In this document: in pieces, positions 1-64,000 of the stretch
How the letters are laid out: every line of letters starts with the position of its first letter
Numbering within the stretch: position 1 is the first letter of the stretch
Source of the DNA: a virus
Lineage: Duplodnaviria > Caudoviricetes
Strand: one strand, 5' to 3'
Length of the DNA: 64,000 nucleotides
Virus record (IMG/VR): IMGVR_UViG_3300022752_000016
Program-made: the position numbers and the translations under genes
The notes under the pieces: generated by a model
The model's input: only the letters and a program-made list of their open reading frames with translations
What the model was told of the DNA's origin: nothing
The model's database searches: none

Positions 1-1
1 T

Positions 2-274
2 AGAACAATATTAGTGAATGGAGAAATTATACAGTTTTCAGGTATTGATTTTGCAAACAATGCACTTCTTGGATTGTCCAGAGCATCATTTGGCACAGGA
101 GAAAGAGTTATAATTCCTAAATATAGTGTAGTTTATGGTTTATTATCCCAGGACAAACTTTCTGATAATCAATATAATTTAACTTGGAACTCATATACAT
201 TTAATACTGTGGAAGGAGATCCATTACAAATTAGTACAACTGATCCAGCTTTATTCCTTGAAAGTACTTCTTAA
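2..274 (+). CDS. C-terminal fragment of a large virion/baseplate-region protein (5' truncated by window)
   Basis: Frame is open from base 2 to TAA at 272-274; lies upstream of baseplate/tail genes. Confidence 0.55.
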   Translation, partial: RTILVNGEIIQFSGIDFANNALLGLSRASFGTGERVIIPKYSVVYGLLSQDKLSDNQYNLTWNSYTFNTVEGDPLQISTTDPALFLESTS

Positions 275-292
275 AGTAGGAAAATAATAAAT

Positions 293-300
293 GATAAATA
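293..300 (+). promoter_or_regulatory. T4-type late promoter (GATAAATA)
   Basis: Matches the TATAAATA late box; ATG follows 5 nt later with no SD. Confidence 0.55.
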
Positions 301-305
301 AAAAT

Positions 306-455
306 ATGAATAATTATAACCAAAACAAAAAGGTAAAATCTATTAAAAAAAATGTTAGACCAAATGAAGTAAGTGGATTTTACTTTTCCTCGACGTTAAA
401 AATTTTTGATCCTAATACCAAAGAGGTTTTAGTTCAAAAAAGAGGTGATATTTAA
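306..455 (+). CDS. 49-aa small protein (MNNYNQ...LKIFDPNTKEVLVQKRGDI), not in ORF track
   Basis: Translated by hand; TAATG stop/start overlap with next gene; similar to N-terminus of next gene. Confidence 0.65.
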   Translation: MNNYNQNKKVKSIKKNVRPNEVSGFYFSSTLKIFDPNTKEVLVQKRGDI

Positions 456-1075
456 TGTCAAGTCTAAATTTATCTTTAAAAATTGATGGATTTGTAAAAA
501 TACATGATCCTAATACTAAACAAATATTTGTTGATAAAAAAAATGCTATTAATTATGAAAATATAAGTGTAGCAATGGCTGATACATTAAGTGGAAGAAA
601 TTACGGTGAGATATTTGAAATGGCTTTTGGAAACGGTGGAGCCAGTGTTTCCGAAACAGGAATAATAACATATCTTCCTCCAAATGTAACTGGTCAAAAC
701 GCTGCGTTATATAATCAAACCTATCAAAAAATTGTAGATGACCAAAGTGTTTTAAATACTGATCCTACTAGAAATAAAATGACAGTATTACATACTGTTG
801 GAAAATATTATACGGATATATTAGTACAATGTTTATTAGATTACGGTGAGCCTCCAGGACAGGCTGCTTTTGATAACAGTACTCAAACAGATTCTAATTT
901 TGTATTTGACGAATTAGGTTTATTGGCAAATTATGGTACGGATAGTAATGGGGAAATAATTACAAGACTCTTAACTCATGTAATATTTCACCCCGTACAA
1001 AAATCATTAAATCGTCAAATTCAAATTGATTACACTTTAAGAATACAAAGTTTAACTAATTTGGTAACTATTTAA
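455..1075 (+). CDS. Virion structural protein, probably baseplate-associated
   Basis: 206 aa; position in structural module; composition typical of baseplate wedge proteins. Confidence 0.55.
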   Translation: MSSLNLSLKIDGFVKIHDPNTKQIFVDKKNAINYENISVAMADTLSGRNYGEIFEMAFGNGGASVSETGIITYLPPNVTGQNAALYNQTYQKIVDDQSVLNTDPTRNKMTVLHTVGKYYTDILVQCLLDYGEPPGQAAFDNSTQTDSNFVFDELGLLANYGTDSNGEIITRLLTHVIFHPVQKSLNRQIQIDYTLRIQSLTNLVTI

Positions 1076-1083
1076 GATAAATA
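1076..1083 (+). promoter_or_regulatory. Late promoter (GATAAATA)
   Basis: Intergenic late box followed by SD GGAG and ATG 1106. Confidence 0.55.
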
Positions 1084-1105
1084 AAATAACGGAGAGTAAT
1101 AAGAA

Positions 1106-2320
1106 ATGGCTTATACAATAGTTAAAAGTAACGGTACTGTATTAACGACAATTGCAGATGGCACTATAAATACAACAAGTACATCGTTAGGACTTCCAGG
1201 TAGAAATTATGCAGGGTATGGACAAACTCTAGACACAAACTTTGTTCATATATTAGAAAATTTTGCAGATACATCTCCTCCTAGTAATCCTCTTGAAGGG
1301 CAATTATGGTACAATACTAATACAGGAATTTTATATGTTTGTCCAAACGATGGGGAAACAAATGCTGCAAATTGGCTAGCTTTAACAGCTACGGCAACTG
1401 GTGGAACAACTACCTTTGGCCAAATAGATGTAACTGGAAATGTTACAGCAAATAATCTTTCTATTGTTAATTGGGCAAACGCTGCCAATGCAGCTTTTGA
1501 TAATTTAACTGTTACAAATAATGCCAATATAGCAAATGCTAATTTACAAGGTGTAACTACTGTTGCAAGTCTTAATACAACTTTAATTACAACGGGAAGT
1601 ACTACCACACCAGGCACTATGATTGGTACATGGACTGTAAATGGTGCAGTTTCAGGAAATGCGTTGGTATTAAATGGAAACCTATATATCGCAAACGCAG
1701 GTTCTGGGTATTACGGAATTAAAACAGACAATTACATGTATGCTAATGGTACACCTATTTCATTTGCAGGAACATATAATGACGCTAATGTAGAGGCATT
1801 GTTGCAAACTTATAATGGTCCAATATTGGCAAACACTATAACTGTAACAAATATAACAACAGGAGCTAACACTACTCCAGGTAATATAACAGGTAATTGG
1901 ATATTAACAAGTGGATCAAGATTACAAGCAACATATGCTGACTTAGCTGAACGGTTTGAATCGGATACTTCTTACGATCCTGGTACAGTTGTAGAATTAG
2001 GAGGTTCAAAAGAAATAACAGCAGTTAAATTTGATTTAAGCGAAGATATATTTGGTGTAATTAGTAGTACTGCTGCATATTTATTAAATGCAAGTGCTGG
2101 AAACGATAATACTCACCCTGCTGTAGCAGTAAGTGGTAGAGTGCCTGTAAAGGTCACTGGAAAAATTAAAAAGGGTGATAGATTGGTAAGTGCAGGTAAC
2201 GGTATAGCCAGAGCAGCAAAAGACAATGAAGCTACAGCATTTAATACAATAGGACGATCATTAAGTTCTAAGGAAACTTTGGATATGGGTTTTATTGAGG
2301 CAATAGTAAGTATAAGGTAA
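1106..2320 (+). CDS. Tail fibre/baseplate-associated protein with C-terminal chaperone-like domain
   Basis: T/N/G-rich beta-repeat body, N-terminal GQLWYNT motif, C-terminal YADLAERF...GRVPVKVTGKIKKGDRLV domain typical of phage fibre intramolecular chaperones. Confidence 0.7.
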   Translation: MAYTIVKSNGTVLTTIADGTINTTSTSLGLPGRNYAGYGQTLDTNFVHILENFADTSPPSNPLEGQLWYNTNTGILYVCPNDGETNAANWLALTATATGGTTTFGQIDVTGNVTANNLSIVNWANAANAAFDNLTVTNNANIANANLQGVTTVASLNTTLITTGSTTTPGTMIGTWTVNGAVSGNALVLNGNLYIANAGSGYYGIKTDNYMYANGTPISFAGTYNDANVEALLQTYNGPILANTITVTNITTGANTTPGNITGNWILTSGSRLQATYADLAERFESDTSYDPGTVVELGGSKEITAVKFDLSEDIFGVISSTAAYLLNASAGNDNTHPAVAVSGRVPVKVTGKIKKGDRLVSAGNGIARAAKDNEATAFNTIGRSLSSKETLDMGFIEAIVSIR

Positions 2321-2325
2321 AAAAT

Positions 2326-3276
2326 ATGTCATATGCACAATTTAATTTAATTGAAGCTTCAGATTTTAATGGTTTAGTAGGAAATTCTGTAACTACAACA
2401 TCAGGAGAACTTAATACTGTTTGGTCTACAGGAGGATCAGCCGCTGGATATGGTCAAACAGCAGTACCTAAGGTAGGACAGGGTAATAGTGTTGTTTTTA
2501 ATGATTGGGCAAATTTAGTAAATAGCACCTCAAATTCTGCTTTACATCAAGGAACAACAATAACTAGTGTTACGGTGCCTACACAGGGAGTAACTGTAAC
2601 ATATGTTAGTGCAATACAAACAAATTTAACGACAATTTATAATGGCAGACGAAATGCAGCAGCACAAGGATCAACTACTTCAAATACAGTAACCAGGGGT
2701 ACTTCATGGCAGAATGAAATAACCTTTACTAATATAGTAAGTTTTGCGAACGGGGATGCAGCACGTTATTTTTTTAATGCAGGTGGACAGATTGCTATGA
2801 CTGTAAGTCACCCAGGATCAACAGGAATTGACTTATTATTTAATAATTTAGCAAGTAACGTCGGAACAATTGTATTAAGTAGTATTTCAACAGGTACTGT
2901 TAGTATAGCATCCACCAACTATGCTGGTGTTACAAAAATTGGTGGTGGAGGAGCTACACCAACTATTGATGCTACTAAAGGTTATTATGGACTTACTACC
3001 AGTAACAGCAATATATTTACACAATTAGCTACCACAGGTTCTAGTAGTTACTTAAATTCATATATAAGGATGATTGCTAAAACGAATGGTACACAGGGTG
3101 GGAATGCTGACAATGGAAATGTAATCACAATTTATACACTTTGGGATGAGGTTCCTAATGGATTAACAGTTTCTTCTGGATCAATTACAACTTTGACAAT
3201 TCGTCCTCCTAGTACTGCACGTATTGCAAATACATGGGGAGTAATTACTTTAGCAGGGTCAGTTACTGGATCATAA
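2326..3276 (+). CDS. Virion structural (tail-associated) protein
   Basis: 316 aa, T/G/S/N-rich, adjacent to fibre gene. Confidence 0.55.
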   Translation: MSYAQFNLIEASDFNGLVGNSVTTTSGELNTVWSTGGSAAGYGQTAVPKVGQGNSVVFNDWANLVNSTSNSALHQGTTITSVTVPTQGVTVTYVSAIQTNLTTIYNGRRNAAAQGSTTSNTVTRGTSWQNEITFTNIVSFANGDAARYFFNAGGQIAMTVSHPGSTGIDLLFNNLASNVGTIVLSSISTGTVSIASTNYAGVTKIGGGGATPTIDATKGYYGLTTSNSNIFTQLATTGSSSYLNSYIRMIAKTNGTQGGNADNGNVITIYTLWDEVPNGLTVSSGSITTLTIRPPSTARIANTWGVITLAGSVTGS

Positions 3277-3298
3277 AAAAAATCTCATTAATATTTTA

Positions 3299-3306
3299 TA
3301 TAAATA
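3299..3306 (+). promoter_or_regulatory. Late promoter TATAAATA heading the glycosylation island
   Basis: Perfect T4 late consensus, followed by SD AGGAG and ATG 3325. Confidence 0.65.
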
Positions 3307-3324
3307 TTAGCAGGAGATTAATAT

Positions 3325-3633
3325 ATGAACACAGAGCAATTATTAAAAGATTCTAAAGCAAGATTTAGTCATAATTCTGCAAAATTTGCACTTAGTGAAA
3401 AATATGCAAATAAATTAATTATAGTTGAACAACATGGATTATGGAAGATTACTCCTGAAATTATTGCATATCTTAATTCTTTAGGTAATACAGAAGAAAC
3501 AATTATATTGGACGAATATAAAGATCCTAAAAAGGTTAAAGTTACTAATTTAAGAAAAAAATTTACAGAAGTTTATAATGAAGTTATGCAAGAATGGTAT
3601 AATGAATGGTCTATGTTAGAAGGTAAAAAATGA
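3325..3633 (+). CDS. Hypothetical protein
   Basis: 102-aa ORF with SD; coupled to next gene. Confidence 0.6.
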   Translation: MNTEQLLKDSKARFSHNSAKFALSEKYANKLIIVEQHGLWKITPEIIAYLNSLGNTEETIILDEYKDPKKVKVTNLRKKFTEVYNEVMQEWYNEWSMLEGKK

Positions 3634-4433
3634 AAGGAGTCGTGATTTTTTGCCATAATAACGGTAGTTTTGATTATTTAGCAATGGCAAAGTTTTGTGC
3701 TAAACGTGTAAATAAATTTTTAAGTTTACCTGTAACATTAATTACAGATAAAGAAACATTTAAAAAAAGCAAAACATATTTGTTTGATAAAGTTTTATTT
3801 GTTGAACCAAATAAAAATAACTTTAAAGAAAATACAATTTGGATAAACAAGGATAGATTTAAAGTTTTTGAATTAACTCCATATGATGAAACAATATTAT
3901 TGGATAGTGATTACATCGTAAATTCAACAAAATTATTAAAAACTTTTGATATTTGTAAAGACATTTGTGTGCATAATAGTGCCTCATATATAATGCAACC
4001 TAAATTGGAACAAGAATTAGTAAGTCCATATATGGATGTAACAGCTTGGGCCACTGTAATTACTTTTCAAAAAACTAAAAAGGCTAAACAGGTATTTGAA
4101 GTAATGGAAATGATTCAAAAAAATTATAATCATTACGCTAATTTACATAATTTTATAGCAGGAACATTTAGGAATGATTATGCATTAACATTGGCACTAA
4201 GAATAGTTGATGGACATTTACCTAATATAGCAAATTACATTCCTTGGAACTTACTACACGTAGGTAGAAACACAGTAGTTTATAACTTAAATGATGATAT
4301 TAACAATAATGAGTTTTTGTTTATGTTTGACAACTGGCGTAATAATAAAATAAAAAAAGAATATATTACACTTAAGAATTTAGATTTTCATTTAATGAAT
4401 AAAAACAATTTAAGTGAGCTTATAAATGAATAA
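3630..4433 (+). CDS. GT-A fold nucleotide-diphospho-sugar transferase-like protein
   Basis: YDETILLDSDY DxD motif, GVVIF N-terminal strand, late HxxK motif. Confidence 0.65.
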   Translation: MKGVVIFCHNNGSFDYLAMAKFCAKRVNKFLSLPVTLITDKETFKKSKTYLFDKVLFVEPNKNNFKENTIWINKDRFKVFELTPYDETILLDSDYIVNSTKLLKTFDICKDICVHNSASYIMQPKLEQELVSPYMDVTAWATVITFQKTKKAKQVFEVMEMIQKNYNHYANLHNFIAGTFRNDYALTLALRIVDGHLPNIANYIPWNLLHVGRNTVVYNLNDDINNNEFLFMFDNWRNNKIKKEYITLKNLDFHLMNKNNLSELINE

Positions 4434-5226
4434 TGGGTTTATAGTTTTAGCACAAAATACCGATAAAGTAGATTATGTAACTTGCGCCGAAGCATTGGCA
4501 ATATCTATTAAACGAGTTATGCCAGATGCTAAAATAAGTCTTATATCAAATAATAATACCAATTATAAACATTGGGACAAAGTAATACCATTACCATATG
4601 GCGATTTGGTACCAAATAGCAAGTGGAAATTACAAAATGATTGGCAAGTGTATGAAGCAAGTCCATATGATTACACTATCAAACTTGAAGCGGACATGTT
4701 TGTGCCAAGATCGCTAGAACACTGGTGGGATATTTTGAAAAATCACGACTTAGTAATTTCTACAACTATAAGAAATTTTAAGCAGGAAATTTCTAATGTA
4801 AAAGTATATAGAAAATTTATAACAGATAACAATTTGCCTGACACATATAATGGATTAACTTATTTTAAAAAATCTACGTTAGCAAATGAATTTTTTAAAA
4901 CTGTAGAAAACATATTCAAAGAATGGGAAAAATACAAAAAAATTTTAAAATGTAATATAAATGAAGAACCAACCACTGATTTTGTATATAGTATTGCGTC
5001 ACATATATTAGGCAAAGAAAAAACTACTTTACCTTCATTTAATGATTTTAGTATGGTTCACATGAAACCGTTTATAAATGAATTTGGGATACAAAATTGG
5101 ACAAAAATATTTACTTATGAACTTTTACCTCATGTTTTTAGAATAACCACGTATCCACAACTTTATCCCTTCCATTATATAGAAAAATCTTTTGCAAAGG
5201 AAATAATTGATGCCTACGGAAAATAA
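4426..5226 (+). CDS. GT-A fold glycosyltransferase-like protein (paralogue of 3630..4433)
   Basis: SPYDYTIKLEADM (ExD variant), GFIVLA N-terminus, VHMK motif. Confidence 0.6.
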   Translation: MNNGFIVLAQNTDKVDYVTCAEALAISIKRVMPDAKISLISNNNTNYKHWDKVIPLPYGDLVPNSKWKLQNDWQVYEASPYDYTIKLEADMFVPRSLEHWWDILKNHDLVISTTIRNFKQEISNVKVYRKFITDNNLPDTYNGLTYFKKSTLANEFFKTVENIFKEWEKYKKILKCNINEEPTTDFVYSIASHILGKEKTTLPSFNDFSMVHMKPFINEFGIQNWTKIFTYELLPHVFRITTYPQLYPFHYIEKSFAKEIIDAYGK

Positions 5227-5545
5227 AGATTTTATTGTTATATATGAAGCACCTGTTATTGAAAAACCTGAATTTAGATTATATTATGATGAAAAAGGTA
5301 ATGTCTTATCATACACTACTGATAAACTTGAAGGTAATTATATTGTCATAGATGCTGCAACTTTTGCTGAAGGGCGACCTGATGTAATTGTATTAGACAA
5401 TAAAATAACTAAAAAAAGTTTGACAACAATTTCTTCTAAGTATGTTCCTAGTGATAATCCTGAAGTTATTTGCCATAAGGATGATATATCAATAATAACT
5501 AATAAAAAAGGAAAAGGTTGGGTAATAAAGTTTTATGAATTATGA
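5207..5545 (+). CDS. Hypothetical protein
   Basis: 112-aa ORF overlapping both neighbours in operon. Confidence 0.55.
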   Translation: MMPTENKDFIVIYEAPVIEKPEFRLYYDEKGNVLSYTTDKLEGNYIVIDAATFAEGRPDVIVLDNKITKKSLTTISSKYVPSDNPEVICHKDDISIITNKKGKGWVIKFYEL

Positions 5546-6497
5546 TAACATTATTGATGTTGCTGATTTAGACTGTATATATCTTAGTTACGACGAACCG
5601 CAAAAAGAAGAATTTTGGCTCAAAATAAAAAATATAGTACCATGGGCTAAAAGGGTGGATGGCGTAAAAGGAAGTGACGCTGCACACAAAGCAGCAGGCG
5701 AAAAAAGTGATACAGAAAGATTTATATTAGTCGATGGTGATAATATGCCAGATGAATCTTTTTTTAATATTCAACTTGATTTTACAGATAAAGATTTAAT
5801 TTACCATAAAGCACAATTTCGTTGGAAGGCAATTAACAGTATAAATGGTTTATGTTATGGTAATGGCGGAATGAGTTCATGGACTAAAAGTTATGTAAAA
5901 AATATGAAAACACATGAAAATCAAACTGAGGGTGACTTAACACGAGTAGTTGATTTTTGTATGGACAGTAGTGATAACATATATTGGGCAATGTGGGATT
6001 GTTATTCTGTTACATATCCAAATTATACACCTTTTCAAGCATGGCGTGCAGGTTTTCGTGAAGGCGTTAAAATGAGTCTTTACAGAGGCGAAAAACCTAA
6101 TGTACAAGATTTTAAAAACAATGTATCATCACGTAATCTTAATAATCTTACTGTTTGGCATAATGTTGGTGCAGATGTTGAAAATGGTTATTGGGCTATA
6201 TATGGTGCACGATTAGGTACTTATATGACTTTATTATCCAATTGGGACCCTAAAAATGTACAGTGGTTCGATAATTACATAGATATGTGGGAAGAATACA
6301 AGAATCTAGATGCAAATGAGTTAAATAATTCAATTGAGAATATAGGTAACATATTGTATGACAAGTTAGATTTGCCTATGTGTATTCTATCACCTTCACA
6401 AAGTAAATTCTTTAAAAGACATTTAAATTCTAATAGGTATAATCGTGGACCTTTAATAAGAGAAATGGATGTTATTCGCCAAATTGAAGGCTGGTAA
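5535..6497 (+). CDS. Glycosyltransferase-like protein (GT-A, DGD motif)
   Basis: RVDGVKG...FILVDGDN...NGLCYGNGG...AWRAGFREGVKM; homologous to C-terminal domain of the 1942-aa protein. Confidence 0.65.
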   Translation: MNYDNIIDVADLDCIYLSYDEPQKEEFWLKIKNIVPWAKRVDGVKGSDAAHKAAGEKSDTERFILVDGDNMPDESFFNIQLDFTDKDLIYHKAQFRWKAINSINGLCYGNGGMSSWTKSYVKNMKTHENQTEGDLTRVVDFCMDSSDNIYWAMWDCYSVTYPNYTPFQAWRAGFREGVKMSLYRGEKPNVQDFKNNVSSRNLNNLTVWHNVGADVENGYWAIYGARLGTYMTLLSNWDPKNVQWFDNYIDMWEEYKNLDANELNNSIENIGNILYDKLDLPMCILSPSQSKFFKRHLNSNRYNRGPLIREMDVIRQIEGW

Positions 6498-7882
6498 TGA
6501 TTAATGAAGTAAGTACAATAAAAACCATAATACCTATTACAAACGAAATAAGTCAAACATTTTGTTACGCTAAATGGTATCATACAACAATTTACTTACA
6601 TATGGGAGAAACCCATAGTTGTTATCATCCTGCTCCCCATAAAGTTCCTTTGCAAGAATTAGAAAATAATCCAAGTGCGTTACACAATACAATTCATAAA
6701 AAAAAAGAACGTGCATTAATGCTTGTCGGTGAAAAACCTTCAGGTTGTCAATATTGTTGGAATGTCGAGTCTTTAGGTTCTGATTATGTTAGTGATAGGC
6801 ATATTAGAAATGCAAGTTTACATAGAAATAACTTTTACAACGAAATTACGAGCCAACCTTGGGATCAAAATATTACCCCAGATTATATAGAAGTGAGTTT
6901 TAGTAATGAATGTAATTTTAAATGTGGTTATTGCCATCCTAAACATTCAAGTAGTTATTACAATGAAATAAAATCATATGGGCCTTACTTAGATGTTTCT
7001 AATCATGCAAATAATATCAATTTATTTAAAATTCATAAGGAAGAGGATAACCCATATATTGAGGCATGGTGGAAATGGTGGCCTGAACTTAGCAAAAAAC
7101 TTAATATTTTACGAATTACAGGTGGTGAACCTCTTTTACATAAAAGCACATGGAGATTATTTGAACATTTAAATAAAGAGCCTAAACCAAATTTAGAATT
7201 AAATTTAAATAGTAACTTTGGAGCTAAAAATCAATTTATTTTAAAATTATCGGAAAACGTTAATAATCTTTTAAATAATAACAAAATAAAATCATTTAAA
7301 ATTTTTTCTAGTATGGAAACTTGGGGCGATAGGGCTGAATATATACGTACTGGTTTAGATATTAATTTATGGGAAAAGAATTTAGATTCTTACCTACAAA
7401 TTACAAAAAATCCAATTACTTTTATGTGTACTTTTAATATTCTTACAGTAACTTCTTTTATATTATTTTTAGAAAAAATATTAGAATGGAGATATAAGTA
7501 TAAACACTTGTTTAATAACTATGAGGATAAAAAACAAAAAATTAAATTTGACACTCCATACCTAAAAGAACCATTACAATTTGATATGCTTATATTACCA
7601 AAAAAAGAATTTTTGCCTTATTTTGATAAAATATTAAAATTTATATCTGATCATAAAGATGATAGTGATTTTACAAAATTTAGTGAATTAGAATATGAAA
7701 GGTTTCGTAGGATTCGTGATTACTTTGCCACAAAAGAATACTCAATTGAAAAAATTGTAGAAGGAAGAAATGATTTTTACAATTGGTTTAATCAATATGA
7801 CGAACGAAGGAATTTGAATTTTAAAAAAACTTTTCCTGAAATGGTTAATTTTTTTGAAGAGTCTGGAAATCTTACTAAGTAA
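6497..7882 (+). CDS. Radical SAM protein with extra N-terminal Cys cluster
   Basis: CNFKCGYC (CxxxCxxC), ITGGEP motif, N-terminal FCYAKW/SCYH/GCQYCW. Confidence 0.85.
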   Translation: MINEVSTIKTIIPITNEISQTFCYAKWYHTTIYLHMGETHSCYHPAPHKVPLQELENNPSALHNTIHKKKERALMLVGEKPSGCQYCWNVESLGSDYVSDRHIRNASLHRNNFYNEITSQPWDQNITPDYIEVSFSNECNFKCGYCHPKHSSSYYNEIKSYGPYLDVSNHANNINLFKIHKEEDNPYIEAWWKWWPELSKKLNILRITGGEPLLHKSTWRLFEHLNKEPKPNLELNLNSNFGAKNQFILKLSENVNNLLNNNKIKSFKIFSSMETWGDRAEYIRTGLDINLWEKNLDSYLQITKNPITFMCTFNILTVTSFILFLEKILEWRYKYKHLFNNYEDKKQKIKFDTPYLKEPLQFDMLILPKKEFLPYFDKILKFISDHKDDSDFTKFSELEYERFRRIRDYFATKEYSIEKIVEGRNDFYNWFNQYDERRNLNFKKTFPEMVNFFEESGNLTK

Positions 7883-7886
7883 TAAA

Positions 7887-8624
7887 ATGAATAATTTAAC
7901 AGAAATATTTTCACAAAATGTGTTAATCGATGAAAATACAAAAATTCTAGATGATCCTGTACGACATTGTATAAAAAAGAATTTTTTACCATATGATGTA
8001 GCGATTGGGATGTATAATGAAATTAAACAAATTGATAATACTTTATTAAAACATTTCACCAGAAATGGTAGTAATATGTATGAACTTATAGGAAATTATA
8101 ATGTGATTCCAATCGCATTTAACCTAATAGGTTATCTAAATAGCGGAAGTTTTCTCAAATCACTAGAAGATGTTACAGGTATTAAAGGATTGATATCCGA
8201 TCCATATATTTTAGGTGCTGGATATAGTAAGATTTATAATGGAGATAGAATAAAAGTTCATACTGATTTTAATTGGAATGATAACTTAAAATTACATAGA
8301 GCATGTTCTTTAATTATTTACCTAAGCCCTGATTGGAAAGAAGAGTATGGTGGAGCGTTAGATTTTTACGACAAATTTGGTGAAAATATTGTATCAACTG
8401 TGCCATGTTTATTTAATACCTGTTTAATTTGGAACTATAATAAATTTGGATTTCATGGCTGTACACAACCAGTACAATGTCCAAGTGATAAATTTAGAGC
8501 AGCATTTAGATTATTTTACTATACCAGTAATAGCACTTTTAAAGAAGATGATCCTCCTCACAGAAGCCAATATTGGAAAGATAACAAAACAAATTTACCC
8601 TATGACATAAAAGGATATAAATGA
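7887..8624 (+). CDS. 2OG-Fe(II) oxygenase (prolyl-hydroxylase-like)
   Basis: KVHTDFN (HxD) ... FHG ... R facial-triad pattern, YLSPDWKEEYGGALDF; start moved to ATG 7887. Confidence 0.75.
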   Translation: MNNLTEIFSQNVLIDENTKILDDPVRHCIKKNFLPYDVAIGMYNEIKQIDNTLLKHFTRNGSNMYELIGNYNVIPIAFNLIGYLNSGSFLKSLEDVTGIKGLISDPYILGAGYSKIYNGDRIKVHTDFNWNDNLKLHRACSLIIYLSPDWKEEYGGALDFYDKFGENIVSTVPCLFNTCLIWNYNKFGFHGCTQPVQCPSDKFRAAFRLFYYTSNSTFKEDDPPHRSQYWKDNKTNLPYDIKGYK

Positions 8625-9826
8625 AAATTTATACAAAAACAAACGCACACCATGGTTTTTTTGATAGGAAACATTTTTTTGATTTAAAAACATGTAAACA
8701 AGAAAATAATTGTATATATTGGTACGATCAACATGATTCTTCGGTTAGAGGAACACCTTTTCGTGATTTTTTAAATCATGAAAATTGGATTCATTGTTCT
8801 AAAGATCCTACAGCAAAAATTTTAATTTTTTATCCAGATGAGTATTATAATAGGCTTGATGTAGATGATTGGGCAAATACAATTAAAAAATATAATATAA
8901 ATCCAAATCAAATTTATATAGTTGCAATAGATGAAAATTTTAAGAATTGGACAATAAAAACTCTTGAATCATACCAAATAACTGGGGTTAACATTACATC
9001 TTATAATTATTTGCTTCAACGTGTTCAATACTCAGTAGATGCCTATAATATCAATTTAAATATTAATTTTACTAAAAAATTTAGTGCACTTAGTAGAAAT
9101 TACGGAATGTTATCAAAACCATATAGATTATTTTTATTTACAGAACTTTTTTGTAATAACTTACTGGATGATTTTTATTTTACATTCAATATTATAAATC
9201 CATATGGAGAAATTATAACCTATTCAAAAGATAAAATTAAAAATGATTTGGTAGTTGATTTTAATTATACTTTGACTCCCGCTTTACATAATTGGGTGGA
9301 CAATATGCCTTACCAACTTGAAATTGAAAATGTTTTAGATAAAATGTCTAATACCATTTATAAATATATTAATGAATCAGCAATTCATATTACCGTAGAG
9401 TCACACTTTGATCCTTTTTGGATGTTCAGAGGACATGCACACGAAAATATACAAGCATTTAGTCCTGCCTTTCCAACAGAAAAAACCTATAAACCAATTG
9501 CATTAAAAAAACCATTTATTATTTTTTCAACTCCTTATTTTTTACAAGAATTTAAAACTTTGGGATTTAAAACCTTTAGCCCTTATATTGACGAAGATTA
9601 TGATTTAATAGTAAATAACATTGATAGGACTAAGGCTATTGTTAAAGAAGTGCAAAGATTAAATTCTTTATCACAAAATGATTTTATTGCTTTATTAAGA
9701 AATTGTCAAGAAATTTGTGAACACAATTTTAACGTTTTTAAACAAATTTGTAGTAATAATATTTTTATAAATAATTTTGATTTTATAAATCATCTTAAAG
9801 ATAATGGTCAACAAATTCATTTTTAA
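8621..9826 (+). CDS. Putative glycosyltransferase-like protein, EKT(Y/F)KPI family paralogue 1
   Basis: C-terminal TEKTYKPIA..KPFII...LGFKTF..YIDEDYD block shared with 9804 and 12280 ORFs. Confidence 0.45.
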   Translation: MKIYTKTNAHHGFFDRKHFFDLKTCKQENNCIYWYDQHDSSVRGTPFRDFLNHENWIHCSKDPTAKILIFYPDEYYNRLDVDDWANTIKKYNINPNQIYIVAIDENFKNWTIKTLESYQITGVNITSYNYLLQRVQYSVDAYNINLNINFTKKFSALSRNYGMLSKPYRLFLFTELFCNNLLDDFYFTFNIINPYGEIITYSKDKIKNDLVVDFNYTLTPALHNWVDNMPYQLEIENVLDKMSNTIYKYINESAIHITVESHFDPFWMFRGHAHENIQAFSPAFPTEKTYKPIALKKPFIIFSTPYFLQEFKTLGFKTFSPYIDEDYDLIVNNIDRTKAIVKEVQRLNSLSQNDFIALLRNCQEICEHNFNVFKQICSNNIFINNFDFINHLKDNGQQIHF

Positions 9827-11243
9827 TTATAAATTATTAAAAAAAAATCCTTATATATATAAAGCACCTTGTATTACATTGTTAGAAAATGAACTTGGTA
9901 AAAATTTTAATACAAATCACTTAATAAGTATTGGGGTCGGTACTAGACCCCAATTATGGTGTAACTTTAATAAAAATTTGTTTAAAAATTTAAGTACTAA
10001 ACAACTTAAAACATTACAGCAAAAAAAATCAATTTTTTTAATAGATCAATCTTTAGAAGGATACTCAACTAGTTGGTTATGGGATTGGTTTCATAAAACT
10101 TGCATTGATTTTAAAGTTAATCCTAATTGTGTAATTTATATTACAGGAGACTTAAATGCAGAACAAAACTATAAAAAATTTGTTTTTAATAATAATATAA
10201 AAGAGGAAATTAAAGTTATATCGTTTTCCTACTTTGAACCATCTTTATATCGAAACTCGCAAAACTTTTTTTTAAATAAACCATTTTGGGATAAAGAACA
10301 TTTCAAAAATTTTAAACCGGTTTATAAACATTTAATAAAAGATAATGTGAATCATTGGTTTATTAAAATTTCATCGTTTGAAAGAAAACTAAGGAATAAT
10401 AAAATTTTAAAATTGTTATATTCTCTTTTAGGTCAATTTGATTTTAGTGAAAGTTTTAGTTACCCACAATTTTTTAAAATTGAACCCATTACAGTAAATA
10501 AAAAACTTCTTAACTACACTACAAATTTACAATTTAAAATTAAAAATAAACCAAGAATTAAAATGTTTGATATTTTGCAGAAACGTCCAAGAAGTCATAG
10601 AATTATTTTTTTTTATAAACTTTGGAAAAATAATTTATTAGAAAATAATATTTGTTCAATGAATACATTTGTTTATAATCCTGTTGATAATAAAAATGAT
10701 TTTGATTTTATTTCTAAAAATGATGTTGAAAATATGAACAAATTATTACCGTTACTTCCTCCTGATCATCCAAATGGGTACGGGGCAGGTAATTTTATGT
10801 CGGAAAACGGCGCTGCTTATATAAATGATATGAACATTAATATTAAGTTGCAATCTTTTTGTTCGGTAATAAGTGAAGTTTTTTATTTTGAAAAAGATGA
10901 TTTTTTTATAAGCGAAAAAACTTTTAAATCAATTGCAAACTCTCAACCATTTATAATTTTGAGCACAAAAAATTTTTTAAAAGAATTACAAAGATTAGGT
11001 TATAAAACTTTTCATCCATTTATAGATGAAACTTATGATGACCTAAATGATAAGGATAGAATGAATGCTATAATAAGTGAAATAATTCGACTGAACAAAA
11101 TGTCTATTGAAGAAAGAATAAATTGGTTTAAGACTTTACAACCAATATTAGAACATAATTATAATCATTTTCAATTTAGATATAATTATACTCTAAATAA
11201 TCTCCATGAGAATATTAAAAAGGCAACAAAAAAATTTTTATAG
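9804..11243 (+). CDS. Putative glycosyltransferase-like protein, EKTFK family paralogue 2
   Basis: SEKTFKSIANSQPFII...LGYKTFHPFIDETYD; DQSLEGY motif shared with 12280 ORF. Confidence 0.45.
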   Translation: MVNKFIFNYKLLKKNPYIYKAPCITLLENELGKNFNTNHLISIGVGTRPQLWCNFNKNLFKNLSTKQLKTLQQKKSIFLIDQSLEGYSTSWLWDWFHKTCIDFKVNPNCVIYITGDLNAEQNYKKFVFNNNIKEEIKVISFSYFEPSLYRNSQNFFLNKPFWDKEHFKNFKPVYKHLIKDNVNHWFIKISSFERKLRNNKILKLLYSLLGQFDFSESFSYPQFFKIEPITVNKKLLNYTTNLQFKIKNKPRIKMFDILQKRPRSHRIIFFYKLWKNNLLENNICSMNTFVYNPVDNKNDFDFISKNDVENMNKLLPLLPPDHPNGYGAGNFMSENGAAYINDMNINIKLQSFCSVISEVFYFEKDDFFISEKTFKSIANSQPFIILSTKNFLKELQRLGYKTFHPFIDETYDDLNDKDRMNAIISEIIRLNKMSIEERINWFKTLQPILEHNYNHFQFRYNYTLNNLHENIKKATKKFL

Positions 11244-11253
11244 AATTCTTTCC

Positions 11254-11261
11254 TATAAATA
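11254..11261 (+). promoter_or_regulatory. Late promoter TATAAATA
   Basis: Perfect consensus in intergenic gap, SD AAGGAG then TTG start. Confidence 0.6.
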
Positions 11262-11278
11262 AATTTAAAGGAGAAAAA

Positions 11279-12280
11279 TTGAAAATATTTATTACAGGTG
11301 TAGCAGGTTTTTTAGGTAGTCATGTAGCTGATAAGTTACTTGATTTGGGTCATACAGTACACGGCTGTGATAATTTGACAGGTGGCTATTTAGATAATGT
11401 AAGTAAAAATGTAAAGTTTTATAAAGGAGATTGTTGTAATCTAGATTTTATGGTAGCAGTAACAAAAGATATTGATATAATAGTACATACTGCTGCTACT
11501 CCGCATGAAGGATTAAGTATTTTTAGTCCATATTTTATTACTACAAATGTTTTTCAAGCAAGCGTAAGTACGATAAGCGCAGCCATTCAGAATAAAGTTA
11601 AAAAGTTTATATATTGTTCAAGCATGGCAAGATATGGATCACAAGAATATCCTTTTGTTGAAACTCAAACTCCGTCGCCCATAGATCCATACGGTATTGC
11701 CAAAGTAGCAGGTGAAGAAGTACTAAAAACGTTGGCTAGTTTAAATAAAATGGATTATATTATTGCTGTTCCACATAACATAGTTGGTCCAAGACAAAGA
11801 TATGATGATCCTTTCCGTAATGTCATGAGTATAATGATTAACAGATGTTTGCAAGGTAAACCTCCAATCATATATGGTGATGGTAGTCAAAAACGTTGTT
11901 TTAGTTATATAGGGGACAGTGTATTTTGTCTAGAGAAACTTATACTTGATAAAACGATTAAAAATGATATTTTTAATATTGGTCCAGATGAAGAATTTGT
12001 TTCAATTAAAGAACTTGCAGAGTTAGTTATTAAAGAATTAAAATTTGTAGGAGATCCTATTTATTTTCCAGATAGACCTAGAGAGGTCAAATATGCTACC
12101 TGTAGTGCAGAAAAAGCAAGAAAAGAATTGGGATATCGTACAAAAACATCACTTGTTGAATGTATACATGAAACTGCGGAATATATTAAAAAGCGTGGGG
12201 CTAAACCATTTGATTATACATATCCATTGGAATATATTAATGACAAAACTCCAAAAACATGGTCAGAAAGGTTAATGTAA
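11279..12280 (+). CDS. NAD-dependent nucleotide-sugar epimerase/dehydratase (extended SDR)
   Basis: GVAGFLG Rossmann motif, SS catalytic Ser, YGIAK (YxxxK); TTG start with SD. Confidence 0.9.
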   Translation: MKIFITGVAGFLGSHVADKLLDLGHTVHGCDNLTGGYLDNVSKNVKFYKGDCCNLDFMVAVTKDIDIIVHTAATPHEGLSIFSPYFITTNVFQASVSTISAAIQNKVKKFIYCSSMARYGSQEYPFVETQTPSPIDPYGIAKVAGEEVLKTLASLNKMDYIIAVPHNIVGPRQRYDDPFRNVMSIMINRCLQGKPPIIYGDGSQKRCFSYIGDSVFCLEKLILDKTIKNDIFNIGPDEEFVSIKELAELVIKELKFVGDPIYFPDRPREVKYATCSAEKARKELGYRTKTSLVECIHETAEYIKKRGAKPFDYTYPLEYINDKTPKTWSERLM

Positions 12281-13674
12281 TGTTATTTGTTTTTGAAAAT
12301 ATAATAAAAGTAGAAGGTCAGGTAGATATAAATTTAAACCTAATAGGTTGTACTGATAAAAATAAATCAGGACATCCTAGATTCAATCCGTCACCTGTTG
12401 TATTTTCTTTACTTCATAAACAGAAAACAGGTCAACTTAAAAAAGTTCATAGAGAACCAATGATTGCATTGCAAACACCTCCTATAGGTCTTCCATATAT
12501 TATTCCAGTTGGTGTTGCACATAATCCTGATGATTGGTGTGGCCCGGATAAGTTTAAAAATGGTTTAAATGCAAATTATCCTGATAGGAAAAATCTTTTT
12601 GAATGGCTAAATGAAGACTACCTAAAAGATTTACAAAATGGTATGGCATATTTATTAATTGATCAAACTCATGAAGGATATCATCCTGATTGGCTATTTC
12701 AATGGTTTCATAACTCATGTGATTCATTCGGAATTCCTGTAAATAGAATTATATATCTTACAGGGGATATGAATGCTGTAAAAAATTATAAATATTGGGC
12801 AGATACTTTTGGATTAGATTCAAGATTAAATATTATTTCTTGGCCACATTTTGAAACAGTTATTTTTGATATTTGTTCAGGTTACCATGGATTTGATGAA
12901 AATATTAAATTTGCAAATGATCATGTATTACCGCCTGGCTTAAAAATTCGTAAAAAGTTTCCGCATTTAATTGATCAATTAAATTATAAAAAAGCAAATT
13001 ACGAAAAAATTAAAACATTTGATATTTTACAAAAAAGAACAAGAAAACATAGGGTACAATTTTATAAGGGTTTGTATGATGCTGATCTTATTAAAGACAA
13101 TATAGTTTCAATGAATACTTTTGACTATGATTCCGATATTTTTCTAAATAAGAATTCGTATTTAGAAATAATTAAAAATCTACCATTATTACCTTTTGAC
13201 AACCCTAAAAATTATGAAAAAGATGATTTTGAATCAAGTGATGGAGCAAACTATATATTATATTTAAATGATGAAACTATGTATAATTCATTTTGTACAG
13301 TAGTAAGTGAAGTATTTTATAATGATGAAGATCCATGCTTTATAAGCGAAAAAACATTTAAACCAATTGCATGTTCTCAGCCTTTTATAATTCTAGGTAA
13401 TTATTTATTTTTAGAAACTTTAAAAGAATTAGGTTATAAAACTTTTCATCCTATCATCAATGAAAAATATGATACTTATGATGACCCTATTAGATTAAGA
13501 GTTATAATATTAGAAATGAAAAGAATTCAAAAGTTAAGTCAAAAAGAAAAATTAGAATGGTATTTAAGTATGCAAGATATTTTACAACATAATTTTGAAA
13601 TTTTTAACAAAAGACAACGATGTGATAACGTGACACATCTAATTAATATGTTACTAAGTTGTACGGAATTTTAA
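12280..13674 (+). CDS. Putative glycosyltransferase-like protein, EKTFKPI family paralogue 3
   Basis: SEKTFKPIACSQPFII...LGYKTFHPIINEKYD; start moved to coupled ATG 12280. Confidence 0.45.
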   Translation: MLFVFENIIKVEGQVDINLNLIGCTDKNKSGHPRFNPSPVVFSLLHKQKTGQLKKVHREPMIALQTPPIGLPYIIPVGVAHNPDDWCGPDKFKNGLNANYPDRKNLFEWLNEDYLKDLQNGMAYLLIDQTHEGYHPDWLFQWFHNSCDSFGIPVNRIIYLTGDMNAVKNYKYWADTFGLDSRLNIISWPHFETVIFDICSGYHGFDENIKFANDHVLPPGLKIRKKFPHLIDQLNYKKANYEKIKTFDILQKRTRKHRVQFYKGLYDADLIKDNIVSMNTFDYDSDIFLNKNSYLEIIKNLPLLPFDNPKNYEKDDFESSDGANYILYLNDETMYNSFCTVVSEVFYNDEDPCFISEKTFKPIACSQPFIILGNYLFLETLKELGYKTFHPIINEKYDTYDDPIRLRVIILEMKRIQKLSQKEKLEWYLSMQDILQHNFEIFNKRQRCDNVTHLINMLLSCTEF

Positions 13675-13675
13675 T

Positions 13676-14713
13676 ATGCGTGACATTCAAATACACAGAA
13701 TTAATAAAAAATTAGAAAATACCGATAAAGTAATCATAGCTTTGGGATGTAGTTTTGCTGAAGGACAAGGGGCAATATATGACTCGTTATATGATAACTA
13801 TAAGTGGCATTATCAAGGTATGGGTAAAGGTATGCTTGTTACTGTATCAGACAGCGAAAAAAAAGAAATTATGTATCAATATCCTGACAAAGTAACTGTA
13901 GATAAAGCCTCAGGAAAACTTGATTTTTCAATTATGGAAATAGAAAATAGTTTTTCACACGTATTAGCTGAAAAATACTTTGATAATGAATACGTGGCAA
14001 TAAACATGGGAATAAGAGGTACAGGAAATCGTGGACAAATAAAAGAATTATATTTTCGACCTGAAATCAATTGGCATAGAGTAAAAAAAATTATTGTTGT
14101 TTATTGTGTAAGTGGAATTGAACGATTTGATTTTGTAAATGATTTATGGGACACGCATTACCATTGGAAAGCAATGTGGCCAAAAAAGGAAATTGATGAA
14201 AATGACAGAAAACCTTTATGGGAAGGTTATGGGCAAACTGTATATAGTGAAAAGCAAGCTATAATTGAACAAATTGCTAACGTACAAGAACTTTTAACTT
14301 GGTGTAAACTGCACAATGCAAGTTTAATAATTACTCCAGGTTTTGAACAACGATATACAAAAGAGTATTTTAATGAAAATTTAAATACAATAGTTAATAG
14401 GAATTCTAGACAAGAAATAATTGAAAACTCATTTTTAAAAAATATTTTAGATGTTAAAAAAGTATCACATGATTACCTTTCACTATTATGGCCTTGGAAT
14501 AATATGTTTTATCCAGATGATAATGATACATTTATACGTTTATGTATGTCTCAAGAAAATGACGAGATAAAAAATAGTACAGATTGGTTTTGGCAATTTT
14601 TAGGTAATAGATCCCCTAAAGGATATATTACGGGATGCGCTCATCCAGGCGAAAAAGGTCATGATTTATTTGCAAAACATTTGTATTTTCATATTTTAAA
14701 AAATAACCTATAA
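13676..14713 (+). CDS. SGNH/GDSL-like hydrolase or acyltransferase
   Basis: ALGCSFAEG nucleophile block, NMGIRGTGN, C-terminal AHP...GH. Confidence 0.55.
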   Translation: MRDIQIHRINKKLENTDKVIIALGCSFAEGQGAIYDSLYDNYKWHYQGMGKGMLVTVSDSEKKEIMYQYPDKVTVDKASGKLDFSIMEIENSFSHVLAEKYFDNEYVAINMGIRGTGNRGQIKELYFRPEINWHRVKKIIVVYCVSGIERFDFVNDLWDTHYHWKAMWPKKEIDENDRKPLWEGYGQTVYSEKQAIIEQIANVQELLTWCKLHNASLIITPGFEQRYTKEYFNENLNTIVNRNSRQEIIENSFLKNILDVKKVSHDYLSLLWPWNNMFYPDDNDTFIRLCMSQENDEIKNSTDWFWQFLGNRSPKGYITGCAHPGEKGHDLFAKHLYFHILKNNL

Positions 14714-14714
14714 A

Positions 14715-15734
14715 ATGCACTATTCAAAAAAAATTTTAGATATTAATGAAAATTTGAAAAAAACTAAGAAATTATTTATTTCTTCAGGGTGTTCATATGT
14801 TGCAGGCAAGGCTGCATGGCCAAAATCTTTTATGGAAGAGTTTAGACCAAATTTTGACAATTATTATTATACTTGGGATCATTTAAGCAATAAACAAAAA
14901 GAATTAGCAATTAAAAAATTTCCAATTATAACAAATAATAATAATGTTTTTGAAACCATTAATTTAGAAGTTGATAATTCATTTACATCAATATTGCACA
15001 AAAATTACATTCCTAATTATACAATAGCTAATCTTGGAGAACAAGCAAAAGGATTATTTTCAAGTGTAATGAATTTATATGTTACACCAATTCAATTTGC
15101 ATTGGCAGATGAAATTATTTTATTTTTTTGTCCCACTGATTTACAACGATTTGATATCTTAAGCGATGAATATGCTTTTACAGACTCAAACGTTGCGGCA
15201 TGCAGATTATTTAACACATTTTGGCCTTTTGATAATGAAAAAAAAGATCCTATAGGACTTTTACAACTTGGGTATTCTCAGGCTGTACATAGTCTTAGAT
15301 TTGAAATCGTACATGCTATTATGTGTTTTAAATTGCTAATTAATTGGATAGAACAGTATAAGGCAAAATTAATTATATTTCCTGCTTTTAACAAGATTTA
15401 TAACAAAAATTATTTTTATGAAAATTTGGATATAACAATACTGCGTGATAAAACATTAAAACAAAAAGAAATAAAACATTTTACATTTAGAGATAGTTCA
15501 AATTTTTATATAGATAATTTTGTTCCATGGGATAATTTTACAACATTTGATGGTTTTAATACTTTTTTTGATTTAGCGTTTGGTCAAGAAAAAAACTATG
15601 ATCCAAATATTGAAATGCAAAGTTTGGTTGGACCAAATGGCGGAACATTAAATCAATTTATTATGAAATGTGGTCATCCAGGCGTTGAGGCACATGAATT
15701 ATTGGCAAAAAAAATTTATGAAAAATATTTTTAA
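14715..15734 (+). CDS. SGNH/GDSL-like protein (paralogue)
   Basis: SGCSYVAG, NLG, C-terminal GHPGVEAH. Confidence 0.5.
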   Translation: MHYSKKILDINENLKKTKKLFISSGCSYVAGKAAWPKSFMEEFRPNFDNYYYTWDHLSNKQKELAIKKFPIITNNNNVFETINLEVDNSFTSILHKNYIPNYTIANLGEQAKGLFSSVMNLYVTPIQFALADEIILFFCPTDLQRFDILSDEYAFTDSNVAACRLFNTFWPFDNEKKDPIGLLQLGYSQAVHSLRFEIVHAIMCFKLLINWIEQYKAKLIIFPAFNKIYNKNYFYENLDITILRDKTLKQKEIKHFTFRDSSNFYIDNFVPWDNFTTFDGFNTFFDLAFGQEKNYDPNIEMQSLVGPNGGTLNQFIMKCGHPGVEAHELLAKKIYEKYF

Positions 15735-16635
15735 TTATTTAAAAGAAAAATATACAATAAAAATTGATACTATTACTAAAAAAGAATCTTTTCATTTTAA
15801 AACATTTGATTCTTTGCCAATCAATTCAAATTTTTATGATTTTATAAATCATCCATTTTATAATTATCTTGATGACAATGTTCAATTAAAAAATTATTGT
15901 GGTAGTGATAATTATGAATTATTAAAAAAAAATATTATCCACCAACCATTGGAATGGAAATATGGTTTAAAAAAAATTACATATAGACTTAATAAAAGTG
16001 GATTCCGTACATATGAATTTAAAGACATTGATTGGAGAAATTGTATTGTTTTATTGGGTTGTAGTAATACGTTCGGAATAGGTGTTGATGAAGACGAAAC
16101 ATTATCGTATTTTTTAGAAAAATTAACAAATAAACAAGTAGTTAATTTAGGGATGGGGGGAATTTCAAATGATGTTATTATTGAAAAGTTAAACATTATT
16201 ATTAATAAATTTGAGATTCCTACTAACATTATTATTAATTGGACTTCACCTGACAGGTTTAGGTATTATTTAAAAAACAAATTCATAGATTGTGGTAATT
16301 GGATCACTGAGGAGAGTGAAAGAGAGTTGCAAAAAAATCAACTTTTTGGAAAAGAATTAGAAACAGTAAATTTAAATACACTTTATTATAATTTAAATGC
16401 CATAGAAACAAATATATATTTTAAAATGCGTAATTTAAGTAATATTTCTAAAGCACTTTCTAAAAATAATTTTAATTTAATTACATTTAGTTGCTTCCCT
16501 GACGCAGCATATTATAGTGAATCAGATTACTTTTTTCCAGATGACTCTAAGGTAAATAAGGCAAGAGATTTAATACACCCAGGCTCGGATTATAACCAAA
16601 TAGTAGCTGAGACAATTGTAGGTAAATTAAAATGA
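15718..16635 (+). CDS. SGNH/GDSL-like protein
   Basis: LGCSNTFGIG, NLGMGGISND, C-terminal DLIHPG (DxxH); start moved to ATG 15718. Confidence 0.6.
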   Translation: MKNIFNYLKEKYTIKIDTITKKESFHFKTFDSLPINSNFYDFINHPFYNYLDDNVQLKNYCGSDNYELLKKNIIHQPLEWKYGLKKITYRLNKSGFRTYEFKDIDWRNCIVLLGCSNTFGIGVDEDETLSYFLEKLTNKQVVNLGMGGISNDVIIEKLNIIINKFEIPTNIIINWTSPDRFRYYLKNKFIDCGNWITEESERELQKNQLFGKELETVNLNTLYYNLNAIETNIYFKMRNLSNISKALSKNNFNLITFSCFPDAAYYSESDYFFPDDSKVNKARDLIHPGSDYNQIVAETIVGKLK

Positions 16636-18146
16636 GTTTTTACAATCAAAATGCAGACCTTGCCGAAAAACAACTTAAATTTATTAGTAAAACTATGTGT
16701 TATGCTAAATGGGCGCAAGTTAGCATTCATTTAACAAATGGTATGACACAAAGTTGTTACCATCCACCTTTACATAAAATTGACACAAAAGAAATAAAAA
16801 ATAATCCAAGTGCACTTCATAATACAAAACAAAAGAAACAAGAAAGAAAATTAATGCTTCAAGGAGAAAGACCTGAAGGGTGTAATTATTGTTGGAAAAT
16901 AGAAGATAGCGGTGCAAGAAGCGATAGAATTTATAGATCAGGTGAATATTGGGCTCAAAATGCACGTATCGATATCATTGAAAATTTAGATACAGGTGAC
17001 ATAGATCCAAGATATGTAGAAGTAAATTTTAATCAGGCTTGTAATTTTAAGTGTATGTATTGTAGTCCTCATTTGAGCACAGCATGGGAAGATGAAATTA
17101 AAAAATATGGACCCTATTTATTAACTCATAATGAAAATACTAAAAAACATAATGATTTACATTCTTTAAAAAAACTTGGTCTTATGCCGTTAAAAATCAA
17201 ACAGAACGAAAATCCTTATGTAGATGCTTTTTGGCAATGGTGGCCTAAACTTTACAACAGTTTGGAAGTTTTTAGGCTGACAGGAGGCGAACCATTAATG
17301 GATATTAATACATATAAAATTTTAGATTATATTTATAATCATCCAAATGCTTGGTTAGAGTTAAGCGTTACTAGTAATTTTTGTCCGCCTAAACAGGAAT
17401 TAATGGAAAAATTTATTGAAAAAGTAAAAAAATTAGAAGAAATACAAATTTGGAATGATCCTAATAGGTTTAATTCGGGCTCGGGTAATAATTGGTATGT
17501 TAATATGGCTTTAAAACATTTTAGTTTATTTATAAGCCTTGACAGTGTAGGAAAACAGGCAGAGTATATTCGTTATGGCTTAGATTTTAATCTAATGACC
17601 GAAAACATATATCAATTTTTAAACAATACTAAAAACACAAATTTAACCTTTATTAATACATTTAATGCTTTAAGTGTTATAAAAATTAAAGAATTTCTAG
17701 AATATATTCTAGACTTACGTTCAATTTATAGTAAAGACAATCAAGGAGTTCAGTATATACCAATAAGCGATCCATATACAAAACATCCTGATTACGTTAT
17801 AAACCCAAGGCAAAGAATATGGTTCGATTTACCTATTTTACGAAATCCAATTTGGCAAAGTTTTCTTATTTTACCGAAAAAATATGATACATACATTGTT
17901 GATGCGATTAATTTTATGGAAAAGCATAAGGATACTGATAATTTTGTTGGTTTTTATGATTTTGAAATAGATAAACTAAAAAGAAATTTAACTATTTTAA
18001 AAGAAAATCGTTTTGTTGATAATGATGCTAAAAATCATAGAAAAAACTTTATTGAATTTTTTAAACAGTATGATGCAAAAAAAAATATTTCTTTTAGTAA
18101 AGCTTTTCCTGAATTTGAAAACTTTAAGGAAGAATTATGTTTATAA
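16632..18146 (+). CDS. Radical SAM protein (paralogue of 6497..7882)
   Basis: CNFKCMYC, LTGGEP, N-terminal MCYAKW/SCYH/GCNYCW. Confidence 0.85.
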   Translation: MSFYNQNADLAEKQLKFISKTMCYAKWAQVSIHLTNGMTQSCYHPPLHKIDTKEIKNNPSALHNTKQKKQERKLMLQGERPEGCNYCWKIEDSGARSDRIYRSGEYWAQNARIDIIENLDTGDIDPRYVEVNFNQACNFKCMYCSPHLSTAWEDEIKKYGPYLLTHNENTKKHNDLHSLKKLGLMPLKIKQNENPYVDAFWQWWPKLYNSLEVFRLTGGEPLMDINTYKILDYIYNHPNAWLELSVTSNFCPPKQELMEKFIEKVKKLEEIQIWNDPNRFNSGSGNNWYVNMALKHFSLFISLDSVGKQAEYIRYGLDFNLMTENIYQFLNNTKNTNLTFINTFNALSVIKIKEFLEYILDLRSIYSKDNQGVQYIPISDPYTKHPDYVINPRQRIWFDLPILRNPIWQSFLILPKKYDTYIVDAINFMEKHKDTDNFVGFYDFEIDKLKRNLTILKENRFVDNDAKNHRKNFIEFFKQYDAKKNISFSKAFPEFENFKEELCL

Positions 18147-18235
18147 TTAAATTTATTAAAAAGATTATAAAAGAATACAAATATAGAAAAAGAATTAAAG
18201 AATTACGAAAACGTGATCCTTTTATATATAAATAA
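18137..18235 (+). CDS. 32-aa highly basic peptide (MFIIKFIKKIIKEYKYRKRIKELRKRDPFIYK), not in ORF track
   Basis: Translated by hand; fills the gap between radical SAM and carbamoyltransferase; AAGGA upstream. Confidence 0.55.
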   Translation: MFIIKFIKKIIKEYKYRKRIKELRKRDPFIYK

Positions 18236-18237
18236 TT

Positions 18238-19719
18238 ATGCAATATATAGGAATTTCAAGTCATTTTCATGACGCTGCAATAACTCTTTTGTCCAATAAT
18301 GGGGATATATTATTTGCAGGACATAGTGAAAGATATAGTAAAACTAAACATGATTCACTATTAAATATTGATTTAATTAATGATCTGTTATACTATGACA
18401 ACAAATATGATAAGTTTTCAATTCATTATTATGAAAGACCTTTTATAACACAATTAAGACAAATTAGAGCAGGTCAAAAACTTGATTTTGTTACAACTAA
18501 AAGTCGTATAGGCAAACCAATTTTACAAATGTTAGGCAATCCTGATATAAAAAATTATAATCACCATTTAAGTCATGCAGCCGCGGGTTTTCAAACCAGT
18601 CTATTTGATAATGCTACAGTTGTTATAATAGATGCAATTGGAGAATTCGATACAATATCAATTTATGATGCTTATTATAATGATAAAGGATATGCAAAGT
18701 ATAAAAAACTATATAGTCAAAAATATCCTAATAGCATTGGATTATTTTATAGTGCAATGACTAAAAGAGTTGGATTGAAACCTTTAGATGAGGAATATAT
18801 TTTAATGGGCATGTCAGCTTATGGGATAGATAAACATAGTGGGGAAATGTTAAAATTCTTTAATGATATAAAAAATATTGAAATGAATACTAATTTGCAT
18901 ATAGGGGTAGATGATAATTTTTTATTTGGTGCTGATTTAATGGATATTGCATGTAGTACTCAAGTGGTTGTTGAGCAGTTGATTGAAATAGTTATGAGTA
19001 AAGCAAAATTACTAGGACGAAGTAATAATCTAGTTTATGGAGGAGGCGTGGCTTTAAATTGTTTAGCAAACAGGAAATTAGGAAATTTTTTTGATAAAAT
19101 TTGGATAATGCCGAATCCTGGTGATGCAGGGAGTAGTCTAGGTGCTGCTGCATTAGGATATGGAAAAAGATTAAAATGGGAAAATGCATTTTTAGGATAT
19201 GATATTAAAGGTGTGTATCCAATAGATAATATTCTTAAAGAACTAAACAGTAATAAAATAGTAGGTGTTGCCAATGGGCGTGCAGAATTTGGACCAAGAG
19301 CCTTAGGTAATCGAAGTTTATTAGCTGATCCACGCGGTAATTTAATTAAGGATAAAGTTAACGAGATTAAGCGTAGACAAAAATTTAGACCATTTGCTCC
19401 TGTGATACTTGAGGAATATGTAGATGAGTATTTTGTAATGCCAAAAGGATTTAGTATCAGTCCATATATGCAAGTAGTTGCAAAATGTAAACAACCTGAA
19501 TTATTACCAGCTATTATACATCATGATGGTACGAGTAGGGTACAAACAGTAGGTAAGGACAATACGGGAATAAGAAAACTTTTAGAAAAATGGTATGATT
19601 TAACAAAATGTCCTTTGTTATTAAATACATCACTAAACATACGCGGTGAACCTATGGTTAATGATAAAAAGGATGCAGTTAGATTTGAAAATCTGTACGG
19701 AGTTAAAGTTTTTTCATAA
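18238..19719 (+). CDS. Carbamoyltransferase (CmcH/NodU family)
   Basis: HDAA..., HHLSHAA metal site, GGVALNC, GDAGSSLG, RAEFGPRALGNRS, LLNTSLN. Confidence 0.92.
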   Translation: MQYIGISSHFHDAAITLLSNNGDILFAGHSERYSKTKHDSLLNIDLINDLLYYDNKYDKFSIHYYERPFITQLRQIRAGQKLDFVTTKSRIGKPILQMLGNPDIKNYNHHLSHAAAGFQTSLFDNATVVIIDAIGEFDTISIYDAYYNDKGYAKYKKLYSQKYPNSIGLFYSAMTKRVGLKPLDEEYILMGMSAYGIDKHSGEMLKFFNDIKNIEMNTNLHIGVDDNFLFGADLMDIACSTQVVVEQLIEIVMSKAKLLGRSNNLVYGGGVALNCLANRKLGNFFDKIWIMPNPGDAGSSLGAAALGYGKRLKWENAFLGYDIKGVYPIDNILKELNSNKIVGVANGRAEFGPRALGNRSLLADPRGNLIKDKVNEIKRRQKFRPFAPVILEEYVDEYFVMPKGFSISPYMQVVAKCKQPELLPAIIHHDGTSRVQTVGKDNTGIRKLLEKWYDLTKCPLLLNTSLNIRGEPMVNDKKDAVRFENLYGVKVFS

Positions 19720-19727
19720 GTAGACTT

Positions 19728-22700
19728 ATGATTAGAGATGTTTTTTATTATGGCAAGAAGCCTAACATTCATCCAAGAGAAAGATTTGCTAAAAACCTTG
19801 AAGAAGCAAGAGAGTTATCAAATACAGAGCATTTTTGGATAATAAATGAATTTTGTGATTATAAAAATTTTGATTGGGATTTCGATTACGAATTTTTACC
19901 AGACGAGGATGTATGGGCGCAGGATCATATAAATATATGGCCAAGTTTATATCAAAAAGATAGTGGAACATGGTTAGTTCCAAATAATAATAGTTTAGTG
20001 AGAATTTACAGAAATGATGTACAACCTGTAGATAGAAAAATAATTAAAGATAATTGGATTATTTATTCACAAATAGACAGTAAAAAATTTGATTTAAAAT
20101 GGCATCCTGATCCACTTGATCCGCCCTTTATTTATGTATGGGGGAATAAATTTATACCAGCAGAACTGCAACCTACAATAGAATATTATACACCTAGTGC
20201 TGTTGAACGAAAATACATGGGTGAAGTTGAGGTATTACCACAAATGGAACGTTGGGTAATGGTTCAAGATATAACTGAGGATTTTGATTTAACTTGGAGA
20301 CCTGATCCAAGAGAACCTCCGTACATTTACGTTTGGGGAAACAAATATATACCTGGAGAGTTACAATCTACAATTGAATATCATACTCCTAATGCAATCA
20401 ATAAAAAATATATGGGTAATGCACCTGTTTTACCTGATAAAAATTGGAAAATTATACAGGAAATTGATAAAACTAAATTTGATTTATCTTGGAGACCTGA
20501 TCCACGTGAACCTCCATACATTTATACTTGGGGAAATAAGTTTATTCCTGCTGAAATAATGCCTACAATTCAATACTTATGTCCAAACGCTACTGAACAT
20601 AAGTACATGCAAGAACCATTAGAGGTATTACCTGAATATGAAAAATGGGTAGAAGTACAGGCTATCGATAAAACTAAATTTGATTTATCTTGGAGACCTG
20701 ATCCACGTGAACCTCCATATATTTACGTTTGGGGAAACAAATATATACCTGGTGAATTATTACCTACATTGCAATATAATTGTATAGGAGCAAAAGAATA
20801 CAAATATATGGGTGATGTTGAGGTTATTCCAGAACACGAAAAATGGGTAGAAGTACAGGCTATCGACAAAACAAAATTTGATTTATCTTGGAGACCTGAT
20901 CCACGTGAACCTCCATACATTTATACTTGGGGAAATAAATATATACCTGGTGAATTAATGCCAACTTTAGAATATAGATGTATTGGAGCAACAGAACGCA
21001 AATATATGGGTGATGTTGAGGTTATTCCAGAACACGAAAAATGGGTCGAAATTCAACTAATTGATAAGACAACATTTGACATGACATGGAGACCTGATCC
21101 AAGAGAACCTCCATATATTTACGTTTGGGGGAATAAGTTTATTCCTGCAGAATTAATGTCAACTTTAGAATATAGATGTATTGGAGCAAAAGAATACAAA
21201 TATATGGGTGATGTTGAGGTTATTCCAGAACACGATAAATGGGTCGAAGTGCAGTTAATTGATAAGACAAAATTTGACATGACATGGAGACCTGATCCAA
21301 GAGAACCTCCATATATTTACGTTTGGGGGAATAAGTTTATTCCTGCAGAATTAATGCCAACTTTAGAATATAGATGTATTGGAGCCACTGAGCGAAAATA
21401 TATGGGAAATATTGATGTATTGCCTGAGTTTAATAGATGGGTCGAAGTTCAAACTATTGATAAGACTAAATTTGATATGACATGGAGACCTGATCCAAGA
21501 GAACCACCTTATATCTATGTATGGGGAAACAAATATATACCAGGCGAATTAAAATCAACAATTGAATACCATACCCCTAATAGTACTGAACGTAAGTATA
21601 TGGGAGATGTTGATGTTTTACCAGAAACAGAACGTTGGAATATTGTTCAAAAACCTAAGGATTTTGATTTAACATGGAGACCTGACCCAAAAGAACCACC
21701 ATACATTTATGTATGGGGCAATAAATATATACCTGGGGAGATACAATCTACAATAGAATATCATACACCTGACGCTCAAGAAATAAAATATATGGGTGAC
21801 ATAGAAGTTGTACCATATTATGAACATTGGAATATTGTGCAAGAAGTCGGTGATGATTTTGATCTTTGTTGGAGACCTGATCCAAGAGAACCACCATACA
21901 TTTATGTATGGGGGAACAACTATATACCTGGCGAGGTTAAAGCTACAATTGAATATCATACACCTAATAGTATTGAACGCAAGTATATGGGTATTGCCAG
22001 TGTTAAACCTGACAAAAATTGGAAAATTACACAGGATATTGATATTGAAAAATTTGATTTATGTTGGAGACCTGATCCTAGGGAGCCTGCATACATTTAT
22101 ACTTGGGGTAATAAGTATGTAAGTGCTGAACTAGTACCAACCATTGAATATTATACTCCTAACGCCACTGAACGTAAGTATATGGGTGAAGTAGACGTTA
22201 TTCCTGAATTTGATCGTTGGGTAGAAGTACAACCAATTGACAAATCAACATTTGATATGACATGGAGACCTGATCCAAGAGAACCACCATACATTTATGT
22301 ATGGGGTAATAAACATATTCCCGCCGAACTAAAACCCACGCTAGAATATTATACTCCAAACGCAACAGATAGAAAATATATGGGTAATGTTGAAGTTTTA
22401 CCAATAAACGAAAATTGGAAAATTACCCAAGAAGCTATAAACTTTGATTACACATGGAGACCGGACCCAAGAGAACCTGATTATATCTATGTATGGGGTA
22501 ACAAGTATATACCTGGCGAGTTAAAACCTACAATTGAATACATTTGTCCTAACGCTATTGAAAAAAAGTATATGGGGAATGTTGAAGTAGCCTCTGAATG
22601 GGACAAATATAGAATACTGATCCCTGTTGATAAGAATAGTTTTGATTTTAGTTGGAGACCTGATCCAAGAGAGCCTCCCTATATTTACGTTTGGGGCAAT

Positions 22701-25556
22701 CAAACTAATAGTGCCACTATAGAACCTACGATAGAATATCATTGCACAGGTGCTGTTGAACGCAAATACATGGTTGACAGAGTAGCTACAACGTTACCAG
22801 ATATTGAAAAATTTAAAATTTTAATTTCAGTAAAAGATTTTGATTTTAGTTGGAGACCAGATCCTCATAGTCCTCCTTATATCTACGTGTTTGGTAACCA
22901 ATGGCATGATGCAATGACTGAACCTACAGTAGAATATCATGTACCTGGTGCGAAAGAAAAAAAATATATAACAGATATTATAGCGAAGGTAAGTCCTACA
23001 CAGGAAAATTGGAAAACACTTATCCCTGTTGTAGATTTTGATTATAGCTGGAGGCCTAACCCACACAGTACTCCATACATTTATGTATTTGGAAATCAAT
23101 GGAATCCTATTGAATTAGAGCATACAGTTGAATACCATACACCTGGGGCAAAAGACTACAAATATATAACAGATATTGTAGCAAATCTTAAACCAACTAA
23201 CACTGAAAAACATTGGAAAAGGTTGTTACCTGTTGAAAGTTTTGATTATAGTTGGAAACCTGATCCAAGAGAACCTGCATTAATATATGTATTTGGAAAT
23301 AAATGGAATGATTCTAAGACTGAGCCTACTATTGAATATCATTGTGAAGGTGCTACAGAACGAAAATACTTAGATTTTCCTGTAGCTAAACCCACAGTTG
23401 AATTTAAATATTGGTCCATATCAAATAATTACGATCTAGAATCATTTGATTTTAGTTGGAGACCTAATCCGCATAGTCCACCACAAATTTATCAATGGGA
23501 AAATAATGGTCCAAGATATAATGTACCAGGTGCTACAGACGTTGTATTAATGAAAAGAATTGATACTGACTATGCACCGAAAATTAATAAATATTTTATT
23601 AAAACTAACCTTACCGATTTGATTAGTGAACATCCAAATGAAGTATTTTGGGCTTTAAATCCTGATCTAAATTATGATAAGTTTGACTTTACATGGAAGC
23701 CTAATAAAGAAAATTTTACACACATAAATGTTTTTGGTAATGAATATAGTAAAAATACCCACACATATTATATAAACGGGCCAATGTATAACTTGGGATA
23801 TAGGCAATATAATTATATAAATAATCAAAAATTTAGTGGGGATACAAACCTTTCAATGTTTTTTATTGATAGGGGTAATGATTATAGTCAAAAAAGATTC
23901 GATGCACTTAAAACAAAGTACCCACAATTACAAAAAACAAGATTTCTAAATTCTTGGGTAGATACTATTAATCGTTGCACTCAAAAATCTTATACAAAGT
24001 TCCTTTGGGTTTTAAGTAGCGAATTAGATTATAGTGAATTTGAGTTTGACTTTTATCCTAGTCCATGGCAAGAAAAAATGGTACATGTGTTTGGTACACA
24101 ATGGAGTCATTGGGGTAATACATACCTAATAAACAAGGAAACATTTGCAAATGATACTAAGTATATAAAAATTATTGAACATTTGTCATGTTTAAATTTT
24201 GTCAAAACTAAACGTGCAAAAGCTGTGGACATTATTTATGATATTGTCTATATTGACCACAAAAATACAAAAGTGGATAGTAATAAATTTAAATATGTGA
24301 TTGAGTATGAGGATAATTATTATAAAACTTTTAAAAAATTAATTGATGTTTTACCTAAAAAGAAAGAGCATTATATTTGGATAATAAGTTCAATCTGTGA
24401 TTATACAAACTTTAATTTTACTTACATTTGTGACCCATTTGCTAAAGAACAATTACACGTTTTTCCAAGCGATAAACAAAAATATGGTGACACATTTTTT
24501 GTAGACGTTAATAATTTACGTGAACAAATTGAAAATATTGAAAAACTTAAAAATTTTACAAAAATAAATTTTAATAATCATCAAACAGTAAAAAGATTAG
24601 ATTGTCCTAAATTTGTAATAGAGGATGATACTTTTGTAAATTCAATTAATGTTGAATTTAATTTTCCCTATGCAAATTTTGTAACGGTAGATAATTGTAC
24701 ATTAAATGTTGTGGACGATGATCCAATCAATTTGTGGGAAGAAGAAACAAAAAATATTATAGTGCAAAGTACAGGTAATACAAATATTATTATACCCAAA
24801 GAAGTAAAGAAATATGTAAAAAAAGAATTGTATGATTATCCTTATATCACTAAACGTGATAAATTACAATCAAGTTTTCCATTAGATATTGTTTTTTTAA
24901 GTAATGGTGAAAAAAATGCTGATGCAAACTATGAACATCTATTATCTGTAATAAAAAATAAACCAAATAGAGTAATAAGAGTTGATGGTATTAATGGTAG
25001 AAAAAATGCAAATTACGCAGTTGCAGATATTAGTAATACTCCTTGGATGTTTGTAGTATTTGCAAAGTTAAAAGTAAAAGAAAACTTTGATTGGGATTGG
25101 CAACCTGATAGAATGCAATTACCAAAACATTATATTTTTTATGCTAGGAATCCTGTTAATGGTTTGTTTTACGGACACCAAGCAATGATAGCATGGAATA
25201 AAAATATAGTTTTACAAACACAAGGAGTAGACTTAGATTTTACAATGGAAGGTAACCATGAAGTTGTTAAGATAGATAGCGGAACACCTTATTATAATAC
25301 AGATGAATATAGCACATGGAGGACTGCTTTTAGAGAGGTTATAAAATTGAAGTATTACAACAATAAAGAAAGTCAGCATCGTTTAAAAGTATGGTCAAGT
25401 ATAGCAGAAGGTGATTTTGCCCAATTTAGTTTACAAGGAGCAAAACATGCTATAGATTACTTTAATGCGGTTGATGGTAATATTGATAAATTAAAATTAA
25501 GTTACGAATGGGCTTGGTGTAAAGAATATTTTCTTAAAAAGTATGATAGAATTTAA
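19728..25556 (+). CDS. 1942-aa tandem-repeat protein with C-terminal glycosyltransferase-like domain
   Basis: 18 clear ~60-aa repeats (FDxxWRPDPREPPYIYVWGN...) plus degenerate copies; C-terminal DIVFLSNGE...RVDGING...WRTAFREVIKL domain. Confidence 0.8.
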   Translation: MIRDVFYYGKKPNIHPRERFAKNLEEARELSNTEHFWIINEFCDYKNFDWDFDYEFLPDEDVWAQDHINIWPSLYQKDSGTWLVPNNNSLVRIYRNDVQPVDRKIIKDNWIIYSQIDSKKFDLKWHPDPLDPPFIYVWGNKFIPAELQPTIEYYTPSAVERKYMGEVEVLPQMERWVMVQDITEDFDLTWRPDPREPPYIYVWGNKYIPGELQSTIEYHTPNAINKKYMGNAPVLPDKNWKIIQEIDKTKFDLSWRPDPREPPYIYTWGNKFIPAEIMPTIQYLCPNATEHKYMQEPLEVLPEYEKWVEVQAIDKTKFDLSWRPDPREPPYIYVWGNKYIPGELLPTLQYNCIGAKEYKYMGDVEVIPEHEKWVEVQAIDKTKFDLSWRPDPREPPYIYTWGNKYIPGELMPTLEYRCIGATERKYMGDVEVIPEHEKWVEIQLIDKTTFDMTWRPDPREPPYIYVWGNKFIPAELMSTLEYRCIGAKEYKYMGDVEVIPEHDKWVEVQLIDKTKFDMTWRPDPREPPYIYVWGNKFIPAELMPTLEYRCIGATERKYMGNIDVLPEFNRWVEVQTIDKTKFDMTWRPDPREPPYIYVWGNKYIPGELKSTIEYHTPNSTERKYMGDVDVLPETERWNIVQKPKDFDLTWRPDPKEPPYIYVWGNKYIPGEIQSTIEYHTPDAQEIKYMGDIEVVPYYEHWNIVQEVGDDFDLCWRPDPREPPYIYVWGNNYIPGEVKATIEYHTPNSIERKYMGIASVKPDKNWKITQDIDIEKFDLCWRPDPREPAYIYTWGNKYVSAELVPTIEYYTPNATERKYMGEVDVIPEFDRWVEVQPIDKSTFDMTWRPDPREPPYIYVWGNKHIPAELKPTLEYYTPNATDRKYMGNVEVLPINENWKITQEAINFDYTWRPDPREPDYIYVWGNKYIPGELKPTIEYICPNAIEKKYMGNVEVASEWDKYRILIPVDKNSFDFSWRPDPREPPYIYVWGNQTNSATIEPTIEYHCTGAVERKYMVDRVATTLPDIEKFKILISVKDFDFSWRPDPHSPPYIYVFGNQWHDAMTEPTVEYHVPGAKEKKYITDIIAKVSPTQENWKTLIPVVDFDYSWRPNPHSTPYIYVFGNQWNPIELEHTVEYHTPGAKDYKYITDIVANLKPTNTEKHWKRLLPVESFDYSWKPDPREPALIYVFGNKWNDSKTEPTIEYHCEGATERKYLDFPVAKPTVEFKYWSISNNYDLESFDFSWRPNPHSPPQIYQWENNGPRYNVPGATDVVLMKRIDTDYAPKINKYFIKTNLTDLISEHPNEVFWALNPDLNYDKFDFTWKPNKENFTHINVFGNEYSKNTHTYYINGPMYNLGYRQYNYINNQKFSGDTNLSMFFIDRGNDYSQKRFDALKTKYPQLQKTRFLNSWVDTINRCTQKSYTKFLWVLSSELDYSEFEFDFYPSPWQEKMVHVFGTQWSHWGNTYLINKETFANDTKYIKIIEHLSCLNFVKTKRAKAVDIIYDIVYIDHKNTKVDSNKFKYVIEYEDNYYKTFKKLIDVLPKKKEHYIWIISSICDYTNFNFTYICDPFAKEQLHVFPSDKQKYGDTFFVDVNNLREQIENIEKLKNFTKINFNNHQTVKRLDCPKFVIEDDTFVNSINVEFNFPYANFVTVDNCTLNVVDDDPINLWEEETKNIIVQSTGNTNIIIPKEVKKYVKKELYDYPYITKRDKLQSSFPLDIVFLSNGEKNADANYEHLLSVIKNKPNRVIRVDGINGRKNANYAVADISNTPWMFVVFAKLKVKENFDWDWQPDRMQLPKHYIFYARNPVNGLFYGHQAMIAWNKNIVLQTQGVDLDFTMEGNHEVVKIDSGTPYYNTDEYSTWRTAFREVIKLKYYNNKESQHRLKVWSSIAEGDFAQFSLQGAKHAIDYFNAVDGNIDKLKLSYEWAWCKEYFLKKYDRI
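20080..23520 (+). repeat. Intragenic tandem array of ~180-nt units (tggagacctgatcca core)
   Basis: Near-identical DNA units, most similar between ~20480 and 21550. Confidence 0.9.
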
Positions 25557-25561
25557 AAAAT

Positions 25562-25696
25562 ATGTTATTACTTTTTTCATCTCATTTAAATCATTCTATT
25601 TTACAAAATTTATCACAGGAAGAAAGATTTGTAGTTGCTTTTAATTTTTTTATGAAGGGAAATATAGGTACTAATGAATGGATGTTAAAACTATAA
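25562..25696 (+). pseudogene. C-terminal remnant of a 2OG-Fe(II) oxygenase-like gene
   Basis: MLLLFSSHLNHSILQNLSQEERFVVAFNFFMKG resembles the distal H...R..hFN strand region; in-frame stops at 25544-25549 remove the N-terminal part. Confidence 0.55.
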
Positions 25697-25699
25697 ATA
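25692..25699 (+). promoter_or_regulatory. Late promoter TATAAATA in front of tmRNA acceptor piece
   Basis: Perfect consensus just upstream of the acceptor piece. Confidence 0.65.
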
Positions 25700-25704
25700 A
25701 AGAA

Positions 25705-25774
25705 TAAAGAATTGTTGTATGAAGTTGAAGGAAAAGTGCTGCGGACGCGGGTTCGACTCCCGCCTGGTCCACCA
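25705..25774 (+). ncRNA. ssrA: tmRNA acceptor piece of a circularly permuted (two-piece) ssrA
   Basis: GGAC-GCGGG-TTCGACT-CCCGC T-arm, CTGGTCC-A-CCA end pairing with GGGCCAG at 26001 including G3-U70; TGTTGT (25713) pairs with ACAACA (26042); 5' end approximate. Confidence 0.9.
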
Positions 25775-25813
25775 TAAGGAAATATCCATAAGGAAATATC
25801 CATAAGGAAATAT
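25772..25813 (+). repeat. Three perfect copies of CCATAAGGAAATAT (14 nt)
   Basis: 25772-85, 25786-99, 25800-13; first copy begins at the tmRNA CCA, last ends at ATG 25814. Confidence 0.95.
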
Positions 25814-25999
25814 ATGAGAGTTACAAACACAGAATCAATTCAACTTACACCTAAAGATGGTAAATGGTATGCTATGCCAAATGACCAATACATTAGATGG
25901 AATTTTGATGAGAGAATTTGGGATTATATGATCACAAAAGAAGGGGACACAAAGCCTAGATTTTGGGATCAATTACCGGATGGTACGGTTTCCTTATGA
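25814..25999 (+). CDS. 61-aa Trp-rich protein inside the tmRNA intervening segment
   Basis: SD AAGGA 5 nt upstream; fills the intervening segment; TGA ends 1 nt before the tmRNA 5' G. Confidence 0.65.
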   Translation: MRVTNTESIQLTPKDGKWYAMPNDQYIRWNFDERIWDYMITKEGDTKPRFWDQLPDGTVSL

Positions 26000-26000
26000 T

Positions 26001-26170
26001 GGGCCAGACATGGTTTCGACGGGGTAAAGAGTACGGATATGGACAACACGGTAGGCGAAGACCGCAAATCTAGCAAAGCAAATAGACGCAAATGACGACT
26101 ATTTTTATCAGGATCTCAAGCTAGCCGCTTGAGCCTGACGGGGTAGGAAAGACCTTGTAACCAAACAAAC
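26001..26170 (+). ncRNA. ssrA: tmRNA coding piece; tag ANDDYFYQDLKLAA* (26088-26132)
   Basis: GGGCCAGACATGGTTTCGACGGGG 5' end, AAATAGAC-GCA resume context, LAA-stop tag, stop codon in CTCAAGC/GCTTGAG hairpin; 3' end approximate. Confidence 0.9.
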
Positions 26171-26171
26171 C

Positions 26172-26193
26172 TAGGCTCTACGGAGCCTATTTT
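26172..26193 (+). terminator. Rho-independent terminator after tmRNA
   Basis: TAGGCTC-TACG-GAGCCTA-TTTT. Confidence 0.75.
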
Positions 26194-26328
26194 ACCCAAT
26201 ATCTATAGACATTGCGTAAAAAAGTGTTATAGTTTGCACTAATACTTTAATTAATTAGGTTAGATTATATGCACTAAATATTAATCTACACCTGATTTTT
26301 ATCAGGTATTATTTTATAAGGAACTAGA

Positions 26329-27342
26329 ATGAAAAAACTTTTATTAGCGTCACTTATTGCAGGTGCTACATCAGTTGCAGTTGCACAAACAACTGTATAT
26401 GGTTTGGCTGATGCATATTATGGACATCAAACAAATGCAAAAAATAGCAATCAAGTAAATGCTGGTGGTATGACAACTAGTTACATTGGTATCAGTGCAT
26501 CTGAAAAAATTGGCGATCTACAAGCTAGAGCAGTATTAGAGACATTTTTGCGTCCTGATACCGCACAACAAGGTCGTTTTAATAATGATACTTTTTATGC
26601 AAGAAACGCATATGTTGCACTATCATCTAAAGCAGGTGAAGTACAACTTGGTCGTGTAACTACACCATACTTTATCTCAACAATTGCATTTAATGCATTA
26701 GGTGATAGCTTTGTATTCAGTCCAACAGTAACATCAAGGGTTGGAGTTAATAACTTTAATCTTGGTGGTGGTGGAAGTGATACAGGATGGAATAACTCAG
26801 TTTTAGTAAAAACTAGTATGGCTGGTTTAGCACTTACAGGTGTCTATAGTGCAGGAGTTACTGATGATAGCAACGCAAAATTATCAGGTAAAAGCGTTGG
26901 CGCCATGTACTTTCAAGGTCCAATTGGTTTAACTGCAACTTGGCAAGACGTAGAGCAAGGCGCAGGTAAAGCAAGTATGTCATCAACAATCGTTGGTGCA
27001 AGTTATGATCTTAAAGTAGCAAAGGTGTTTGCTCAACATGAGACTGTTAAAAACAGCGATAATGTAACAAAAGAAGATAGAGGTTATACAGTAGGCGCAA
27101 CAATGCCAATGGGTAAAAATACTCTAATGGCAAGCTATGCAAAGAAAGACCATGATTTCACAAATGGTAGAACTGCTGAAACAGCAAGCTGGGCAGTAGG
27201 TGTAAGCCATGCACTAAGCAAGCGTACTGATTTATATGCTGCTGTACGTGATACAAATTATACTAATGACGGTTTAAATAGAACAAATGCAAACTTCGTC
27301 GATACCCGTGTAACAGGTGTAGGCGTACGTCATCGTTTTTAA
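26329..27342 (+). CDS. Gram-negative general porin (Betaproteobacteria-like)
   Basis: Signal peptide, TTVYGLADA N-terminus, YALSKRT-like HALSKRTDLYAA, C-terminal GVRHRF with terminal Phe. Confidence 0.88.
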   Translation: MKKLLLASLIAGATSVAVAQTTVYGLADAYYGHQTNAKNSNQVNAGGMTTSYIGISASEKIGDLQARAVLETFLRPDTAQQGRFNNDTFYARNAYVALSSKAGEVQLGRVTTPYFISTIAFNALGDSFVFSPTVTSRVGVNNFNLGGGGSDTGWNNSVLVKTSMAGLALTGVYSAGVTDDSNAKLSGKSVGAMYFQGPIGLTATWQDVEQGAGKASMSSTIVGASYDLKVAKVFAQHETVKNSDNVTKEDRGYTVGATMPMGKNTLMASYAKKDHDFTNGRTAETASWAVGVSHALSKRTDLYAAVRDTNYTNDGLNRTNANFVDTRVTGVGVRHRF

Positions 27343-27364
27343 TATATACTTTAGTTGTATAAAC

Positions 27365-27388
27365 AAAGGCACATATTGTGCCTTTTTT
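27365..27388 (+). terminator. Terminator after porin
   Basis: AAAGGCAC-ATATT-GTGCCTTT-TTT. Confidence 0.75.
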
Positions 27389-27439
27389 ATTTTGTGCTAA
27401 ATAAAACTATGAATAAAACTCTTATAGCATTAATGTTTT

Positions 27440-27461
27440 TGCCCGAAAGGGCATTTTTTTT
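27440..27461 (+). terminator. GNRA-capped hairpin with T8 run (terminator/attenuator-like)
   Basis: TGCCC-GAAA-GGGCA-TTTTTTTT, downstream of late-like box GCTAAATA (27396). Confidence 0.6.
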
Positions 27462-27472
27462 GGAGAAATATT

Positions 27473-27577
27473 ATGTCATGGTTTAGACACTTTAGACCCA
27501 AGCACCCACCTTTCCCACCGTATAAGCAACCTGTTCCTATACCAAAAAATAAGGAGCCAGTGAAACCTAAATCATAA
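27473..27577 (+). CDS. 34-aa proline-rich basic peptide (MSWFRHFRPKHPPFPPYKQPVPIPKNKEPVKPKS), not in ORF track
   Basis: SD GGAG at 27462; translated by hand; 10 Pro, 8 Lys/Arg. Confidence 0.5.
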   Translation: MSWFRHFRPKHPPFPPYKQPVPIPKNKEPVKPKS

Positions 27578-27584
27578 ATACTTA

Positions 27585-29681
27585 ATGGACATTAAAGAAC
27601 TACACTCATTTAGATTAAGTGACGCAGTAAAATTTCAGGATAAACTTAACCCAAAATTATTCTTGGGAAACCGTTTAGATCCTGCTGTAAAAAATCAATT
27701 AATTACAATTGCTAAAGATTTTCTTACAGAATTAGGGATAGGTGATGTAAAAGTTAAAGATATAACAATATCAGGTAGCAATGCAGCATTTACTTATACA
27801 CCACATAGCGATTTAGACTTACACATAGTTGTTGATTATAATCAATTTTCCAATGATAGCGTTTACAAAGAATTGTTTAACGCTAAGAAAAATTTATACA
27901 ACGATAGTCATAACATTACAATACGTGGTATTCCAGTAGAAGTATATATGGAAGATAGCAATGAACCAGTCATTAGTGTTGGTGAATACAGTATACTAAA
28001 GGATAAATGGAATCAAATTCCAACTAAACGTAGAGCAAACTTTGATCAAACTGCCACTAAGGCGAAGTATGGTAAACTAAATGATTTTATACTAAGAGCA
28101 TTAAAAGAAAAAAGTAGCAAAAAGATAGCCAAAGCATTAAAAATAATTAAGCGTTACAGACAAGCAGGGTTAGATAAAGGTGGTGAGTTTAGTCCTGAAA
28201 ATTTAGCATACAAAGCTTTACGTAGTCAAAAAGCAATTGAAAAACTATATAAGTTGCGTGATGAATTACATAGTAAAGAATTAAGTATTGAAAACATGTA
28301 TCAGGAACAAAAGCTAAATCGATTCGATGAAGACATTCCAGTTCAAAAAGGACCAGCGCGGTTAAAAAGACAAAGTGAATTAGAAAAGACACAAGACGAA
28401 TTAGGATCAGGTTTTTTTGGTACAGTTTATGATGAACCAAAAAGTAAAACTGGTGTAGGCACTGCTAGAAAAGTTTCTACATTTGATAGAGATGAGATGA
28501 CTGCTGACGGGTATTATGCTTATATCAATAAGATTATTGATCTTAAAAATGAAACTAATAATCCATACTTACCACAAGTATATGATGCTAAAGTTGTAAA
28601 ACCAAAGTCAGTAGGAAGTGAGCCATACTTTGAATTAGAACTTGAAAAATTAAGTAAATGGGAAGATTTAAGTGGTAATCAATTACGAGCAATACTAGAA
28701 AAAATGCTTGATGAAAGTTTTGAAAATGAAAAGAAACTACAAGATGTTTTGAAATTTTTAGGGCATTCAGGTGCGTCAGATACGAGTGACGAATGGTTAA
28801 TGTATGTAATTTTATATTTTATTAGGCTTACAATTAAAAATCCAAACTTTAGTTTAATGGGTATGAAAATTCGTGACCCACAACTTCTTGAAGTCACTGA
28901 TATGTTAAGATATCTGTCTAAGTCAGGGTATGGTATGGACTTACATGATCAAAATATCATGGTAAGAAATAGTAAATATGGCCCACAATTAGTTATTACA
29001 GATCCTTTAAGCTTTGGTGAAACTAGTCAGATACGAAAATTTAAACAAGGCAATATGAAAATGGATGTAAGGGGTGTAACTATACCACCTAATTACATAA
29101 TTTATGACATACATGATAAAGATAGACCAGTATTGCGTGGCTATGGCAGTTACGAAGAAATCTACCAACAATTCATAGAATTAAAGAATAAAAAACCATA
29201 TAATGATTATGAAATAGCTCCAATGAATCAAAAAGCTTCGGATGAAATGGATGCGAAGCAAGCAAGTGTAAAAGCAAAGTATAAAGAAAAACCACCTGCA
29301 AATCCTAAATATCAGCTTAAACCAAAATATACTTATGCTGTTTATGATAAAGATAAAACAAGCAATATGCTAATTGGTTATGTTAATGCTAACCATGATT
29401 CTGAAGCATTGGGATTGGCAAGAAAAAAATTCCCCGATGTAAAAAATATTAATGTGTTGCCTGATTTACTTGGTGATCCAAATGATAAATTTGCTGGTAT
29501 GTTAGAAGAAGCATTGGGTGAAAGTGCCTCGGGATATATCCCAAGCAAAAAACAAGCTAATGACCCAAGATTTAAGACTGCCTTGACAGTAGACATAAAA
29601 CCCGATAGCATCCAAAAGAATGCCAAAGCTTTTGGGTTTAAAGTAAAAAGGTCTGGAATCCCACCCCTGCTAAGACCCTAA
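27585..29681 (+). CDS. Pol-beta-family nucleotidyltransferase fused to a protein-kinase-like domain
   Basis: ISGSNAAFTYTPHSDLDLH (GS..DxD); LGSGFFGTVY, RKV, DLHDQNIMV, VITDP kinase motifs. Confidence 0.75.
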   Translation: MDIKELHSFRLSDAVKFQDKLNPKLFLGNRLDPAVKNQLITIAKDFLTELGIGDVKVKDITISGSNAAFTYTPHSDLDLHIVVDYNQFSNDSVYKELFNAKKNLYNDSHNITIRGIPVEVYMEDSNEPVISVGEYSILKDKWNQIPTKRRANFDQTATKAKYGKLNDFILRALKEKSSKKIAKALKIIKRYRQAGLDKGGEFSPENLAYKALRSQKAIEKLYKLRDELHSKELSIENMYQEQKLNRFDEDIPVQKGPARLKRQSELEKTQDELGSGFFGTVYDEPKSKTGVGTARKVSTFDRDEMTADGYYAYINKIIDLKNETNNPYLPQVYDAKVVKPKSVGSEPYFELELEKLSKWEDLSGNQLRAILEKMLDESFENEKKLQDVLKFLGHSGASDTSDEWLMYVILYFIRLTIKNPNFSLMGMKIRDPQLLEVTDMLRYLSKSGYGMDLHDQNIMVRNSKYGPQLVITDPLSFGETSQIRKFKQGNMKMDVRGVTIPPNYIIYDIHDKDRPVLRGYGSYEEIYQQFIELKNKKPYNDYEIAPMNQKASDEMDAKQASVKAKYKEKPPANPKYQLKPKYTYAVYDKDKTSNMLIGYVNANHDSEALGLARKKFPDVKNINVLPDLLGDPNDKFAGMLEEALGESASGYIPSKKQANDPRFKTALTVDIKPDSIQKNAKAFGFKVKRSGIPPLLRP

Positions 29682-29689
29682 CCCAAAAC

Positions 29690-29718
29690 TTGACAATAAT
29701 TACCCGAAATGCTATACT
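29690..29718 (+). promoter_or_regulatory. Sigma70-type early promoter
   Basis: TTGACA-17-TATACT. Confidence 0.8.
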
Positions 29719-29746
29719 ATGGGTATAGTAAATCAACGGGGTAAGT

Positions 29747-29830
29747 ATGCAAGATTTGAAAGACTTATTGTTAGGGATCGCAAGTTCTACTACTTTAGTA
29801 CTATTGGTAAGTGCTTTGAAAGCATTGTGA
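29747..29830 (+). CDS. 27-aa hydrophobic peptide (MQDLKDLLLGIASSTTLVLLVSALKAL)
   Basis: First ATG after promoter, GGGG SD-like; stop directly before next promoter. Confidence 0.45.
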   Translation: MQDLKDLLLGIASSTTLVLLVSALKAL

Positions 29831-29833
29831 GAC

Positions 29834-29862
29834 TTGACAATAAATCAAATCGGCTTTATAAT
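29834..29862 (+). promoter_or_regulatory. Sigma70-type early promoter
   Basis: TTGACA-17-TATAAT (perfect consensus). Confidence 0.85.
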
Positions 29863-29893
29863 ACTCACATACACTCAAAAAACAGGAGTTTTT

Positions 29894-30148
29894 ATGCGTA
29901 GGTCTCAAGTCATCAAGGGTCTTAATAATAGTCAAAAAGTACGTGTTATTGTCAATGGTGTAGGTTTCTATACTACGGTGCAGAGTGCGTTAGATATGTG
30001 TTTCACCCGACAGCGTAGTGCCGTAGAAATGGCTTTGACTACGATTGGTCTTAGTAAGATTGCAAAAAAGCCAATTACAGGCTTTGCAAGCAACTATGAC
30101 TTTGCAGGTACCTCACAACCTGTTGAAGTTCAAGTTGACCTAATCTAA
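29894..30148 (+). CDS. Early hypothetical protein
   Basis: SD AGGAG then ATG 29894 (track start lies in the promoter). Confidence 0.7.
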   Translation: MRRSQVIKGLNNSQKVRVIVNGVGFYTTVQSALDMCFTRQRSAVEMALTTIGLSKIAKKPITGFASNYDFAGTSQPVEVQVDLI

Positions 30149-30158
30149 GGAGTTGTAT

Positions 30159-30377
30159 ATGGGATATAAGGTACTTGCCGATAAGTCTCAAATGGATGAA
30201 ATGCGACAAAAGTATGGACCACGCAAAGGTTTAGAAGGTCCATTTAACTTTTCGGGTAGAGTGTTGTATTATGACAACAAAGAAGGGTTGTACTACGATC
30301 CTAAAACGGACTTTTATGTTGAGCAATCAGAAATGGATCTAATCCATAATGGTTTAGTCCAAAAACTAATCAAATAA
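30159..30377 (+). CDS. Early hypothetical protein (YYDNKEGLYYDPKTDFY motif)
   Basis: SD AGGAG; internal YYD repeat. Confidence 0.7.
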   Translation: MGYKVLADKSQMDEMRQKYGPRKGLEGPFNFSGRVLYYDNKEGLYYDPKTDFYVEQSEMDLIHNGLVQKLIK

Positions 30378-30385
30378 GGAAACTT

Positions 30386-30655
30386 ATGGCATTTATTGTA
30401 CGTGACAATGAAATAGTCCCAATCGCTATTCCCTTGGGAAAACGTATAAAGATTGGGTCCAATTACACTGCGCCTTATGAAAATTATGTAGCCAATGACC
30501 AACTTTGGATACAGGACGTATTTACATTTAAGAATATTCCATGGTATGCCATACGTAATCGCTTTGAAAAATATTTGGTTGTTGGGGTTATCTATTGTGC
30601 AATCGTATTGATCCTATCAATGATAGGACGGTATTATTTGGGTGCTCCAAGTTGA
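30386..30655 (+). CDS. Early hypothetical membrane protein
   Basis: SD AAGGA; C-terminal TM helix. Confidence 0.65.
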   Translation: MAFIVRDNEIVPIAIPLGKRIKIGSNYTAPYENYVANDQLWIQDVFTFKNIPWYAIRNRFEKYLVVGVIYCAIVLILSMIGRYYLGAPS

Positions 30656-30680
30656 CAATAAATGGACTTGGTAGTATACT
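30652..30680 (+). promoter_or_regulatory. Sigma70-type early promoter
   Basis: TTGACA-17-TATACT. Confidence 0.8.
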
Positions 30681-30710
30681 ATATGTATGTTGAATAACAA
30701 GGAGTTGCAA

Positions 30711-30971
30711 ATGGAATACGTAGTTTATCACAAAGCAAGTACAAAGATTCTTAAAGTGTTCAATGCAAAGGCTTCAGCCAAGCGTAGTGCTACTTGTATG
30801 AATCGTAAAGCAGGTGATGTATACTACACTTTTGCTGATCGTGAAACCTACGAACGCCGTGTTGTAACCCGTAAAACTGTAAAAAATTTGTTGACTGGGC
30901 AGGATGTTGAAATTGATAGTAACACTCCACATTGTTGTGATCCTTCCAGCGAAACCTATTGGTCAATGTAG
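30711..30971 (+). CDS. Early hypothetical protein (C-terminal TPHCCDPSSETYWSM)
   Basis: SD AAGGAG then ATG 30711. Confidence 0.7.
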   Translation: MEYVVYHKASTKILKVFNAKASAKRSATCMNRKAGDVYYTFADRETYERRVVTRKTVKNLLTGQDVEIDSNTPHCCDPSSETYWSM

Positions 30972-30974
30972 TGT

Positions 30975-31003
30975 TTGACAATAAATCACATATTTTGTAC
31001 AAT
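30975..31003 (+). promoter_or_regulatory. Sigma70-type early promoter
   Basis: TTGACA-17-TACAAT. Confidence 0.8.
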
Positions 31004-31035
31004 AGAATTTCTTAAATAATTCGATAGGAGTTTAT

Positions 31036-32133
31036 ATGACTAAAGTTTCTGATAACCACACTGTAACTAGTGTTCAAGCACGTAAGGCTTTGCTTAAGGC
31101 TTTTGATGCTAAACGCCCCATTTTCTTGTGGGGTCCTCCCGGTATCGGTAAATCTGAGGTAGTTGCAGAGGTTACTGAGGAACTTGGCGGTTTTATGATT
31201 GATTTGCGTATGGCGCAAATGGAGCCTACTGACATTCGAGGCATTCCGTTCTTCAATCGTGACCTTAACAAAATGGATTGGGCTCCACCGATTGATCTTC
31301 CCGATGAGGAGCTTGCAAGTCAATATCCACTGATTGTGTTGTTCCTTGATGAAATGAACAGTGCACCGCCCGCAGTACAGGCTGCAGGTTATCAACTTGT
31401 TTTAAATCGCCGTGTGGGCAAGTATGTGTTACCTGACAATGTTGTGATTGTTGCGGCAGGTAATCGTGATAGCGACAAGGGTGTTACTTATCGTATGCCA
31501 ATGCCCCTTGCTAATCGTTTCATTCACCTTGAAATGCGAGCCGACTTTGCAAGTTGGCAGAACTGGGCAGTAAACAAAGGCATTCATAAAGATGTGGTTG
31601 GTTACTTGTCATTCAGTAAACAGGACTTGTACGAGTTTGATAACAAAAGTTCTAGCCGTGCATTTGCTACTCCGCGTAGTTGGGTCTTTGTTTCAGATTT
31701 ACTCAATGATGAGGAAAGCGATTACGATACCCTGTACAACTTGGTAGCAGGTAGTGTCGGTGACGGATTGGCTGTAAAGTTTATGGCACACCGTAAGGTT
31801 GCAGGTAGCATGCCTGAACCAAGTGACATTCTTAGCGGTAAAGTTAAGGATCTCAAAGTTAAAGAAATTAGTGCTATGTATTCGCTAACCATCTCAATGT
31901 GTTACGAATTGCGTGATGCATTGGATAACAAGAAAGTGGATAACAAGAAATTCCACGATATGGCAAACAATTTCTTTACTTACATTATGGCTAACTTTGA
32001 GACTGAGTTGGTTGTAATGGGTGCAAAGATTGCTTTAAAAACTTACAAGCTTCCAATTGAACCCAGTCAATTGAAGAACTTTGATGAGTTTCACAAGCGT
32101 TATGGTAAATACATTGTAGAGGCAGGTAACTAA
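31036..32133 (+). CDS. MoxR-like AAA+ ATPase
   Basis: GPPGIGKS Walker A, LFLDEMN Walker B, AAGNR, LANRF. Confidence 0.88.
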   Translation: MTKVSDNHTVTSVQARKALLKAFDAKRPIFLWGPPGIGKSEVVAEVTEELGGFMIDLRMAQMEPTDIRGIPFFNRDLNKMDWAPPIDLPDEELASQYPLIVLFLDEMNSAPPAVQAAGYQLVLNRRVGKYVLPDNVVIVAAGNRDSDKGVTYRMPMPLANRFIHLEMRADFASWQNWAVNKGIHKDVVGYLSFSKQDLYEFDNKSSSRAFATPRSWVFVSDLLNDEESDYDTLYNLVAGSVGDGLAVKFMAHRKVAGSMPEPSDILSGKVKDLKVKEISAMYSLTISMCYELRDALDNKKVDNKKFHDMANNFFTYIMANFETELVVMGAKIALKTYKLPIEPSQLKNFDEFHKRYGKYIVEAGN

Positions 32134-32134
32134 A

Positions 32135-32302
32135 ATGAAGAAACAACTAGGGGGTAAAAAGTATTTTTATGCCCTTGGTCAGTGGGCCCGTAGTAAAGGG
32201 CTCACCAAGGATCAAGGTATGAGTGTTTTAGGTCTTAAAGAAGGGACCTATGCTAGTATTGCGTATGACAAAGGTTATCGTGGACTATCAACTAAAGGTT
32301 GA
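32135..32302 (+). CDS. 55-aa basic hypothetical protein (MKKQLGGKKYFYALGQW...), not in ORF track
   Basis: ATG 1 nt after the MoxR stop; fills the gap up to the next promoter. Confidence 0.55.
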   Translation: MKKQLGGKKYFYALGQWARSKGLTKDQGMSVLGLKEGTYASIAYDKGYRGLSTKG

Positions 32303-32327
32303 CAGTAATTCTTTGTATTGCTATACT
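32299..32327 (+). promoter_or_regulatory. Sigma70-type early promoter
   Basis: TTGACA-17-TATACT. Confidence 0.8.
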
Positions 32328-32348
32328 AGTAAAAATTAAGGAGCTTAT

Positions 32349-33614
32349 ATGTCTGATGTAATTGGTCGCAAGAGTAAAAAACGTAGTAGCAAGTTTGATA
32401 ACTTGATTGGTGTCACTGATCCTAAAATTGATAATTTGGCACGTGAGAAGTTAGTAACTGCTAGAATTGGTTTGTTACTGCGCCATAGTTTTTTCGGTAA
32501 TCTTGCTACCCGTCTCAGACTAATTAACGCGGATGAGTGGTGTAGCACTGCGGCCACTGACGGATTAAAATTCTATTACAATTCACGTTTCATTAATATG
32601 CTCAAGCCTAAGGAAGTAGAATTCCTAGTAGGGCATGAAGTGTTACACGTGGTCTATGATCACATGGGCCGTCGCAATAATCGTGATCCGCAGATTTGGA
32701 ACATTGCTGATGACTATGCAGTTAACGCAGACCTAAAACGTCATCGTGTTGGCGAGTTTATCAAAACTGTTCCGTGCTTATACGAGGCAAAATATGACGG
32801 CAAGGCAGCTGAGGAAATCTATGATGACCTGATGAAAAATGTTCAAAAGATTAATATTGAGGACCTCATCGACCAAATGATTGATGATCATATGGACGGA
32901 GAAGGTGATGGAGAAAGTGACGGAGAAGGTAATAGTAATCGTCCTAAGATGAGTGCCGAGGAGCGTGAACGTGTCCGTCAAGAAGTAAGGCAAGCAATTC
33001 TTAATGCCGCACAGGGTGCTGAAGCAGGAACTATTCCCAAAGGTGTTGAACGTCTTATTAAACAGCATACGAATCCAGTTATGCCGTGGCGTGAGTTAAT
33101 TCAAACTAACCTGACTAGTGCTATTCGCACTGATTTTAGTTGGATACGTCCTAGTCGGCGTGGTTGGCATAGTGACGCAATCATGCCTGGTATGACCCCA
33201 GGTGAAGAAATTGATGTAACTGTTGCTATTGACATGAGTGGATCAATCAGTGACAAACAGGCTCAAGCATTTTTGGGTGAAATTGCAGGCATGATGGCAA
33301 GTTTTGATGGGTACAAAGTACATGTATTTTGCTTTGATACTGATGTATACAATCCTGCTGATTTTAATTCAGAGAATATGGATACGATTGAATCGTATGA
33401 GCCAGCAGGTGGAGGTGGTACTGACTTTGATGTAATCTTTAGCTATCTTAAGGAACATGCAATTGATCCCAAACGATTGATTGTTTTTACTGATGGATAT
33501 CCCTGTGGTAGTTGGGGTGATCCTGATTATTGCGATACTACTTGGATCATTCACGGTGACAAGGATCCGAATCCTCCTTTCGGTACTTTCGCACTCTATG
33601 ATGAAAAGTCATAA
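32349..33614 (+). CDS. Metallopeptidase-like/VWA domain protein (MoxR partner)
   Basis: HEVLH (HExxH), DMSGS MIDAS motif, GGGGTDF, VFTDGY. Confidence 0.85.
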   Translation: MSDVIGRKSKKRSSKFDNLIGVTDPKIDNLAREKLVTARIGLLLRHSFFGNLATRLRLINADEWCSTAATDGLKFYYNSRFINMLKPKEVEFLVGHEVLHVVYDHMGRRNNRDPQIWNIADDYAVNADLKRHRVGEFIKTVPCLYEAKYDGKAAEEIYDDLMKNVQKINIEDLIDQMIDDHMDGEGDGESDGEGNSNRPKMSAEERERVRQEVRQAILNAAQGAEAGTIPKGVERLIKQHTNPVMPWRELIQTNLTSAIRTDFSWIRPSRRGWHSDAIMPGMTPGEEIDVTVAIDMSGSISDKQAQAFLGEIAGMMASFDGYKVHVFCFDTDVYNPADFNSENMDTIESYEPAGGGGTDFDVIFSYLKEHAIDPKRLIVFTDGYPCGSWGDPDYCDTTWIIHGDKDPNPPFGTFALYDEKS

Positions 33615-33852
33615 TAATGATGTAGTTTACGAAAGTCCAGATGGAGGTAAGACGGTGTACGCACGTAAGATTGGCGACACCGTCCGTACTTTACATCAAG
33701 TTGATCCAAATTGGTTTAAAGAAACACAAATTTATGAACGTTGGGAAAGACTAAAACCAGCAGTCTATATGGCTGAGAACGATAAAAGTTTAGATGATGC
33801 CATTAAAACAGTAGAGATTTTATATGCCCTCAAGAAAAAAGAAAACACATAA
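33598..33852 (+). CDS. Hypothetical protein (VYESPDGGKTVYAR)
   Basis: Coupled ATG near end of VWA gene. Confidence 0.6.
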   Translation: MMKSHNNDVVYESPDGGKTVYARKIGDTVRTLHQVDPNWFKETQIYERWERLKPAVYMAENDKSLDDAIKTVEILYALKKKENT

Positions 33853-34195
33853 TTTTTTAGTTGTTTGGGATGTACTTGGTTTAGAAAGTATATTTGATGT
33901 TGATGATGCCATGTGTATCATTGAGGATTATGAAAAAGAAAAAACATGGAAGTTACTAAAAGGGGAACCAGTATCCAAACGACCAAATCCTATACCATTA
34001 CAAACGATATTGATGAGGGCTAGAGTAAACACACAACGTAGTTATGAAATATTTACGTTTAATAGTGAATTTACAATGAACGAGGTCAGAAAATTATTTG
34101 CTGATGATCCACAACCGATTGTGGATTGGATCCGTGAAAACGGTAATAAAATATACAGCGATTATTCTAAGACTAAAAAGAATTTGATTACATGA
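33824..34195 (+). CDS. Hypothetical protein
   Basis: 123-aa ORF in operon. Confidence 0.6.
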   Translation: MPSRKKKTHNFLVVWDVLGLESIFDVDDAMCIIEDYEKEKTWKLLKGEPVSKRPNPIPLQTILMRARVNTQRSYEIFTFNSEFTMNEVRKLFADDPQPIVDWIRENGNKIYSDYSKTKKNLIT

Positions 34196-34286
34196 TGTAT
34201 ATATCAACAAAGTGTCCGAGGTGAAGCTATTATAATTATTACCTGAACAGCATGAGATAAGTACAAAGTATTAATAATATTAATTC

Positions 34287-34535
34287 ATGAATGAAATTAA
34301 CCTACATACTTGGTATCAACAAAGAGAGGTACCATATTGCCCACAACATTTTGTAAAAACACGCACTGTTATTAGTAAAGAATCTTTACAATGGATTAAA
34401 CAAAAGTTAGTTGGTCGCTATGCTTTTGTACCTGCAATAGACGGAGAATATGCTTCAGTGCATGGTCAACTGGATAACGCACCTGCCTTTGAGGATCCTA
34501 CAGAAGCAATTTTATACGAATTAAAATGGTCGTAG
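34287..34535 (+). CDS. Hypothetical protein (FEDPTEAILYELKWS)
   Basis: 82-aa ORF. Confidence 0.6.
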   Translation: MNEINLHTWYQQREVPYCPQHFVKTRTVISKESLQWIKQKLVGRYAFVPAIDGEYASVHGQLDNAPAFEDPTEAILYELKWS

Positions 34536-34592
34536 TAAAAATTAAATTCATACAATTTACACATTAAATAGACAATAGACAGGAGAAAATAA

Positions 34593-35264
34593 ATGGCTTT
34601 TTTAAGACATGTTGGAAAGCATGGTGACAGGAAAGTTGCTGTAGTTTTTAGAGAAATTCCAGGTGAAGAACATATGTGTTTAGTCACTTATACTGAATTG
34701 TTAAATCAAAACATTCATGATCCAATGATTAAATGTATTGAAAGTGATATTGGACAACATAGTGAAAACTTAGCGGATGCACTTAATCGTACACATACAA
34801 AAGATGGAAGAATTATCCTACAAGTATTGCATGGAGAAGCACAATTAAAGAAAGTTAATACAGAACAAGTTGTAATGACTCCTCAACCTAATGTTAAAAT
34901 TAAATTAAGTGAACTAAACAAAATTTTAGATGAAATGAAACAAGGTGAGGCTGCTGTTAAGAAGTTAGCAGAGATGGATGCAAGTATGGGTATGCAAAAT
35001 CCTGTTGATGTTGCTAAACGTTTACGTGGAAATCAAAATCAACCAGTTGTATCTAGTGGTGACACATTGAGTGATGGGCATTTAGCAAATCAATTACGTG
35101 ACCAAGCTAATCGTATGAGCATGGAAGCAAAAGGATTAATGGCAGAAGCAGAACGGTTATTAAAAGAAGCCTCAAACTTAGACCCAATTGCTAAAGAATT
35201 AGTAACAGAGGGTATACCTGCAACAGTTAGTAAACGAGGTAGAAAGCCAAAAATTAAAGTGTAA
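34593..35264 (+). CDS. Hypothetical protein with C-terminal AT-hook-like KRGRKPK
   Basis: Late box TTAAATA and SD AGGAG upstream. Confidence 0.7.
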   Translation: MAFLRHVGKHGDRKVAVVFREIPGEEHMCLVTYTELLNQNIHDPMIKCIESDIGQHSENLADALNRTHTKDGRIILQVLHGEAQLKKVNTEQVVMTPQPNVKIKLSELNKILDEMKQGEAAVKKLAEMDASMGMQNPVDVAKRLRGNQNQPVVSSGDTLSDGHLANQLRDQANRMSMEAKGLMAEAERLLKEASNLDPIAKELVTEGIPATVSKRGRKPKIKV

Positions 35265-35268
35265 AACT

Positions 35269-35565
35269 ATGTCACCTGATTTCATTAAAAAATGGGAACA
35301 CATTCTCGAGGATGTGGAAAAACAAAAGATTCCAATTCAATTCATTAAAAAATTGGTAATTAAATTGGATAGTAAACGTCAACAAACAATTAATATACAA
35401 CGGTTACTTAATCAAGGATTAGATCCTGAACAAGTTGAGGTGGCAGTAAGTAAAAAATTGCATGAATTGGATGATGAAATAGCAAGTGTAGAATTTATAT
35501 TAAATGTAGAAGGAATAGCACAAATTGTTCAGCCTGAAACTGACAAATTACTTAATAAGTTATGA
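35269..35565 (+). CDS. Hypothetical protein
   Basis: 98-aa ORF in operon. Confidence 0.6.
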   Translation: MSPDFIKKWEHILEDVEKQKIPIQFIKKLVIKLDSKRQQTINIQRLLNQGLDPEQVEVAVSKKLHELDDEIASVEFILNVEGIAQIVQPETDKLLNKL

Positions 35566-36029
35566 AGTTAATTGTTGCTTGTGATGTAAATGGCGGTATA
35601 GGATATAAAAATAGTTTACCATGGAATAAAATAAAAGATGATTTGCCTAGATTTAGAAATTTGACAGAAGGAGGAGTGGTTATAATGGGACGTAATACTT
35701 GGGAAAGTCTTCCTATAAAACCTCTCCCAAATCGTATCAATTTTATAGTCACAAGCAAAACTGGTTTTTTTCCTAGAAGTTGTTTTACTATCCCAAATTT
35801 AAATTACCTAAGTAATTTTAAAAATGGTTGGATAATAGGCGGAGCTAAACTAATTAATACAAGTTGGGATTTAATTGATGAAGTGCACCTTACCAAAACA
35901 ATAATTAACTATGATTGTGATTCTTATATCAACTTATTCCAGTTAAAACAAAATTACAAGATTAAAACTATACAAAATAATGAAGATCATACCTATGAGG
36001 TTTATGTAAAAAATGCAACAATATCATGA
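35562..36029 (+). CDS. folA: Dihydrofolate reductase
   Basis: IVACD.NGGIG..LPW, VIMGRNTWESL, LPNR, IIGGA. Confidence 0.92.
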   Translation: MKLIVACDVNGGIGYKNSLPWNKIKDDLPRFRNLTEGGVVIMGRNTWESLPIKPLPNRINFIVTSKTGFFPRSCFTIPNLNYLSNFKNGWIIGGAKLINTSWDLIDEVHLTKTIINYDCDSYINLFQLKQNYKIKTIQNNEDHTYEVYVKNATIS

Positions 36030-36861
36030 TTTATTAAAAGACATTTTAGAAAACGGAGAAGATAAAGATGATAGAACTGGTGTGGGTACCATTAGTGTTT
36101 TTGGTCGTAATCTTCGCTTTGATTTGCGTAGAGGATTCCCTGCCATTACCACTAAGAAACTTGCTTGGAAAGCTATCGTTGGCGAGTTACTTTGGTTTAT
36201 TGAAGGTTCAAAAGATGAAAGACGATTGGCAGAAATAATCTATGGAACCAGAGAAGGAGTAGTTACTATTTGGACTCCTAATTCTTTAGCAGGGTATTGG
36301 AAAAATAAAGCTAAATTTGATGGTGATGTTGGACGTATTTACGGCGTACAGTGGCGACGTTGGCGTAAACCCTTTAATGAAGGATATGTAGACCAATTAC
36401 AAAATTTAATTGATGGATTAATACAAGATCCTAATGGGCGTAGACATATTATATCTGCTTGGAACCCAGGTGAATTACATGAAATGGTATTACCACCCTG
36501 TCATATATTGGCACAATTTTATGTTAATAAAAATAAAGAATTAAGTTGTCAAATGTATCAACGTAGTGTGGATGTTTTTCTTGGATTGCCATTTAATATT
36601 GCAAGTTATGCATTATTTACACATATGATTGCACAAGTTACAGATTTAAAAGTAGGTGAATTAATTATTAATATGGGTGACACCCATATATACAAAACTC
36701 ATATTGAACAAACTAAGCAACAACTTACAAGAGATGTATTATCAAGTCCTTTACTAGTTTTAAATCCTGAAATAAAGGATATAACAAAATTTACATTCAA
36801 AGATATTAGTTTATTAAATTATACACATCATGGCATAATAAAAGCTGAAATGGCAGTATGA
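36013..36861 (+). CDS. thyA: Thymidylate synthase (canonical, dUMP-specific)
   Basis: DRTGVGT, LPPCH, YQRSVDVFLGLPFNIASY, GDTHIY. Confidence 0.96.
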   Translation: MQQYHDLLKDILENGEDKDDRTGVGTISVFGRNLRFDLRRGFPAITTKKLAWKAIVGELLWFIEGSKDERRLAEIIYGTREGVVTIWTPNSLAGYWKNKAKFDGDVGRIYGVQWRRWRKPFNEGYVDQLQNLIDGLIQDPNGRRHIISAWNPGELHEMVLPPCHILAQFYVNKNKELSCQMYQRSVDVFLGLPFNIASYALFTHMIAQVTDLKVGELIINMGDTHIYKTHIEQTKQQLTRDVLSSPLLVLNPEIKDITKFTFKDISLLNYTHHGIIKAEMAV

Positions 36862-37103
36862 ATACATTTAATACAGTTGTTTTTAAATTCAGCATGGGTG
36901 ACGTTGATGATCCTGATATATATGCAGCTCAATCTATAATGCAATGGCAAAGTACTGAAAGTGGTAAATGGATAATGGACCATGCTCTTTACTTACCAAA
37001 GTGGGAACGTTACGCAGATCCTTACCAACATGGTTGGACTTTCACAGTAAGAGCAACTCTAAGTCCTGAAAATTACACATTTTGGAAATTGAAGTATGCA
37101 TGA
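36858..37103 (+). CDS. Hypothetical protein (GDVDDPDIYAA)
   Basis: 81-aa ORF coupled to thyA. Confidence 0.6.
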   Translation: MNTFNTVVFKFSMGDVDDPDIYAAQSIMQWQSTESGKWIMDHALYLPKWERYADPYQHGWTFTVRATLSPENYTFWKLKYA

Positions 37104-37122
37104 TAAATATGATAAATAAGCG

Positions 37123-37587
37123 ATGTGGATATTTACTGTTTTATCTGAATTATATATACATATAATATTTTTTGCAGGTTTTATATTAACACTTGCAGGG
37201 TTTGTGCTAGGCTTTATACCTTTTATAAAAACTTATAAAATACCTATACAGGTTCTAGGTGTACTAACCTTAATATTAGGCACATATTTGGAAGGTGGTT
37301 TAGCAGATAATAAAGAATGGCAATTAAAAGTTAAAGAATTAGAAATACAAGCCGCTAAAGTTGAAACAAAATCAGCCGAAAAAAACATAGAAATACAAGA
37401 AAAAATTGTCACAAAAACAAAAGTAATTAAAGAAAAGGGTGACGATGTAATAAAATACATTGACCGTGAGATTATTAAAAAAGAAGAAGTAATTAAATAT
37501 ATTGAGAATTGTCCGGTTCCTAAGGATATTATTGATGCACACAATGCTGCTGCTAAACTAAATGATACGGCAAAGGATAGAAAATGA
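37123..37587 (+). CDS. Inner-membrane spanin (Rz-like)
   Basis: N-terminal TM helices, periplasmic coiled coil, stop overlaps lipoprotein start. Confidence 0.7.
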   Translation: MWIFTVLSELYIHIIFFAGFILTLAGFVLGFIPFIKTYKIPIQVLGVLTLILGTYLEGGLADNKEWQLKVKELEIQAAKVETKSAEKNIEIQEKIVTKTKVIKEKGDDVIKYIDREIIKKEEVIKYIENCPVPKDIIDAHNAAAKLNDTAKDRK

Positions 37588-37862
37588 GACTGTTATCAAT
37601 ATTTTTTTTTACAATATTTGTGACAGGGTGTTCATTGTTTAAGCAGCCTGTTACAGTTGTGCCAAAGTTTCCTAACGCCACTCCCGAATTAATGAAAAAA
37701 TGTGAGAATCTTAAGCAAATAGAAGGTGACAAAGTGTCTATAGCGGATATGTTAAAAGTGGTAGTAAATAATTACACATTGTACTATGAATGTTCTACTA
37801 AAGTTGATGGTTGGCAAGACTGGTATTATGAACAAAAGAAAATATATGAAACTAAAAAATAG
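37584..37862 (+). CDS. Outer-membrane spanin lipoprotein (Rz1-like)
   Basis: Lipobox VTGC, P..PELMKKC...C..WQDWY pattern. Confidence 0.75.
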   Translation: MRLLSIFFFTIFVTGCSLFKQPVTVVPKFPNATPELMKKCENLKQIEGDKVSIADMLKVVVNNYTLYYECSTKVDGWQDWYYEQKKIYETKK

Positions 37863-37870
37863 GAGTTACC

Positions 37871-38752
37871 ATGAAAAAAAAATTACTTGTAACGATTTTA
37901 GCTAGTTTAAGTTTAATTGGGTGTGCATCCACACAAACTGCATATCAATTATATGCAGAAACACAAGCAAAAATAGCTCAGGCCAATGCGGTTGCTGAAA
38001 CAGCAAGATATAATGCACTTGCAGAAATTGCTAAAACTGGGGATAGTGCTGCCAAAGTTGCTGCTGTTTTAAGCATTCAAATAAATAATGGTACTTCACA
38101 ACGAAATCATTTACAAATGGTTCCACCAGAATCTTTTGAAGATAAAGCATTAAAATGGACAAGTGTGTTATTGCCTAACTTTGTACAGTTTTATACAATT
38201 AATAGAAATACAAGCGTGGCAATGAGACAAAGTGATAATCAGGCAGCTATAGCTATTAGTACAAATAAAGCATTTACTGATATATCTAATGCAGGTCATG
38301 CTGCAAATAGTAGTATTGCAAATAACGGATTTAGTGCTATGAATACATCTACTATTGCAGGTCATGCTGCAAATAGTAGTATTGCAAATAACGGATTTAG
38401 TGCTATGAATACATCTACTATTGCAGGATTTAACGCTTTGGGTACACAAAGCACAGCAGCGTTTAACACTTTACAAAACATAGGTGTGGCTGGGTTTAAT
38501 TCTCTTAAGGATGTTGCACCAACCGTTACGGTACAAGGAAACTATAATATAGGCGAAAACAGCGGTAACAGTGGTAAGTTAGCTGGTTATGGATTAAATG
38601 ACAATACTTCTACCCCAACAGTTGTTACACAGCCTGCTCCAACTATTGTTAATCCTACTGTTGTTACACAGCCTACGCCTACTATTGTTAATCCTACTGT
38701 TGTTACACAACCTGCTCCTACTATTGTAAATCCAGTCATAGTTAGACCTTAA
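37871..38752 (+). CDS. Predicted lipoprotein with internal repeats
   Basis: Lipobox LIGC, SD AGGAG, 22-aa duplication and Pro/Thr-rich tail. Confidence 0.7.
   Translation: MKKKLLVTILASLSLIGCASTQTAYQLYAETQAKIAQANAVAETARYNALAEIAKTGDSAAKVAAVLSIQINNGTSQRNHLQMVPPESFEDKALKWTSVLLPNFVQFYTINRNTSVAMRQSDNQAAIAISTNKAFTDISNAGHAANSSIANNGFSAMNTSTIAGHAANSSIANNGFSAMNTSTIAGFNALGTQSTAAFNTLQNIGVAGFNSLKDVAPTVTVQGNYNIGENSGNSGKLAGYGLNDNTSTPTVVTQPAPTIVNPTVVTQPTPTIVNPTVVTQPAPTIVNPVIVRP
38290..38427 (+). repeat. Perfect 66-nt tandem duplication (GHAANSSIANNGFSAMNTSTIA x2)
   Basis: GCAGG at 38291, 38357 and 38423 with identical intervening sequence. Confidence 0.95.
38615..38731 (+). repeat. Three 39-nt units encoding PTVVTQP(A/T)PTIVN
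   Basis: Direct reading. Confidence 0.9.
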
Positions 38753-38780
38753 TAGTGATAAATACACTATAGGATAAATT

Positions 38781-39689
38781 ATGTCTGAGCAACAAGTTAT
38801 TAATTTGGGTACTTTATCAATTGAGGAAACTTTAAGCACTTCAAATGCTAATATTGTTTTGGCAAATATTAATGTTGGAACTTTACCTAATGATGGTTTA
38901 GGTGATCCATTAAGAATTGCATTTAGTAAAATCAACAATAATTTTAGTAATTTAATAAGTACGCTTGGTGGTAACCTAAGTAGTACAATAGAACTGACAC
39001 AAGTAGAGGATTTTAGAGAAACTACTAGTATAGAAAACAATTTATATATTAACCAACTCAGTATTTTTAATAATAACGTAAGCACTGTAACAAGCACTCC
39101 TTTACCCATAGTAAGTACTCCTATTAATTCTGCAAATCTTGCTACCCAAATAGGTCCGTTTGGAAATCAGTTGTATATTAATATTGGTAATACCCCAAAT
39201 GATGGACAGGGAGATCCCTTACGTGTTGCCTTTGGCAAAATCAATAATAATTTTAGTAATTTATTTTTTACTACAACTAATACCACATTAAGTTATACTG
39301 TTGGAGTATTGGATCAAATTATTTTTGAAGCAGATGCTAATAAATTTACACAGGCAGAATTTAAAATTCAAACTTCCGATAGTGAAGGACCCAATAGTCA
39401 AAATATAACTATATCTGCTCAAATGAAAAATAGTGGAACAAATGTTAGATGGACGGGATATGCTACAATATTTGATGGATCTCCGCTTACAAATTACAAT
39501 TTAGAAGTAATTGGAGGAAATGTAGTAATTATTGCTAAACCTATTGCAAATACTACAATGACACATTTTATTGCTAGCTCTATTACATGGCAAGGTGATC
39601 CTTTACCTGGATTAGACATTGAACTTGATGGATACATGAACTCAGTAATGTCTACACAAAATAATTTAAATATCACTACAGAAAATTAA
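38781..39689 (+). CDS. Virion structural protein with two T4 gp9/gp10-like motifs
   Basis: IN(V/I)G..PNDG.GDPLR.AF.KINNNFSNL occurs twice; late box GATAAATA at 38757. Confidence 0.7.
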   Translation: MSEQQVINLGTLSIEETLSTSNANIVLANINVGTLPNDGLGDPLRIAFSKINNNFSNLISTLGGNLSSTIELTQVEDFRETTSIENNLYINQLSIFNNNVSTVTSTPLPIVSTPINSANLATQIGPFGNQLYINIGNTPNDGQGDPLRVAFGKINNNFSNLFFTTTNTTLSYTVGVLDQIIFEADANKFTQAEFKIQTSDSEGPNSQNITISAQMKNSGTNVRWTGYATIFDGSPLTNYNLEVIGGNVVIIAKPIANTTMTHFIASSITWQGDPLPGLDIELDGYMNSVMSTQNNLNITTEN

Positions 39690-40090
39690 TGAGAGCAAAA
39701 GAATTTATTAAAGAACAAAAATTAAGTGATGTCCATGATGGATTGGATGTAGCTGCTAAAGCATTACCCAATACATTTGTTATTCCTGAATTAAAAAATC
39801 AAGACTTTTATGATTTGTACAGATTTGGTGTGGCGATAGCTGATGTTCGTGGTAATTCAGGTGATGTAAAAAATATTGACCCTTATAAACCAAAATTTCG
39901 TCCTGAAACAAGATGGGGTGAAAATCAAATTATAAGTAGTTTTGATCCTAATATAGGAAAAATTATTGACCAAGCACTTAAGAAAGTTAAAAAAACAGGA
40001 AAACGTGCAGTAAGTAGTCCAGGTAGTGATGAATTTGATGATACCTTAAAAAATAGTCCTATTAAACCTTTTAAAGGGTATAAACGATGA
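39689..40090 (+). CDS. Putative internal head protein (MRAKEFIKE leader)
   Basis: N-terminus resembles T4 capsid targeting sequence MKTYQEFIAE; C-terminus PIKPFKGYK. Confidence 0.55.
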   Translation: MRAKEFIKEQKLSDVHDGLDVAAKALPNTFVIPELKNQDFYDLYRFGVAIADVRGNSGDVKNIDPYKPKFRPETRWGENQIISSFDPNIGKIIDQALKKVKKTGKRAVSSPGSDEFDDTLKNSPIKPFKGYKR

Positions 40091-40464
40091 GAGCAAATGA
40101 GTTTATATCTGAGGCTAAAAAGAACGGAAAAATTAGAAAAAGTCATAGGTTTGCAACAAGAGGGTTACATAAGTTTAGAGATGAAACTTTAGCAGATAGA
40201 ATATATGAATTAAATAGAATTATGATGGCAGCTGCATCAACTGATGGCACATTTATGCCAGATATGAATCATGAAAGTTGGGCAGGAAGATATGATATCG
40301 CTGCCCCCTACACTAAACAAGAGCATGATATGTTAAAAATGGCTTATGCTGTAAACGGTACAGAATATAAAGATTTAAATAATGGCGATTTGCGTAGTCA
40401 AGAATTACCTGGGACAAATACAACAAGTATAGTAAAGCCATTTAAAGGCTACAAGAAAAAATAA
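40087..40464 (+). CDS. Putative internal head protein (MRANEFISE leader), paralogue
   Basis: Same leader type; C-terminus IVKPFKGYK. Confidence 0.55.
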   Translation: MRANEFISEAKKNGKIRKSHRFATRGLHKFRDETLADRIYELNRIMMAAASTDGTFMPDMNHESWAGRYDIAAPYTKQEHDMLKMAYAVNGTEYKDLNNGDLRSQELPGTNTTSIVKPFKGYKKK

Positions 40465-40509
40465 CATATTCATAAATTTAAATAAGTAATATTTAAATAG
40501 AGGGTAATT

Positions 40510-41205
40510 ATGGAAGTTATAGATATTAATAAAACATTAGACTTAGTAAAAATAAAGTTTTATAATGAATGGTTATATACTGCACACATATACGACGAGG
40601 GTGATAGTCAATTTCATAAAGAATTAACAAAGCAAGTTGTTACAAAATATGTTGATCCATTAAATTTGTCAAAAGATGCTAAAATTTTAGATTTAGGTTG
40701 TGGTCCTGGATATTTTTTAGATGAAATGAAGGCACGTGATTATACTGATATTATTGGAGTTACATTAAGTCCTGGAGATATAAAAATTTGTGAAAATAAA
40801 GGTCATAAAATTAAAAAATATGATCTAAGTTTCTTGCCACAACAAGAAGGATATTACGATGAATCAGTAGATTTTTTATTTATCCGTCATGCTTTAGAAC
40901 ATAGTCCTTATCCAATTTTTAGTCTTATTGAATATAATCGTGTATTAAAACAAAATGCTAAAATGTATATAGAAGTACCTGCCCCAGATTGTGAGCGTCA
41001 GCATGAATTTAATGCTAATCACTATAGTATACTTGGGTCAATGCAATTAGGGGCATTGCTTGTAAGAACAGGTTTTAAAATTGATATTTTTAATAATTTA
41101 GAATTTGACCTAAACGCTCCTGATAATAACGGCGAATTAAGAACTTATAAAGAAAAATATTATTGTATAATTGCAACAAAGGTTCAACCACTTGATATAA
41201 AATAA
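40510..41205 (+). CDS. Class I SAM-dependent methyltransferase
   Basis: ILDLGCGPG motif I, RHALEH, EYNRVLK. Confidence 0.85.
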   Translation: MEVIDINKTLDLVKIKFYNEWLYTAHIYDEGDSQFHKELTKQVVTKYVDPLNLSKDAKILDLGCGPGYFLDEMKARDYTDIIGVTLSPGDIKICENKGHKIKKYDLSFLPQQEGYYDESVDFLFIRHALEHSPYPIFSLIEYNRVLKQNAKMYIEVPAPDCERQHEFNANHYSILGSMQLGALLVRTGFKIDIFNNLEFDLNAPDNNGELRTYKEKYYCIIATKVQPLDIK

Positions 41206-41239
41206 TTATAAATACTTTTAACAATGTTAAAGGTATTAT

Positions 41240-41881
41240 ATGCTCAAAGACCATTTAAAAAGAAGATATACAGCTAAATGGTGGGATGACAAGGAAGTTG
41301 AACAAGAAAAACTAAACAATGTTTTAGAAACCACATATCTTGCACCAAGTAAACAAGGTATTTACCCCTATACTGTGATTGTTGCTACAAATAGTATAGA
41401 GGGTAAAACTTTTAAAAATTGGTTATTCTATGATCACACATGGTGTGTCGATGGAATCCGTGGAAAAAAATCCGATAATCTTAAAGTTTATAATGGACAA
41501 GTATTAGCTCCTATACTACTAGTTTATCTTTGTCATTCTCAAAATATTTCTAATCAACAATTGATTTTAGAATATACTATGGATACTATAGTAAGTGCAA
41601 CAATAGCAATGTGTGCAGCAGAAGAGCAAGGATTACAAACAGGTTTTTGTGCCTGTCTTCATGGATTGACGATAGCAGAAAAATTAAAAGTTTCTGATGC
41701 AACCTGTACAGTTTTATTAGGTATAGGATATGCAACTCATGATTTGAGAATTAGACGTGGATTATATGATAGTAATGATAAATTGTATGGAATGGATAGA
41801 TCAAATACAGATCCTAGATTAAAAATAAGTAGTAATAGACTACAAAAAAAAGAATATGAAAACTTTTATAAAGTATTATGA
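41240..41881 (+). CDS. Nitroreductase-family protein
   Basis: LKRRYT, LAPSKQ, AMCAAEEQGLQTGFC, LLGIGY. Confidence 0.75.
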   Translation: MLKDHLKRRYTAKWWDDKEVEQEKLNNVLETTYLAPSKQGIYPYTVIVATNSIEGKTFKNWLFYDHTWCVDGIRGKKSDNLKVYNGQVLAPILLVYLCHSQNISNQQLILEYTMDTIVSATIAMCAAEEQGLQTGFCACLHGLTIAEKLKVSDATCTVLLGIGYATHDLRIRRGLYDSNDKLYGMDRSNTDPRLKISSNRLQKKEYENFYKVL

Positions 41882-42198
41882 TTAAAGAAATTAGTTTAAG
41901 ATTATTACATAATAAGAATACAGTAAACTTTGAAGATGAACTTGATAAAGTTTTTGTAAATGAAAAAGCTATTATTTTAGCTGATTGGGAAAAATTAATT
42001 TGGGATATGGAACTTAGGGGAGTTTTCCTACATAGGAAATTAAATTCTTTAAATAATGGTTTTGAATGCATATTTGTTACGGATAAATCTGATAACTTTT
42101 TAAGCTATTTTAATAACTCACTTTTTCAAAAATTATTTACCATATTAAAAAATAATAATTGGACAATAGAACACAGAGTAGAGGATTGGTCCATTTAA
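41878..42198 (+). CDS. Hypothetical protein
   Basis: 106-aa coupled ORF. Confidence 0.5.
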   Translation: MIKEISLRLLHNKNTVNFEDELDKVFVNEKAIILADWEKLIWDMELRGVFLHRKLNSLNNGFECIFVTDKSDNFLSYFNNSLFQKLFTILKNNNWTIEHRVEDWSI

Positions 42199-42240
42199 TA
42201 AAGATTGTTTAAATATTACAAGAGATTTATAAATAATTTT

Positions 42241-43794
42241 ATGAATAAGTCAGGATCAGTAACATTAATTAAAGATCCATATGTAAAAACTGTTTTTAAA
42301 ACACAACAAGAACTTGATGACTTTATCAAATGTTGTGATCCAAAAACTGGTTATTTGCATTTTATGGATAATTTCTTTTATATACAACATCCTACCAAAG
42401 GTAGCATGGTGTATCACCCATATCCATATCAAAAACGTTTAATTGAAACCTATCATAACTATCGTTTTAGTATATCATTGATGCCAAGACAAAGTGGTAA
42501 ATCTACCAGTGCAGCAGGGTATTTATTATGGTATGCAATGTTTGTACCAGATAGTACGATATTGATTGCTGCACACAAATACACAGGTGCTCAAGAAATT
42601 ATGCAACGTATTCGTTATGCTTATGAAAATTGTCCTATGCATATAAAAGCTGGTGTTACAACATATAATAAAGGTAGTCTAGATTTTGAGAATGGTAGTA
42701 GAATTGTAAGTGCAACTACAACAGAAAATACAGGTCGTGGTATGTCTATATCGTTACTGTACTTAGACGAATTTGCATTCGTTAGACCAACCATTGCTGA
42801 ATTGTTTTGGACATCAATAACACCAACATTAGCGACTGGTGGTAAAGCTATTATTACCAGCACACCAAATAGTGATGAAGATCAATTTGCATTAATTTGG
42901 AAACAGGCTACCAAAACAGAGGATGAATATGGAAATCAAACAGAATTAGGTAAGAATGGTTTCAGAGCTTATCGTGCTAATTGGTGGGAACAACCAGGAC
43001 GTGATGAAGCTTGGGCAAAAGAAATCAGAGCACAACTAGGTGAAGATCGTTTTAGGCGTGAGATTGGTTGTGAATTTATTATTGCAGAAGAAACTTTGAT
43101 CGCACCTACTACATTGGTAGATATGGAAGGCATTGAACCTGTACAACGTATGGGACAAGTTCGTTGGTATAAGAAACCAGAGAAAGGTAATATATATGTT
43201 GTTGGATTAGATCCTAGTTTAGGTACAGGAAGTGATCCTGCAGCTATACAAATATACGAAGCTAACACTACCATACAAATAGGTGAGTGGAAACATAATC
43301 AAACAGATATCCCAAATCAAGTTAAATTATTAGCACAAATAAACAAATATATTGAAGAATGCACTAATGAACCAAATAATATATATTACAGTATTGAAAA
43401 TAATACGATAGGAGAAGCCGCATTAATTTCATTAGCAGAATACAGTGAAAGTAATATACCTGGTATATTTTTAAGTGAGCATGGGAAGAAAAGAAAAGGA
43501 TTTAATACAACTCATAAGGTAAAATTAGCAGCGTGTGCTAAATTTAAAACCTTAATTGAAAGTAGAAAAATGAAAGTAAATAGCCGTAGTTTGGTAAGTG
43601 AATTAAAAACTTTTGTAGCAACAGATGGAAGTTATAGAGCGAAAATAGGCGAAACAGATGATTTGGTTATGGCAAGTTTATTAGTAATTAGAATGTTACA
43701 ACATTTAAGTGATTATCATGTAGATTTAGAGACACAAATTCGTGACCATGACGAATACATTCCACCATTGCCATTCTTTGCAGTACTGAACTAG
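42241..43794 (+). CDS. terL: Terminase large subunit (T4 gp17-like)
   Basis: LMPRQSGKST Walker A, LYLDEFAF Walker B, VGLDPS and DDLVMA nuclease acids; start moved to ATG after TATAAATA (42228). Confidence 0.93.
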   Translation: MNKSGSVTLIKDPYVKTVFKTQQELDDFIKCCDPKTGYLHFMDNFFYIQHPTKGSMVYHPYPYQKRLIETYHNYRFSISLMPRQSGKSTSAAGYLLWYAMFVPDSTILIAAHKYTGAQEIMQRIRYAYENCPMHIKAGVTTYNKGSLDFENGSRIVSATTTENTGRGMSISLLYLDEFAFVRPTIAELFWTSITPTLATGGKAIITSTPNSDEDQFALIWKQATKTEDEYGNQTELGKNGFRAYRANWWEQPGRDEAWAKEIRAQLGEDRFRREIGCEFIIAEETLIAPTTLVDMEGIEPVQRMGQVRWYKKPEKGNIYVVGLDPSLGTGSDPAAIQIYEANTTIQIGEWKHNQTDIPNQVKLLAQINKYIEECTNEPNNIYYSIENNTIGEAALISLAEYSESNIPGIFLSEHGKKRKGFNTTHKVKLAACAKFKTLIESRKMKVNSRSLVSELKTFVATDGSYRAKIGETDDLVMASLLVIRMLQHLSDYHVDLETQIRDHDEYIPPLPFFAVLN

Positions 43795-43812
43795 GTTTGG
43801 ACTAAATAATAA

Positions 43813-46629
43813 ATGCCACTAGACAAAAATTCTTACAATCTTAAATTATATAACCTGTTAAAGACACGAGGTTATCGTCCTATTCCATTAGATAGTAAAG
43901 GCGAACGTTCAGAAGCACCACAGGAAGCAGATGTTTTCAAGTTTACTTTTTCAAAAGCTGATGAAAAAGTAGGCACAATGTATGCAACTGTAGAAGAAGG
44001 TGACATAGTCCTTTATTATGATGAAGATGAAGTTAGTAAATCAAGCGATGCTAATACATCAGGAACAGAGTTTACTGATAGTTTTACAGGATTGATAAGA
44101 CATTTAAAGCATTGGGCAATGACAAGACAATTAGGTTTTAGAACTGAACCTGATGACAAATTAGGTAGTGATATGGCGCAAAGGGAATATATGAAAAAGA
44201 AAGAAAACATTAGCGAGGGATATTATCCCATGGGTAAATCAGCAAGTTACAATGATGCTGTACCTACAGTAAAAATTATTTTACAACATACTCGCCAAAT
44301 ACAAGAGGGTGAACAACGTTTTCGCCATGTAAGTAAGATATTTTTAGAAAACACTTTAGGTGAAAGAATTCTTGCACCAACTATTCGTCCTGGCATTGCC
44401 CAAGTATATGCCAGACATATTGCTGAAGGTGGAGTTCCTAATGATGAGCGTTGGAATCATATTAAAAGCCTTTGTGAAGATTATAGTAAAATGGCAGGTT
44501 TTGTTCGTGCTGTAAAAAATAATCAATTTAATGAATCAGCACAACAATTAGTTAATGAAGGTGTTAATCATTATCAAAGTTTGCGTGAAACCTTAGGAAG
44601 AATGCGTGGTCATCGTGGGTATAACGCTTATTTTGAAAGTTGGACGCCAACATTAATGGAAGAGGAAAATTCTGATAATACATTAAATGAATTATTTGTC
44701 CAAGAAACATTAGATCCTAGAATTGAAAGTGTTCTTCCAATATTAAGTAAATTAAGAAAAACAGTTGGTGAAATGAAAGAAGTTAATGAATTAGCGGAAT
44801 GGGCTGAAGAATTAACTGAAGCGCCTGGTGCCGAAACATTAGCACATAATGAAAAAACAGAAAAGTCACGTTTGGATGCATTTGACCTAGAGGAAAGTGA
44901 TGATGCAGTAAAAGCAGGTCAAGTAGCCCGTGATAAAATTAAGAAGCCTGCGTTTATGCGTAAAGCAGCAGGCGAGAGGCCAGCCACATTAGGTGATGTT
45001 GAAAGATCACAGCAGCATCGTAGTAGCCAAGCAATGGTTGGTCAAAAAGGTGAAGAAGTTGAAGAAAGTGGATTACAAGCATATCTTGGTAATAAGAAGT
45101 ATGGCAAAGATGGTATGGATGCTTTACGCAAAGCAGGGCGTGATGGTGCAAGCAAAGAAAAAATGGCTAAGATTCGTGCCAAGTATGACAAATTAGATGA
45201 AGAAGGTGTGGCGGAAGCAGCCAAATGGCGTGATCCAAAGTATAAAGATAAACTCTATACACAAGAACCCGGTGATAGTGATGACTATGACAATATTGGC
45301 TATGGATACGATTTTCCAGAACGGCCAGAAAATGACCCAGGTCAGAAACGTAGAATGGGTGGTGTAGGCAGTGAATTTGATCGCAATGACCCTTTGGTCA
45401 AGGGGCAGGGCATTGGTCGTAGCGGCATCAAGCACAGCCTCAATCTTGCTGGCAAGAGAAAAGGTCTGCCGTCAAGAGATCAAATCACCAGCCTTAAAGG
45501 CAGTATCAAAGATGCACATGGAAAACATCGCAAGCCCAATTTGCCAGAGCAAGGTGTGGCGGAAGGCTGGAATGACCATTTAGATGATCCTGATGATTAT
45601 GAAGGACATTTGGAAAGATTGCGTGATTTAGCAGACCTAAAGCGTATGCAGGATAGAGAAAAAGAATCTACGGATAAAGAAGATAATAGTAAAAAAAAAG
45701 TAGATGAGGTTAATCCACATTATTACGATAGTGATTTAGATTATTATGATGCTGTTAGGCGTAGTAAATTACCTAAAATGCCTCGTCCTGGAGATGAGGA
45801 CTTTGAAAAATACGATACCTTTGATAAACCATATGATGACTATGACGACGATGATAAAGATTTAAAGGAAGGTGTAACAAAAAGGTCATTATCAGAAATG
45901 GATTCTCAAGGTTATAAAGGATACAGGGACAATGAAGATAAAGGTAAAGGTCCAGAGAAAGTAGTCAAGCCAGCTAAGGCAAAAGATGTTGCTAAAGATG
46001 CTGAAAAAGAATTGACCAAGGTAATGGATAAAGCACACAAGAAAGATGTGGCAGAAGGCAGTGGCTCAAAATACAAAGTTAAATCTATTGGTAAAGATAG
46101 TAAAGGTGATTATTATATAAGTCCAGTCACTGGTAAAAAAGTATATAAGTCAGGAGTTAATAAAGGTGATCACGAAAATCCTAAAACAGGAGAAATTAAA
46201 AAAGGTGTGGCGGAAGGCTCGCTGCGTGAATTCGCACCCGATGATGGGGGTGACGGTGGCGATGATGGGTTCAGTGAAGAAACACTAAAGCGATTTGCGG
46301 CACAATGGTACAACGGTGATGAAGATCCCAGGATCGAACGTGCCCTAGCAGCAGCTGGTTGGGAGATCGGACAGGATGAGGGCTACGACGATGAGCCCGG
46401 TGTGTTCGTGGTACAGGTTGGTGATGTCAACGGCAATAGCTATCTAAGTTGGCCAGCACACGAATTGAAGCAAGGTGTCTCGGAAGACCTAGATGCTAAT
46501 CAAAAGCGTGTAGGTCAATTGGGCCCAACTGAAAAAGTCAAAAATAATAATATTGGTAAATTGGTTGGAGCAAGTGAATCAATACAACATGATCCATTAA
46601 AAGATATTTTAAGATTATCGGGTAAATAA
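43813..46629 (+). CDS. 938-aa putative head/core protein: conserved-looking N-terminal half plus modular C-terminal polyprotein
   Basis: Follows terL behind late box ACTAAATA; C-terminal half is segmented by (G/D)V(A/S)E and other [LIV]xE sites. Confidence 0.65.
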   Translation: MPLDKNSYNLKLYNLLKTRGYRPIPLDSKGERSEAPQEADVFKFTFSKADEKVGTMYATVEEGDIVLYYDEDEVSKSSDANTSGTEFTDSFTGLIRHLKHWAMTRQLGFRTEPDDKLGSDMAQREYMKKKENISEGYYPMGKSASYNDAVPTVKIILQHTRQIQEGEQRFRHVSKIFLENTLGERILAPTIRPGIAQVYARHIAEGGVPNDERWNHIKSLCEDYSKMAGFVRAVKNNQFNESAQQLVNEGVNHYQSLRETLGRMRGHRGYNAYFESWTPTLMEEENSDNTLNELFVQETLDPRIESVLPILSKLRKTVGEMKEVNELAEWAEELTEAPGAETLAHNEKTEKSRLDAFDLEESDDAVKAGQVARDKIKKPAFMRKAAGERPATLGDVERSQQHRSSQAMVGQKGEEVEESGLQAYLGNKKYGKDGMDALRKAGRDGASKEKMAKIRAKYDKLDEEGVAEAAKWRDPKYKDKLYTQEPGDSDDYDNIGYGYDFPERPENDPGQKRRMGGVGSEFDRNDPLVKGQGIGRSGIKHSLNLAGKRKGLPSRDQITSLKGSIKDAHGKHRKPNLPEQGVAEGWNDHLDDPDDYEGHLERLRDLADLKRMQDREKESTDKEDNSKKKVDEVNPHYYDSDLDYYDAVRRSKLPKMPRPGDEDFEKYDTFDKPYDDYDDDDKDLKEGVTKRSLSEMDSQGYKGYRDNEDKGKGPEKVVKPAKAKDVAKDAEKELTKVMDKAHKKDVAEGSGSKYKVKSIGKDSKGDYYISPVTGKKVYKSGVNKGDHENPKTGEIKKGVAEGSLREFAPDDGGDGGDDGFSEETLKRFAAQWYNGDEDPRIERALAAAGWEIGQDEGYDDEPGVFVVQVGDVNGNSYLSWPAHELKQGVSEDLDANQKRVGQLGPTEKVKNNNIGKLVGASESIQHDPLKDILRLSGK
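45203..46486 (+). repeat. Dispersed motif AAGGTGTGGCGGAAG (encodes GVAE), 3 perfect and 2 variant copies
   Basis: Perfect at 45203, 45551, 46202; variants GATGTGGCAGAAG (46045) and GGTGTCTCGGAAG (46474). Confidence 0.9.
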
Positions 46630-46638
46630 ACTTACAAA

Positions 46639-46662
46639 AAACCGCACAAAAAAGTGCGGTTT
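46639..46662 (+). terminator. Hairpin terminator
   Basis: AAACCGCAC-AAAAAA-GTGCGGTTT. Confidence 0.65.
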
Positions 46663-46673
46663 ACCATATTTGG

Positions 46674-46714
46674 GATAAATATATATTGACACAGCGTATT
46701 ATGTAGTTTATAAT
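46674..46714 (+). promoter_or_regulatory. Tandem late (GATAAATA) and early (TTGACA-17-TATAAT) promoters for gp32
   Basis: 46674-81; 46686-91 and 46709-14. Confidence 0.75.
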
Positions 46715-46782
46715 CATTCTGTGTTTAGGCAAATTTTTAGGCACAAAACAAAGACCATCTTAATGAAATAAGGAGAAACATT

Positions 46783-47799
46783 ATGGCAAGTTTAGCAGAT
46801 ATCCGCGCAAGAATCGCAGCGCAAGAAAACAAAACACAAAAAGGTCAAATCACGACCGACAACGCAGTATATCCTCACTGGAATATGGAAGAAGGTACAG
46901 TTGCTACTATTCGTTTCCTACCAGATGCAGATTCAAACAATACGTTCTTTTGGGTAGAACGTCAAATCATCAAGCTTCCCTTCAATGGGCTTAAGGGTGA
47001 TCCTAATGTAAAACAAATTACTGTACAAGTACCTTGTGCTGAGATGTATGGCGATACTTGCCCAGTACTAACTGAAGTTCGTCCTTGGTATAAAGATGAA
47101 ACACTAAAAGAAATGGCAAATAAATATTGGAAAAAGCGTAGTTATCTATTCCAAGCTTTTGTTCGTCAAAATCCAATTGGTGATGATAAGACACCAGCTA
47201 ATCCAATTCGTAGACTTGTGATAAGTCCACAGATTTTCACAATTATCAAATCAAGTTTGATGGATCCTGAAATGGAAGAATTACCCACTGATTATGTACG
47301 TGGGTTGGATTTTAATATTAAGAAAACTAGTAAAGGTGGTTATGCTGATTATTCAACAAGTAACTGGGCACGTAAAGAAAGTCCATTGACTGAAGCAGAG
47401 CAAGCAGCAATTGAAGCACATGGATTATTTAATCTAGCAGATTTCTTACCAAAGCGTCCTAATGAAGCAGAATTGAATATTATTAAAGAAATGTTTGAAG
47501 CTTCGGTAGATGGGCAACCTTATGACAATGATCGTTGGGGTTCGTATTATCGTCCCTTTGGAGTTGATGCTCCGCAACATCAGGTAGATAGTGATAGCGA
47601 AACTGTTACAGAAAAGAAAGTATCAGTTTCAGTTTCAAAGCCTGCTGTTTCGAAGCCTGATGTTAAAGAAGAAACTGCTCCATGGGAAGATGAACCAGCT
47701 GAGGCAAGTCAACCTGTTAATATTCCAAAGTCAACATCAAGTGATAAGGCACAAGATATTTTAGCAATGATTCGTGCCCGTCAAAACAAGACAGCCTAA
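46783..47799 (+). CDS. ssb: Single-stranded DNA-binding protein (T4 gp32 family)
   Basis: IRFLPD, VPC.E..G..CPV, YWKKRSY, LDFNIKK..KGGYADYSTS.W. Confidence 0.9.
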   Translation: MASLADIRARIAAQENKTQKGQITTDNAVYPHWNMEEGTVATIRFLPDADSNNTFFWVERQIIKLPFNGLKGDPNVKQITVQVPCAEMYGDTCPVLTEVRPWYKDETLKEMANKYWKKRSYLFQAFVRQNPIGDDKTPANPIRRLVISPQIFTIIKSSLMDPEMEELPTDYVRGLDFNIKKTSKGGYADYSTSNWARKESPLTEAEQAAIEAHGLFNLADFLPKRPNEAELNIIKEMFEASVDGQPYDNDRWGSYYRPFGVDAPQHQVDSDSETVTEKKVSVSVSKPAVSKPDVKEETAPWEDEPAEASQPVNIPKSTSSDKAQDILAMIRARQNKTA

Positions 47800-47807
47800 G
47801 GTAACAC

Positions 47808-47826
47808 GGGAGGATTAATTCCTCCC
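47808..47826 (+). terminator. Hairpin after gp32
   Basis: GGGAGGA-TTAAT-TCCTCCC; weak U tail. Confidence 0.45.
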
Positions 47827-47846
47827 TATTCAATTAGGAGAATACA

Positions 47847-48083
47847 ATGACGTTACCAGACGAAAGATACAGAGCCTTAAAACAGGGCAAAAAGTTATTA
47901 GAGGAATTGTGCGACCCAGGTCGCACACCACGTGTTCCTAGTTTAATCAGAGATAGGGCAAGGGCAGCATTACGACATTACCCGAGTGATTATGAATTGG
48001 ATCGTATTGCTGATAGTTGTCCAGATATGCTTGATAAGATAAGTTTTTCTGATAAACTATACATGAAAATAGCAAACAAATAA
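47847..48083 (+). CDS. Hypothetical protein (MTLPDERYRA...)
   Basis: SD AGGAG; 78 aa. Confidence 0.7.
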   Translation: MTLPDERYRALKQGKKLLEELCDPGRTPRVPSLIRDRARAALRHYPSDYELDRIADSCPDMLDKISFSDKLYMKIANK

Positions 48084-48093
48084 GGAGAGACCC

Positions 48094-49161
48094 TTGGGGA
48101 AACCGTTCGATGTTAGTAAATTTAGAAAAGATATTACCAAGTCCATTGAGGGACTTAGTATCGGGTTTAACGATCCAACAGATTGGATTAGTACAGGAAA
48201 TCACGCACTTAATTATCTCATTAGTGGTGATTTTAATAAAGGCGTACCTCTTGGTAAAGTTACTGTCTTTGCCGGAGAGTCAGGATCAGGAAAAAGTTAT
48301 ATCTGTGCAGGAAATCTCGTCCGTCACGCACAACAACAAGGGATCTTTGTCGTATTGGTCGATACTGAAAATGCGCTTGATGAAGATTGGTTACATAACT
48401 TGGGAGTTGATACGTCAGAAGAAAAACTATTAAAACTTAATATGGCAATGATTGATGATGTTGCCAAAACTATTAGCGAGTTTATGAAAGGATATCGCAC
48501 TATTCCTAGTGAAGATCGTCCTAAAGTACTTTTTATTATTGATAGCTTAGGAATGTTACTTACTCCTACTGATGTTAATCAATTTGAAGGCGGTGATTTA
48601 AAAGGTGATATGGGTCGTAAACCAAAAGCACTAACCGCACTAGTACGTAATTGTGTAAATATGTTTGGTAGTCACAATGTTGGATTGGTAGCTACAAATC
48701 ATACCTACGCAAGTCAGGATATGTTTGATCCTGACGATAAAATCTCAGGTGGGCAAGGCTTTATCTATGCAAGTTCAATTGTTGTAGCAATGAAAAAATT
48801 GAAACTTAAAGAAGATGAAGATGGTAATAAAACAAGTGAAGTCCTTGGTATTCGTAGTGCTTGTAAAGTAATGAAAACACGTTATGCTAAACCTTTTGAA
48901 AGTGTACAAGTAAAGATTCCATATAGTACAGGAATGAATCCATATAGTGGGTTGTTAGATTTATTTGAAAAATCAGGGCTGCTTGTAAAAGAAGGCAATC
49001 GTTTAAGCTACACTACGTTAGATGGTGAAGTTATCAAACATTTCCGTAAAGGTTGGGAAACTAATACTGATAATTGTTTAGATACGGTTATGAGTGAGTA
49101 TAGTAAAAGAAACGAAAATAAACTAAGTAATGTAACAACTGAGGAGGAAGTTACAGAATGA
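48094..49161 (+). CDS. uvsX: RecA/UvsX recombinase
   Basis: GESGSGKS Walker A, DTENA, IIDSLGML, TNHTY, SGGQG; TTG start with SD AAGGAG. Confidence 0.92.
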   Translation: MGKPFDVSKFRKDITKSIEGLSIGFNDPTDWISTGNHALNYLISGDFNKGVPLGKVTVFAGESGSGKSYICAGNLVRHAQQQGIFVVLVDTENALDEDWLHNLGVDTSEEKLLKLNMAMIDDVAKTISEFMKGYRTIPSEDRPKVLFIIDSLGMLLTPTDVNQFEGGDLKGDMGRKPKALTALVRNCVNMFGSHNVGLVATNHTYASQDMFDPDDKISGGQGFIYASSIVVAMKKLKLKEDEDGNKTSEVLGIRSACKVMKTRYAKPFESVQVKIPYSTGMNPYSGLLDLFEKSGLLVKEGNRLSYTTLDGEVIKHFRKGWETNTDNCLDTVMSEYSKRNENKLSNVTTEEEVTE

Positions 49162-49403
49162 GTTTAACATTGATTAGTGAAGCATGGGATGCATTACGCC
49201 AACATATCCAAATGGCAGATAAAAGTGACGCTGCCGATACTTTGGTTAATTTGTTAATTGATAACGGGTATGATGTAGATGAGATTAAAGAAAATTTTCG
49301 TGGGGATAAAGACATTGCTAATGCTCTAGTTTATTTTAGTGAACAGGACGATTATATAGAAGATTATGAGGATGACAATTTAACCGACGATGATGAATGG
49401 TGA
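49158..49403 (+). CDS. Acidic hypothetical protein
   Basis: 81 aa with D/E-rich tail, between uvsX and uvsY. Confidence 0.65.
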   Translation: MSLTLISEAWDALRQHIQMADKSDAADTLVNLLIDNGYDVDEIKENFRGDKDIANALVYFSEQDDYIEDYEDDNLTDDDEW

Positions 49404-49407
49404 TTAA

Positions 49408-49866
49408 GTGAGTTGGTATTCACAGATAACAGGTGACTTATCTGTTATCCCTGATTTTATTACGCACTATGAGTCTGAGTTAAACTCAGCCAAAAAAGAT
49501 GTAAAAATATTTGGTAATGTTGAAAAGAACATTTCAGCATTACCTGGTATTACTGAACATCGTTTTAATCAACTACAAGAAATTGAAGCAGTATTAAATT
49601 TCTTAAATGTACAGCTAAGAAAAATTCGCCGAAAACATTTTCAAAAATATCTTGAGGCGTATAATAGAGTTTTAACAAGTCGTGATGCTGAAAAATATGT
49701 TGATGGGGAGGGTGAAGTTATTGACTTTGAGACAATCATCAATGATGTAGCATTGTTAAGAAACAAGTGGTTGGGCGTAATGAAAGGTCTAGATAGTAAA
49801 AACTTTATGCTAGGTCATATTGTAAGATTACGTTCAGCTGGTATGGAAGATATAACCGTAAGTTAA
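49408..49866 (+). CDS. uvsY: UvsY recombination mediator
   Basis: YLEAYNRVLTSRDAEKYVDGE, KGLDSK; synteny with uvsX and gp32. Confidence 0.8.
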   Translation: MSWYSQITGDLSVIPDFITHYESELNSAKKDVKIFGNVEKNISALPGITEHRFNQLQEIEAVLNFLNVQLRKIRRKHFQKYLEAYNRVLTSRDAEKYVDGEGEVIDFETIINDVALLRNKWLGVMKGLDSKNFMLGHIVRLRSAGMEDITVS

Positions 49867-49874
49867 GGAATAGT

Positions 49875-50585
49875 ATGGCTAAGATTCAAAATCTTTTTAA
49901 TGATATATTAAATGATACAATATCTGAGGGGACGAATAATATATATATTACAGATTATCCATTATTAGTATTAAGTGCATGTAATTACAGGTTAAAACAA
50001 GAAGATCCTGAATTTAATTCTAATTCTTTACTAGGCAATATTATTATAAATCATGTAACAGATATTGATATAGAGTTTGCAAATAAAATTGGTGACTACT
50101 ATAGTAAAAAATTAATGTTACTTAAATTAAAAGGTAAAGAGTTGACAAAGTTTCGCAAAGAATTAATTACTTTTTTACATGACAATTTTAACCATCAAGA
50201 TGGTAGGTACCATACCCCTGAGAAATTTGCAGGTATGGCTTATAAATTACCTTATTTTTACACATATGACACAACATTAGATATGTTATTTGATTTGAAA
50301 AGTATTCCATATAAGCCTTTTAAAGGTGTTAAGCAATTAAAGTTTGTTACAAAACTTTTTACATCAAGAAAACATTGGGGAAATATTATAGAATATTGGT
50401 TTGTAGATATTGACAATAATAAATATCTTTTAGACTTTAACAAAGAAAATATGTTATGTAGTTTATTAGAAAAGGTAATTGAAAAAAATCAAATTATAGT
50501 ATCAGGTGTATTTGGTGTAAATAGGAAAGACTATGAGTTTTTTGTACCAAGCAAATATACAATGGACTTCAAAAATATTATTTAA
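49875..50585 (+). CDS. Hypothetical protein
   Basis: 236-aa ORF with SD AAGGA. Confidence 0.6.
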   Translation: MAKIQNLFNDILNDTISEGTNNIYITDYPLLVLSACNYRLKQEDPEFNSNSLLGNIIINHVTDIDIEFANKIGDYYSKKLMLLKLKGKELTKFRKELITFLHDNFNHQDGRYHTPEKFAGMAYKLPYFYTYDTTLDMLFDLKSIPYKPFKGVKQLKFVTKLFTSRKHWGNIIEYWFVDIDNNKYLLDFNKENMLCSLLEKVIEKNQIIVSGVFGVNRKDYEFFVPSKYTMDFKNII

Positions 50586-51336
50586 ATTTTTTGTTATCTT
50601 TATCAACTGCTTTAAATAAAGAAATATTAAGCCCCAATTGTTTAGTAAGTTTATTAAAACTTTTCACATCTTTAGGAAGACAGGTTCCACCGTATCCACG
50701 TAAATTTTTATTCACTTCTAAATAATCAGAAGTGGGTGTTCCTCTCAAAATATATGTGTCTTTTATTTTGCTATAATTTGAATTTAATTTTTTACAAATT
50801 TCATACATGCTATTAGCAAAAACTATTTTGGTAGCATTGTATACATTGGAATAATATTTTAGTATTTCTGCCTCAGTTGGTGTAAGACTTACTATGTTTT
50901 TTGGTAAGAACCCATGGCTGGCAACAATTTTTTTAAAAATTTCTTTTCTATGACACCCAATGGCAAGTAAATTGTGATTTATTATAAAATCTTTTTCAGC
51001 ATGAACTTCACGTAAAAATTCAGGAACAAAACAAATATTTAAATTGGTTTCTTTTATTAATTTTTCTGTAGTACCAGGTACTAAGGTAGACTTAATAGCT
51101 ATTATTCCATCAAAGGATATTTTTTGTAAATCTTTTAAAACATTTTTAATTATTTTGTCTGTATACTTATTACCTTTATGTGTAGGAACACAAATATAAA
51201 TAATTTCTGTTTTTTTTAAGGATTTAATATCAGTTTTGTATTTAATATCATGTACAATAACTTTATGACCTAGTAATGTGAAACCTTGTTTACATGCATT
51301 ACCTACAACACCAGCACCTATTATACCAATTTTCAT
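50578..51336 (-). CDS. ugd: UDP-glucose 6-dehydrogenase, short form lacking C-terminal domain
   Basis: GAGVVG Rossmann, KST..PGTT, PEFLRE, K..SN, GYGGTCLPKD catalytic Cys. Confidence 0.82.
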   Translation of the reverse strand: MKIGIIGAGVVGNACKQGFTLLGHKVIVHDIKYKTDIKSLKKTEIIYICVPTHKGNKYTDKIIKNVLKDLQKISFDGIIAIKSTLVPGTTEKLIKETNLNICFVPEFLREVHAEKDFIINHNLLAIGCHRKEIFKKIVASHGFLPKNIVSLTPTEAEILKYYSNVYNATKIVFANSMYEICKKLNSNYSKIKDTYILRGTPTSDYLEVNKNLRGYGGTCLPKDVKSFNKLTKQLGLNISLFKAVDKDNKKFK

Positions 51337-52211
51337 AATGAGTCCAAAGTTAACTTTATCCCTTGTTCTAATGAAATTTTAGGTTTAAAATTAATTATTT
51401 TTTTTAGTTTGTTAGTATCACACAACCGTCTTGATACACTTCCAATAGGAGCATTATTAAGAATAAGATTTTTATTTATTTTTGCATATCTACAAATTAG
51501 TTCTGCAACTTCTTTAATTGTTCTTTCGTCACTGACCCCTATATTTATAATTTCATTATTACAATTTTGAGTTTCTAGAATATTTACAGTGGCATCAACA
51601 GCATCACTTACATACATAAAACTTCTTGTATTAGAGTGTCCGTACAAATTTAAATCTCCTTTTTTAATTCTGCCATAAAACTCTGGTATAAAGTGATTAA
51701 TTTGTCTTGGTCCATAAACATTATGATACCTCAATATAATAAAGTTTTGTTTTGTTTGATGATATGCAGCATTTACTTGTACCTCATTAGCAATTTTGCT
51801 AGCAGCATAGCTCCAGCGTGGATTAGTTACATCACTTATTGATAAAGGAACTTGTTCGTCTGTAGGAATTTTATAATTAAATGTATCAATTGTGCCTGCA
51901 TAGGTTTCACAGCTACTTGAAAATATAAATTTTTCTATCTTACCTGCATATCTATCAAGTAAATATTGAGTTGGCAATAAATTATTTCTAATTACATCAA
52001 AAGGACGCTGGTAAAAAAATTTGGTACCATTTAATGCTGCTAAATGCACAACAATTTCAACATCGGGTAAATTCTTAACATTTTCCCAATTAGATAAATC
52101 AAGACCTGTTTTAATATCTGCCTTGTGTAAATTATATCCTAAATTTTCTAATTTGTCACACAGATGACTTCCAATGAATCCACAACTGCCTGTAACTAAA
52201 ATTGATTTCAT
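51333..52211 (-). CDS. NAD-dependent nucleotide-sugar epimerase/decarboxylase
   Basis: TGSCGFIG, FSSS, YAASK (YxxxK), RYHNVYGP. Confidence 0.88.
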   Translation of the reverse strand: MKSILVTGSCGFIGSHLCDKLENLGYNLHKADIKTGLDLSNWENVKNLPDVEIVVHLAALNGTKFFYQRPFDVIRNNLLPTQYLLDRYAGKIEKFIFSSSCETYAGTIDTFNYKIPTDEQVPLSISDVTNPRWSYAASKIANEVQVNAAYHQTKQNFIILRYHNVYGPRQINHFIPEFYGRIKKGDLNLYGHSNTRSFMYVSDAVDATVNILETQNCNNEIINIGVSDERTIKEVAELICRYAKINKNLILNNAPIGSVSRRLCDTNKLKKIINFKPKISLEQGIKLTLDSL

Positions 52212-52219
52212 ATATAAAT

Positions 52220-52231
52220 TATTTATAAATA
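52220..52231. promoter_or_regulatory. Palindromic bidirectional late promoter TATTTATAAATA
   Basis: Contains TATAAATA on both strands between divergent genes. Confidence 0.6.
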
Positions 52232-52256
52232 TAAATCGACGCTTTAAATAAGTGTA

Positions 52257-52892
52257 ATGAAACCTAAGATAAAAATATTTTTAAATCATCCTGAGTGTAG
52301 TATAGAGTGTGGTGCAGGAATGTACCATGCTCTTAATAAAGATTTTCGTATAGACTTTTTTACAAAAGACGATATTAAACCCAAATTATTTAGAAACTTA
52401 GAAATTATTGCCTTCCCTGGCGGTATTGGTGATAGTGATAAATTTGATAAAATTCTTAAACACAACCAAGATTACATTATTGAATTTGTAAAAAATAATG
52501 GAAGATACTTAGGTATTTGTATGGGTGCTTATTGGGCGGGTAGTCATTATTTTAATATACTTAAAAATGTAGAACCTGTACAATATATTAAAAGACCTAG
52601 GGCAAATATTAAAAGAAGTTACGGTACCACAACAAAAATAAATTGGCTAGGTAACGAACATAAAATGTATTTTTATGATGGCTGTGCATTGATTGGCAAT
52701 GAAAGTAAATTTAAAGTAATAGCAAGATATAGTAATAAAGATCCAATGGCTATCATTCAGAAAAACATTGGGTTAATAGGTTGTCATCCTGAAAGTATGC
52801 CAACTTGGTATAATAAAAAATATCTTTCAGATAAATGGCACAATTACCATCATCATTATTTGTTATTAGACTTCACAAAACGATTATTGTAA
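52257..52892 (+). CDS. Class I glutamine amidotransferase-like protein (BPL_N-like)
   Basis: FPGG, YLGICMGAY nucleophile elbow, GCHPE. Confidence 0.75.
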   Translation: MKPKIKIFLNHPECSIECGAGMYHALNKDFRIDFFTKDDIKPKLFRNLEIIAFPGGIGDSDKFDKILKHNQDYIIEFVKNNGRYLGICMGAYWAGSHYFNILKNVEPVQYIKRPRANIKRSYGTTTKINWLGNEHKMYFYDGCALIGNESKFKVIARYSNKDPMAIIQKNIGLIGCHPESMPTWYNKKYLSDKWHNYHHHYLLLDFTKRLL

Positions 52893-52920
52893 TACTTTTG
52901 TAATAATAATATGATAGTAT
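52887..52920 (+). promoter_or_regulatory. Putative Pho box with -10 element
   Basis: TTGTAAT-ACTT-TTGTAAT (11-bp period), then 10 nt, then TAGTAT, as in PhoB promoters. Confidence 0.6.
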
Positions 52921-52951
52921 ATATGTAAATACGACAACATATAAAAGGAGA

Positions 52952-55168
52952 ATGCGTATGTTACAACAAGTAGTACAAGAAGAAAACACTTCTAACAATG
53001 AGCATATTAATGACATTGTAAATCAAATATTACAAGATCCCAAACGCCGAACTTTTTTAAAAACAGGTTCGGCGTTTTTAACTGCTGCCACAGGCGCAAC
53101 TTTAGCAGGTTGTGCTAGTGGAGATGACACCTTAACTGTGTCACATCTCAATTTTCCTGCTGTAGCTAAAAATATAGCAGATAAAATTACATTACCACCA
53201 GGTTATCAATATTCAATAGTACATGCTACCGGAGATAGACTGACTAGTAGTGTAGGTGCTTATACCAATAAAGGAACTGAAACTGATGATTGGTCTAACA
53301 GAGTAGGTGACCATCATGATGGTGTAGAATTATTTCACCTAGATAGTGCAGGTAAACGTACAAATCAAATGACTGATCGTGCTTTATTAGTTATGAATCA
53401 TGAAAGTTCAGCAGACGCACACTTCTTTCACCCAAATGGACAAACCAGTAATGGAACTACCGGCAAAAAGTACGACCAATTTGGAAGTTGGGATTTAGGG
53501 GTTCGTCCTGGACTTGAAGCATTAAAAGAAATAAATCATCACGGCGTTAGTGTTGTTGAAATTAATAAGAGTAGCAATGGTTGGTCTTATAAATTAGATA
53601 GCGGGTTTAATAGACGTATTACTCCTCAAACAGTAATGAAAATTGCTGGACCTGTTAATGAACTTAGTAACATTAAAGCATTATTAGCAACCAAATATGA
53701 TCCAACAGGTGCTACAAGTCGTGGTACATTAAACAATTGTGGTACAGGCATTACACCATGGGGTACTTTCTTAACATGCGAAGAAAATTGGGCTACCTAT
53801 TTCGCTATGCCTAAAGGTAGCGTTGCTCCAGATGCACGTATGGCGCAGAGCCGTGCTAGATATGGTGTTCGTAACGCAGCTATTGCCGATACTGCCACAA
53901 CAAGTAATACACAAGGATGGCACACTGTAACCGACATGCCCGATACCGCACAAAGATTTAGTCGTTGGGATGTAAGTGTAAAGGGAGCTACAGACAAAGA
54001 TGATTTTCGTAATGAACCACATACGTTTGGTTACATCGTAGAAATTGATCCAACTAACCCAACAAGTCAACCAGTAAAGCGTATTGCTTTAGGTCGTACA
54101 GCACATGAAGCAGCAGTATATGGAAAATTAGTTGCAGGTCAACCAGTAACTTTTTACATGGGATGTGACAGTCGAAATGAGTATATCTATAAGTGGGTAA
54201 GTAATCAACCATGGAATCCAGCCGATGCTAACGGTGGTTTGGCAGCAGGTGACAAATATTTAAATGATGGCAAACTGTACGCAGCTAAATTTAATAATGA
54301 TGGAACTGGTGTATGGTTAGAATTAAGCATTACAAATCCTCTTATTGCAGGATATTCAACTTTTGTATTTAAAAACCAAGCTGAAGTTTATGTTTTTACT
54401 AGACTTGCTGCTGACGCAGTTGGTGCCACCAAAATGGATCGCCCAGAATGGGGTGCTGTAAATCCTGCTAATGGTGAAGTGTATTTTGCTTTAACAAATA
54501 ATAGTTCTGCAAATCGTACGCCTTCTACAGTTAATGCAGCTAACCCACGTAGTTATGCTGATCCAGATGGCAAAAAAGGTTCAGGCAATCCTAATGGGCA
54601 CATTATTCGTTGGCGTGAAGAAACTAGTGGATTTAAGTGGGATATTTTCTTATTTGGTTCAGAAGAGGATAATTCTCAAAGTAATGTCAGCAAACTGACT
54701 GCCAATAATAGTTTTAGTAGCCCAGATGGATTATGGTTTAGTCGTGCTACTGGCTTATGCTGGATTCAAACTGACGATGGTGCATATACTGATGAAGTTC
54801 ATAATCAATTACTTGTTGCTATCCCTGGTAAAGTTGGCGATGGTCAGGCAATTACAGTCAATAACAGTCTAAGTGGTGCTACTGGCACACAAGCAACATT
54901 TGTTGGTGCTGAATTAGGGGAAACTAAATTACGTAGATTCATGACTGGTCCTGCTGGTTGCGAAATTACTGGTATTACTGAATCAGCAGATGGTCGTGCT
55001 ATCTTTGTAAATGTTCAGCATCCTGGCGAAGATACTTCGGCAGCATTTTGGACAGGAGGAGCGCCACAAAGTCAATGGCCAGGTAATGCTAATTATGGGA
55101 TAACTGGTCGTCCTCGCTCAGCCACAATTTGTATTACAAGGGTTGACGGAGGCCTAATAGGCGTATAA
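52952..55168 (+). CDS. phoX: PhoX alkaline phosphatase (Tat lipoprotein)
   Basis: KRRTFLK Tat motif, LAGC lipobox, GDHHDG, TPWGTFLTCEEN, KMDRPEW, SPDGL, GCEITG, NVQHPGE. Confidence 0.93.
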   Translation: MRMLQQVVQEENTSNNEHINDIVNQILQDPKRRTFLKTGSAFLTAATGATLAGCASGDDTLTVSHLNFPAVAKNIADKITLPPGYQYSIVHATGDRLTSSVGAYTNKGTETDDWSNRVGDHHDGVELFHLDSAGKRTNQMTDRALLVMNHESSADAHFFHPNGQTSNGTTGKKYDQFGSWDLGVRPGLEALKEINHHGVSVVEINKSSNGWSYKLDSGFNRRITPQTVMKIAGPVNELSNIKALLATKYDPTGATSRGTLNNCGTGITPWGTFLTCEENWATYFAMPKGSVAPDARMAQSRARYGVRNAAIADTATTSNTQGWHTVTDMPDTAQRFSRWDVSVKGATDKDDFRNEPHTFGYIVEIDPTNPTSQPVKRIALGRTAHEAAVYGKLVAGQPVTFYMGCDSRNEYIYKWVSNQPWNPADANGGLAAGDKYLNDGKLYAAKFNNDGTGVWLELSITNPLIAGYSTFVFKNQAEVYVFTRLAADAVGATKMDRPEWGAVNPANGEVYFALTNNSSANRTPSTVNAANPRSYADPDGKKGSGNPNGHIIRWREETSGFKWDIFLFGSEEDNSQSNVSKLTANNSFSSPDGLWFSRATGLCWIQTDDGAYTDEVHNQLLVAIPGKVGDGQAITVNNSLSGATGTQATFVGAELGETKLRRFMTGPAGCEITGITESADGRAIFVNVQHPGEDTSAAFWTGGAPQSQWPGNANYGITGRPRSATICITRVDGGLIGV

Positions 55169-55196
55169 AATATCAATCACACACAAAGGAAAAACA

Positions 55197-56201
55197 ATGA
55201 AAAAATTTATATTGGCTCTTGCGACCATATTTTTCGCAATTTCAGCACAGGCACAAATTACAGGTGCAGGTGCTACATTCCCTTATCCGATCTATGCTAA
55301 ATGGGCAGAAGCCTATCAAAAGCAAACAAGCGTCGGTCTTAATTATCAAAGCATTGGTAGTTCGGGGGGAATCCGTCAAATTAATGCCAAGACTGTAACA
55401 TTTGGAGCAACAGATGCGCCAGTTAAAGGTGAAGACCTTGATAAGAACGGTCAAGTTCAATTTCCTGTTATCATTGGCGGTACTGTGCCCGTTATTAATC
55501 TTGACGGTTTTAAGCCAAGTGAACTTCGCATTACAGGTGCTGTCTTGGCAGAAGTTTTTATGGGAAACATTGTTAAATGGAATGATCCGAAATTATCACA
55601 ATTAAACCCAGGTAAAAATTTACCTGATCTTAATATAACGGTAGTGCATCGTGCTGATGGTTCTGGTACAACATTTAATTTTACTGATTATCTAACTGAA
55701 GTAAGTCCTGCTTGGAAGGACAAGGTTGGTAAAGGTGCAGCAGTTAAATGGCCTGCTAATAGTTCTGTTGGTGGAAAAGGTAACGAAGGTGTTGCAGCTA
55801 ATGTTAATAGAGTTAAAGGTGCAATTGGATATGTTGAATATGCTTATGTTAAAAAGAATAACATGAATTATATGAAACTACAAAACAAAGCAGGTAACTT
55901 TGTTGACCCTGATGATACAACATTTGCTGCCGCAGCAGCAGGTGCAGATTGGTTCTCAGTTCCAGGAATGGGATTGAGTATTGTAAATCAAGGCGGCAAA
56001 GATACTTGGCCCATAACAACAGCTAGCTTTATTATAATGCATAAAGATCCTGCTGATAAAAAGGCTAGCCAAGAAGTCATCAAGTTCTTTGACTGGGCAT
56101 TTAGGAATGGTGCCAAAATGAGTGCGGATCTTGATTATGTTCATTTACCAGAGAAATTACAGAATGAAATACGTACAAAAGTATGGACTCAAATTAAGTA
56201 A
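55197..56201 (+). CDS. pstS: Phosphate ABC transporter substrate-binding protein
   Basis: GAGATFPYP, YQSIGSSGG, HRADGSGTT, GKGNEGV, IGYVEY. Confidence 0.95.
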   Translation: MKKFILALATIFFAISAQAQITGAGATFPYPIYAKWAEAYQKQTSVGLNYQSIGSSGGIRQINAKTVTFGATDAPVKGEDLDKNGQVQFPVIIGGTVPVINLDGFKPSELRITGAVLAEVFMGNIVKWNDPKLSQLNPGKNLPDLNITVVHRADGSGTTFNFTDYLTEVSPAWKDKVGKGAAVKWPANSSVGGKGNEGVAANVNRVKGAIGYVEYAYVKKNNMNYMKLQNKAGNFVDPDDTTFAAAAAGADWFSVPGMGLSIVNQGGKDTWPITTASFIIMHKDPADKKASQEVIKFFDWAFRNGAKMSADLDYVHLPEKLQNEIRTKVWTQIK

Positions 56202-56294
56202 TGTAATAATACTGTAAACTAATCAAAAGTTAAATTTTGTAAATAGTTATAGAGAATCACAAATTCTCTATAACCCACATCAAGGAGTCACAAA

Positions 56295-56519
56295 ATGAAA
56301 CTAGAAATGAGAGCTTGGGATTTAGACGTAAAATTAGAATTACAGGATGATGATGCAGTAGACCAATTACAAGTTTTGGAAGTTGTTAAAAATTTATTAG
56401 ACACACTTTCACAATTTGAAAAAGTCAATGTAGTAATTAAACAAATTGAAGAAACAACAGAAGAATTAGATAATAATTCTGATAACGTTGAAGCAATTAC
56501 TCATACAACAGGTTACTAA
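56295..56519 (+). CDS. Acidic hypothetical protein
   Basis: SD AAGGAG; 74 aa. Confidence 0.65.
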   Translation: MKLEMRAWDLDVKLELQDDDAVDQLQVLEVVKNLLDTLSQFEKVNVVIKQIEETTEELDNNSDNVEAITHTTGY

Positions 56520-56535
56520 AAGGTCCCCCAATGAA

Positions 56536-57306
56536 ATGGTTTATAATGCTATCTTTATATCAGATGTACACTTGGGCACAAAAGGATGTAAAGCCGAAGA
56601 ATTAATTAATTTTTTGAAAAACAACACCGCTTCAAAGTTATATCTTATAGGTGATATATTAGACGGCTGGAAAATACAACAAAATAAATGGGTCTGGAAA
56701 CAGACCCATTCCAATGTAATCCGTAGAATTTTAGGTCATGCTAAAAATGGTACAGAAGTTTTCTATGCTATAGGAAATCATGATGAATTTATACGTCCTT
56801 TACTTCCATATAAGATAAGTTTTGGCAAAATTAAACTTGCTAATCAGTTTACACATAATGGTATAGATGGGAAGAAATATTTAGTTGTTCACGGAGATTT
56901 ATTTGATGGAATAACAAGGCTCGCTCCTTGGATTAGTTTTTTGGGGGATAGAGCCTATGACATGCTTCTTTCACTTAATACCACATTTAATCGTATTCGC
57001 CATCGTTTTGGGTTCGGCTATTGGAGTCTTAGCAAATATCTTAAGCACAGAGTCAAACGGGCTATGGATTTTATGTTTAGATTTGAGAATAATATGGCTG
57101 ATTATTGTATTAAGCGTGGGTATGATGGAGTTATATGTGGTCATATACATTATGCCGAAATTAAAACAATAAAGGGTATAACATATATGAATGATGGTGA
57201 TTGGGTAGAAAGTTGTAGCGCACTAGTAGAAAATGTCAATGGAAGTTGGGAAATTATATATTGGACAAAAAAGCAAGATGTGGATATTGTTCCTAGTGGT
57301 AGTTAA
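56536..57306 (+). CDS. plcP: LpxH-like metallophosphoesterase, PlcP-type phospholipase C
   Basis: FISDVHLG, IGDILDGW, GNHDE, HGD, CGHIH, YMNDGDWVESCSAL; context with a GT4 gene after pstS; start moved to ATG 56536. Confidence 0.75.
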   Translation: MVYNAIFISDVHLGTKGCKAEELINFLKNNTASKLYLIGDILDGWKIQQNKWVWKQTHSNVIRRILGHAKNGTEVFYAIGNHDEFIRPLLPYKISFGKIKLANQFTHNGIDGKKYLVVHGDLFDGITRLAPWISFLGDRAYDMLLSLNTTFNRIRHRFGFGYWSLSKYLKHRVKRAMDFMFRFENNMADYCIKRGYDGVICGHIHYAEIKTIKGITYMNDGDWVESCSALVENVNGSWEIIYWTKKQDVDIVPSGS

Positions 57307-57463
57307 TACATTTGATACGAATGATGTACCTGGTAGAATCCAATTACAGTTTAAGGATCAACAAAGTTGTGAATTCGCACTGGCTAATATGACAAGTTAT
57401 GTTAAATTTCCTTGGTTTAAAGTAGAGGGTAAATGTGAAAAAAATATTAATAATAACAGATAA
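57278..57463 (+). CDS. Small exported/membrane hypothetical protein
   Basis: MWILFLVVV start, two Cys; between plcP and GT4. Confidence 0.55.
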   Translation: MWILFLVVVNTFDTNDVPGRIQLQFKDQQSCEFALANMTSYVKFPWFKVEGKCEKNINNNR

Positions 57464-58430
57464 TTTACAGGATCAAATAAATGGTGTGGTTACCACTTAC
57501 AAAAATCTTGAAGCGTGTGCGGTTCGTGACAACTATAACATTGTTTATATTACTCCCGATGAGTTCCGCCACTTTGATTGCCCTATCTATAACGAAGTCA
57601 AGATTGCCTTTCCGAGGAAAATGGGCGAGAAGATTGAGGAGATATCTCCACATCATATCCACATCGCCACAGAAGGTCCTGTGGGTCTGTGGGCTAGAGC
57701 ATATCTTACAAAACATAATTATAATTACAATACTGCTTATCATACTAAATTTCCTGAAGGATTACATACCTTGGTTGGACTTCCTGAGTCTATTACTTGG
57801 CGCTATATAAAATGGTTTCATAAACATACAGGAAAAGTTCTTACAACCACTAATTCTATGGTTGAACAATTACAACAAAAAGGATTAAAAAATCTTGTAC
57901 CATGGACTAGAGGTGTTGATAGAGAAATATTTTCTTCTAAATTACGAACAAAAACAGCGGAAAAACTTAATCTTGTCTGTGTAAGTCGAATTAGTAAAGA
58001 AAAAAACTTAGACGATTTTTGTAGTATCGATTATTTTCATGCACATAAAATAATGGTAGGTGATGGTCCTTATCGTAGGGAATTAGAAAAGAAATATCCT
58101 AACGTAGAATTTGTAGGATTTAAAACAGGAGTAGAATTGGCTACATATTTTGCAAACGCCGATGTATTTGTTTTTCCAAGTCGTTGGGAAACATTTGGTA
58201 TCGTTATGATTGAGGCTATGGCGTGTGGTACACCTGTTGCGGCATATCCCTGTCAAGGACCACTGGATGTTGTAGATCATGGGATAACAGGGTTCTTACG
58301 AGATAATCTTAAACAGGCTATTACAGAATGTTTAACATTAGATAGGTATACAGTTGAAAAGCATAGTTTAAAATACAGCTGGGATAAAGCTTGGGAAATT
58401 TTTAAAAATAATTTAATACCATTAAAGTAA
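57435..58430 (+). CDS. agt: GT4 glycosyltransferase, Agt-like diacylglycerol glycosyltransferase
   Basis: IITD...QINGVVTT, HIATEGPVG, TAYHTKFPE, VSRISKEKN, ETFGIVMIEAMACG. Confidence 0.75.
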   Translation: MKKILIITDNLQDQINGVVTTYKNLEACAVRDNYNIVYITPDEFRHFDCPIYNEVKIAFPRKMGEKIEEISPHHIHIATEGPVGLWARAYLTKHNYNYNTAYHTKFPEGLHTLVGLPESITWRYIKWFHKHTGKVLTTTNSMVEQLQQKGLKNLVPWTRGVDREIFSSKLRTKTAEKLNLVCVSRISKEKNLDDFCSIDYFHAHKIMVGDGPYRRELEKKYPNVEFVGFKTGVELATYFANADVFVFPSRWETFGIVMIEAMACGTPVAAYPCQGPLDVVDHGITGFLRDNLKQAITECLTLDRYTVEKHSLKYSWDKAWEIFKNNLIPLK

Positions 58431-58467
58431 TTAAAAATTAACAATAAAACAATAATTTTTAAATATA

Positions 58468-58496
58468 TTGACTTTCTAATATAAATATTGTACAAT
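58468..58496 (+). promoter_or_regulatory. Nested sigma70 (TTGACT-17-TACAAT) and late (TATAAATA, 58480) promoters for ahpC
   Basis: Direct motif match. Confidence 0.6.
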
Positions 58497-58517
58497 TACA
58501 CACACAAGGAGAAAACT

Positions 58518-59111
58518 ATGAAAACAGTTGGAGATGTACTTAAGCCTTTCGCAATGACAGGCGTAAAACCAGGAGCGTTAACCTTAGATAATGCTTTTGA
58601 AACAATCACAGAAAAATCTTTTGAAGGTAAGTGGAAAGTAATCGTTTACTATCCTAAAGATTTTACTTTTGTATGCCCCACAGAAATTGTAGCATATGAT
58701 AAACTTAACAGTGACTTTGCTGACCGTGATGCTGTATTATTAATTGGTAGCACAGATAATGAGTTTTGTAAATTAGCATGGCGTAATGCACATGAAGATT
58801 TGAAAAAAACTAATAGCTGGATGTTTGCTGATACAGCAAGAGAAGCAGATGAGAGTTATAACGTTGAAAGTGATAAATGGGAGCATAAGCTTCCAGAAGG
58901 TTTAGCTCAACAACTTGGTATTTTTTACAAACCTGCAGGAGCAGCATTAAGAGCTACATTTATTGTTGATCCTAATAATGTTATTCAACATGTTACTGTA
59001 AACAATTTAGATGTTGGTCGTAACCCAGATGAAACACTACGCATTTTAGATGCACTACAAACTGGTGAACTTTGCCCATGTAGTCGTCCAATAGGCGGTG
59101 AAACACTTTAA
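58518..59111 (+). CDS. ahpC: Peroxiredoxin AhpC
   Basis: YPKDFTFVCPTEI, GELCPC; SD AAGGAG before ATG 58518. Confidence 0.93.
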   Translation: MKTVGDVLKPFAMTGVKPGALTLDNAFETITEKSFEGKWKVIVYYPKDFTFVCPTEIVAYDKLNSDFADRDAVLLIGSTDNEFCKLAWRNAHEDLKKTNSWMFADTAREADESYNVESDKWEHKLPEGLAQQLGIFYKPAGAALRATFIVDPNNVIQHVTVNNLDVGRNPDETLRILDALQTGELCPCSRPIGGETL

Positions 59112-59278
59112 TGTTTAAGTATGAAACTCTTTGGGATTTTTACAAAGTAAAATTTTTATTTCTTTTAATTTCTTTTGTAGTAGCAATAATTTTATCAAAC
59201 TATTTGTATAACCATGATAAAGATAAAAAGATGATTGAGTTTCATAAAACATTTATTAAAAAATATTATGGAGAATGA
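59111..59278 (+). CDS. 55-aa single-TM protein between ahpC and ahpD, not in ORF track
   Basis: TAATG overlap with ahpC; KFLFLLISFVVAIILS helix; stop 1 nt before ahpD TTG. Confidence 0.55.
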   Translation: MFKYETLWDFYKVKFLFLLISFVVAIILSNYLYNHDKDKKMIEFHKTFIKKYYGE

Positions 59279-59279
59279 G

Positions 59280-59795
59280 TTGAACTGGATAGATCAAATT
59301 AAAGCAAGCATTCCTGAACATTGTAAGGATAATAAACTTAACCTTGATAGTGTAATGAACCGTAGTGGTTTGGATGAGATAGATGCTCATGGGTGTGCGT
59401 TAGCCGCAGCGATATCTGCAGGCAATGGAGAATTAGCTTATGACATTCAATTAAATGGTCCTTTAAAAGGCACTAAAGAATCTGAGGCAGCAAAAACGGC
59501 AGCAGCGTTAATGGGTATTAATAATGTATTTTATCCATTTATTGAAATGTGTAATGATCCTGATTTAAAAGGATTGCCACCTGGATTGCGTATGAATGCT
59601 TATGCTAACCATGGCGGAGTCAGTAAAAAGCAATTTGAAATGTATGCGTTAGCAGCAAGTATTGTTGGTAAATGTCATTTTTGTGTAAAAAATCATTATG
59701 ACACATTAAAGAAAGAAGGTCTTACCGTTCAGCAATTACAAGCAATCGGTAAGATTGCTAGTGTAATTGCTAGTATTAATAAGATAGCAGTATAA
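59280..59795 (+). CDS. ahpD: Alkyl hydroperoxidase AhpD
   Basis: DNKLNL, GLRMNAY, SIVGKCHFCVKNH (CxxC...H); probable TTG start after GGAG. Confidence 0.85.
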   Translation: MNWIDQIKASIPEHCKDNKLNLDSVMNRSGLDEIDAHGCALAAAISAGNGELAYDIQLNGPLKGTKESEAAKTAAALMGINNVFYPFIEMCNDPDLKGLPPGLRMNAYANHGGVSKKQFEMYALAASIVGKCHFCVKNHYDTLKKEGLTVQQLQAIGKIASVIASINKIAV

Positions 59796-59918
59796 TTAAA
59801 TTATCCACCACTTACTGGCACGATAAACACAGTTTACACCGTCTAATACATTTATAAAATCACCTACTTCAACAACACCATATTCGGTAGTTGATGCTGG
59901 TACTGATAAATAACTCAT
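59796..59918 (-). pseudogene. 40-aa minigene MSYLSVPASTTEYGVVEVGDFINVLDGVNCVYRASKWWII, probably internally deleted
   Basis: Strong SD AAGGAG; C-terminus mirrors the collagen gene end ([11 protein letters not shown]). Confidence 0.45.
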
Positions 59919-59933
59919 TTATTATTCTCCTTA

Positions 59934-60611
59934 TCAAATTATATACCAATTACTTGAACCGCTATAAATCAAATGAACTGCTTGCCATGGAACTTCTATA
60001 ATATATTGTGTTTCACCATCAATAAATGATCCATCACTAGTGGTTATTGTAATTTTTCGATTACCTAAAGGTGGACCCATTTCAGCTTTTATAATAATTT
60101 CATCACAACCTGAAGGATTTGGGGGAAGTGTAACAGTAACCGGTCCATCACTATTAACGCCAATATAATAATCATCCATCGTAGCAGTGTAGTCTTGGTA
60201 AACCAAAACAGCTTGGCATTTGCAATCACACTGCCCAGGCGGTCCAATAGGTCCTGGAGGCCCTTGTTCACCAGGAGGGCCTGGCTCTCCAGCAGGTCCA
60301 GTCGAGCCTTGTGGGCCCTCAGGTCCAGGTGGTCCTGGTGGACCTTGTTCTCCAATTGGTCCAGGCGGACCTTCAGGACCTTGGGGTCCTGCTGGGCCTG
60401 GTGGTCCAGGGGGGCATTCATCGCATGGATCTCCTTTATCATTATTATTAATTACAATAGTATCATTACCTGGGCCAGTATTAATTGGAATTCTTCCGCC
60501 TGCTAATTGTAATTGAGCATGTTGTAACAGTTTTGGGTCTACTGGTTTACCCATACTCATAGTTAATAATGCCTGTTGCAATTCTACTAATCTTCTATCA
60601 TGTCCGTCCAT
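59934..60611 (-). CDS. Collagen-like protein
   Basis: About 20 uninterrupted Gly-X-Y triplets flanked by CDEC and CDCKC; globular C-terminal domain. Confidence 0.88.
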
Positions 60612-60630
60612 ATCATGATCCTCATTTGAA

Positions 60631-60663
60631 ATAAGGTAATTTCCTTGTGAGAAATTACCTTAT
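60631..60663. other. 13-bp perfect inverted repeat, 7-nt loop
   Basis: ATAAGGTAATTTC-CTTGTGA-GAAATTACCTTAT. Confidence 0.7.
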
Positions 60664-60696
60664 AGTTTATACAACTATTGTGAGTTTTATCTCACA

Positions 60697-61287
60697 TTAT
60701 TGTACATTATTGCTTGTTGCTCTTTGACCAACACCTAATTGTGTACCAAAATTGACCATGCTTGCTTGTGCTTGGCCTAATTGGCTACCAAATGCTTGGA
60801 TTTGTGACTGAAGTGATGCCCACTGAGCTTGGTCAGCGTGGTGTCTCCAGTGACGACCTTCTACAACTTCAGCATTACGCTCAATTAGCATACGATTTAA
60901 ATCTTGTGTTTTCAAATCGTTAATTAATGCACGAGTTTTTTCACCATCAGCATCAATCTTATCGCTAATATAAGTTGATTGTCTAGCAATTTCAGCTTGT
61001 GTTTTAAGAGCAGTAATTTCTGTATCTTTGCTCACACCTGAAAATCCTGCTGCCATTTGCTGCTGTTGTGCAACTACTTGAGCACGTAGGTCAGCGGAAT
61101 CACGACCCACTGTAAAAAAACGGTCGTCAACATTTACTTCAAATGCATTAATACGACTGTTAATATCAAAACGTGCGTCTTTAATTGCACCTAATGTAGC
61201 GTAGCTTTCTTTTAAACCTTCTTTAATTATTTCTGTGTGACCATTTTCTAACATCATTACATCATTTTTGTCTGCTGGATCAGCCAT
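60697..61287 (-). CDS. 196-aa Gln/Ala-rich helical protein (KIDADGEKTRALI motif)
   Basis: SD AGGAG before ATG 61287; the track start lies upstream in low-information sequence. Confidence 0.7.
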   Translation of the reverse strand: MADPADKNDVMMLENGHTEIIKEGLKESYATLGAIKDARFDINSRINAFEVNVDDRFFTVGRDSADLRAQVVAQQQQMAAGFSGVSKDTEITALKTQAEIARQSTYISDKIDADGEKTRALINDLKTQDLNRMLIERNAEVVEGRHWRHHADQAQWASLQSQIQAFGSQLGQAQASMVNFGTQLGVGQRATSNNVQ

Positions 61288-61399
61288 TGTTTTTTTCTCC
61301 TGAAAATTATAGAGGGGCAATTCATCATCACCCTTCATATAATACTTAAAAGAAAAACCTTTACTTTTACCTATGTTTTGGTATAGTATATACTTCAGC

Positions 61400-62110
61400 T
61401 TATGTTTCCAAAGAATTTGCAAACACTGCGAGTTGTGTTCTATTTCTTAACCCATATTTGCGTAATATTGCACCCATGTGTAGTTTTACAGTGCTTTCAG
61501 CAATTTTTAATGTCTTTGCTATAACTTTATTAGTAGCACCACGTTTTGCTACCATTGTAAACACTTGTTTTTGCCTTGGCGTTAACTCTACTTCTGTACT
61601 TTTTTCTTTTTTTGATTTGCGTTTTAACATGTTTTGTATTGGTTTAGGTGTGCTTAAATCACCCGAAACTAATTTTATTTGATCCTCTACTAACATATCC
61701 ATTGTAAACTTATCACACATACTCATTTGTAAACCATCAACTAATTTGCTAATTTCTTTAATATCACTTATTTTTGACTCACTATTGGCACAGGCTAAAA
61801 TCTTAGTAGTTCGCTTTTTGGTTTTATCTTCATCAATAAACAATGTAGATATTGCTAAAATTTTCAATGTATTAATTAAAGCAATTGGGTCCCCGTGTTC
61901 AAAATTACTCAATTCATCAACATCAATAAGAATATAATCAACATCAAATTTTGGATCACTTAATTTTGGAAAAAGTGACTCAATATTTGGATAACTGCAA
62001 TAAGACGCATTGGGAATTTTTTCCTTTGCTAAAGGTATCCAAACATCGTAAAACATTCTGTCAGGATATTTGCCATTATTTACATAAACAATTTTTGTAG
62101 TATGGGGCAT
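61400..62110 (-). CDS. LuxR/NarL-type HTH transcriptional regulator
   Basis: LTPRQKQVF...GATNKVIAKTLKIAESTVKLHMGAILRKYGLRNRTQL; N-terminal receiver-like YILIDVD. Confidence 0.88.
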   Translation of the reverse strand: MPHTTKIVYVNNGKYPDRMFYDVWIPLAKEKIPNASYCSYPNIESLFPKLSDPKFDVDYILIDVDELSNFEHGDPIALINTLKILAISTLFIDEDKTKKRTTKILACANSESKISDIKEISKLVDGLQMSMCDKFTMDMLVEDQIKLVSGDLSTPKPIQNMLKRKSKKEKSTEVELTPRQKQVFTMVAKRGATNKVIAKTLKIAESTVKLHMGAILRKYGLRNRTQLAVFANSLET

Positions 62111-62323
62111 AGAACTTCCTTTATTTGTAGTACTTAATTTTTTTAATACAAGGGGTTTAGATAGGTAAGTTGTGGGTGTACTAGGGTATATGTTTTGTCT
62201 ATTTTTAAATATAAGCTATTGTACAAATGATTTGAATTATTGTCTTGCGTATAGGACACAACATTCCATTTATTTTTTGCCCAATGAAGTTTACAATAAT
62301 TAAGAGTAAGCATAGATTATTTT

Positions 62324-62578
62324 ATGGAACCTTGTACAGCACTACAATATAGGCAAAAAGTTGAGACTATTAGAGCAAACCTTCGCACAATAAGGTTCAA
62401 CATGGACTTACATACTATGTTACGCAACATTGATAAAATGGTTACAGAATATGGTAAACTTGAAGTACAATGTAGACACCATACCAAACGTTATCAATTA
62501 GAAGAACCTAGCAAAAAGATAGCAAACAGCATAGACCACTTGGAAAAATTGATGCTCATGGCTAAATTGATGGATTGA
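62324..62578 (+). CDS. Hypothetical protein
   Basis: 84-aa helical ORF. Confidence 0.6.
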   Translation: MEPCTALQYRQKVETIRANLRTIRFNMDLHTMLRNIDKMVTEYGKLEVQCRHHTKRYQLEEPSKKIANSIDHLEKLMLMAKLMD

Positions 62579-62603
62579 CAATAATTAGAAAATCAACTAT
62601 ACT
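62575..62603 (+). promoter_or_regulatory. Sigma70-type early promoter
   Basis: TTGACA-17-TATACT; shares flanks with the 29690 promoter. Confidence 0.8.
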
Positions 62604-62632
62604 ATGGGTATTGTAAATAAAAGGAATGTGAA

Positions 62633-62779
62633 ATGTTCCAATTTGAGTTTAGATTTATTGATGGCGAGTCTTTACCCCATGCTATGACCGTGTTTAATGC
62701 TGATAGTTTGGAACAGGCTATTGCTAAATTCCGTCGTTTTTATACAACAAATCGAATTATTCAGGTGATTGCACACTAG
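62633..62779 (+). CDS. 48-aa early protein (MFQFEFRFIDGESLPH...), not in ORF track
   Basis: SD AAGGA; exactly fills the space between two promoters. Confidence 0.6.
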   Translation: MFQFEFRFIDGESLPHAMTVFNADSLEQAIAKFRRFYTTNRIIQVIAH

Positions 62780-62780
62780 G

Positions 62781-62809
62781 TTGACAATAAATCAGCTTGG
62801 GTGTATAAT
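62781..62809 (+). promoter_or_regulatory. Sigma70-type early promoter
   Basis: TTGACA-17-TATAAT. Confidence 0.85.
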
Positions 62810-62843
62810 ACGTAGTATTGAAACTGATTAACAGGGATAGCAA

Positions 62844-63875
62844 ATGAGCACTGTACGAGTGATTTCAGGAACTTATCGTAATCTTCCCGTCATAAATACA
62901 ACTTTCAAGTTAGTCAAGGGCTTTACAAAAGGCGCTAAAGGCAACTATATTACTGTTAAAAACGACGGACAGTTTGCCATTAACATTGACAGTGTTAAAG
63001 TAAAAGTAGATAATATTAGTGATTTTGAATTCGTAGATGGAGAACCAATGTTAGAAAATACTGTGAAATTTACTAAACCTGTTGTAACCGAATCCGATGA
63101 AGATGCAATGAATCGGATTGCAACTCGGTTCGCAATTTTGGACGAGATGAGCAAGGCATGTATTGCAGGCGATATCCGTGCTATGATCGTATCTGGTCCT
63201 CCAGGTGTCGGTAAATCGTTTGGCGTTGAAACGCAACTTGAAAAGGCAGCAATGTTTGACAAGATTGCAGGTAAACGTGTTCGCTTTGAAATTGTAAAAG
63301 GTGCAATGACCCCTATCGGGTTGTATTGTACGCTTTACAAATACAGCGACCCAAAAAATGTGTTGGTGTTTGATGATTGCGATTCAGTGTTTCAAGATGA
63401 CCTAGCACTTAACATCCTTAAGGCAGCACTTGACTCAGGCAAGCGTCGGCGTATCTGCTGGAACAGCGATAGTGCTATGTTACGCCGTGAAGGAGTTCCC
63501 GATACTTTTGAGTTTAAAGGTTCGGCAATCTTCATCACTAACTTGAAGTTTGAAAACCTCAAGTCTAAAAAGTTGCAGGATCACTTAGAAGCATTGCAAA
63601 GCCGTTGTCACTTTCTTGACCTTACTATTGATAGTGAGCGTGATAAGATTTTACGCATCAAACAAGTACACCGTGATACCGATGGTGGGTTGTTTAAAGA
63701 TTACACCTTTGACGATGCTAATACTGCCGAATATATTTTGGACTTCATGCAGACCAATAAAAACAAATTGCGTGAGTTGTCGCTACGTATGGCACTAAAA
63801 ATTGCCGACTTAGTAAAAGTGTCTCCCAGTAACTGGAGAATTCTTGCTGAGTCTACGGTAATGAAACGTAGCTAG
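62844..63875 (+). CDS. P-loop AAA-type ATPase
   Basis: GPPGVGKS Walker A, LVFDDCD Walker B, LQSR arginine finger. Confidence 0.8.
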   Translation: MSTVRVISGTYRNLPVINTTFKLVKGFTKGAKGNYITVKNDGQFAINIDSVKVKVDNISDFEFVDGEPMLENTVKFTKPVVTESDEDAMNRIATRFAILDEMSKACIAGDIRAMIVSGPPGVGKSFGVETQLEKAAMFDKIAGKRVRFEIVKGAMTPIGLYCTLYKYSDPKNVLVFDDCDSVFQDDLALNILKAALDSGKRRRICWNSDSAMLRREGVPDTFEFKGSAIFITNLKFENLKSKKLQDHLEALQSRCHFLDLTIDSERDKILRIKQVHRDTDGGLFKDYTFDDANTAEYILDFMQTNKNKLRELSLRMALKIADLVKVSPSNWRILAESTVMKRS

Positions 63876-63890
63876 GTTGTAGTACTTTTA

Positions 63891-63915
63891 AAGGGAGCAT
63901 ATGCTCCCTTTTTTT
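63891..63915 (+). terminator. Rho-independent terminator
   Basis: AAGGGAGC-ATAT-GCTCCCTT-TTTTT. Confidence 0.85.
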
Positions 63916-64000
63916 GCCTTATAACTTGCATAAGTAACTGTATATTATACAATACTACAATGAAATCCTACAAGAATAAAGAGGAAATACTTGTCCAATT

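What the first reader, a model, noticed from the sequence alone, without database searches (positions are those of the whole stretch)
27585..29681. Nucleotidyltransferase-protein kinase fusion with protease-site-like linkers
Seen: Pol-beta NTase (GS...DLD), then a kinase-like domain (~28400-29005; GSGFFG, K, DLHDQN, TDP), then further modules. Linkers are Glu-rich (LSIEN..QE, LEEALGES) and the gene follows a late box. Known: T4 packages and injects Alt, and T7 gp0.7 kinase rewires the host. Inference: a head-packaged, proteolytically matured effector polyprotein for host takeover or anti-defence, possibly RNA-end repair.
Basis: partly seen in the sequence, partly recalled or inferred. Interest (0 to 1): 0.7.

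Follow-up and report, generated by a model that had tools for sequence, protein, structure and literature searches.

The report
Late phage NTase-kinase cargo polyprotein
A giant T4-type freshwater phage has inserted a T7-type host-disarming protein kinase into the hinge of a widespread nucleotidyltransferase-plus-tail protein whose relative is found in virions, so the kinase is probably loaded into the head, cut free and delivered with the DNA, though no cut has been measured.

Summary

**Anatomy**
- aa 1-235: Pol-beta nucleotidyltransferase with an invariant catalytic set.
- aa 250-479: true homologue of the T7 gp0.7 kinase (hhalign 98%, E 1.7e-13), with all catalytic residues and the T7K-type DP motif.
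- aa 480-646: two small modules of unknown function.
- aa 647-698: conserved basic tail.

**Family**
- About 2,700 protein clusters in uncultured T4-type jumbo phages belong to this family.
- The base form (about 290-300 aa) is NTase, then an I-x-E hinge, then the tail.
- Unrelated cassettes sit in that hinge: kinase, ART-PolyVal, GNAT, deaminase, NT5C, DUF5661. They are bounded by hydrophobic-x-Glu.
- The kinase cassette is rare: 5 of the 120 best long relatives.

**Evidence for packaging**
- A NATAAATA late box sits 12-15 nt before the ATG in 48 of 60 family contexts. In this genome it marks structural genes.
- All five complete relatives encode a T4 gp21-type head protease.
- T4 Alt has the same layout (ITE-6, LTE-619).
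- The stand-alone NTase of cyanophage S-CREM2 was detected in purified virions.

Packaging and cutting are plausible (about 0.5) but unmeasured. The scan had already noted this family, and similar cassette polyproteins, on other DNA. I class it as a new variant of known kinds.

The parts
27574..27581 (+). Late-promoter-like box CATAAATA, 3 nt before the ATG. The mRNA would be nearly leaderless.
   Evidence: NATAAATA lies at -12 to -15 in 48/60 unique upstream contexts of family genes whose other upstream sequence differs. It is conserved in locus L007. In the 137-kb record the same box precedes baseplate, tail tube, adaptor, virion structural and TerL genes.
27585..27599 (+). N-terminal peptide M-D-I-K-E5, a possible Alt-like short propeptide (I-x-E then L).
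   Evidence: Residues 1-8 are disordered in the model. 80 of 112 relatives have [LI]-x-E-L at residues 3-6. S-CREM2 ORF156 begins MKKLISE-L. T4 Alt begins MELITE-L and is cut at ITE-6 (PMC5694885). Cleavage is inferred only.
27585..28289 (+). Pol-beta-superfamily nucleotidyltransferase domain, aa 1-235. The core is aa ~12-145 and a helical bundle covers aa ~152-235. Catalytic residues: G64-S65 (27774-27779), D76/D78 (27810-27818), E119 (27939-27941).
   Evidence: phrog_36119 E 1.4e-41. Weak NTP_transf_2, Polbeta and SidM_N hits. The residues are invariant in 73 relatives. AF2 pLDDT is 81. Minimal NTases 2rff and 1ylq match at Z 6.6. Foldseek hits to CD-NTase, ANT, AadA, LinB, DrrA and MNT are weak. 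The stand-alone S-CRM01 protein ends at the equivalent of I235.
28290..28331 (+). Hinge, aa 236-249, ending in F247-D-E249 (28323-28331), a candidate head-protease site before the kinase cassette.
   Evidence: Low pLDDT at both model ends. All five kinase-bearing relatives have [FIV]-[DE]-E followed by DIPV(Q/T)(K/Q)GP at this point. P0002 and P0003 carry an extra ~216-aa DUF5661+GNAT-like cassette inserted just upstream.
28332..29021 (+). T7 gp0.7 (T7K)-family Ser/Thr protein kinase module, aa 250-479. G-loop aa 274-279 (28404-28421), K296 (28470-28472), D452-x4-N457 (28938-28955), D473-P-L (29001-29009).
   Evidence: phrog_15752 E 5.4e-9. 686 cluster representatives match, mostly stand-alone 210-260 aa proteins. 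The residues are invariant in 96 sequences. hhalign to T7 gp0.7 gives 98%, E 1.7e-13. AF2 pLDDT 88, pTM 0.84. All top PDB hits are protein kinases. BFVD top hits are phage protein kinases including Autographiviridae ones, best TM 0.66/0.71.
29022..29522 (+). Two small modules of unknown function, aa 480-646 (about 495-565 and 575-640, faintly alike), ending in L644-G-E646 (29514-29522), a candidate protease site before the tail.
   Evidence: Found only in P0002-P0005. No Pfam hit. No usable Atlas hit. Internal similarity E 0.067.
29523..29678 (+). Conserved basic C-terminal tail, aa 647-698 (5.7 kDa, pI 10.5). The motif is ASGYIPS..NDPRF.TALTVD..P......A..F......G.PP.
   Evidence: Present in all 120 best long relatives and in 113 of the 120 best short ones. 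S, G, Y, I, P, D and R are invariant. It is preceded by hydrophobic-x-E, with or without one extra residue, in 77/80 unique contexts. Synonymous codons vary freely, so selection acts on the peptide and not on the DNA.

Best explanation
The gene is a derived member of a very large family of late phage proteins in T4-type jumbo phages.

- **Base form.** A Pol-beta nucleotidyltransferase is joined through an I-x-E hinge to a ~52-residue basic tail.
- **This copy.** A cassette holding a T7K-type protein kinase and two small modules has been inserted into that hinge.
[quoted passage not shown] This would give a ~28-kDa NTase, a ~45-kDa kinase piece and a 5.7-kDa basic peptide. These would enter the next host with the DNA. 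There the kinase would phosphorylate host proteins, including defence, transcription and translation factors as T7K does, before any phage gene is expressed. The NTase would nucleotidylylate an unknown target.
- **Shown here.** The domains, their catalytic residues, the family architecture, the junction motif, the late box, and the protease gene in relatives.
- **Inferred.** Packaging, cutting, delivery and substrates.
For: **Domains**
- NTase.
- Kinase.

**Family architecture**
- 1,403 long and 1,349 short clusters match.
- Minimal forms of 283-302 aa join ..LSIE-E or ..I-K-E directly to ASGYIPS.
- The cassettes between the two conserved ends vary: ART-PolyVal, GNAT, deaminase, NT5C, DUF5661, and a second Polbeta domain.

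**Junction motif**
- 77/80 unique pre-tail contexts carry it.
- 46% of inner homology break points have hydrophobic-x-E within 4 residues, against 12.5% of random positions.
- The kinase cassette is always preceded by [FIV]-[DE]-E.

**Late box**
- 48/60 family contexts carry it.
- In this genome the box marks baseplate, tail tube, adaptor, virion structural and TerL genes.

**Protease**
- Peptidase_S77 (T4 gp21 type) is present in 5/5 complete 335-524 kb genomes that carry the family.

**Precedent**
- T4 Alt is cut at ITE-6 and LTE-619, losing 63 C-terminal residues (PMC5694885; Alt sequence).

**Virion evidence**
- S-CREM2 ORF156 is 35% identical (E 3e-41), belongs to the same PHROG and has the catalytic motif intact.
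- It was detected in CsCl-purified virions with 6 unique peptides (PMC10665884, Table 3).
- That paper also cites protein kinases found in S-CRM01 and S-TIM5 virions.

**Kinase function**
- T7K disarms many defence systems by pervasive phosphorylation (PMC13645617).
Against: - No virion or cleavage data exist for this protein or any tail-bearing relative, and none is in a cultured phage.
- The protease gene is not in the 137-kb partial record itself (an uninformative search).
- I found no IPIII-like capsid-targeting leader.
- The N-terminal I-x-E is only 70% conserved.
- The S-CREM2 authors themselves warn that abundant non-structural proteins may co-purify with virions.
- The gene lies among accessory and early-type genes, not in the head module.
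- Hydrophobic-x-Glu is a short motif and could be kept as part of a flexible linker.
- The tail has no similarity to Alt's C-terminal propeptide.
Confidence: 0.5

Rival explanations
1. A late-expressed cytoplasmic multidomain enzyme that is neither packaged nor cut. The NTase, kinase and tail act as one polypeptide inside the cell where they are made, for example on phage or host proteins late in infection. The Glu-rich junctions are simply flexible linkers left by domain shuffling.
For: - The gene lies outside the head gene cluster, next to a porin gene and early-type small genes with sigma-70 promoters.
- No capsid-targeting leader of the IPIII type was found.
- The S-CREM2 virion hit could be carry-over, as the authors caution.
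- Stand-alone kinase relatives are very common, so the kinase needs no carrier.
Against: - A host-takeover kinase of the T7K type is of little obvious use when made only late.
- The motif before the tail is hydrophobic-x-E in 77/80 contexts, with free variation at P2 and P3 and an optional extra residue. That fits a protease site better than a structural linker.
- The cassette types (ART-PolyVal, GNAT, deaminase, kinase) are those of delivered polyvalent proteins (PMC5512222).
- The termini parallel T4 Alt.
Confidence: 0.3
2. The conserved tail is not a propeptide or cargo peptide. It is instead the NTase's own substrate or regulator: the invariant Tyr in SGYIPS would be nucleotidylylated in cis, as DrrA and MntA do to Tyr in their targets. 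The cassettes inserted between enzyme and tail would be controlled by that modification.
For: - The NTase and tail are co-inherited whatever lies between them.
- S-G-Y-I-P is invariant while its codons vary, so the peptide is under protein-level selection.
- The NTase's weak sequence and fold matches include the Tyr-AMPylators DrrA and MNT.
Against: - Cyanophage homologues lack any tail or tail-like neighbour.
- In ART-bearing members more modules follow the tail.
- This idea is not exclusive of packaging.
Confidence: 0.1
3. An RNA-end or tmRNA/tRNA maturation or repair enzyme, with the NTase adding nucleotides to RNA 3' ends and the kinase module acting on nucleic acid or a small molecule.
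For: - A tmRNA gene lies 1.4 kb upstream.
- A tmRNA gene lies within 4 kb upstream in 10 of 53 family loci.
- Pol-beta NTases include CCA-adding enzymes and poly(A) polymerases.
Against: - The synteny is partial (19%) and is expected among related genomes.
- No match to CCA-adding or poly(A) polymerase families reached significance.
- The kinase is a clear T7K-family protein kinase.
- The partner cassettes in relatives are protein-modifying enzymes.
Confidence: 0.05

Closest known systems
Phage T4 Alt (packaged ADP-ribosyltransferase processed by the gp21 prohead protease)
   Same: - A host-modifying enzyme in a T4-type phage.
- A short N-terminal peptide ending I-x-E then L: ITE-6 in Alt, IKE-5 here.
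- A C-terminal piece of 50-63 residues after hydrophobic-x-E: LTE-619 in Alt, LGE-646 here.
- Relatives of this protein carry an ART-PolyVal domain in the same frame.
   Different: - There is no sequence similarity to Alt or to its C-terminal propeptide.
- The conserved enzyme is an NTase, not an ART.
- Extra cassettes are inserted at the hinge.
- Packaging and cutting are unmeasured here.
Phage T7 protein kinase gp0.7 (T7K)
   Same: - Profile homology of 98%, E 1.7e-13.
- The same G-loop, Lys, D-H-x-x-N and I-T-D-P motif with DP in place of DFG (PMC13645617).
- A minimal kinase fold.
   Different: - T7K is a free early protein with a C-terminal shut-off/DNA-binding domain.
- This kinase has no such domain, sits inside a late NTase-tail protein, and carries DPL rather than DPV.
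- Activity and promiscuity are untested.
Polyvalent proteins of phages and conjugative elements (Iyer, Burroughs, Anand, de Souza, Aravind 2017, PMC5512222)
   Same: - Several unrelated effector domains in one polypeptide: Pol-beta NTase, kinase, GNAT, ART.
- Architectures vary between close relatives.
- Delivery with the DNA is predicted.
- ART-PolyVal is found in family members.
   Different: - There is no embedded zincin-like peptidase. Release would rely on the head protease and hydrophobic-x-Glu joints.
[quoted passage not shown]
- The kinase is of T7K type, not the Kinase-PolyVal family.
- A fixed NTase head and fixed tail flank the variable part.
Stand-alone phrog_36119 NTases of T4-like cyanophages (S-CRM01 g125, S-CREM2 ORF156) and other phages
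   Same: - 35-37% identity over the whole NTase domain, with the same catalytic residues.
- S-CREM2 ORF156 was found in virions.
   Different: - They end at the equivalent of I235.
- They have no hinge, cassette or tail.

Membership tests
Pol-beta superfamily nucleotidyltransferase | hG[GS] motif followed by [DE]h[DE]h, and a third acidic residue on a later strand | tested here: met
   I-S-G64-S65, D76-L-D78-L and V-E119-V are all invariant in 73 relatives.
Pol-beta superfamily nucleotidyltransferase | Minimal alpha-beta NTase fold, or a match to a curated model | tested here: inconclusive
   Pfam NTP_transf_2 scores 17-19 bits, below the cut-off of 21. VIA-align Z is 6.6 to 2rff and 1ylq over aa 12-142. 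Foldseek E-values are 1.6e-3 to 0.1 against CD-NTase, ANT, AadA, DrrA and MNT. The direction is consistent but the scores are modest.
T7 gp0.7 (T7K) kinase family | Homology to the T7 gp0.7 kinase domain | tested here: met
   hhalign gives probability 98%, E 1.7e-13 over 159 columns. phrog_15752 E 5.4e-9.
T7 gp0.7 (T7K) kinase family | Catalytic set: Gly-rich loop, ATP-binding Lys, D-x4-N catalytic loop, and a DP(V) motif in place of DFG | tested here: met
   G274, G276, K296, D452, N457 and D473-P474 are invariant or nearly so in 96 sequences. They align with the T7 residues. The third residue is Leu, not Val.
T7 gp0.7 (T7K) kinase family | C-terminal shut-off (SO) DNA-binding domain, as in Autographiviridae | tested here: not met
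   The alignment to gp0.7 stops at residue 222 of 359. aa 480-646 match nothing. The Nature paper says jumbophage homologues also lack SO.
Kinase-PolyVal (PF18762) | Match to the Pfam model | tested here: not met
   No hit for aa 245-505 even at E 10, and none among 96 relatives. The only hit is a sub-threshold one (E 0.006) for a second kinase in P0005.
Polyvalent proteins (Iyer et al. 2017) | Two or more unrelated effector domains in one polypeptide of a phage or conjugative element, with architectures that vary among relatives | tested here: met
   NTase plus kinase here. Relatives hold ART-PolyVal, GNAT, deaminase, NT5C, DUF5661 or a second Polbeta domain.
Polyvalent proteins (Iyer et al. 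2017) | Embedded peptidase (usually a zincin-like MPTase) that releases the domains | tested here: not met
   No peptidase domain in P0001 or in ten relatives scanned.
T4-type capsid cargo processed by the prohead protease (Alt, IPI-III) | The genome encodes a gp21-type (Peptidase_S77) prohead protease | tested here: inconclusive
   Present in 5/5 complete relatives carrying the family. Not found in the window's own 137-kb, 40%-complete record.
T4-type capsid cargo processed by the prohead protease (Alt, IPI-III) | Hydrophobic-x-Glu sites at exposed termini or junctions | tested here: met
   I3-K-E5, F247-D-E249 and L644-G-E646. The hinge is disordered in the models.
T4-type capsid cargo processed by the prohead protease (Alt, IPI-III) | Late transcription | tested here: met
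   Judged by motif only: a conserved NATAAATA box that in this genome precedes structural genes. No transcript data are available.
T4-type capsid cargo processed by the prohead protease (Alt, IPI-III) | N-terminal capsid-targeting sequence like that of IPIII | tested here: inconclusive
   A loose IPIII-like pattern found no credible leader in the record. The N-terminus resembles Alt's ITE-6 peptide only in I-x-E-L.
T4-type capsid cargo processed by the prohead protease (Alt, IPI-III) | Physical presence in virions and cleaved ends | not testable with these tools
   The only evidence is a published virion MS hit for the distant stand-alone homologue S-CREM2 ORF156.

The most novel reading that the evidence does not exclude
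The NTase, I-x-E hinge and basic tail form a natural capsid-delivery chassis of T4-type jumbo phages. Its two conserved ends load or tether the protein in the prohead. The protease hinge is the place where evolution plugs in interchangeable effector cassettes. In this phage the chassis delivers a ready-made T7K-type, broadly defence-disarming kinase at the moment of DNA entry. This would be a virion-delivered version of a weapon so far known only as an early gene product.
Probability: 0.35. Interest if true: 0.8.

Novelty: new variant of a known kind. Interest (0 to 1): 0.62.

Why it matters
T7K was recently shown to disarm many bacterial defence systems by mass phosphorylation, but it acts only after it has been expressed. 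A pre-packaged homologue would act before any defence can sense phage transcription or replication. The family also offers a clear natural rule: insert at the head-protease hinge between a fixed enzyme and a fixed tail. That rule describes how T4-type phages diversify delivered effectors, could guide cargo-loading designs in laboratory phages, and gives about 2,700 natural architectures to mine. It also points to a highly conserved phage NTase (65-70% identity across hundreds of genomes, virion-associated in one cultured relative) whose substrate is unknown.

Tried and rejected
- **Complex prediction, NTase domain with tail:** no verdict, so it is evidence in neither direction.
- **Peptidase_S77 in the window's own record:** none found. 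The record is only 40% complete and the control rang nowhere, so this is uninformative.
- **Tail against T4 Alt's C-terminal propeptide:** probability 0.4%, so no homology.
- **tblastn of the tail against 50,697 phage records:** no match. Megablast of the gene: no match. No cultured phage carries this form.
- **Kinase-PolyVal and other Pfam kinase models:** no significant hit.
- **PDB sequence searches:** nothing below E 0.1. A weak hit of the kinase profile to Tad3 (9b7d_B, E 0.25) was set aside as not significant.
- **aa 480-646:** no relatives beyond four close ones, no Pfam hit, no usable Atlas hit, and internal repeat E 0.067.
- **IPIII-like leader pattern in the 137-kb record:** only two implausible hits.
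- **'LSIE' as a canonical cut site:** rejected for this protein because P3 is Ser. In the minimal forms, however, the same place reads I-E-E or I-K-E directly before ASGYIPS.
- **The tail start as a DNA-level recombination joint like the QGVAEG linker noted elsewhere in this genome:** rejected, because synonymous codons vary freely.
- **Tail-like peptides beside the cyanophage homologues:** none found.
- **Dreher et al. 2011 (S-CRM01 virion proteome):** not held, so I could not check whether g125 was detected.
Full report
**1. Observation**

The window is part of a 137-kb IMG/VR phage record judged 40% complete. It has a T4-type large terminase, gp32-like SSB, UvsX and gp9/10-like baseplate genes. 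A single ORF runs 27585..29681 on the + strand and encodes 698 aa. Identical copies lie on ten metagenome contigs with the same neighbours. An 85%-identical copy has the same synteny.

**2. NTase domain (aa 1-235)**

- It matches phrog_36119 (E 1.4e-41). Pfam NTase models match only below threshold.
- In 73 relatives, G64-S65, D76, D78 and E119 are invariant. This is the Pol-beta catalytic pattern.
- The AF2 model (pLDDT 81) has an alpha-beta core followed by a helical bundle.
- The core aligns with the minimal NTases 2rff and 1ylq (Z 6.6).
- Foldseek's weak hits are all Pol-beta enzymes with a helical second domain: CD-NTases, ANT/AadA, LinB, DrrA and MNT.
- Stand-alone homologues occur in T4-like cyanophages, Maribacter phages, Lak megaphages and others.
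- The S-CRM01 protein ends exactly at the equivalent of I235.
- The substrate is unknown.

**3. Kinase module (aa 250-479)**

- A whole-library HMMER search found 686 cluster representatives. Most are stand-alone proteins of 210-260 aa.
- G274, G276, K296, E354, D452, N457 and D473-P474 are invariant or nearly so.
- The family profile aligns with T7 gp0.7 at 98% probability (E 1.7e-13). The alignment matches the G-loop, the Lys, D-H-x-x-N and I-T-D-P.
- The model is confident (pLDDT 88, pTM 0.84).
- All top PDB matches are protein kinases.
- The top viral matches are phage kinases, including Autographiviridae ones.
- The DP motif in place of DFG is the hallmark reported for T7K homologues. The same paper shows that T7K disarms many defence systems, and that jumbophage homologues lack the shut-off domain (PMC13645617).

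**4. The rest of the protein**

- aa 480-646 hold two small, faintly similar modules. They occur only in four close relatives and have no assignable fold.
- aa 647-698 are a basic tail (pI 10.5).

**5. Family anatomy**

- The NTase domain is 65-70% identical in 1,403 longer and 1,349 shorter protein clusters.
- All 120 best long relatives, and 113 of the 120 best short ones, also carry the tail.
- About half of the short tail-bearing ones are minimal forms of 283-302 aa. In these the NTase end (..LSIE-E..LSIK-E..MYATE) abuts ASGYIPS directly.
- The base protein is therefore NTase, an I-x-E hinge, and the tail.
- Longer members carry unrelated cassettes in the hinge: DUF5661, GNAT, cytidine-deaminase-like, NT5C, DUF6934, a second Polbeta NTase, and ART-PolyVal. 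ART-PolyVal lies after the tail.
- The kinase cassette is in only 5 of the 120 best long relatives.
- P0002 and P0003 are about 95% identical to this protein over the aligned parts (about 65% of it), but hold an extra ~216-aa DUF5661+GNAT-like cassette between the NTase and the kinase. That is a recent cassette gain or loss.
- The tail's codons vary freely at synonymous sites, so the peptide itself is under selection.

**6. Junction motif**

- Hydrophobic-x-Glu precedes the tail in 77 of 80 unique contexts, directly or with one extra residue. The per-position background is 1.6%.
- Inner homology break points have the motif within 4 residues in 46% of 714 contexts, against 12.5% at random positions.
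- The kinase cassette is always preceded by [FIV]-[DE]-E.
- In this protein the junction sites are F247-D-E249 and L644-G-E646. An I3-K-E5 lies in the disordered N-terminus.

**7. Timing**

- CATAAATA lies 3 nt before the ATG.
- In 48 of 60 unique upstream contexts of family genes, NATAAATA (mostly GATAAATAC) sits at -12 to -15. The sequence further upstream is unrelated between contexts: terminators, a small ORF, or other genes.
- In the 137-kb record the same box precedes baseplate wedge, tail tube, head-tail adaptor, virion structural and terminase genes.
- This is good comparative evidence for a late promoter.
- Two terminators after the porin gene insulate the gene from upstream transcription.

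**8. Could it be packaged and cut?**

- All five complete genomes (335-524 kb) that carry the family encode a T4 gp21-type protease.
- T4 Alt, the classic packaged effector, loses six N-terminal residues at ITE-6 and 63 C-terminal residues at LTE-619 (PMC5694885; sequence). The layout here is the same.
- S-CREM2 ORF156 is a full-length stand-alone homologue (35% identity, E 3e-41, same PHROG). It begins MKKLISE-L. It was detected with six peptides in CsCl-purified virions.
- The authors caution that abundant proteins can co-purify with virions.
- They also cite kinases found in S-CRM01 and S-TIM5 virions.
- A T7K-type takeover kinase made only late makes most sense if it is carried into the next cell.

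**9. Verdict on mechanism**

I put about 0.5 on the full chain: late synthesis, prohead loading, cuts at E249 and E646, then delivery. I put about 0.3 on an uncut, unpackaged late enzyme. Smaller odds go to the tail being a cis substrate and to an RNA-directed role. The domain assignments and the family architecture are near certain.

**10. Comparison with known systems and novelty**

- The protein works like T4 Alt and like the polyvalent proteins of Iyer et al. 2017.
- It differs from both. It has no embedded peptidase, a fixed NTase head and a fixed tail, and insertion at a protease hinge.
- Its kinase is of T7K type, not Kinase-PolyVal.
- I found no paper describing the family. There were no hits for DUF5661, and the T7K paper reports only 222 homologues, none fused to an NTase.
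- Earlier notes of this scan had already flagged this family and similar Glu-punctuated polyproteins in this and other genomes.
- I class it as a new variant of known kinds.

Noticed in passing
window 27474-27578: A 34-codon proline-rich small ORF (MSWFRHFRPKHPPFPPYK...) with its own Shine-Dalgarno site lies between the second terminator and the NTase gene. Its stop codon overlaps the late box. It is conserved in the 85%-identical locus L007, and similar Pro-rich ORFs precede several family genes (for example L064, L078, L081).
   Followed up: partly
window 25682-26223; loci L009, L010, L012, L018, L026, L028-L033: A two-piece tmRNA gene lies upstream of the gene. A tmRNA gene in the same orientation lies within 4 kb upstream in 10 of 53 family loci. 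This is recurrent but partial synteny of unknown meaning.
   Followed up: partly
window 26329-27342: A phage-borne Gram-negative porin gene (Porin_4, E 1.3e-40) is followed by two intrinsic terminators (27365-27385, 27440-27453). The same porin-NTase order is seen in the relative L007.
   Followed up: no
window 29690-31003: Four near-perfect sigma-70 promoters (TTGACA-17-TATAAT/TATACT/TACAAT at 29690, 29834, 30652 and 30975) precede small ORFs just downstream. This is an early-type block abutting the late gene.
   Followed up: no
window 31036-33614: A MoxR-like AAA ATPase (phrog_1297) and a DUF2201 metallopeptidase-VWA protein form a pair that is conserved downstream in relatives.
   Followed up: no
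window 19728-25556: A 1942-aa protein is built from about twenty tandem ~65-aa repeats (FD.(S/T)WRPDP.EPPYIY.WGNK...EY). It has no Pfam family on record.
   Followed up: no
P0001 relatives, residues 1-9: At the N-terminus a Glu sits either at position 5 (MDIKELHSF type) or at position 7 (MDIKTLESF type), and only occasionally at both. One Glu thus seems always to be kept in the first seven residues.
   Followed up: partly
P0005; P0006, P0099; loci L041 and L061: P0005 carries NT5C plus two kinase modules. P0006 and P0099 hold a truncated first half of the tail followed by other modules. One 524-kb genome has two family genes.
   Followed up: no
L002 (S-CRM01) 1-879 and 2950-3678: In cyanophage S-CRM01 a gene annotated 'serine/threonine kinase PKN8' lies five genes from the stand-alone NTase homologue g125. 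The S-CREM2 paper says an S-CRM01 kinase was found in virions. I could not check which one.
   Followed up: no

Follow-up and report, generated by a model that had tools for sequence, protein, structure and literature searches.

The short GVAE joints that separate small peptide modules in one phage gene are mosaic breakpoints in natural populations. This gene (ORF 43813..46629) lies in a 64,000-nucleotide stretch of the IMG/VR record IMGVR_UViG_3300022752_000016, referred to here as the window. The best explanation we have for the gene is that an uncultured jumbo phage from aquatic habitats, a relative of Pseudomonas phage PA5oct, uses it to make a virion-associated polyprotein. We consider it rather probable that this polyprotein would be loaded into the capsid, cut by a protease and in part injected, its cargo being shuffled in frame at the connector that encodes the joint.

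The ORF begins 19 nt past the terL stop codon, the place after terL that the first-pass annotation had given it. Its product opens with a conserved 336-aa N-terminal domain followed by nine segments of 25, 57, 50, 116, 111, 53, 53, 90 and 47 aa (Table 1): three short ones that are conserved, then a hypervariable array of small autonomous modules, and last a conserved terminal segment. Both ends of the protein are conserved, and the C-terminal tail is like that of a scaffold protein. The exact 938-aa protein was found on 4 contigs, and at least 87% of the sampled DNA words of the gene were present in 5 aquatic metagenome runs from 3 studies, beyond the likely source sample. A candidate late promoter, TATAAATA, was rejected: its 19 matches in the window are no excess over the 18.4 expected, and upstream of the gene there is a near-match, CTAAATAA, alone.

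Table 1 Features of ORF 43813..46629 and its surroundings, by position in the window
Feature	Position	Strand	Basis or observation
Pair of small tandem ORFs; T4 CTS-like leaders MRAKEFIKE and MRANEFISE	39689..40464	+	Context: same putative protease system
terL	42205..43794	+	Pfam Terminase_6N and Terminase_6C; phrog_36964
Whole ORF (P0001), 938 aa	43813..46629	+	Directly 3' of terL
Conserved N-terminal domain, aa 1-336, ending LTE336	43813..44820	+	More than 2000 homologues; L-x-E before APGAETL in 110/110
Conserved short segment, aa 337-361 (APGAETL...AFDLEE)	44821..44895	+	L-x-E end in 105/105 homologues; P2 is D/E/A/G/S
Segment aa 362-418, ending VEE418	44896..45066	+	[LIVM]xE before the next (SGLQAY) segment in 76/76
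Conserved segment, aa 419-468 (SGLQAY...KYDKLDEEGVAE)	45067..45216	+	Clustering family 0: 45 members, 48-50 aa, end-to-end alignment
Connector J1, GGTGTGGCGGAA (G-V-A-E)	45205..45216	+	Contig breakpoints 45204 (3 runs) and 45220
Variable module aa 469-584, basic, Gly/Pro-rich, GC3 0.39	45217..45564	+	Singleton family; GC3 jump
Connector J2, GGTGTGGCGGAA	45553..45564	+	Breakpoints 45548, 45565 and 45568
Acidic variable module aa 585-695 (net charge -15), ending LSE695	45565..45897	+	Clustering, composition
Module aa 696-748 (MDSQGY...KAHKKDVAE), Lys-rich	45898..46056	+	Preceded by [LIVM]xE in 58/59 homologues
Connector J3, GATGTGGCAGAA (D-V-A-E)	46045..46056	+	Two changes relative to the canonical 12-mer; breakpoints 46051 and 46060
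Variable module aa 749-801 (GSGSKYKVKSIG...), basic, 53 aa	46057..46215	+	Depth, reordering
Connector J4, GGTGTGGCGGAA	46204..46215	+	Breakpoints 46201 to 46218, three runs
Variable module aa 802-891, acidic, GC 0.54, GC3 0.48	46216..46485	+	Alpha/beta mini-domain (AF2) behind an 18-aa disordered lead-in
Connector J5, GGTGTCTCGGAA (G-V-S-E)	46474..46485	+	Breakpoint 46490
Conserved terminal segment, aa 892-938 (DLDANQKRVGQLGP...)	46486..46626	+	Preceded by [LIVM]xE in 96/99; amphipathic C-terminal tail ...DILRLSGK

The first-pass annotation had read the protein as a chain of unrelated modules separated by protease-like sites. Comparative evidence bears out the chain, as each of the variable segments listed formed its own family on clustering, and the five sites on which the reading was built were all found: EGVAE (465-468), QGVAE (581-584), KDVAE (745-748), KGVAE (798-801) and QGVSE (888-891). 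Among the further sites proposed, LTE336, LEE361, VEE418 and LSE695 are boundaries conserved in homologues, whereas a boundary at VDE632 or LKE686 found no support.

At the DNA level, the boundaries of the variable modules are marked by a connector, (C/G)AA GGT GTG GCG GAA G(G/A)C, which is conserved over 12-17 nt, contains rare codons and keeps a constant reading frame. Exactly GGTGTGGCGGAA was present at 21 of 25 distinct GVAE sites, against a background codon use of 7% for GTG and 5% for GCG. Unselected sites in other ORFs repeated the pattern (47/70 exact, 64/70 within one mismatch), and the 12-mer occurs three times in the 137-kb genome, where 0.0016 copies are expected, with all three inside ORF 43813..46629. 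For the divergent J3, one contig from run X7 carries the canonical GTGTGGCGGAAGGC ahead of the module. Conservation this strong at the DNA level indicates that the peptide does not account for all of the motif's constancy.

In four lake or freshwater metagenomes, 22 of the 22 contig breakpoints listed fall within 5 nt of a connector. Relative to the gene backbone, community depth is 7-10-fold for module 469-584 (runs X4 and X7) and 15-30-fold for module 749-801; one metagenome contig omits the modules from J2 to module 749-801, and another carries module 749-801 as a tandem repeat. The third-position composition also steps at the joints, with a GC3 of 0.478 in module 802-891 versus 0.15 in both adjoining segments. 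Moreover, modules change place. Module 696-748 occupies different positions in other homologues, module 749-801 comes after module 802-891 in P0133, the reverse of the order seen here, and module 585-695 is also found in P0002, with a partial copy in P0034. Breakpoints, depth steps and GC3 steps at the motif, together with modules that are reordered or present in other genes, indicate that recombination has taken place repeatedly at or beside the motif.

The connector is widespread. The exact 17-mer was found in at least 120 viral contig stretches, and in an open frame it reads QGVAE in 102 of 103 occurrences, spread over 82 ORFs, 81 of which lie outside the family of ORF 43813..46629. Many GVAE-linked polyprotein ORFs begin with leaders similar to the T4 capsid-targeting sequence (CTS), MKTYQEFIAE (PMC8442874). 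Module 802-891 (90 aa) recurs end to end in 411 representative clusters, in proteins of 99-1601 aa and at any position within them, often behind T4 CTS-like leaders and flanked by GVAE. The genome that carries the ORF also encodes a free-standing 74-aa homologue of one module. Judged by these sequences, ORF 43813..46629 is one among many GVAE-linked polyprotein genes in these phages. Neither module 802-891 nor the tail, aa 585-938, was found in any cultured phage of the phage collection, and no description of such a system turned up in our literature search, which covered the GVAE peptide and prohead-protease cleavage of phage polyproteins.

As a sequence pattern, the protease-like character of the sites between modules was confirmed. 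The motif [GD]V[AS]E occurs five times in residues 331-938, versus 0.084 expected, and none of 20000 composition-preserving shuffles reached five. By count, the generic [LIVM]xE is weakly enriched in the 938-aa protein (14 versus 8.2, P=0.024), and the evidence for the other sites must therefore come from conservation. The boundary counts were anchored on conserved segments; the end-points of ungapped BLAST were too noisy for breakpoints. All nine boundaries in the query read [LV]-x-E, and in about 160 homologues [LIVM]-x-E precedes five recognizable conserved segments in 445 of 449 cases (broken down by segment in Table 1). P1 is almost always Glu and P3 is L, I, V or M, with P2 free to hold more than 10 different residues. 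In the segment aa 419-468, for example, the final four residues vary among homologues (GVAE, GMEE, GVEE, DVEE, VVTE, SVAE, GIEE, GLAE), and [LIVM]xE is kept in nearly all, the exception being one group with EEGEFAG. In a 4-mer count across 158 homologues, GVAE and VAEG had the most distinct flanking contexts (63 versus at most 28 for the next). T4 gp21 is known to cleave after L/I-X-E (PMC9026906). The conserved pattern supports the view that these boundaries behave like Glu-specific prohead protease sites with the specificity of T4 gp21.

The product could instead remain uncut, as a multidomain 'polyvalent' virion protein whose connector is a recombination joint and flexible linker, and which acts as one chain or is processed later by another enzyme. 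We regard this as unlikely. It would fit a connector conserved as DNA beyond the needs of the peptide, and there are precedents in polyvalent phage proteins of 2-15 domains, some of which, the N4 virion RNA polymerase among them, enter the capsid without processing (PMC5512222); one BFVD structural relative is also annotated as 'large polyvalent protein-associated domain'. However, boundaries whose DNA motif has decayed (GMEE, DVEE, VVTE, LNE, ITE and others) still keep the hydrophobic P3, the Glu at P1 and the free P2, as the 445 conforming boundaries testify, and a simple linker would not be so constrained. Boundaries that never bear the DNA connector (LTE, VEE, LxE) obey the same rule. Polyvalent proteins (Iyer et al. 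2017, PMC5512222) share with the query many unrelated domains per polypeptide, a location beside packaging or virion genes and extensive mosaicism, and delivery with the DNA was proposed for them as it is here. Their domains, however, are recognizable as enzymatic or LPD, and any processing is done by a zincin-like peptidase domain of their own, whereas the query has 25-120-aa modules without a Pfam match and uniform separators of the prohead-protease type, conserved as DNA. The recognized polyvalent domains (LPDs, MPTase, ART, ParB-like etc.) are absent from the query by Pfam, and only the distant BFVD relative has an LPD annotation.

A protease of this type is encoded in the lineage. A gp21-type protease (PF03420, Peptidase_S77) scored above the cut-off in all five related genomes that are complete or near-complete and carry a homologous gene (PA5oct, Phosso, G001, G002 and G003), and the same five encode a gp23-type major capsid protein. 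The capsid proteins of these relatives keep L-A/V/M-E immediately before the conserved mature N-terminus. We rejected this site as an aligned homologue of T4 gp23 LTE65, since MAFFT did not superpose the two, and consider it a conserved analogue. Genes for a gp21-type protease and for the capsid protein were not found in the window's own genome, a 137-kb fragment; as the record is estimated to be 40% complete, this absence is uninformative. The 938-aa protein starts with MPLDKNSYNLKLY, without an N-terminal CTS-like leader (10-19 aa ending in the cut motif). Such leaders are present instead in the ORFs at 39689..40464 and in many other GVAE-linked polyproteins.

The N-terminal domain is homologous to proteins of PA5oct and of Sinorhizobium phage Phosso (23-27% identity over about 260 aa), the match to PA5oct gp278 covering aa 60-316 at 27% identity (tblastn E 1e-11 to 4e-11). 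PA5oct gp278 (YP_010678936.1, 496 aa) is annotated as 'virion structural protein' and as detected in virions by ESI-MS/MS. The query carries the marks of the gp278 family, namely the homologous N-terminal domain and the place after terL and before gp32/uvsX, and the gene order terL-X-gp32-uvsX is common to the query, PA5oct and Phosso. In contrast to the query, gp278 has no GVAE cassette array, so its detection in virions says nothing about the array, and the Phosso homologue (976 aa) has scattered [LIV]xE sites only. AF2 modeled aa 1-470 with mediocre confidence (pLDDT 63.7), and fold searches with the N-terminal domain (Foldseek against the PDB, VIA-align wide, ESM Atlas) returned only weak KA1-like, GNAT-like and helical resemblances (Z < 6, TM < 0.5). 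A zincin-like HxxE peptidase in this domain (H202, E205) was considered and dropped, since PA5oct has Gln at E205.

Family scans of the whole protein gave no Pfam match at E <= 0.1 and no PHROG match at E <= 0.01, and the Pfam, PHROG and fold searches identified no function or fold relative for any module. Structure prediction of single modules, which the first-pass annotation had suggested, was run on module 802-891: the AF2 model has a good folded core (pLDDT ~85), with no match in the PDB or AFDB and no useful lead in the Atlas.

An accessory scaffold or core role, comparable to that of T4 gp22, gp67 and gp68, is also improbable in our view; the protein would then be chopped by the prohead protease and expelled, its modules being fast-evolving filler of no use once the DNA is injected. 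The many cut-like sites and the several highly charged, low-complexity segments would suit such a role, and cleavage of the core proteins of T4 yields multiple fragments (PMC9026906). The tail would suit it as well. C-terminal tails are conserved among the homologues, and that of the query resembles the C-termini of the relatives' gp22-like scaffold proteins (for example ...IDIKRLAGL and ...ELRRLAGIK); the C-terminus of T4 gp22 has no RLAG-like tail. However, the relatives already have a separate gp22-like scaffold gene (363-368 aa) between the protease and capsid genes, a place that the query does not hold, and the query shares with gp22-type scaffold proteins only the style of its tail. In addition, at least one module is a conserved folded mini-domain that recurs end to end in the 411 clusters and in many different proteins, another line of evidence being the free-standing gene homologue of one module, and CTS-like leaders, by which T4 marks the internal proteins it retains, recur ahead of modules.

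There is only a slim chance that the 12-17-nt sequence acts at the RNA or regulatory level, through rare-codon translational pausing or as the site of an RNA-binding or RNA-cleaving factor, with mosaicism as a by-product. The rare codons GTG and GCG do lie exactly at domain boundaries, and the AGGTG core appears Shine-Dalgarno-like, but the breakpoints and the depth and GC3 steps coincide with the motif, the modules occur in varied orders and genes, and there is no start codon at a distance fit for internal initiation. That the motif recurs by chance, as a low-complexity artefact or through chimeric assembly has a negligible probability: apart from the weak enrichment of generic [LIVM]xE, which such a reading could claim, it is refuted by the shuffles, the 12-mer count, the four contigs and five further runs and the repetition of the pattern in hundreds of homologues.

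In our model of a capsid-loaded, protease-cut polyprotein, the N-terminal domain and/or the scaffold-like tail would load the protein into the prohead, where a T4 gp21-type protease would cut after each Glu and produce about ten pieces. Like T4 internal proteins, some of these would remain with the DNA and be carried into the host. Recombination at the identical 12-17-nt connector would permit in-frame exchange, duplication and deletion of modules, both among phages infecting the same cell and among paralogous polyprotein genes, and as a result the cargo set would turn over quickly. More tentatively, we propose that the gene may belong to a combinatorial cassette system, in which one 12-17-nt connector would be at once recombination joint and prohead-protease cut site. 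Captured modules would then be expressed, packaged, freed and delivered, and would form an exchangeable library of injected host-takeover or anti-defense factors shared among genes and lineages.

Likeness to the T4 internal proteins (IPI, IPII, IPIII, Alt) lies in the gp21 protease family found in the lineage, in the hydrophobic-x-Glu cut motif and in small, fast-evolving, often basic or acidic cargo whose repertoire is hypervariable between related phages; the leaders of neighboring and related genes (MRAKEFIKE, MRANEFISE, MKIRDILRE) also resemble the T4 leader MKTYQEFIAE. In contrast, each T4 internal protein has its own gene and a single cut after a 10-19-aa leader, whereas one ORF here would, to judge from its sequence, give as many as ten or so pieces, begins with a conserved 336-aa N-terminal domain in place of the leader and has putative inter-module cut sites that double as a nucleotide-conserved connector. 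Mobile regulatory cassettes and short boundary sequences of T4-type and lambdoid phages likewise have conserved short DNA at mosaic boundaries and exchange of whole units, but they lie between genes; the connector described here is inside a reading frame, in constant frame, and encodes a functional-looking peptide. Giant phages package and eject large numbers of proteins (PMC5694885, PMC9026906), and the substrates of phiKZ gp175 and SPN3US gp245 have a Glu-specific prohead protease and several cuts per substrate, as is proposed for the query. The motif in those phages, however, is A/S/G-x-E, cleavage serves mostly to take off long propeptides, and there is neither an interchangeable module array nor a DNA connector.

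If the model is true, phages would vary their injected proteins by in-frame cassette swaps within one gene, and the joint itself would ensure that the head protease frees each module, an arrangement unlike that of T4, with its one gene per internal protein. It would also show short-homology-guided recombination inside a coding frame, for which this gene offers a testable case. The connector might allow a single construct to supply T4-like capsids with several proteins. It is a simple search handle, whether the 12-17-nt DNA word or the peptide QGVAEG is used. Searching with it has already yielded hundreds of uncharacterized mini-proteins from aquatic viromes, which are candidates for capsid delivery and provide a list for screening against bacterial defense systems.

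In P0001, the 938-aa protein under study, we found all five of the [GD]V[AS]E sites reported by the first-pass annotation, against 0.084 expected; none of 20,000 shuffles reached five. It had also proposed other [LIV]xE sites as module boundaries. Because the generic [LIVM]xE motif was only weakly enriched by count in P0001 (P=0.024), these sites were checked by conservation. P0001 has more than 2000 homologues. The N-terminal half is common to them; their lengths (550-1139 aa) and tails vary. In 158 distinct homologues, we scored the residues directly before recognisable conserved segments. [LIVM]-x-E, whose base rate is about 3% of positions, preceded DLDANQKR in 96/99 cases, SGLQAY in 76/76, APGAETL in 110/110 and MDSEGY or MDKSQ in 58/59, while AFDL-x-E closed its own segment in 105/105. 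At these conserved boundaries, the residue before the putative cut (P1) was Glu with one exception, P3 was nearly always L, I, V or M, and P2 took more than 10 different residues. Conservation in the homologues bears out LTE336, LEE361, VEE418 and LSE695 as boundaries. In an unbiased count, GVAE and VAEG occurred in 63 distinct flanking contexts, compared with at most 28 for any other 4-mer.

The GVAE joint had been described as a peptide motif, which it is, but it is also conserved as DNA, a feature absent from that description. The exact 12-mer GGTGTGGCGGAA was present at 21 of the 25 distinct GVAE sites in homologues. Val was encoded by GTG in 23/25 (background 7%), Ala by GCG in 22/25 (background 5%), and the following codon was GGC in 12/25 (background 17%). 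The 137-kb genome carries three copies of the 12-mer, where 0.0016 would be expected, all within the polyprotein gene and in the same frame. The variant joints GATGTGGCGGAA, GGTATGGCGGAA and GGTGTGGAGGAA are derivatives 1-3 nt off that still encode hydrophobic-x-Glu. Since the peptide rule outlasts the decay of the DNA motif, and holds at boundaries that never carried it, the sequences argue for protease sites rather than a plain linker.

Composition also changes at the joints: GC3 is 0.48 in module 802-891 (modules are named by residue range), versus 0.15 on either side, and 0.39 in module 469-584. We aligned to the polyprotein gene the contigs of four metagenomes of lake or freshwater origin, which came from four studies. 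All 22 listed departures from the reference fell no more than 5 nt from a connector, of which the gene has five. Depth reached 15-30 times the gene backbone for module 749-801 and up to 7-10 times for module 469-584. In one contig, J2 (the connector starting at 45553) was fused straight to module 749-801; another carried this module as a tandem repeat. Logan contigs are assembled from 31-letter words and the connector spans at most 17 nt, so the connector alone cannot create these joins. DNA identity, composition steps and population breakpoints together argue that the connector is also a module-exchange point. Recombination between short identical connector sequences would be the simplest mechanism of exchange.

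The proposed chain of unrelated modules was supported when 76 homologues were cut at [LIVM]xE-type sites, giving 235 segments in 102 families, of which 86 were singletons; multi-member families aligned end to end. Module order varies between proteins, and some homologues contain duplicated modules (three copies in the homologue P0034). Segment net charges span +6 to -15; speculatively, a basic piece might act as a DNA binder and a very acidic one as a DNA mimic. Module 802-891 was found at full length in 411 representative clusters, at any position in proteins of 99-1601 aa. Among the best 150 of the 411, 107 proteins contain G[VM]xE joints, for a total of 275 with 174 reading GVAE; leaders open 30 of the 150. 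The core of module 802-891 is a predicted compact alpha/beta mini-domain (pLDDT ~85), preceded by an 18-aa disordered acidic lead-in. The homology of a free-standing ORF in the window to a module of another homologue, P0013, suggests that modules move between stand-alone genes and polyproteins. The modules tested were carried by no cultured phage in the collection searched, the cultured homologues (PA5oct gp278 and Phosso) lack the module array, and structure searches did not identify the fold of the N-terminal domain.

Coordinates of the features discussed (window positions unless a genome is named)
Feature	Coordinates	Strand	Description
Polyprotein gene (P0001)	43813..46629	+	938-aa ORF, start 19 nt past terL
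terL	42205..43794		Pfam Terminase_6N and 6C
gp32-like single-strand DNA-binding protein	46783..47799		downstream of polyprotein gene
UvsX	48094..49161		downstream of polyprotein gene
Free-standing 74-aa ORF	30153..30377		homologous to inter-connector module of P0013, 58% identity over 41 aa, E 6e-12
Two tandem paralogous small ORFs	39689-40464		133 and 125 aa; leaders MRAKEFIKE, MRANEFISE
PstS-like phosphate-binding protein	55197..56201		auxiliary block
Metallophosphoesterase	56488..57306		auxiliary block
Glycosyltransferase	57435..58430		auxiliary block
GVAE-polyprotein gene cluster L097	G001:C1:181000-197000		far from terL-linked gene
GVAE-polyprotein gene cluster L098	G002:C1:258000-268000		far from terL-linked gene

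Exact copies of the 12-mer were also present elsewhere, in other genes of the complete relatives (five in G001, one in G002; none for the reversed-pattern control). The genes bearing it encode additional polyproteins: one of 503 aa that has five joints, one of 714 aa whose head is nucleotidyltransferase-like, one of 1004 aa, and neighbours that start with leaders like the T4 capsid-targeting sequence. The 17-mer CAAGGTGTGGCGGAAGG matched at least 120 viral contig stretches; among the matches listed, 102 of 103 occurrences lie in an open frame that reads QGVAE, and they fall in 82 ORFs with 1-9 joints each, one of them belonging to the P0001 family. The P0001 gene is a member of a larger class. 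In clusters L097 and L098, one gene joins a cytidylyltransferase/NMNAT-like N-terminal domain to modules, and several neighbours carry leaders of the T4-like type (MRANEFLIE, MRLVEFVTE, MRFTEIITE and MNFVELFE).

The T4 prohead protease gp21 cleaves after L/I-X-E, cuts core proteins into several fragments and strips 10-19-aa capsid-targeting leaders from internal proteins (PMC9026906); the T4 leader is MKTYQEFIAE (PMC8442874). Each of the five related genomes tested has genes for a gp21-type protease (PF03420, scoring above cut-off) and for a gp23-type capsid protein, with head genes in T4-like order (portal, small core proteins, protease, scaffold, capsid). No protease gene was found in the window's own 137-kb record, estimated to be 40% complete. 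In the relatives' capsid proteins, L-A/V/M-E immediately precedes the conserved mature N-terminus; MAFFT did not superpose it on T4 LTE65. PA5oct gp278, a homologue of the N-terminal domain, is annotated as virion-detected by ESI-MS/MS.

P0001 has no N-terminal leader of its own. The tandem small ORFs, in contrast, open with leaders resembling that of T4, end in KPFKGYK(R/K) and have no PHROG match. The complete relative G001 has orthologues with the same leaders, and similar ones open several of its genes. We consider these ORFs candidate internal (capsid-packaged) proteins. Polyprotein-family tails (...DILRLSGK, ...AILRIIRK, ...DIKRLAGLK) resemble the C-termini of the relatives' gp22-like scaffolds in head modules L092, L093, L094, L084 and L083 (...IDIKRLAGL, ...ELRRLAGIK, ...ELRRLAGIEK) and, more loosely, the amphipathic tail of their prohead proteases (...VMRLIKDLKIK). 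Other polyproteins show the same style (...KKLAGLGPL), and this shared tail may be a prohead-targeting peptide. By analogy with T4 internal proteins, some pieces may remain associated with the DNA and enter the host by injection.

Prohead-protease processing, capsid-targeting leaders and polyvalent proteins are already known (PMC9026906, PMC5512222). Our literature search found no description of polyproteins built from interchangeable mini-modules, of uniform prohead-protease-type connectors, or of such a connector conserved as an in-frame DNA word.

Among cultured phages, the nearest relatives are the Pseudomonas jumbo phage PA5oct and the Sinorhizobium phage Phosso (TerL 48.6% identical). 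Most of the polyprotein gene's DNA was seen again in metagenomes from lakes, freshwater and further aquatic sources, and its recurrence across several studies indicates genuine aquatic-phage sequence. The gene follows terL, as the first-pass annotation had stated. The listed terL start is TTG 42205, and a TATAAATA box lies inside the ORF at 42228-42235, so the true start may be ATG 42241. The auxiliary-gene block at 52952-58430 fits an aquatic host limited by phosphate. A 1942-aa ORF (19728-25556) contains tandem ~66-aa repeats whose units open with MGDVEVIPEHEKWVEVQ and start at about 20607, 20808, 21006 and 21204. Finally, a 698-aa protein (27585-29681) weakly matches PHROG families of phage protein kinases, among them that of the T7-type kinases, which are inhibitors of host transcription.

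Follow-up and report, generated by a model that had tools for sequence, protein, structure and literature searches.

The window analysed here, a stretch of 64,000 nucleotides, contains on its plus strand an open reading frame (ORF 43813-46629) that belongs to an uncultured freshwater/marine jumbo phage and encodes 938 residues and a stop codon, 18 nt 3' of terL and in the same orientation. The protein consists of a 464-residue N-terminal domain followed by four or five unrelated modules separated by the peptide (E/Q/K)GVAE(G/D) (Table 1). An identical 938-residue protein is recorded from four contigs, the longest of which spans 205 kb, and contigs of an independent lake metagenome (X2) span every junction of its array with 0 differences. 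The N-terminal domain has more than 2000 metagenomic homologues and is about 27% identical to gp278 of Pseudomonas phage PA5oct, which lies in the same terL-...-UvsX synteny and is described as 'virion structural protein' detected by ESI-MS/MS. With this virion homologue as support, the product of the ORF is probably a virion-associated carrier protein. Matches in tblastn searches cover the N-terminal domain only and are found in the PA5oct group and in Phosso, where the homologue has 976 residues and is devoid of the frozen linker DNA described below, and blastn against cultured phages gave no match. No family was matched in Pfam and PHROG searches of the whole ORF, and the AF2 model of the N-terminal domain is poor (pLDDT 60) and found no fold match with Foldseek in the PDB. 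Upstream of the ATG at 43813 there is only TAAATAATAA; with 19 copies against 18 expected, the window is not enriched in the T4 late-promoter box TATAAATA, and an argument based on promoters was dropped.

Table 1. Coordinates of the carrier gene, its linker sites and its modules in the window
Feature	Position	Strand	Residues	Remarks
Whole carrier gene	43813..46629	+	938 aa + stop	
N-terminal domain	43813..45204	+	1-464	constant carrier part; metagenomic homologues
Linker site 1, GVAE	45205..45216	+		GGTGTGGCGGAA; exact copy 1
Cassette M1	45217..45552	+	469-580	GC3 0.384; compositionally foreign
Linker site 2, GVAE	45553..45564	+		exact copy 2
M2a	45565..46044	+	585-744	
Decayed or hybrid linker, DVAE	46045..46056	+		GATGTGGCAGAA; corresponds to KKDVKEG site near the C-terminus of relatives
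Cassette M2b	46057..46203	+	749-797	
Linker site 4, GVAE	46204..46215	+		exact copy 3
Cassette M3	46216..46473	+	802-887	GC 0.543; GC3 0.477
Decayed linker, GVSE	46474..46485	+		GGTGTCTCGGAA
M4	46486..46626	+	892-938	conserved tail of the family, first half (DLDANQKRVGQLGPTEKV...); amphipathic C-terminal end

The linkers share the word AAGGTGTGGCGGAAG, which occurs exactly at 45203, 45551 and 46202 on the plus strand and with two mismatches at 46043 and 46472, where the G/D-V codons start at 46045 and 46474, and a recount of the sequence agrees in this respect with the preliminary description. Its conserved core is better written as GGTGTGGCGGAAGRC. The five copies are all in frame, encoding GVAE, GVAE, DVAE, GVAE and GVSE, and no exact copy lies outside this ORF in the 137-kb record of which the window is part. 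Three exact copies within 1 kb might suggest chance or a recent internal duplication within one gene, but none of 100 dinucleotide shuffles reaches five matches, the flanks of the copies are unrelated and the same word is found at hundreds of joints in other phages. The shuffles and the occurrence elsewhere already refute this explanation, which we grant practically no probability.

A pronounced feature of the linkers concerns their codons. In 70 homologous ORFs, all of them unique, there are 38 unique and independent GVAE sites, at which the residues are encoded by GGT (38/38), GTG (34/38), GCG (35/38) and GAA (37/38), and the glycine that follows by GGC (21/25), compared to a background use of these codons in the same genes of 54%, 7.3%, 4.7%, 85% and 21%, respectively. 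In invariant Gly, Val and Ala columns of the N-terminal domain of the same proteins, the commonest codon accounts for 38-78% and is never GTG or GCG, which are otherwise avoided in these AT-rich genomes. The linker DNA GGTGTGGCGGAAGRC is frozen at synonymous positions across diverged phages and in unrelated carrier genes; the conservation at the level of DNA that had been proposed for the window is therefore real and extends beyond it. Such conservation might also serve the mRNA or its translation, either as a GUG-GCG pause for module folding or as an RNA-processing site, with shuffling as a by-product. The location of the sites at domain boundaries and the use of the rarest Val and Ala codons of these genes would be in line with a pause, which, however, requires the fixing of neither the common GGT and GAA nor of GGC at +1. 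Since ordinary codons suffice at many joints of the form V-x-E-[GD], since the unrelated flanks of the motif make a conserved flanking RNA structure impossible, and since the break of homology exactly at the motif would be left unexplained, we regard this role as highly improbable.

More than 100 other viral ORFs, devoid of the N-terminal domain found in the window, contain the same 15-mer in frame. In a search of IMG/VR with an exact 14-mer, 136 of 160 copies among the matches listed are read as GVAE in the longest ORF and 28 of 120 stretches contain two to four copies, at a median GC of the locus of 0.425, whereas the reversed pattern used as control shows, among the matches listed, no multi-copy stretch in 120, scattered frames and a median GC of 0.54. 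It is thus the frame, the copies per ORF and the GC of the locus that discriminate, while the raw count among the matches listed is uninformative with respect to the control. As the N-terminal domain of the window is found in only one of about 80 motif-bearing ORFs, the carrier genes are unrelated. Collectively, 142 carriers contain 399 modules, 300 of which are singletons, and 33 families recur in different carriers and at different positions. Domains identified in other carriers include GNAT, ParB-like (ParB_N), GH19, LysM, dCMP deaminase and LXG, and no peptidase domain was found in 54 carriers and the ORF of the window. A T4-like leader of the form M-x(2-4)-[DEQ]-[FLYIW]-[ILFV]-x-E is present in 9% of the motif-bearing ORFs compared to 4%, which is a modest enrichment. 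A second linker, YAKGG, is rare, with eight copies in the 142 motif carriers, and PYAKGG is present in the conserved C-terminal tail of the gene family of the N-terminal domain.

Within the window, the modules differ in composition. Their GC content of 0.464 for M1, 0.299 for M2b and 0.543 for M3 reproduces earlier counts made by hand, and the third codon positions of M1 and M3 show the heterogeneity derived from them to be genuine, as the in-frame GC3 of these two modules contrasts with values of 0.15-0.23 for the N-terminal domain, TerL, gp32, UvsX and the native tail pieces. An origin of the motif from high-GC donors was considered and rejected, as the copy in a carrier of high GC is single and probably due to chance, and the arrays reside in genes with a GC3 below 0.45. 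The start of M2a resembles the stretch that follows a degenerate site (EEGMEEG) in the relatives L004 and L005, and its end constitutes the second half of the conserved C-terminal tail of the family (SEMDSQGYKG...DKAHKK), displaced upstream. M3 is predicted to be a small, independently folding alpha/beta domain behind a disordered acidic Gly/Asp stretch, with a pLDDT of the AF2 model of 80 overall and of 86-93 for residues 17-84. This model has no structural match in the PDB, and the modules of the window have no recognisable function by Pfam and PHROGs, searched with the whole ORF, or by the PDB, searched with M3. M3 is found in 411 representative protein clusters, at any position of proteins of 99-1601 residues, and in the best 150 of the 411 it has 77 distinct neighbours upstream and 98 downstream.

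The boundaries of the modules coincide with the motif. In a comparison of the window with four relatives (L004, L005, L009 and L015), homology of the backbone stops at 45217, and it resumes in relatives at 46466-46469. In all of 11 module pairs homology breaks exactly at the motif, with DNA alignments showing 86-100% identity inside the modules and unrelated sequence outside. A further relative (X8) is devoid of 45236-45503, which corresponds to M1, and also of both M2b and M3. In lake metagenomes, modules are found at 4-20 times the depth of the backbone on contigs that diverge at motif copies. The M1 stretch (45204-45565) is located in run X5 on a contig at about 7 times backbone depth, with unrelated flanks that start at the motifs, and contigs with M2b (46070-46216) reach 8-20 times backbone depth in runs X2 and X5 and also diverge at motifs. 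In metagenomes, an occasional combination of modules could stem from chimeric assembly across modules that are shared; the array of the window itself recurs in independent samples. The breakpoints might look sharper than they are if in-frame products are selected for, yet such selection would not freeze synonymous sites. Together, the frozen spelling, the many carriers, the breaks at the motif and the wide distribution of M3 make in-frame shuffling of cassettes at the motif well supported, and cassettes, each reaching from motif to motif, are inserted, lost, duplicated and exchanged, between genes as well as between phage lineages. The swapping of modules in frame had already been proposed in the preliminary description, which named three observations that would speak against it, a fixed module order in homologues, free synonymous variation at GVAE and the confinement of modules to a single context. 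We find instead that order and content differ between close relatives, that the sites are frozen, and that modules recur, flanked by the motif, in other orders and in unrelated carrier proteins, and the proposal withstands all three.

Two further elements of that proposal, the likeness to integrons and the neighbourhood as evidence for a mechanism, do not stand, and a third, cleavage at the motif, is a prediction from protease specificity, so that the proposal is supported only in part. The adjacent gp32, UvsX and UvsY had been invoked as source of recombination, but this synteny is conserved throughout the PA5oct/Phosso group, also where the gene has no array, while arrays in other carrier genes adjoin those of DNA polymerase, Dps-like and ClpA-like proteins, so that the neighbourhood provides no evidence on the mechanism. 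The term 'integron-like' is a loose analogy, since no recombinase was found near the arrays surveyed, the motif is no hairpin attC and the cassettes are not separate promoterless genes. A truly integron-like system, in which a dedicated site-specific recombinase or a homing-type nuclease moves cassettes via the 15-mer, possibly as circles, would find its rationale in an asymmetric 15-nt site of the size of a recombinase or homing-endonuclease target, which is kept exact across lineages, in an HNH gene 10 kb upstream and in the PeSL mini-circles of T4-type phages as precedent (PMC2839356). It is at odds with a motif that, as read from its sequence, is without dyad symmetry (GGTGTGGCGGAAGRC) and has unrelated flanks in its different copies, with the variation of array neighbourhoods between carriers, and with the expectation that the targets of homing nucleases erode rather than persist. 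Among the annotated array neighbours at the window and seven other loci, in a survey that was not exhaustive, there is no integrase or dedicated recombinase of any family, and we consider such a system improbable.

Instead, we favour a role of the frozen word as crossover point, where an identity of 15-21 nt would be used by the phages' own homologous or single-strand-annealing recombination, either in co-infected cells or between copies. Being rich in GC and unique within a genome rich in AT, the word would pair stably and specifically, and a crossover at a coding word would maintain the reading frame. In this proposal, the linker would stay uniform because each new joint is built from two matching copies. 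Genetic studies in T4 place the identity normally required for efficient UvsX-type recombination above 15-21 nt, and the rate at such short identity is uncertain.

The encoded peptide may have a function of its own, as GVAEG would constitute a V-x-E|G site at which the prohead protease of this group of phages, which is of the T4 type (S77), could cut. Inside the head, the chain would then be divided into separate small proteins, in analogy to the internal proteins of T4, and these would probably accompany the DNA on delivery as early-acting or anti-defence factors. Cleavage of V-x-E by a protease of this type is plausible in light of its specificity, since the characterised T4-type, phiKZ-type and SPN3US proteases all cut after Glu in an x-x-E motif (PMC5694885). 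The linker joints carry the Glu at P1 and the hydrophobic residue at P3 of S77 substrates, and in decayed and distant joints Glu is fixed at P1, P3 is Val, Leu, Ile or Met and P2 is variable. V-x-E-[GD] is found 138 times in the tails compared to 16.5 +/- 3.6 in shuffles, an 8-fold excess, and sites other than GVAE use ordinary Val codons. A gp21-type protease (PF03420) is encoded in four of five related jumbo records, whose capsid protein contains KQLLAE|SSAG in its N-terminal arm, and a search for PF03420 in the 137-kb record of the window, which is about 40% complete, gave no match. The linker could also be a flexible spacer between domains that is never cut, with the frozen DNA still serving recombination and the product acting as a single multidomain 'polyvalent' protein, as such proteins are often delivered uncleaved (PMC5512222). 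A spacer would not need a fixed Glu at P1 and a hydrophobic P3 next to a variable P2, which is the signature of a T4-type protease site, and homologous modules occur as free-standing small genes in cyanophages, which renders an uncut chain unlikely.

While the exchange of cassettes is directly apparent in the alignments, we infer both roles of the linker, and our best explanation of the locus is a carrier whose constant N-terminal domain and constant C-terminal tail enclose a motif-joined array of unrelated small cassettes, where the frozen DNA word would be a crossover point and the peptide a V-x-E|G prohead-protease site that frees head-packaged proteins, for which we estimate a probability of roughly 0.6. 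The placement of many carriers without the N-terminal domain among replication genes, rather than head genes, counts against it. A more far-reaching version, to which we would give somewhat less than an even chance, assumes a 'plug' standard common to aquatic jumbo phages of the PA5oct/Phosso/Atu_ph07 group, in which one frozen 15-nt word would be the universal in-frame crossover and prohead-protease cut site. The flanked small proteins would be copied between unrelated genes and lineages, possibly via mini-circles, and then automatically expressed, packaged and released as injected factors. If correct, this would amount to a community-wide pool of cassettes encoded inside reading frames. Independently of this extension, the locus shows how large phages can exchange complete small proteins that need no gene start, promoter or terminator of their own, relying on one short coding word that keeps the frame and probably also supplies the cut that frees each piece. 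It marks hundreds of uncharacterised small proteins, with M3 alone accounting for 411 clusters, as likely exchangeable, head-delivered early or anti-defence factors, provides a clean natural example in which synonymous positions are under selection, or molecular drive, in favour of recombination, and suggests a ready-made design rule for the loading of cargo proteins into phage heads. It also makes testable the long-standing idea that conserved motifs are kept as recombination linkers.

Searches of full texts on the peptide GVAEG, on prohead-protease polyproteins, on linkers of polyvalent proteins and on the shuffling of capsid-targeted internal proteins yielded no description of such a system, and a search on modular shuffling and PeSLs yielded only the papers on PeSLs cited below as an analogy. 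The arrays resemble those of integrons in their ordered exchangeable units, each bounded by a recurring site and common to many genomes. They differ in that units are in-frame segments of a protein rather than genes, residing in one open frame, with no adjacent IntI-type recombinase found and with neither an attC hairpin nor the logic of a Pc promoter. Polyvalent proteins, known from phages and from conjugative elements (Iyer, Burroughs, Anand, de Souza and Aravind, 2017; PMC5512222), are similarly chains of 2-15 unrelated effector-type domains that are probably packaged in heads, and some of the carriers described here contain ParB-like, GNAT, deaminase or lysozyme-type domains, while the modules of the window match no family. 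In that work there is no mention of a conserved linker, of a crossover site at the level of DNA or of cassette-exact exchange, and zincin peptidases embedded in the chain are predicted to process it; no such peptidase domain was found in 54 carriers and the ORF of the window. Head processing in the giant phages SPN3US (A-x-E) and phiKZ (S/A/G-x-E) shares with our proposal multiple cuts after Glu, which are inferred in the present case, a gp21-related protease and an occurrence in jumbo myoviruses (PMC5694885). The cuts described there remove propeptides from single proteins, and a series of unrelated proteins set free from one chain is not among the cases described.

Further related systems are found in T4-type phages. 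T4 internal proteins carry a capsid-targeting leader that is cut by gp21, and hyperplastic regions are shuffled by PeSLs (PMC3012670; Arbiol et al., 2010, PMC2839356; Comeau et al., 2014, PMC4122927). Common to both cases are diverse, fast-changing small proteins, their packaging in the head and their cleavage by the prohead protease after Glu, both of which are predictions here, and short conserved DNA elements at unit borders that mediate modular exchange, which in T4 includes mini-circles. In T4, the units are separate genes with their own leaders, swapped at intergenic promoter/stem-loop cassettes of about 70 bp, whereas here a single reading frame unites them and the exchange takes place at a 15-mer that is itself coding, so that the borders lie inside one ORF and are not composed of an intergenic early promoter and a stem-loop. 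In the T-even adhesins gp37 and gp38, short in-frame motifs flank hypervariable segments, which are swapped by recombination with the frame left intact. The His boxes of gp37 reportedly act as recombination motifs, a role attributed to work by Tetart et al. in 1998. Glycine-rich motifs of gp38 participate in the conserved-motif recombination of tail-fibre adhesins (Trojet et al., 2011; PMC3157838). The arrays of the window show the same arrangement, with in-frame motifs around variable segments and breaks of homology at the motifs. In contrast to gp37 and gp38, where loops of one adhesin domain are exchanged within one gene family, the exchange described here concerns whole unrelated proteins, and a single 15-nt word, which also resembles a protease site, serves many unrelated carriers and lineages.

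The carrier gene starts 18 nt after terL and lies upstream of genes for a gp32-type SSB and a UvsX-type recombinase, which are separated by a small ORF. Searches of Pfam and PHROGs assign it to no family. Its first ~470 residues (including the N-domain) are common to more than 2000 metagenomic proteins, whose tails are very unequal, with total lengths of 550–1139 aa. Residues 60–316 are ~27% identical to gp278 of the Pseudomonas jumbo phage PA5oct, which is annotated as 'virion structural protein (ESI-MS/MS)' and shares the terL-...-UvsX arrangement of the window, a layout that is also found in the Sinorhizobium phage Phosso. The jumbo phages PA5oct, Phosso, Atu_ph07 and CBB are also closest to TerL and to the DNA polymerase of a related locus. 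Elsewhere in the window, an ORF of 1942 aa is essentially without family match, and a permuted (two-piece) tmRNA was detected. Since tmRNAs of this kind are typically encoded by Alphaproteobacteria, some Betaproteobacteria and cyanobacteria, the finding provides a hint at the host.

Features of the window and of motif-bearing IMG/VR loci (L-numbers)
Feature	Location (strand)	Remarks
Carrier ORF	43813-46629 (+)	938 aa
Exact motif copies	45203, 45551, 46202	
Two-mismatch motif copies	46043, 46472	
Cassette M1	45217-45552	GC 0.464
Cassette M2b	46057-46203	GC 0.299
Cassette M3	46216-46473	GC 0.543
Conserved tail, second half	45880-46056	ends KAHKKDVAEG; upstream of M2b and M3
Conserved tail, first half	46486-46626	after last site
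Unmatched ORF	19728-25556 (+)	1942 aa
Permuted tmRNA	25713-26132 (+)	Rfam RF04321, 114.9 bits; ARAGORN tag ANDDYFYQDLKLAA
Tandem small ORFs	39689-40087 (+), 40087-40461 (+)	starts MRAKEFIKE, MRANEFISE
Polyproteins with similar starts	L160:5795-8242 (-), L190:4454-5389 (+), L106:3674-5110 (-)	MNSKQFLKE, MRINDLLVE, MKTTDFITE
Genes sharing a 50-aa cassette	L190:2258-4078 (+), L190:4454-5389 (+)	neighbours on one viral contig
Dps/ferritin-like gene	L122:13730-14170 (-)	via PHROGs
Dps/ferritin-like genes	L160:271-711 (-), L097:6333-6770 (-), L106:410-844 (-)	by shared N-terminal sequence
~60-aa helical module	L138, L160, L106, L122, L109, L200, L124	N-terminal in carriers that lack the window's N-domain

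Within this gene, all copies of the 15-mer AAGGTGTGGCGGAAG are read in a single frame as GVAE, GVAE, DVAE, GVAE and GVSE, and its count of five matches was reached in none of 100 dinucleotide-preserving shuffles. The exact word is confined to this ORF in the 137-kb viral record containing the window. The motif copies noted in the preliminary description are thus borne out, as are its hand-counted GC figures, and the contrast of M1 and M3 also holds at third codon positions (GC3 of 0.384 and 0.477, vs 0.15–0.23 in the N-domain, terL, gene 32, uvsX and native tail pieces), which shows that the codon usage of both cassettes is foreign.

The proposed conservation of the motif at the level of DNA was confirmed in 80 IMG/VR loci that were collected via the N-domain, hence without selection on motif DNA, and that comprise 70 unique genes (N-domain identity 51–95%) with 38 unique GVAE sites. 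At these sites Gly is encoded by GGT (38/38), Val by GTG (34/38), Ala by GCG (35/38) and Glu by GAA (37/38), compared to respective backgrounds of 54%, 7.3%, 4.7% and 85% in the same genes, and the following Gly by GGC (21/25, background 21%). In contrast, invariant Gly, Val and Ala columns of the N-domain from the same genes show mixed codons, where the top codon accounts for 38–78% and is never GTG or GCG. The fixed codons at GVAE sites thus define a frozen core, GGTGTGGCGGAAGRC, which mostly follows CAA or GAA.

The simplest family member (L009) contains a single site followed by a conserved tail of ~103 aa (N-domain...DEQGVAE/DLDANQKRVGQLGPTEKV...KAHKKDVKEGQEDLDAILRIIRK), and the remaining members carry one to six additional segments between GVAE sites. 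In the window, this tail is split and circularly permuted. An unequal exchange involving a GVAE site and the DVKEG site of the tail itself is suggested, as it would have this outcome. PYAKGG (TATGCTAAAGGTGGT) is present within the conserved C-terminal tail in L004, L005, L015 and L020.

The shuffling of modules at this DNA-conserved in-frame site is supported by the positions at which homology breaks. Between the window and its nearest relatives, 71–86% identity extends from terL through the N-domain, stops at 45217, where motif copy 1 ends, and returns at 46466–46469, the last site. Base-by-base alignments show similarity turning on and off at GGTGTGGCGGAAG. The 142 unique carriers, as we term motif-bearing polyprotein genes, were divided into 399 modules, 300 of which occur only once, and 33 module families are found repeatedly, in different carriers and at different positions. 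In 11 of 11 homologous internal module pairs from different contexts, the flanks are at noise level (0.42–0.58 in global alignment) with cores that are 52–100% identical. One 150-nt cassette retains 98–100% identity across three contexts, two of which are adjacent genes of one locus. In two neighbouring L190 genes, the DNA of a shared 50-aa cassette is 100% identical over its full motif-to-motif length, and the flanks are unrelated. M3 has matches in 411 representative protein clusters (337 of them at E <= 1e-10), in proteins of 99–1601 aa, where it may occupy any position. In the best 150 of the 411, its distinct neighbours number 77 on the upstream and 98 on the downstream side, with mostly QGVAEG-like joints. 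Independent lake metagenomes reproduce the window's junctions with 0 differences. There, M1 and M2b reside on contigs 4–20x deeper than the backbone, with unrelated sequence beginning exactly at motif copies, on which all loose ends of the contigs fall, and a relative from another run lacks M1, M2b and M3. Single cassettes thus differ in presence or absence and in copy number across natural populations. Listed metagenomic 'joints' with short sides (20–28 nt) spanning the repeated word were left out of the count.

An exact IMG/VR scan for GGTGTGGCGGAAGG returned at least 120 stretches, as did a reversed control word, and raw counts therefore carry no meaning. Among the matches listed, the longest ORF across the site reads the real word in the GVAE frame in 136 of 160 copies whereas frames of the control are scattered, 28 of 120 stretches hold 2–4 copies compared to 0 of 120, and the median locus GC is 0.425 compared to 0.54. 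Of the first ~80 ORFs that the word identified, a single one contains the window's N-domain; the others encode different proteins, many of which have three to eight sites, with domains including GP88, DUF6321, DUF5872, GNAT, ParB-like, LysM/GH19, deaminase and LXG, and they are also rich in zinc-ribbon-like and unknown small modules. Certain modules are free-standing small genes in T4-like cyanophages, such as S-RIM8 gp114. Carriers are sometimes located side by side within one genome (L190, L106), and their neighbours include genes for DNA polymerase, Dps-like and ClpA-like proteins. In four unrelated loci, a gene for a Dps/ferritin-like DNA-binding protein adjoins, or is at most about 1 kb from, carriers. 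Many carriers that are otherwise unrelated share a ~60-aa helical module (DHEVxMARSD...[LP]EGWVxxKIxxAxDYLxxV) close to their start, which could serve them as a constant anchor.

A second layer of conservation concerns the peptide. Joints without the frozen word keep V-x-E-[G/D] (DVEEG, EVAEG, GVEEG, DVKEG), distant M3 carriers show GMAE or GLTE, and tails contain 138 V-x-E-[G/D] compared to 16.5 +/- 3.6 in composition-matched shuffles. Since Val codons are ordinary at the non-GVAE sites, this reflects a requirement of the protein (a hydrophobic residue at P3, Glu at P1 and a small residue at P1') distinct from the freezing of DNA. The proteases of T4, phiKZ, 201phi2-1 and SPN3US all recognize x-x-E motifs, which they cleave after Glu (PMC5694885). 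A gp21-type protease (PF03420) is encoded in 4/5 related jumbo records, whose capsid protein contains KQLLAE/SSAG within its N-terminal arm, and was not found in the window's partial record. The suggestion that the motif doubles as protease site is plausible, and the predicted fold of M3, a compact alpha/beta domain preceded by a disordered acidic stretch, would fit independent units on flexible joints. The predicted mature N-terminus of the capsid protein (SSAGTTTAGNIATLNRV; L209, L210 and L211, head modules of related 300–350 kb records) is similar to a motif that several polyproteins have near their start (TTAGSVATVAQP, TTSGAVATVSQPVG). The starts of tandem small ORFs in the window and of several polyproteins resemble the capsid-targeting leader of T4 internal proteins (MKTYQEFIAE), and leader-like starts are modestly enriched in motif-bearing ORFs (9% vs 4%).

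We propose that the word would act as recombination substrate and therefore be kept uniform, with two matching copies making each new joint. Its GC-rich sequence of avoided codons would stabilize pairing and render the word unique, leading to fewer ectopic events. The enzymes would probably be the phages' general recombination proteins. Their supply by the adjoining gp32/UvsX/UvsY, as assumed previously, is not supported by the gene 32/uvsX neighbourhood, because this reflects conserved synteny, nor is an integron-like machinery, with no integrase-like gene found near the arrays. The products may be released by proteolysis and delivered with the DNA, in analogy to T4 internal proteins (PMC3012670).

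Full-text literature searches returned no description of this frozen-linker cassette system. The closest logic is found in T-even tail-fibre adhesins, which recombine between conserved in-frame motifs (PMC3157838). In T4-type phages, the shuffling of small genes via PeSLs, with internal-protein loci among those affected (PMC2839356), is similar to the present arrays, and polyvalent proteins (PMC5512222) resemble their products. Unlike these systems, the arrays combine whole unrelated proteins in one fused frame, employ a single coding 15-mer that is common to unrelated genes and lineages, and use a site that probably doubles as protease site.
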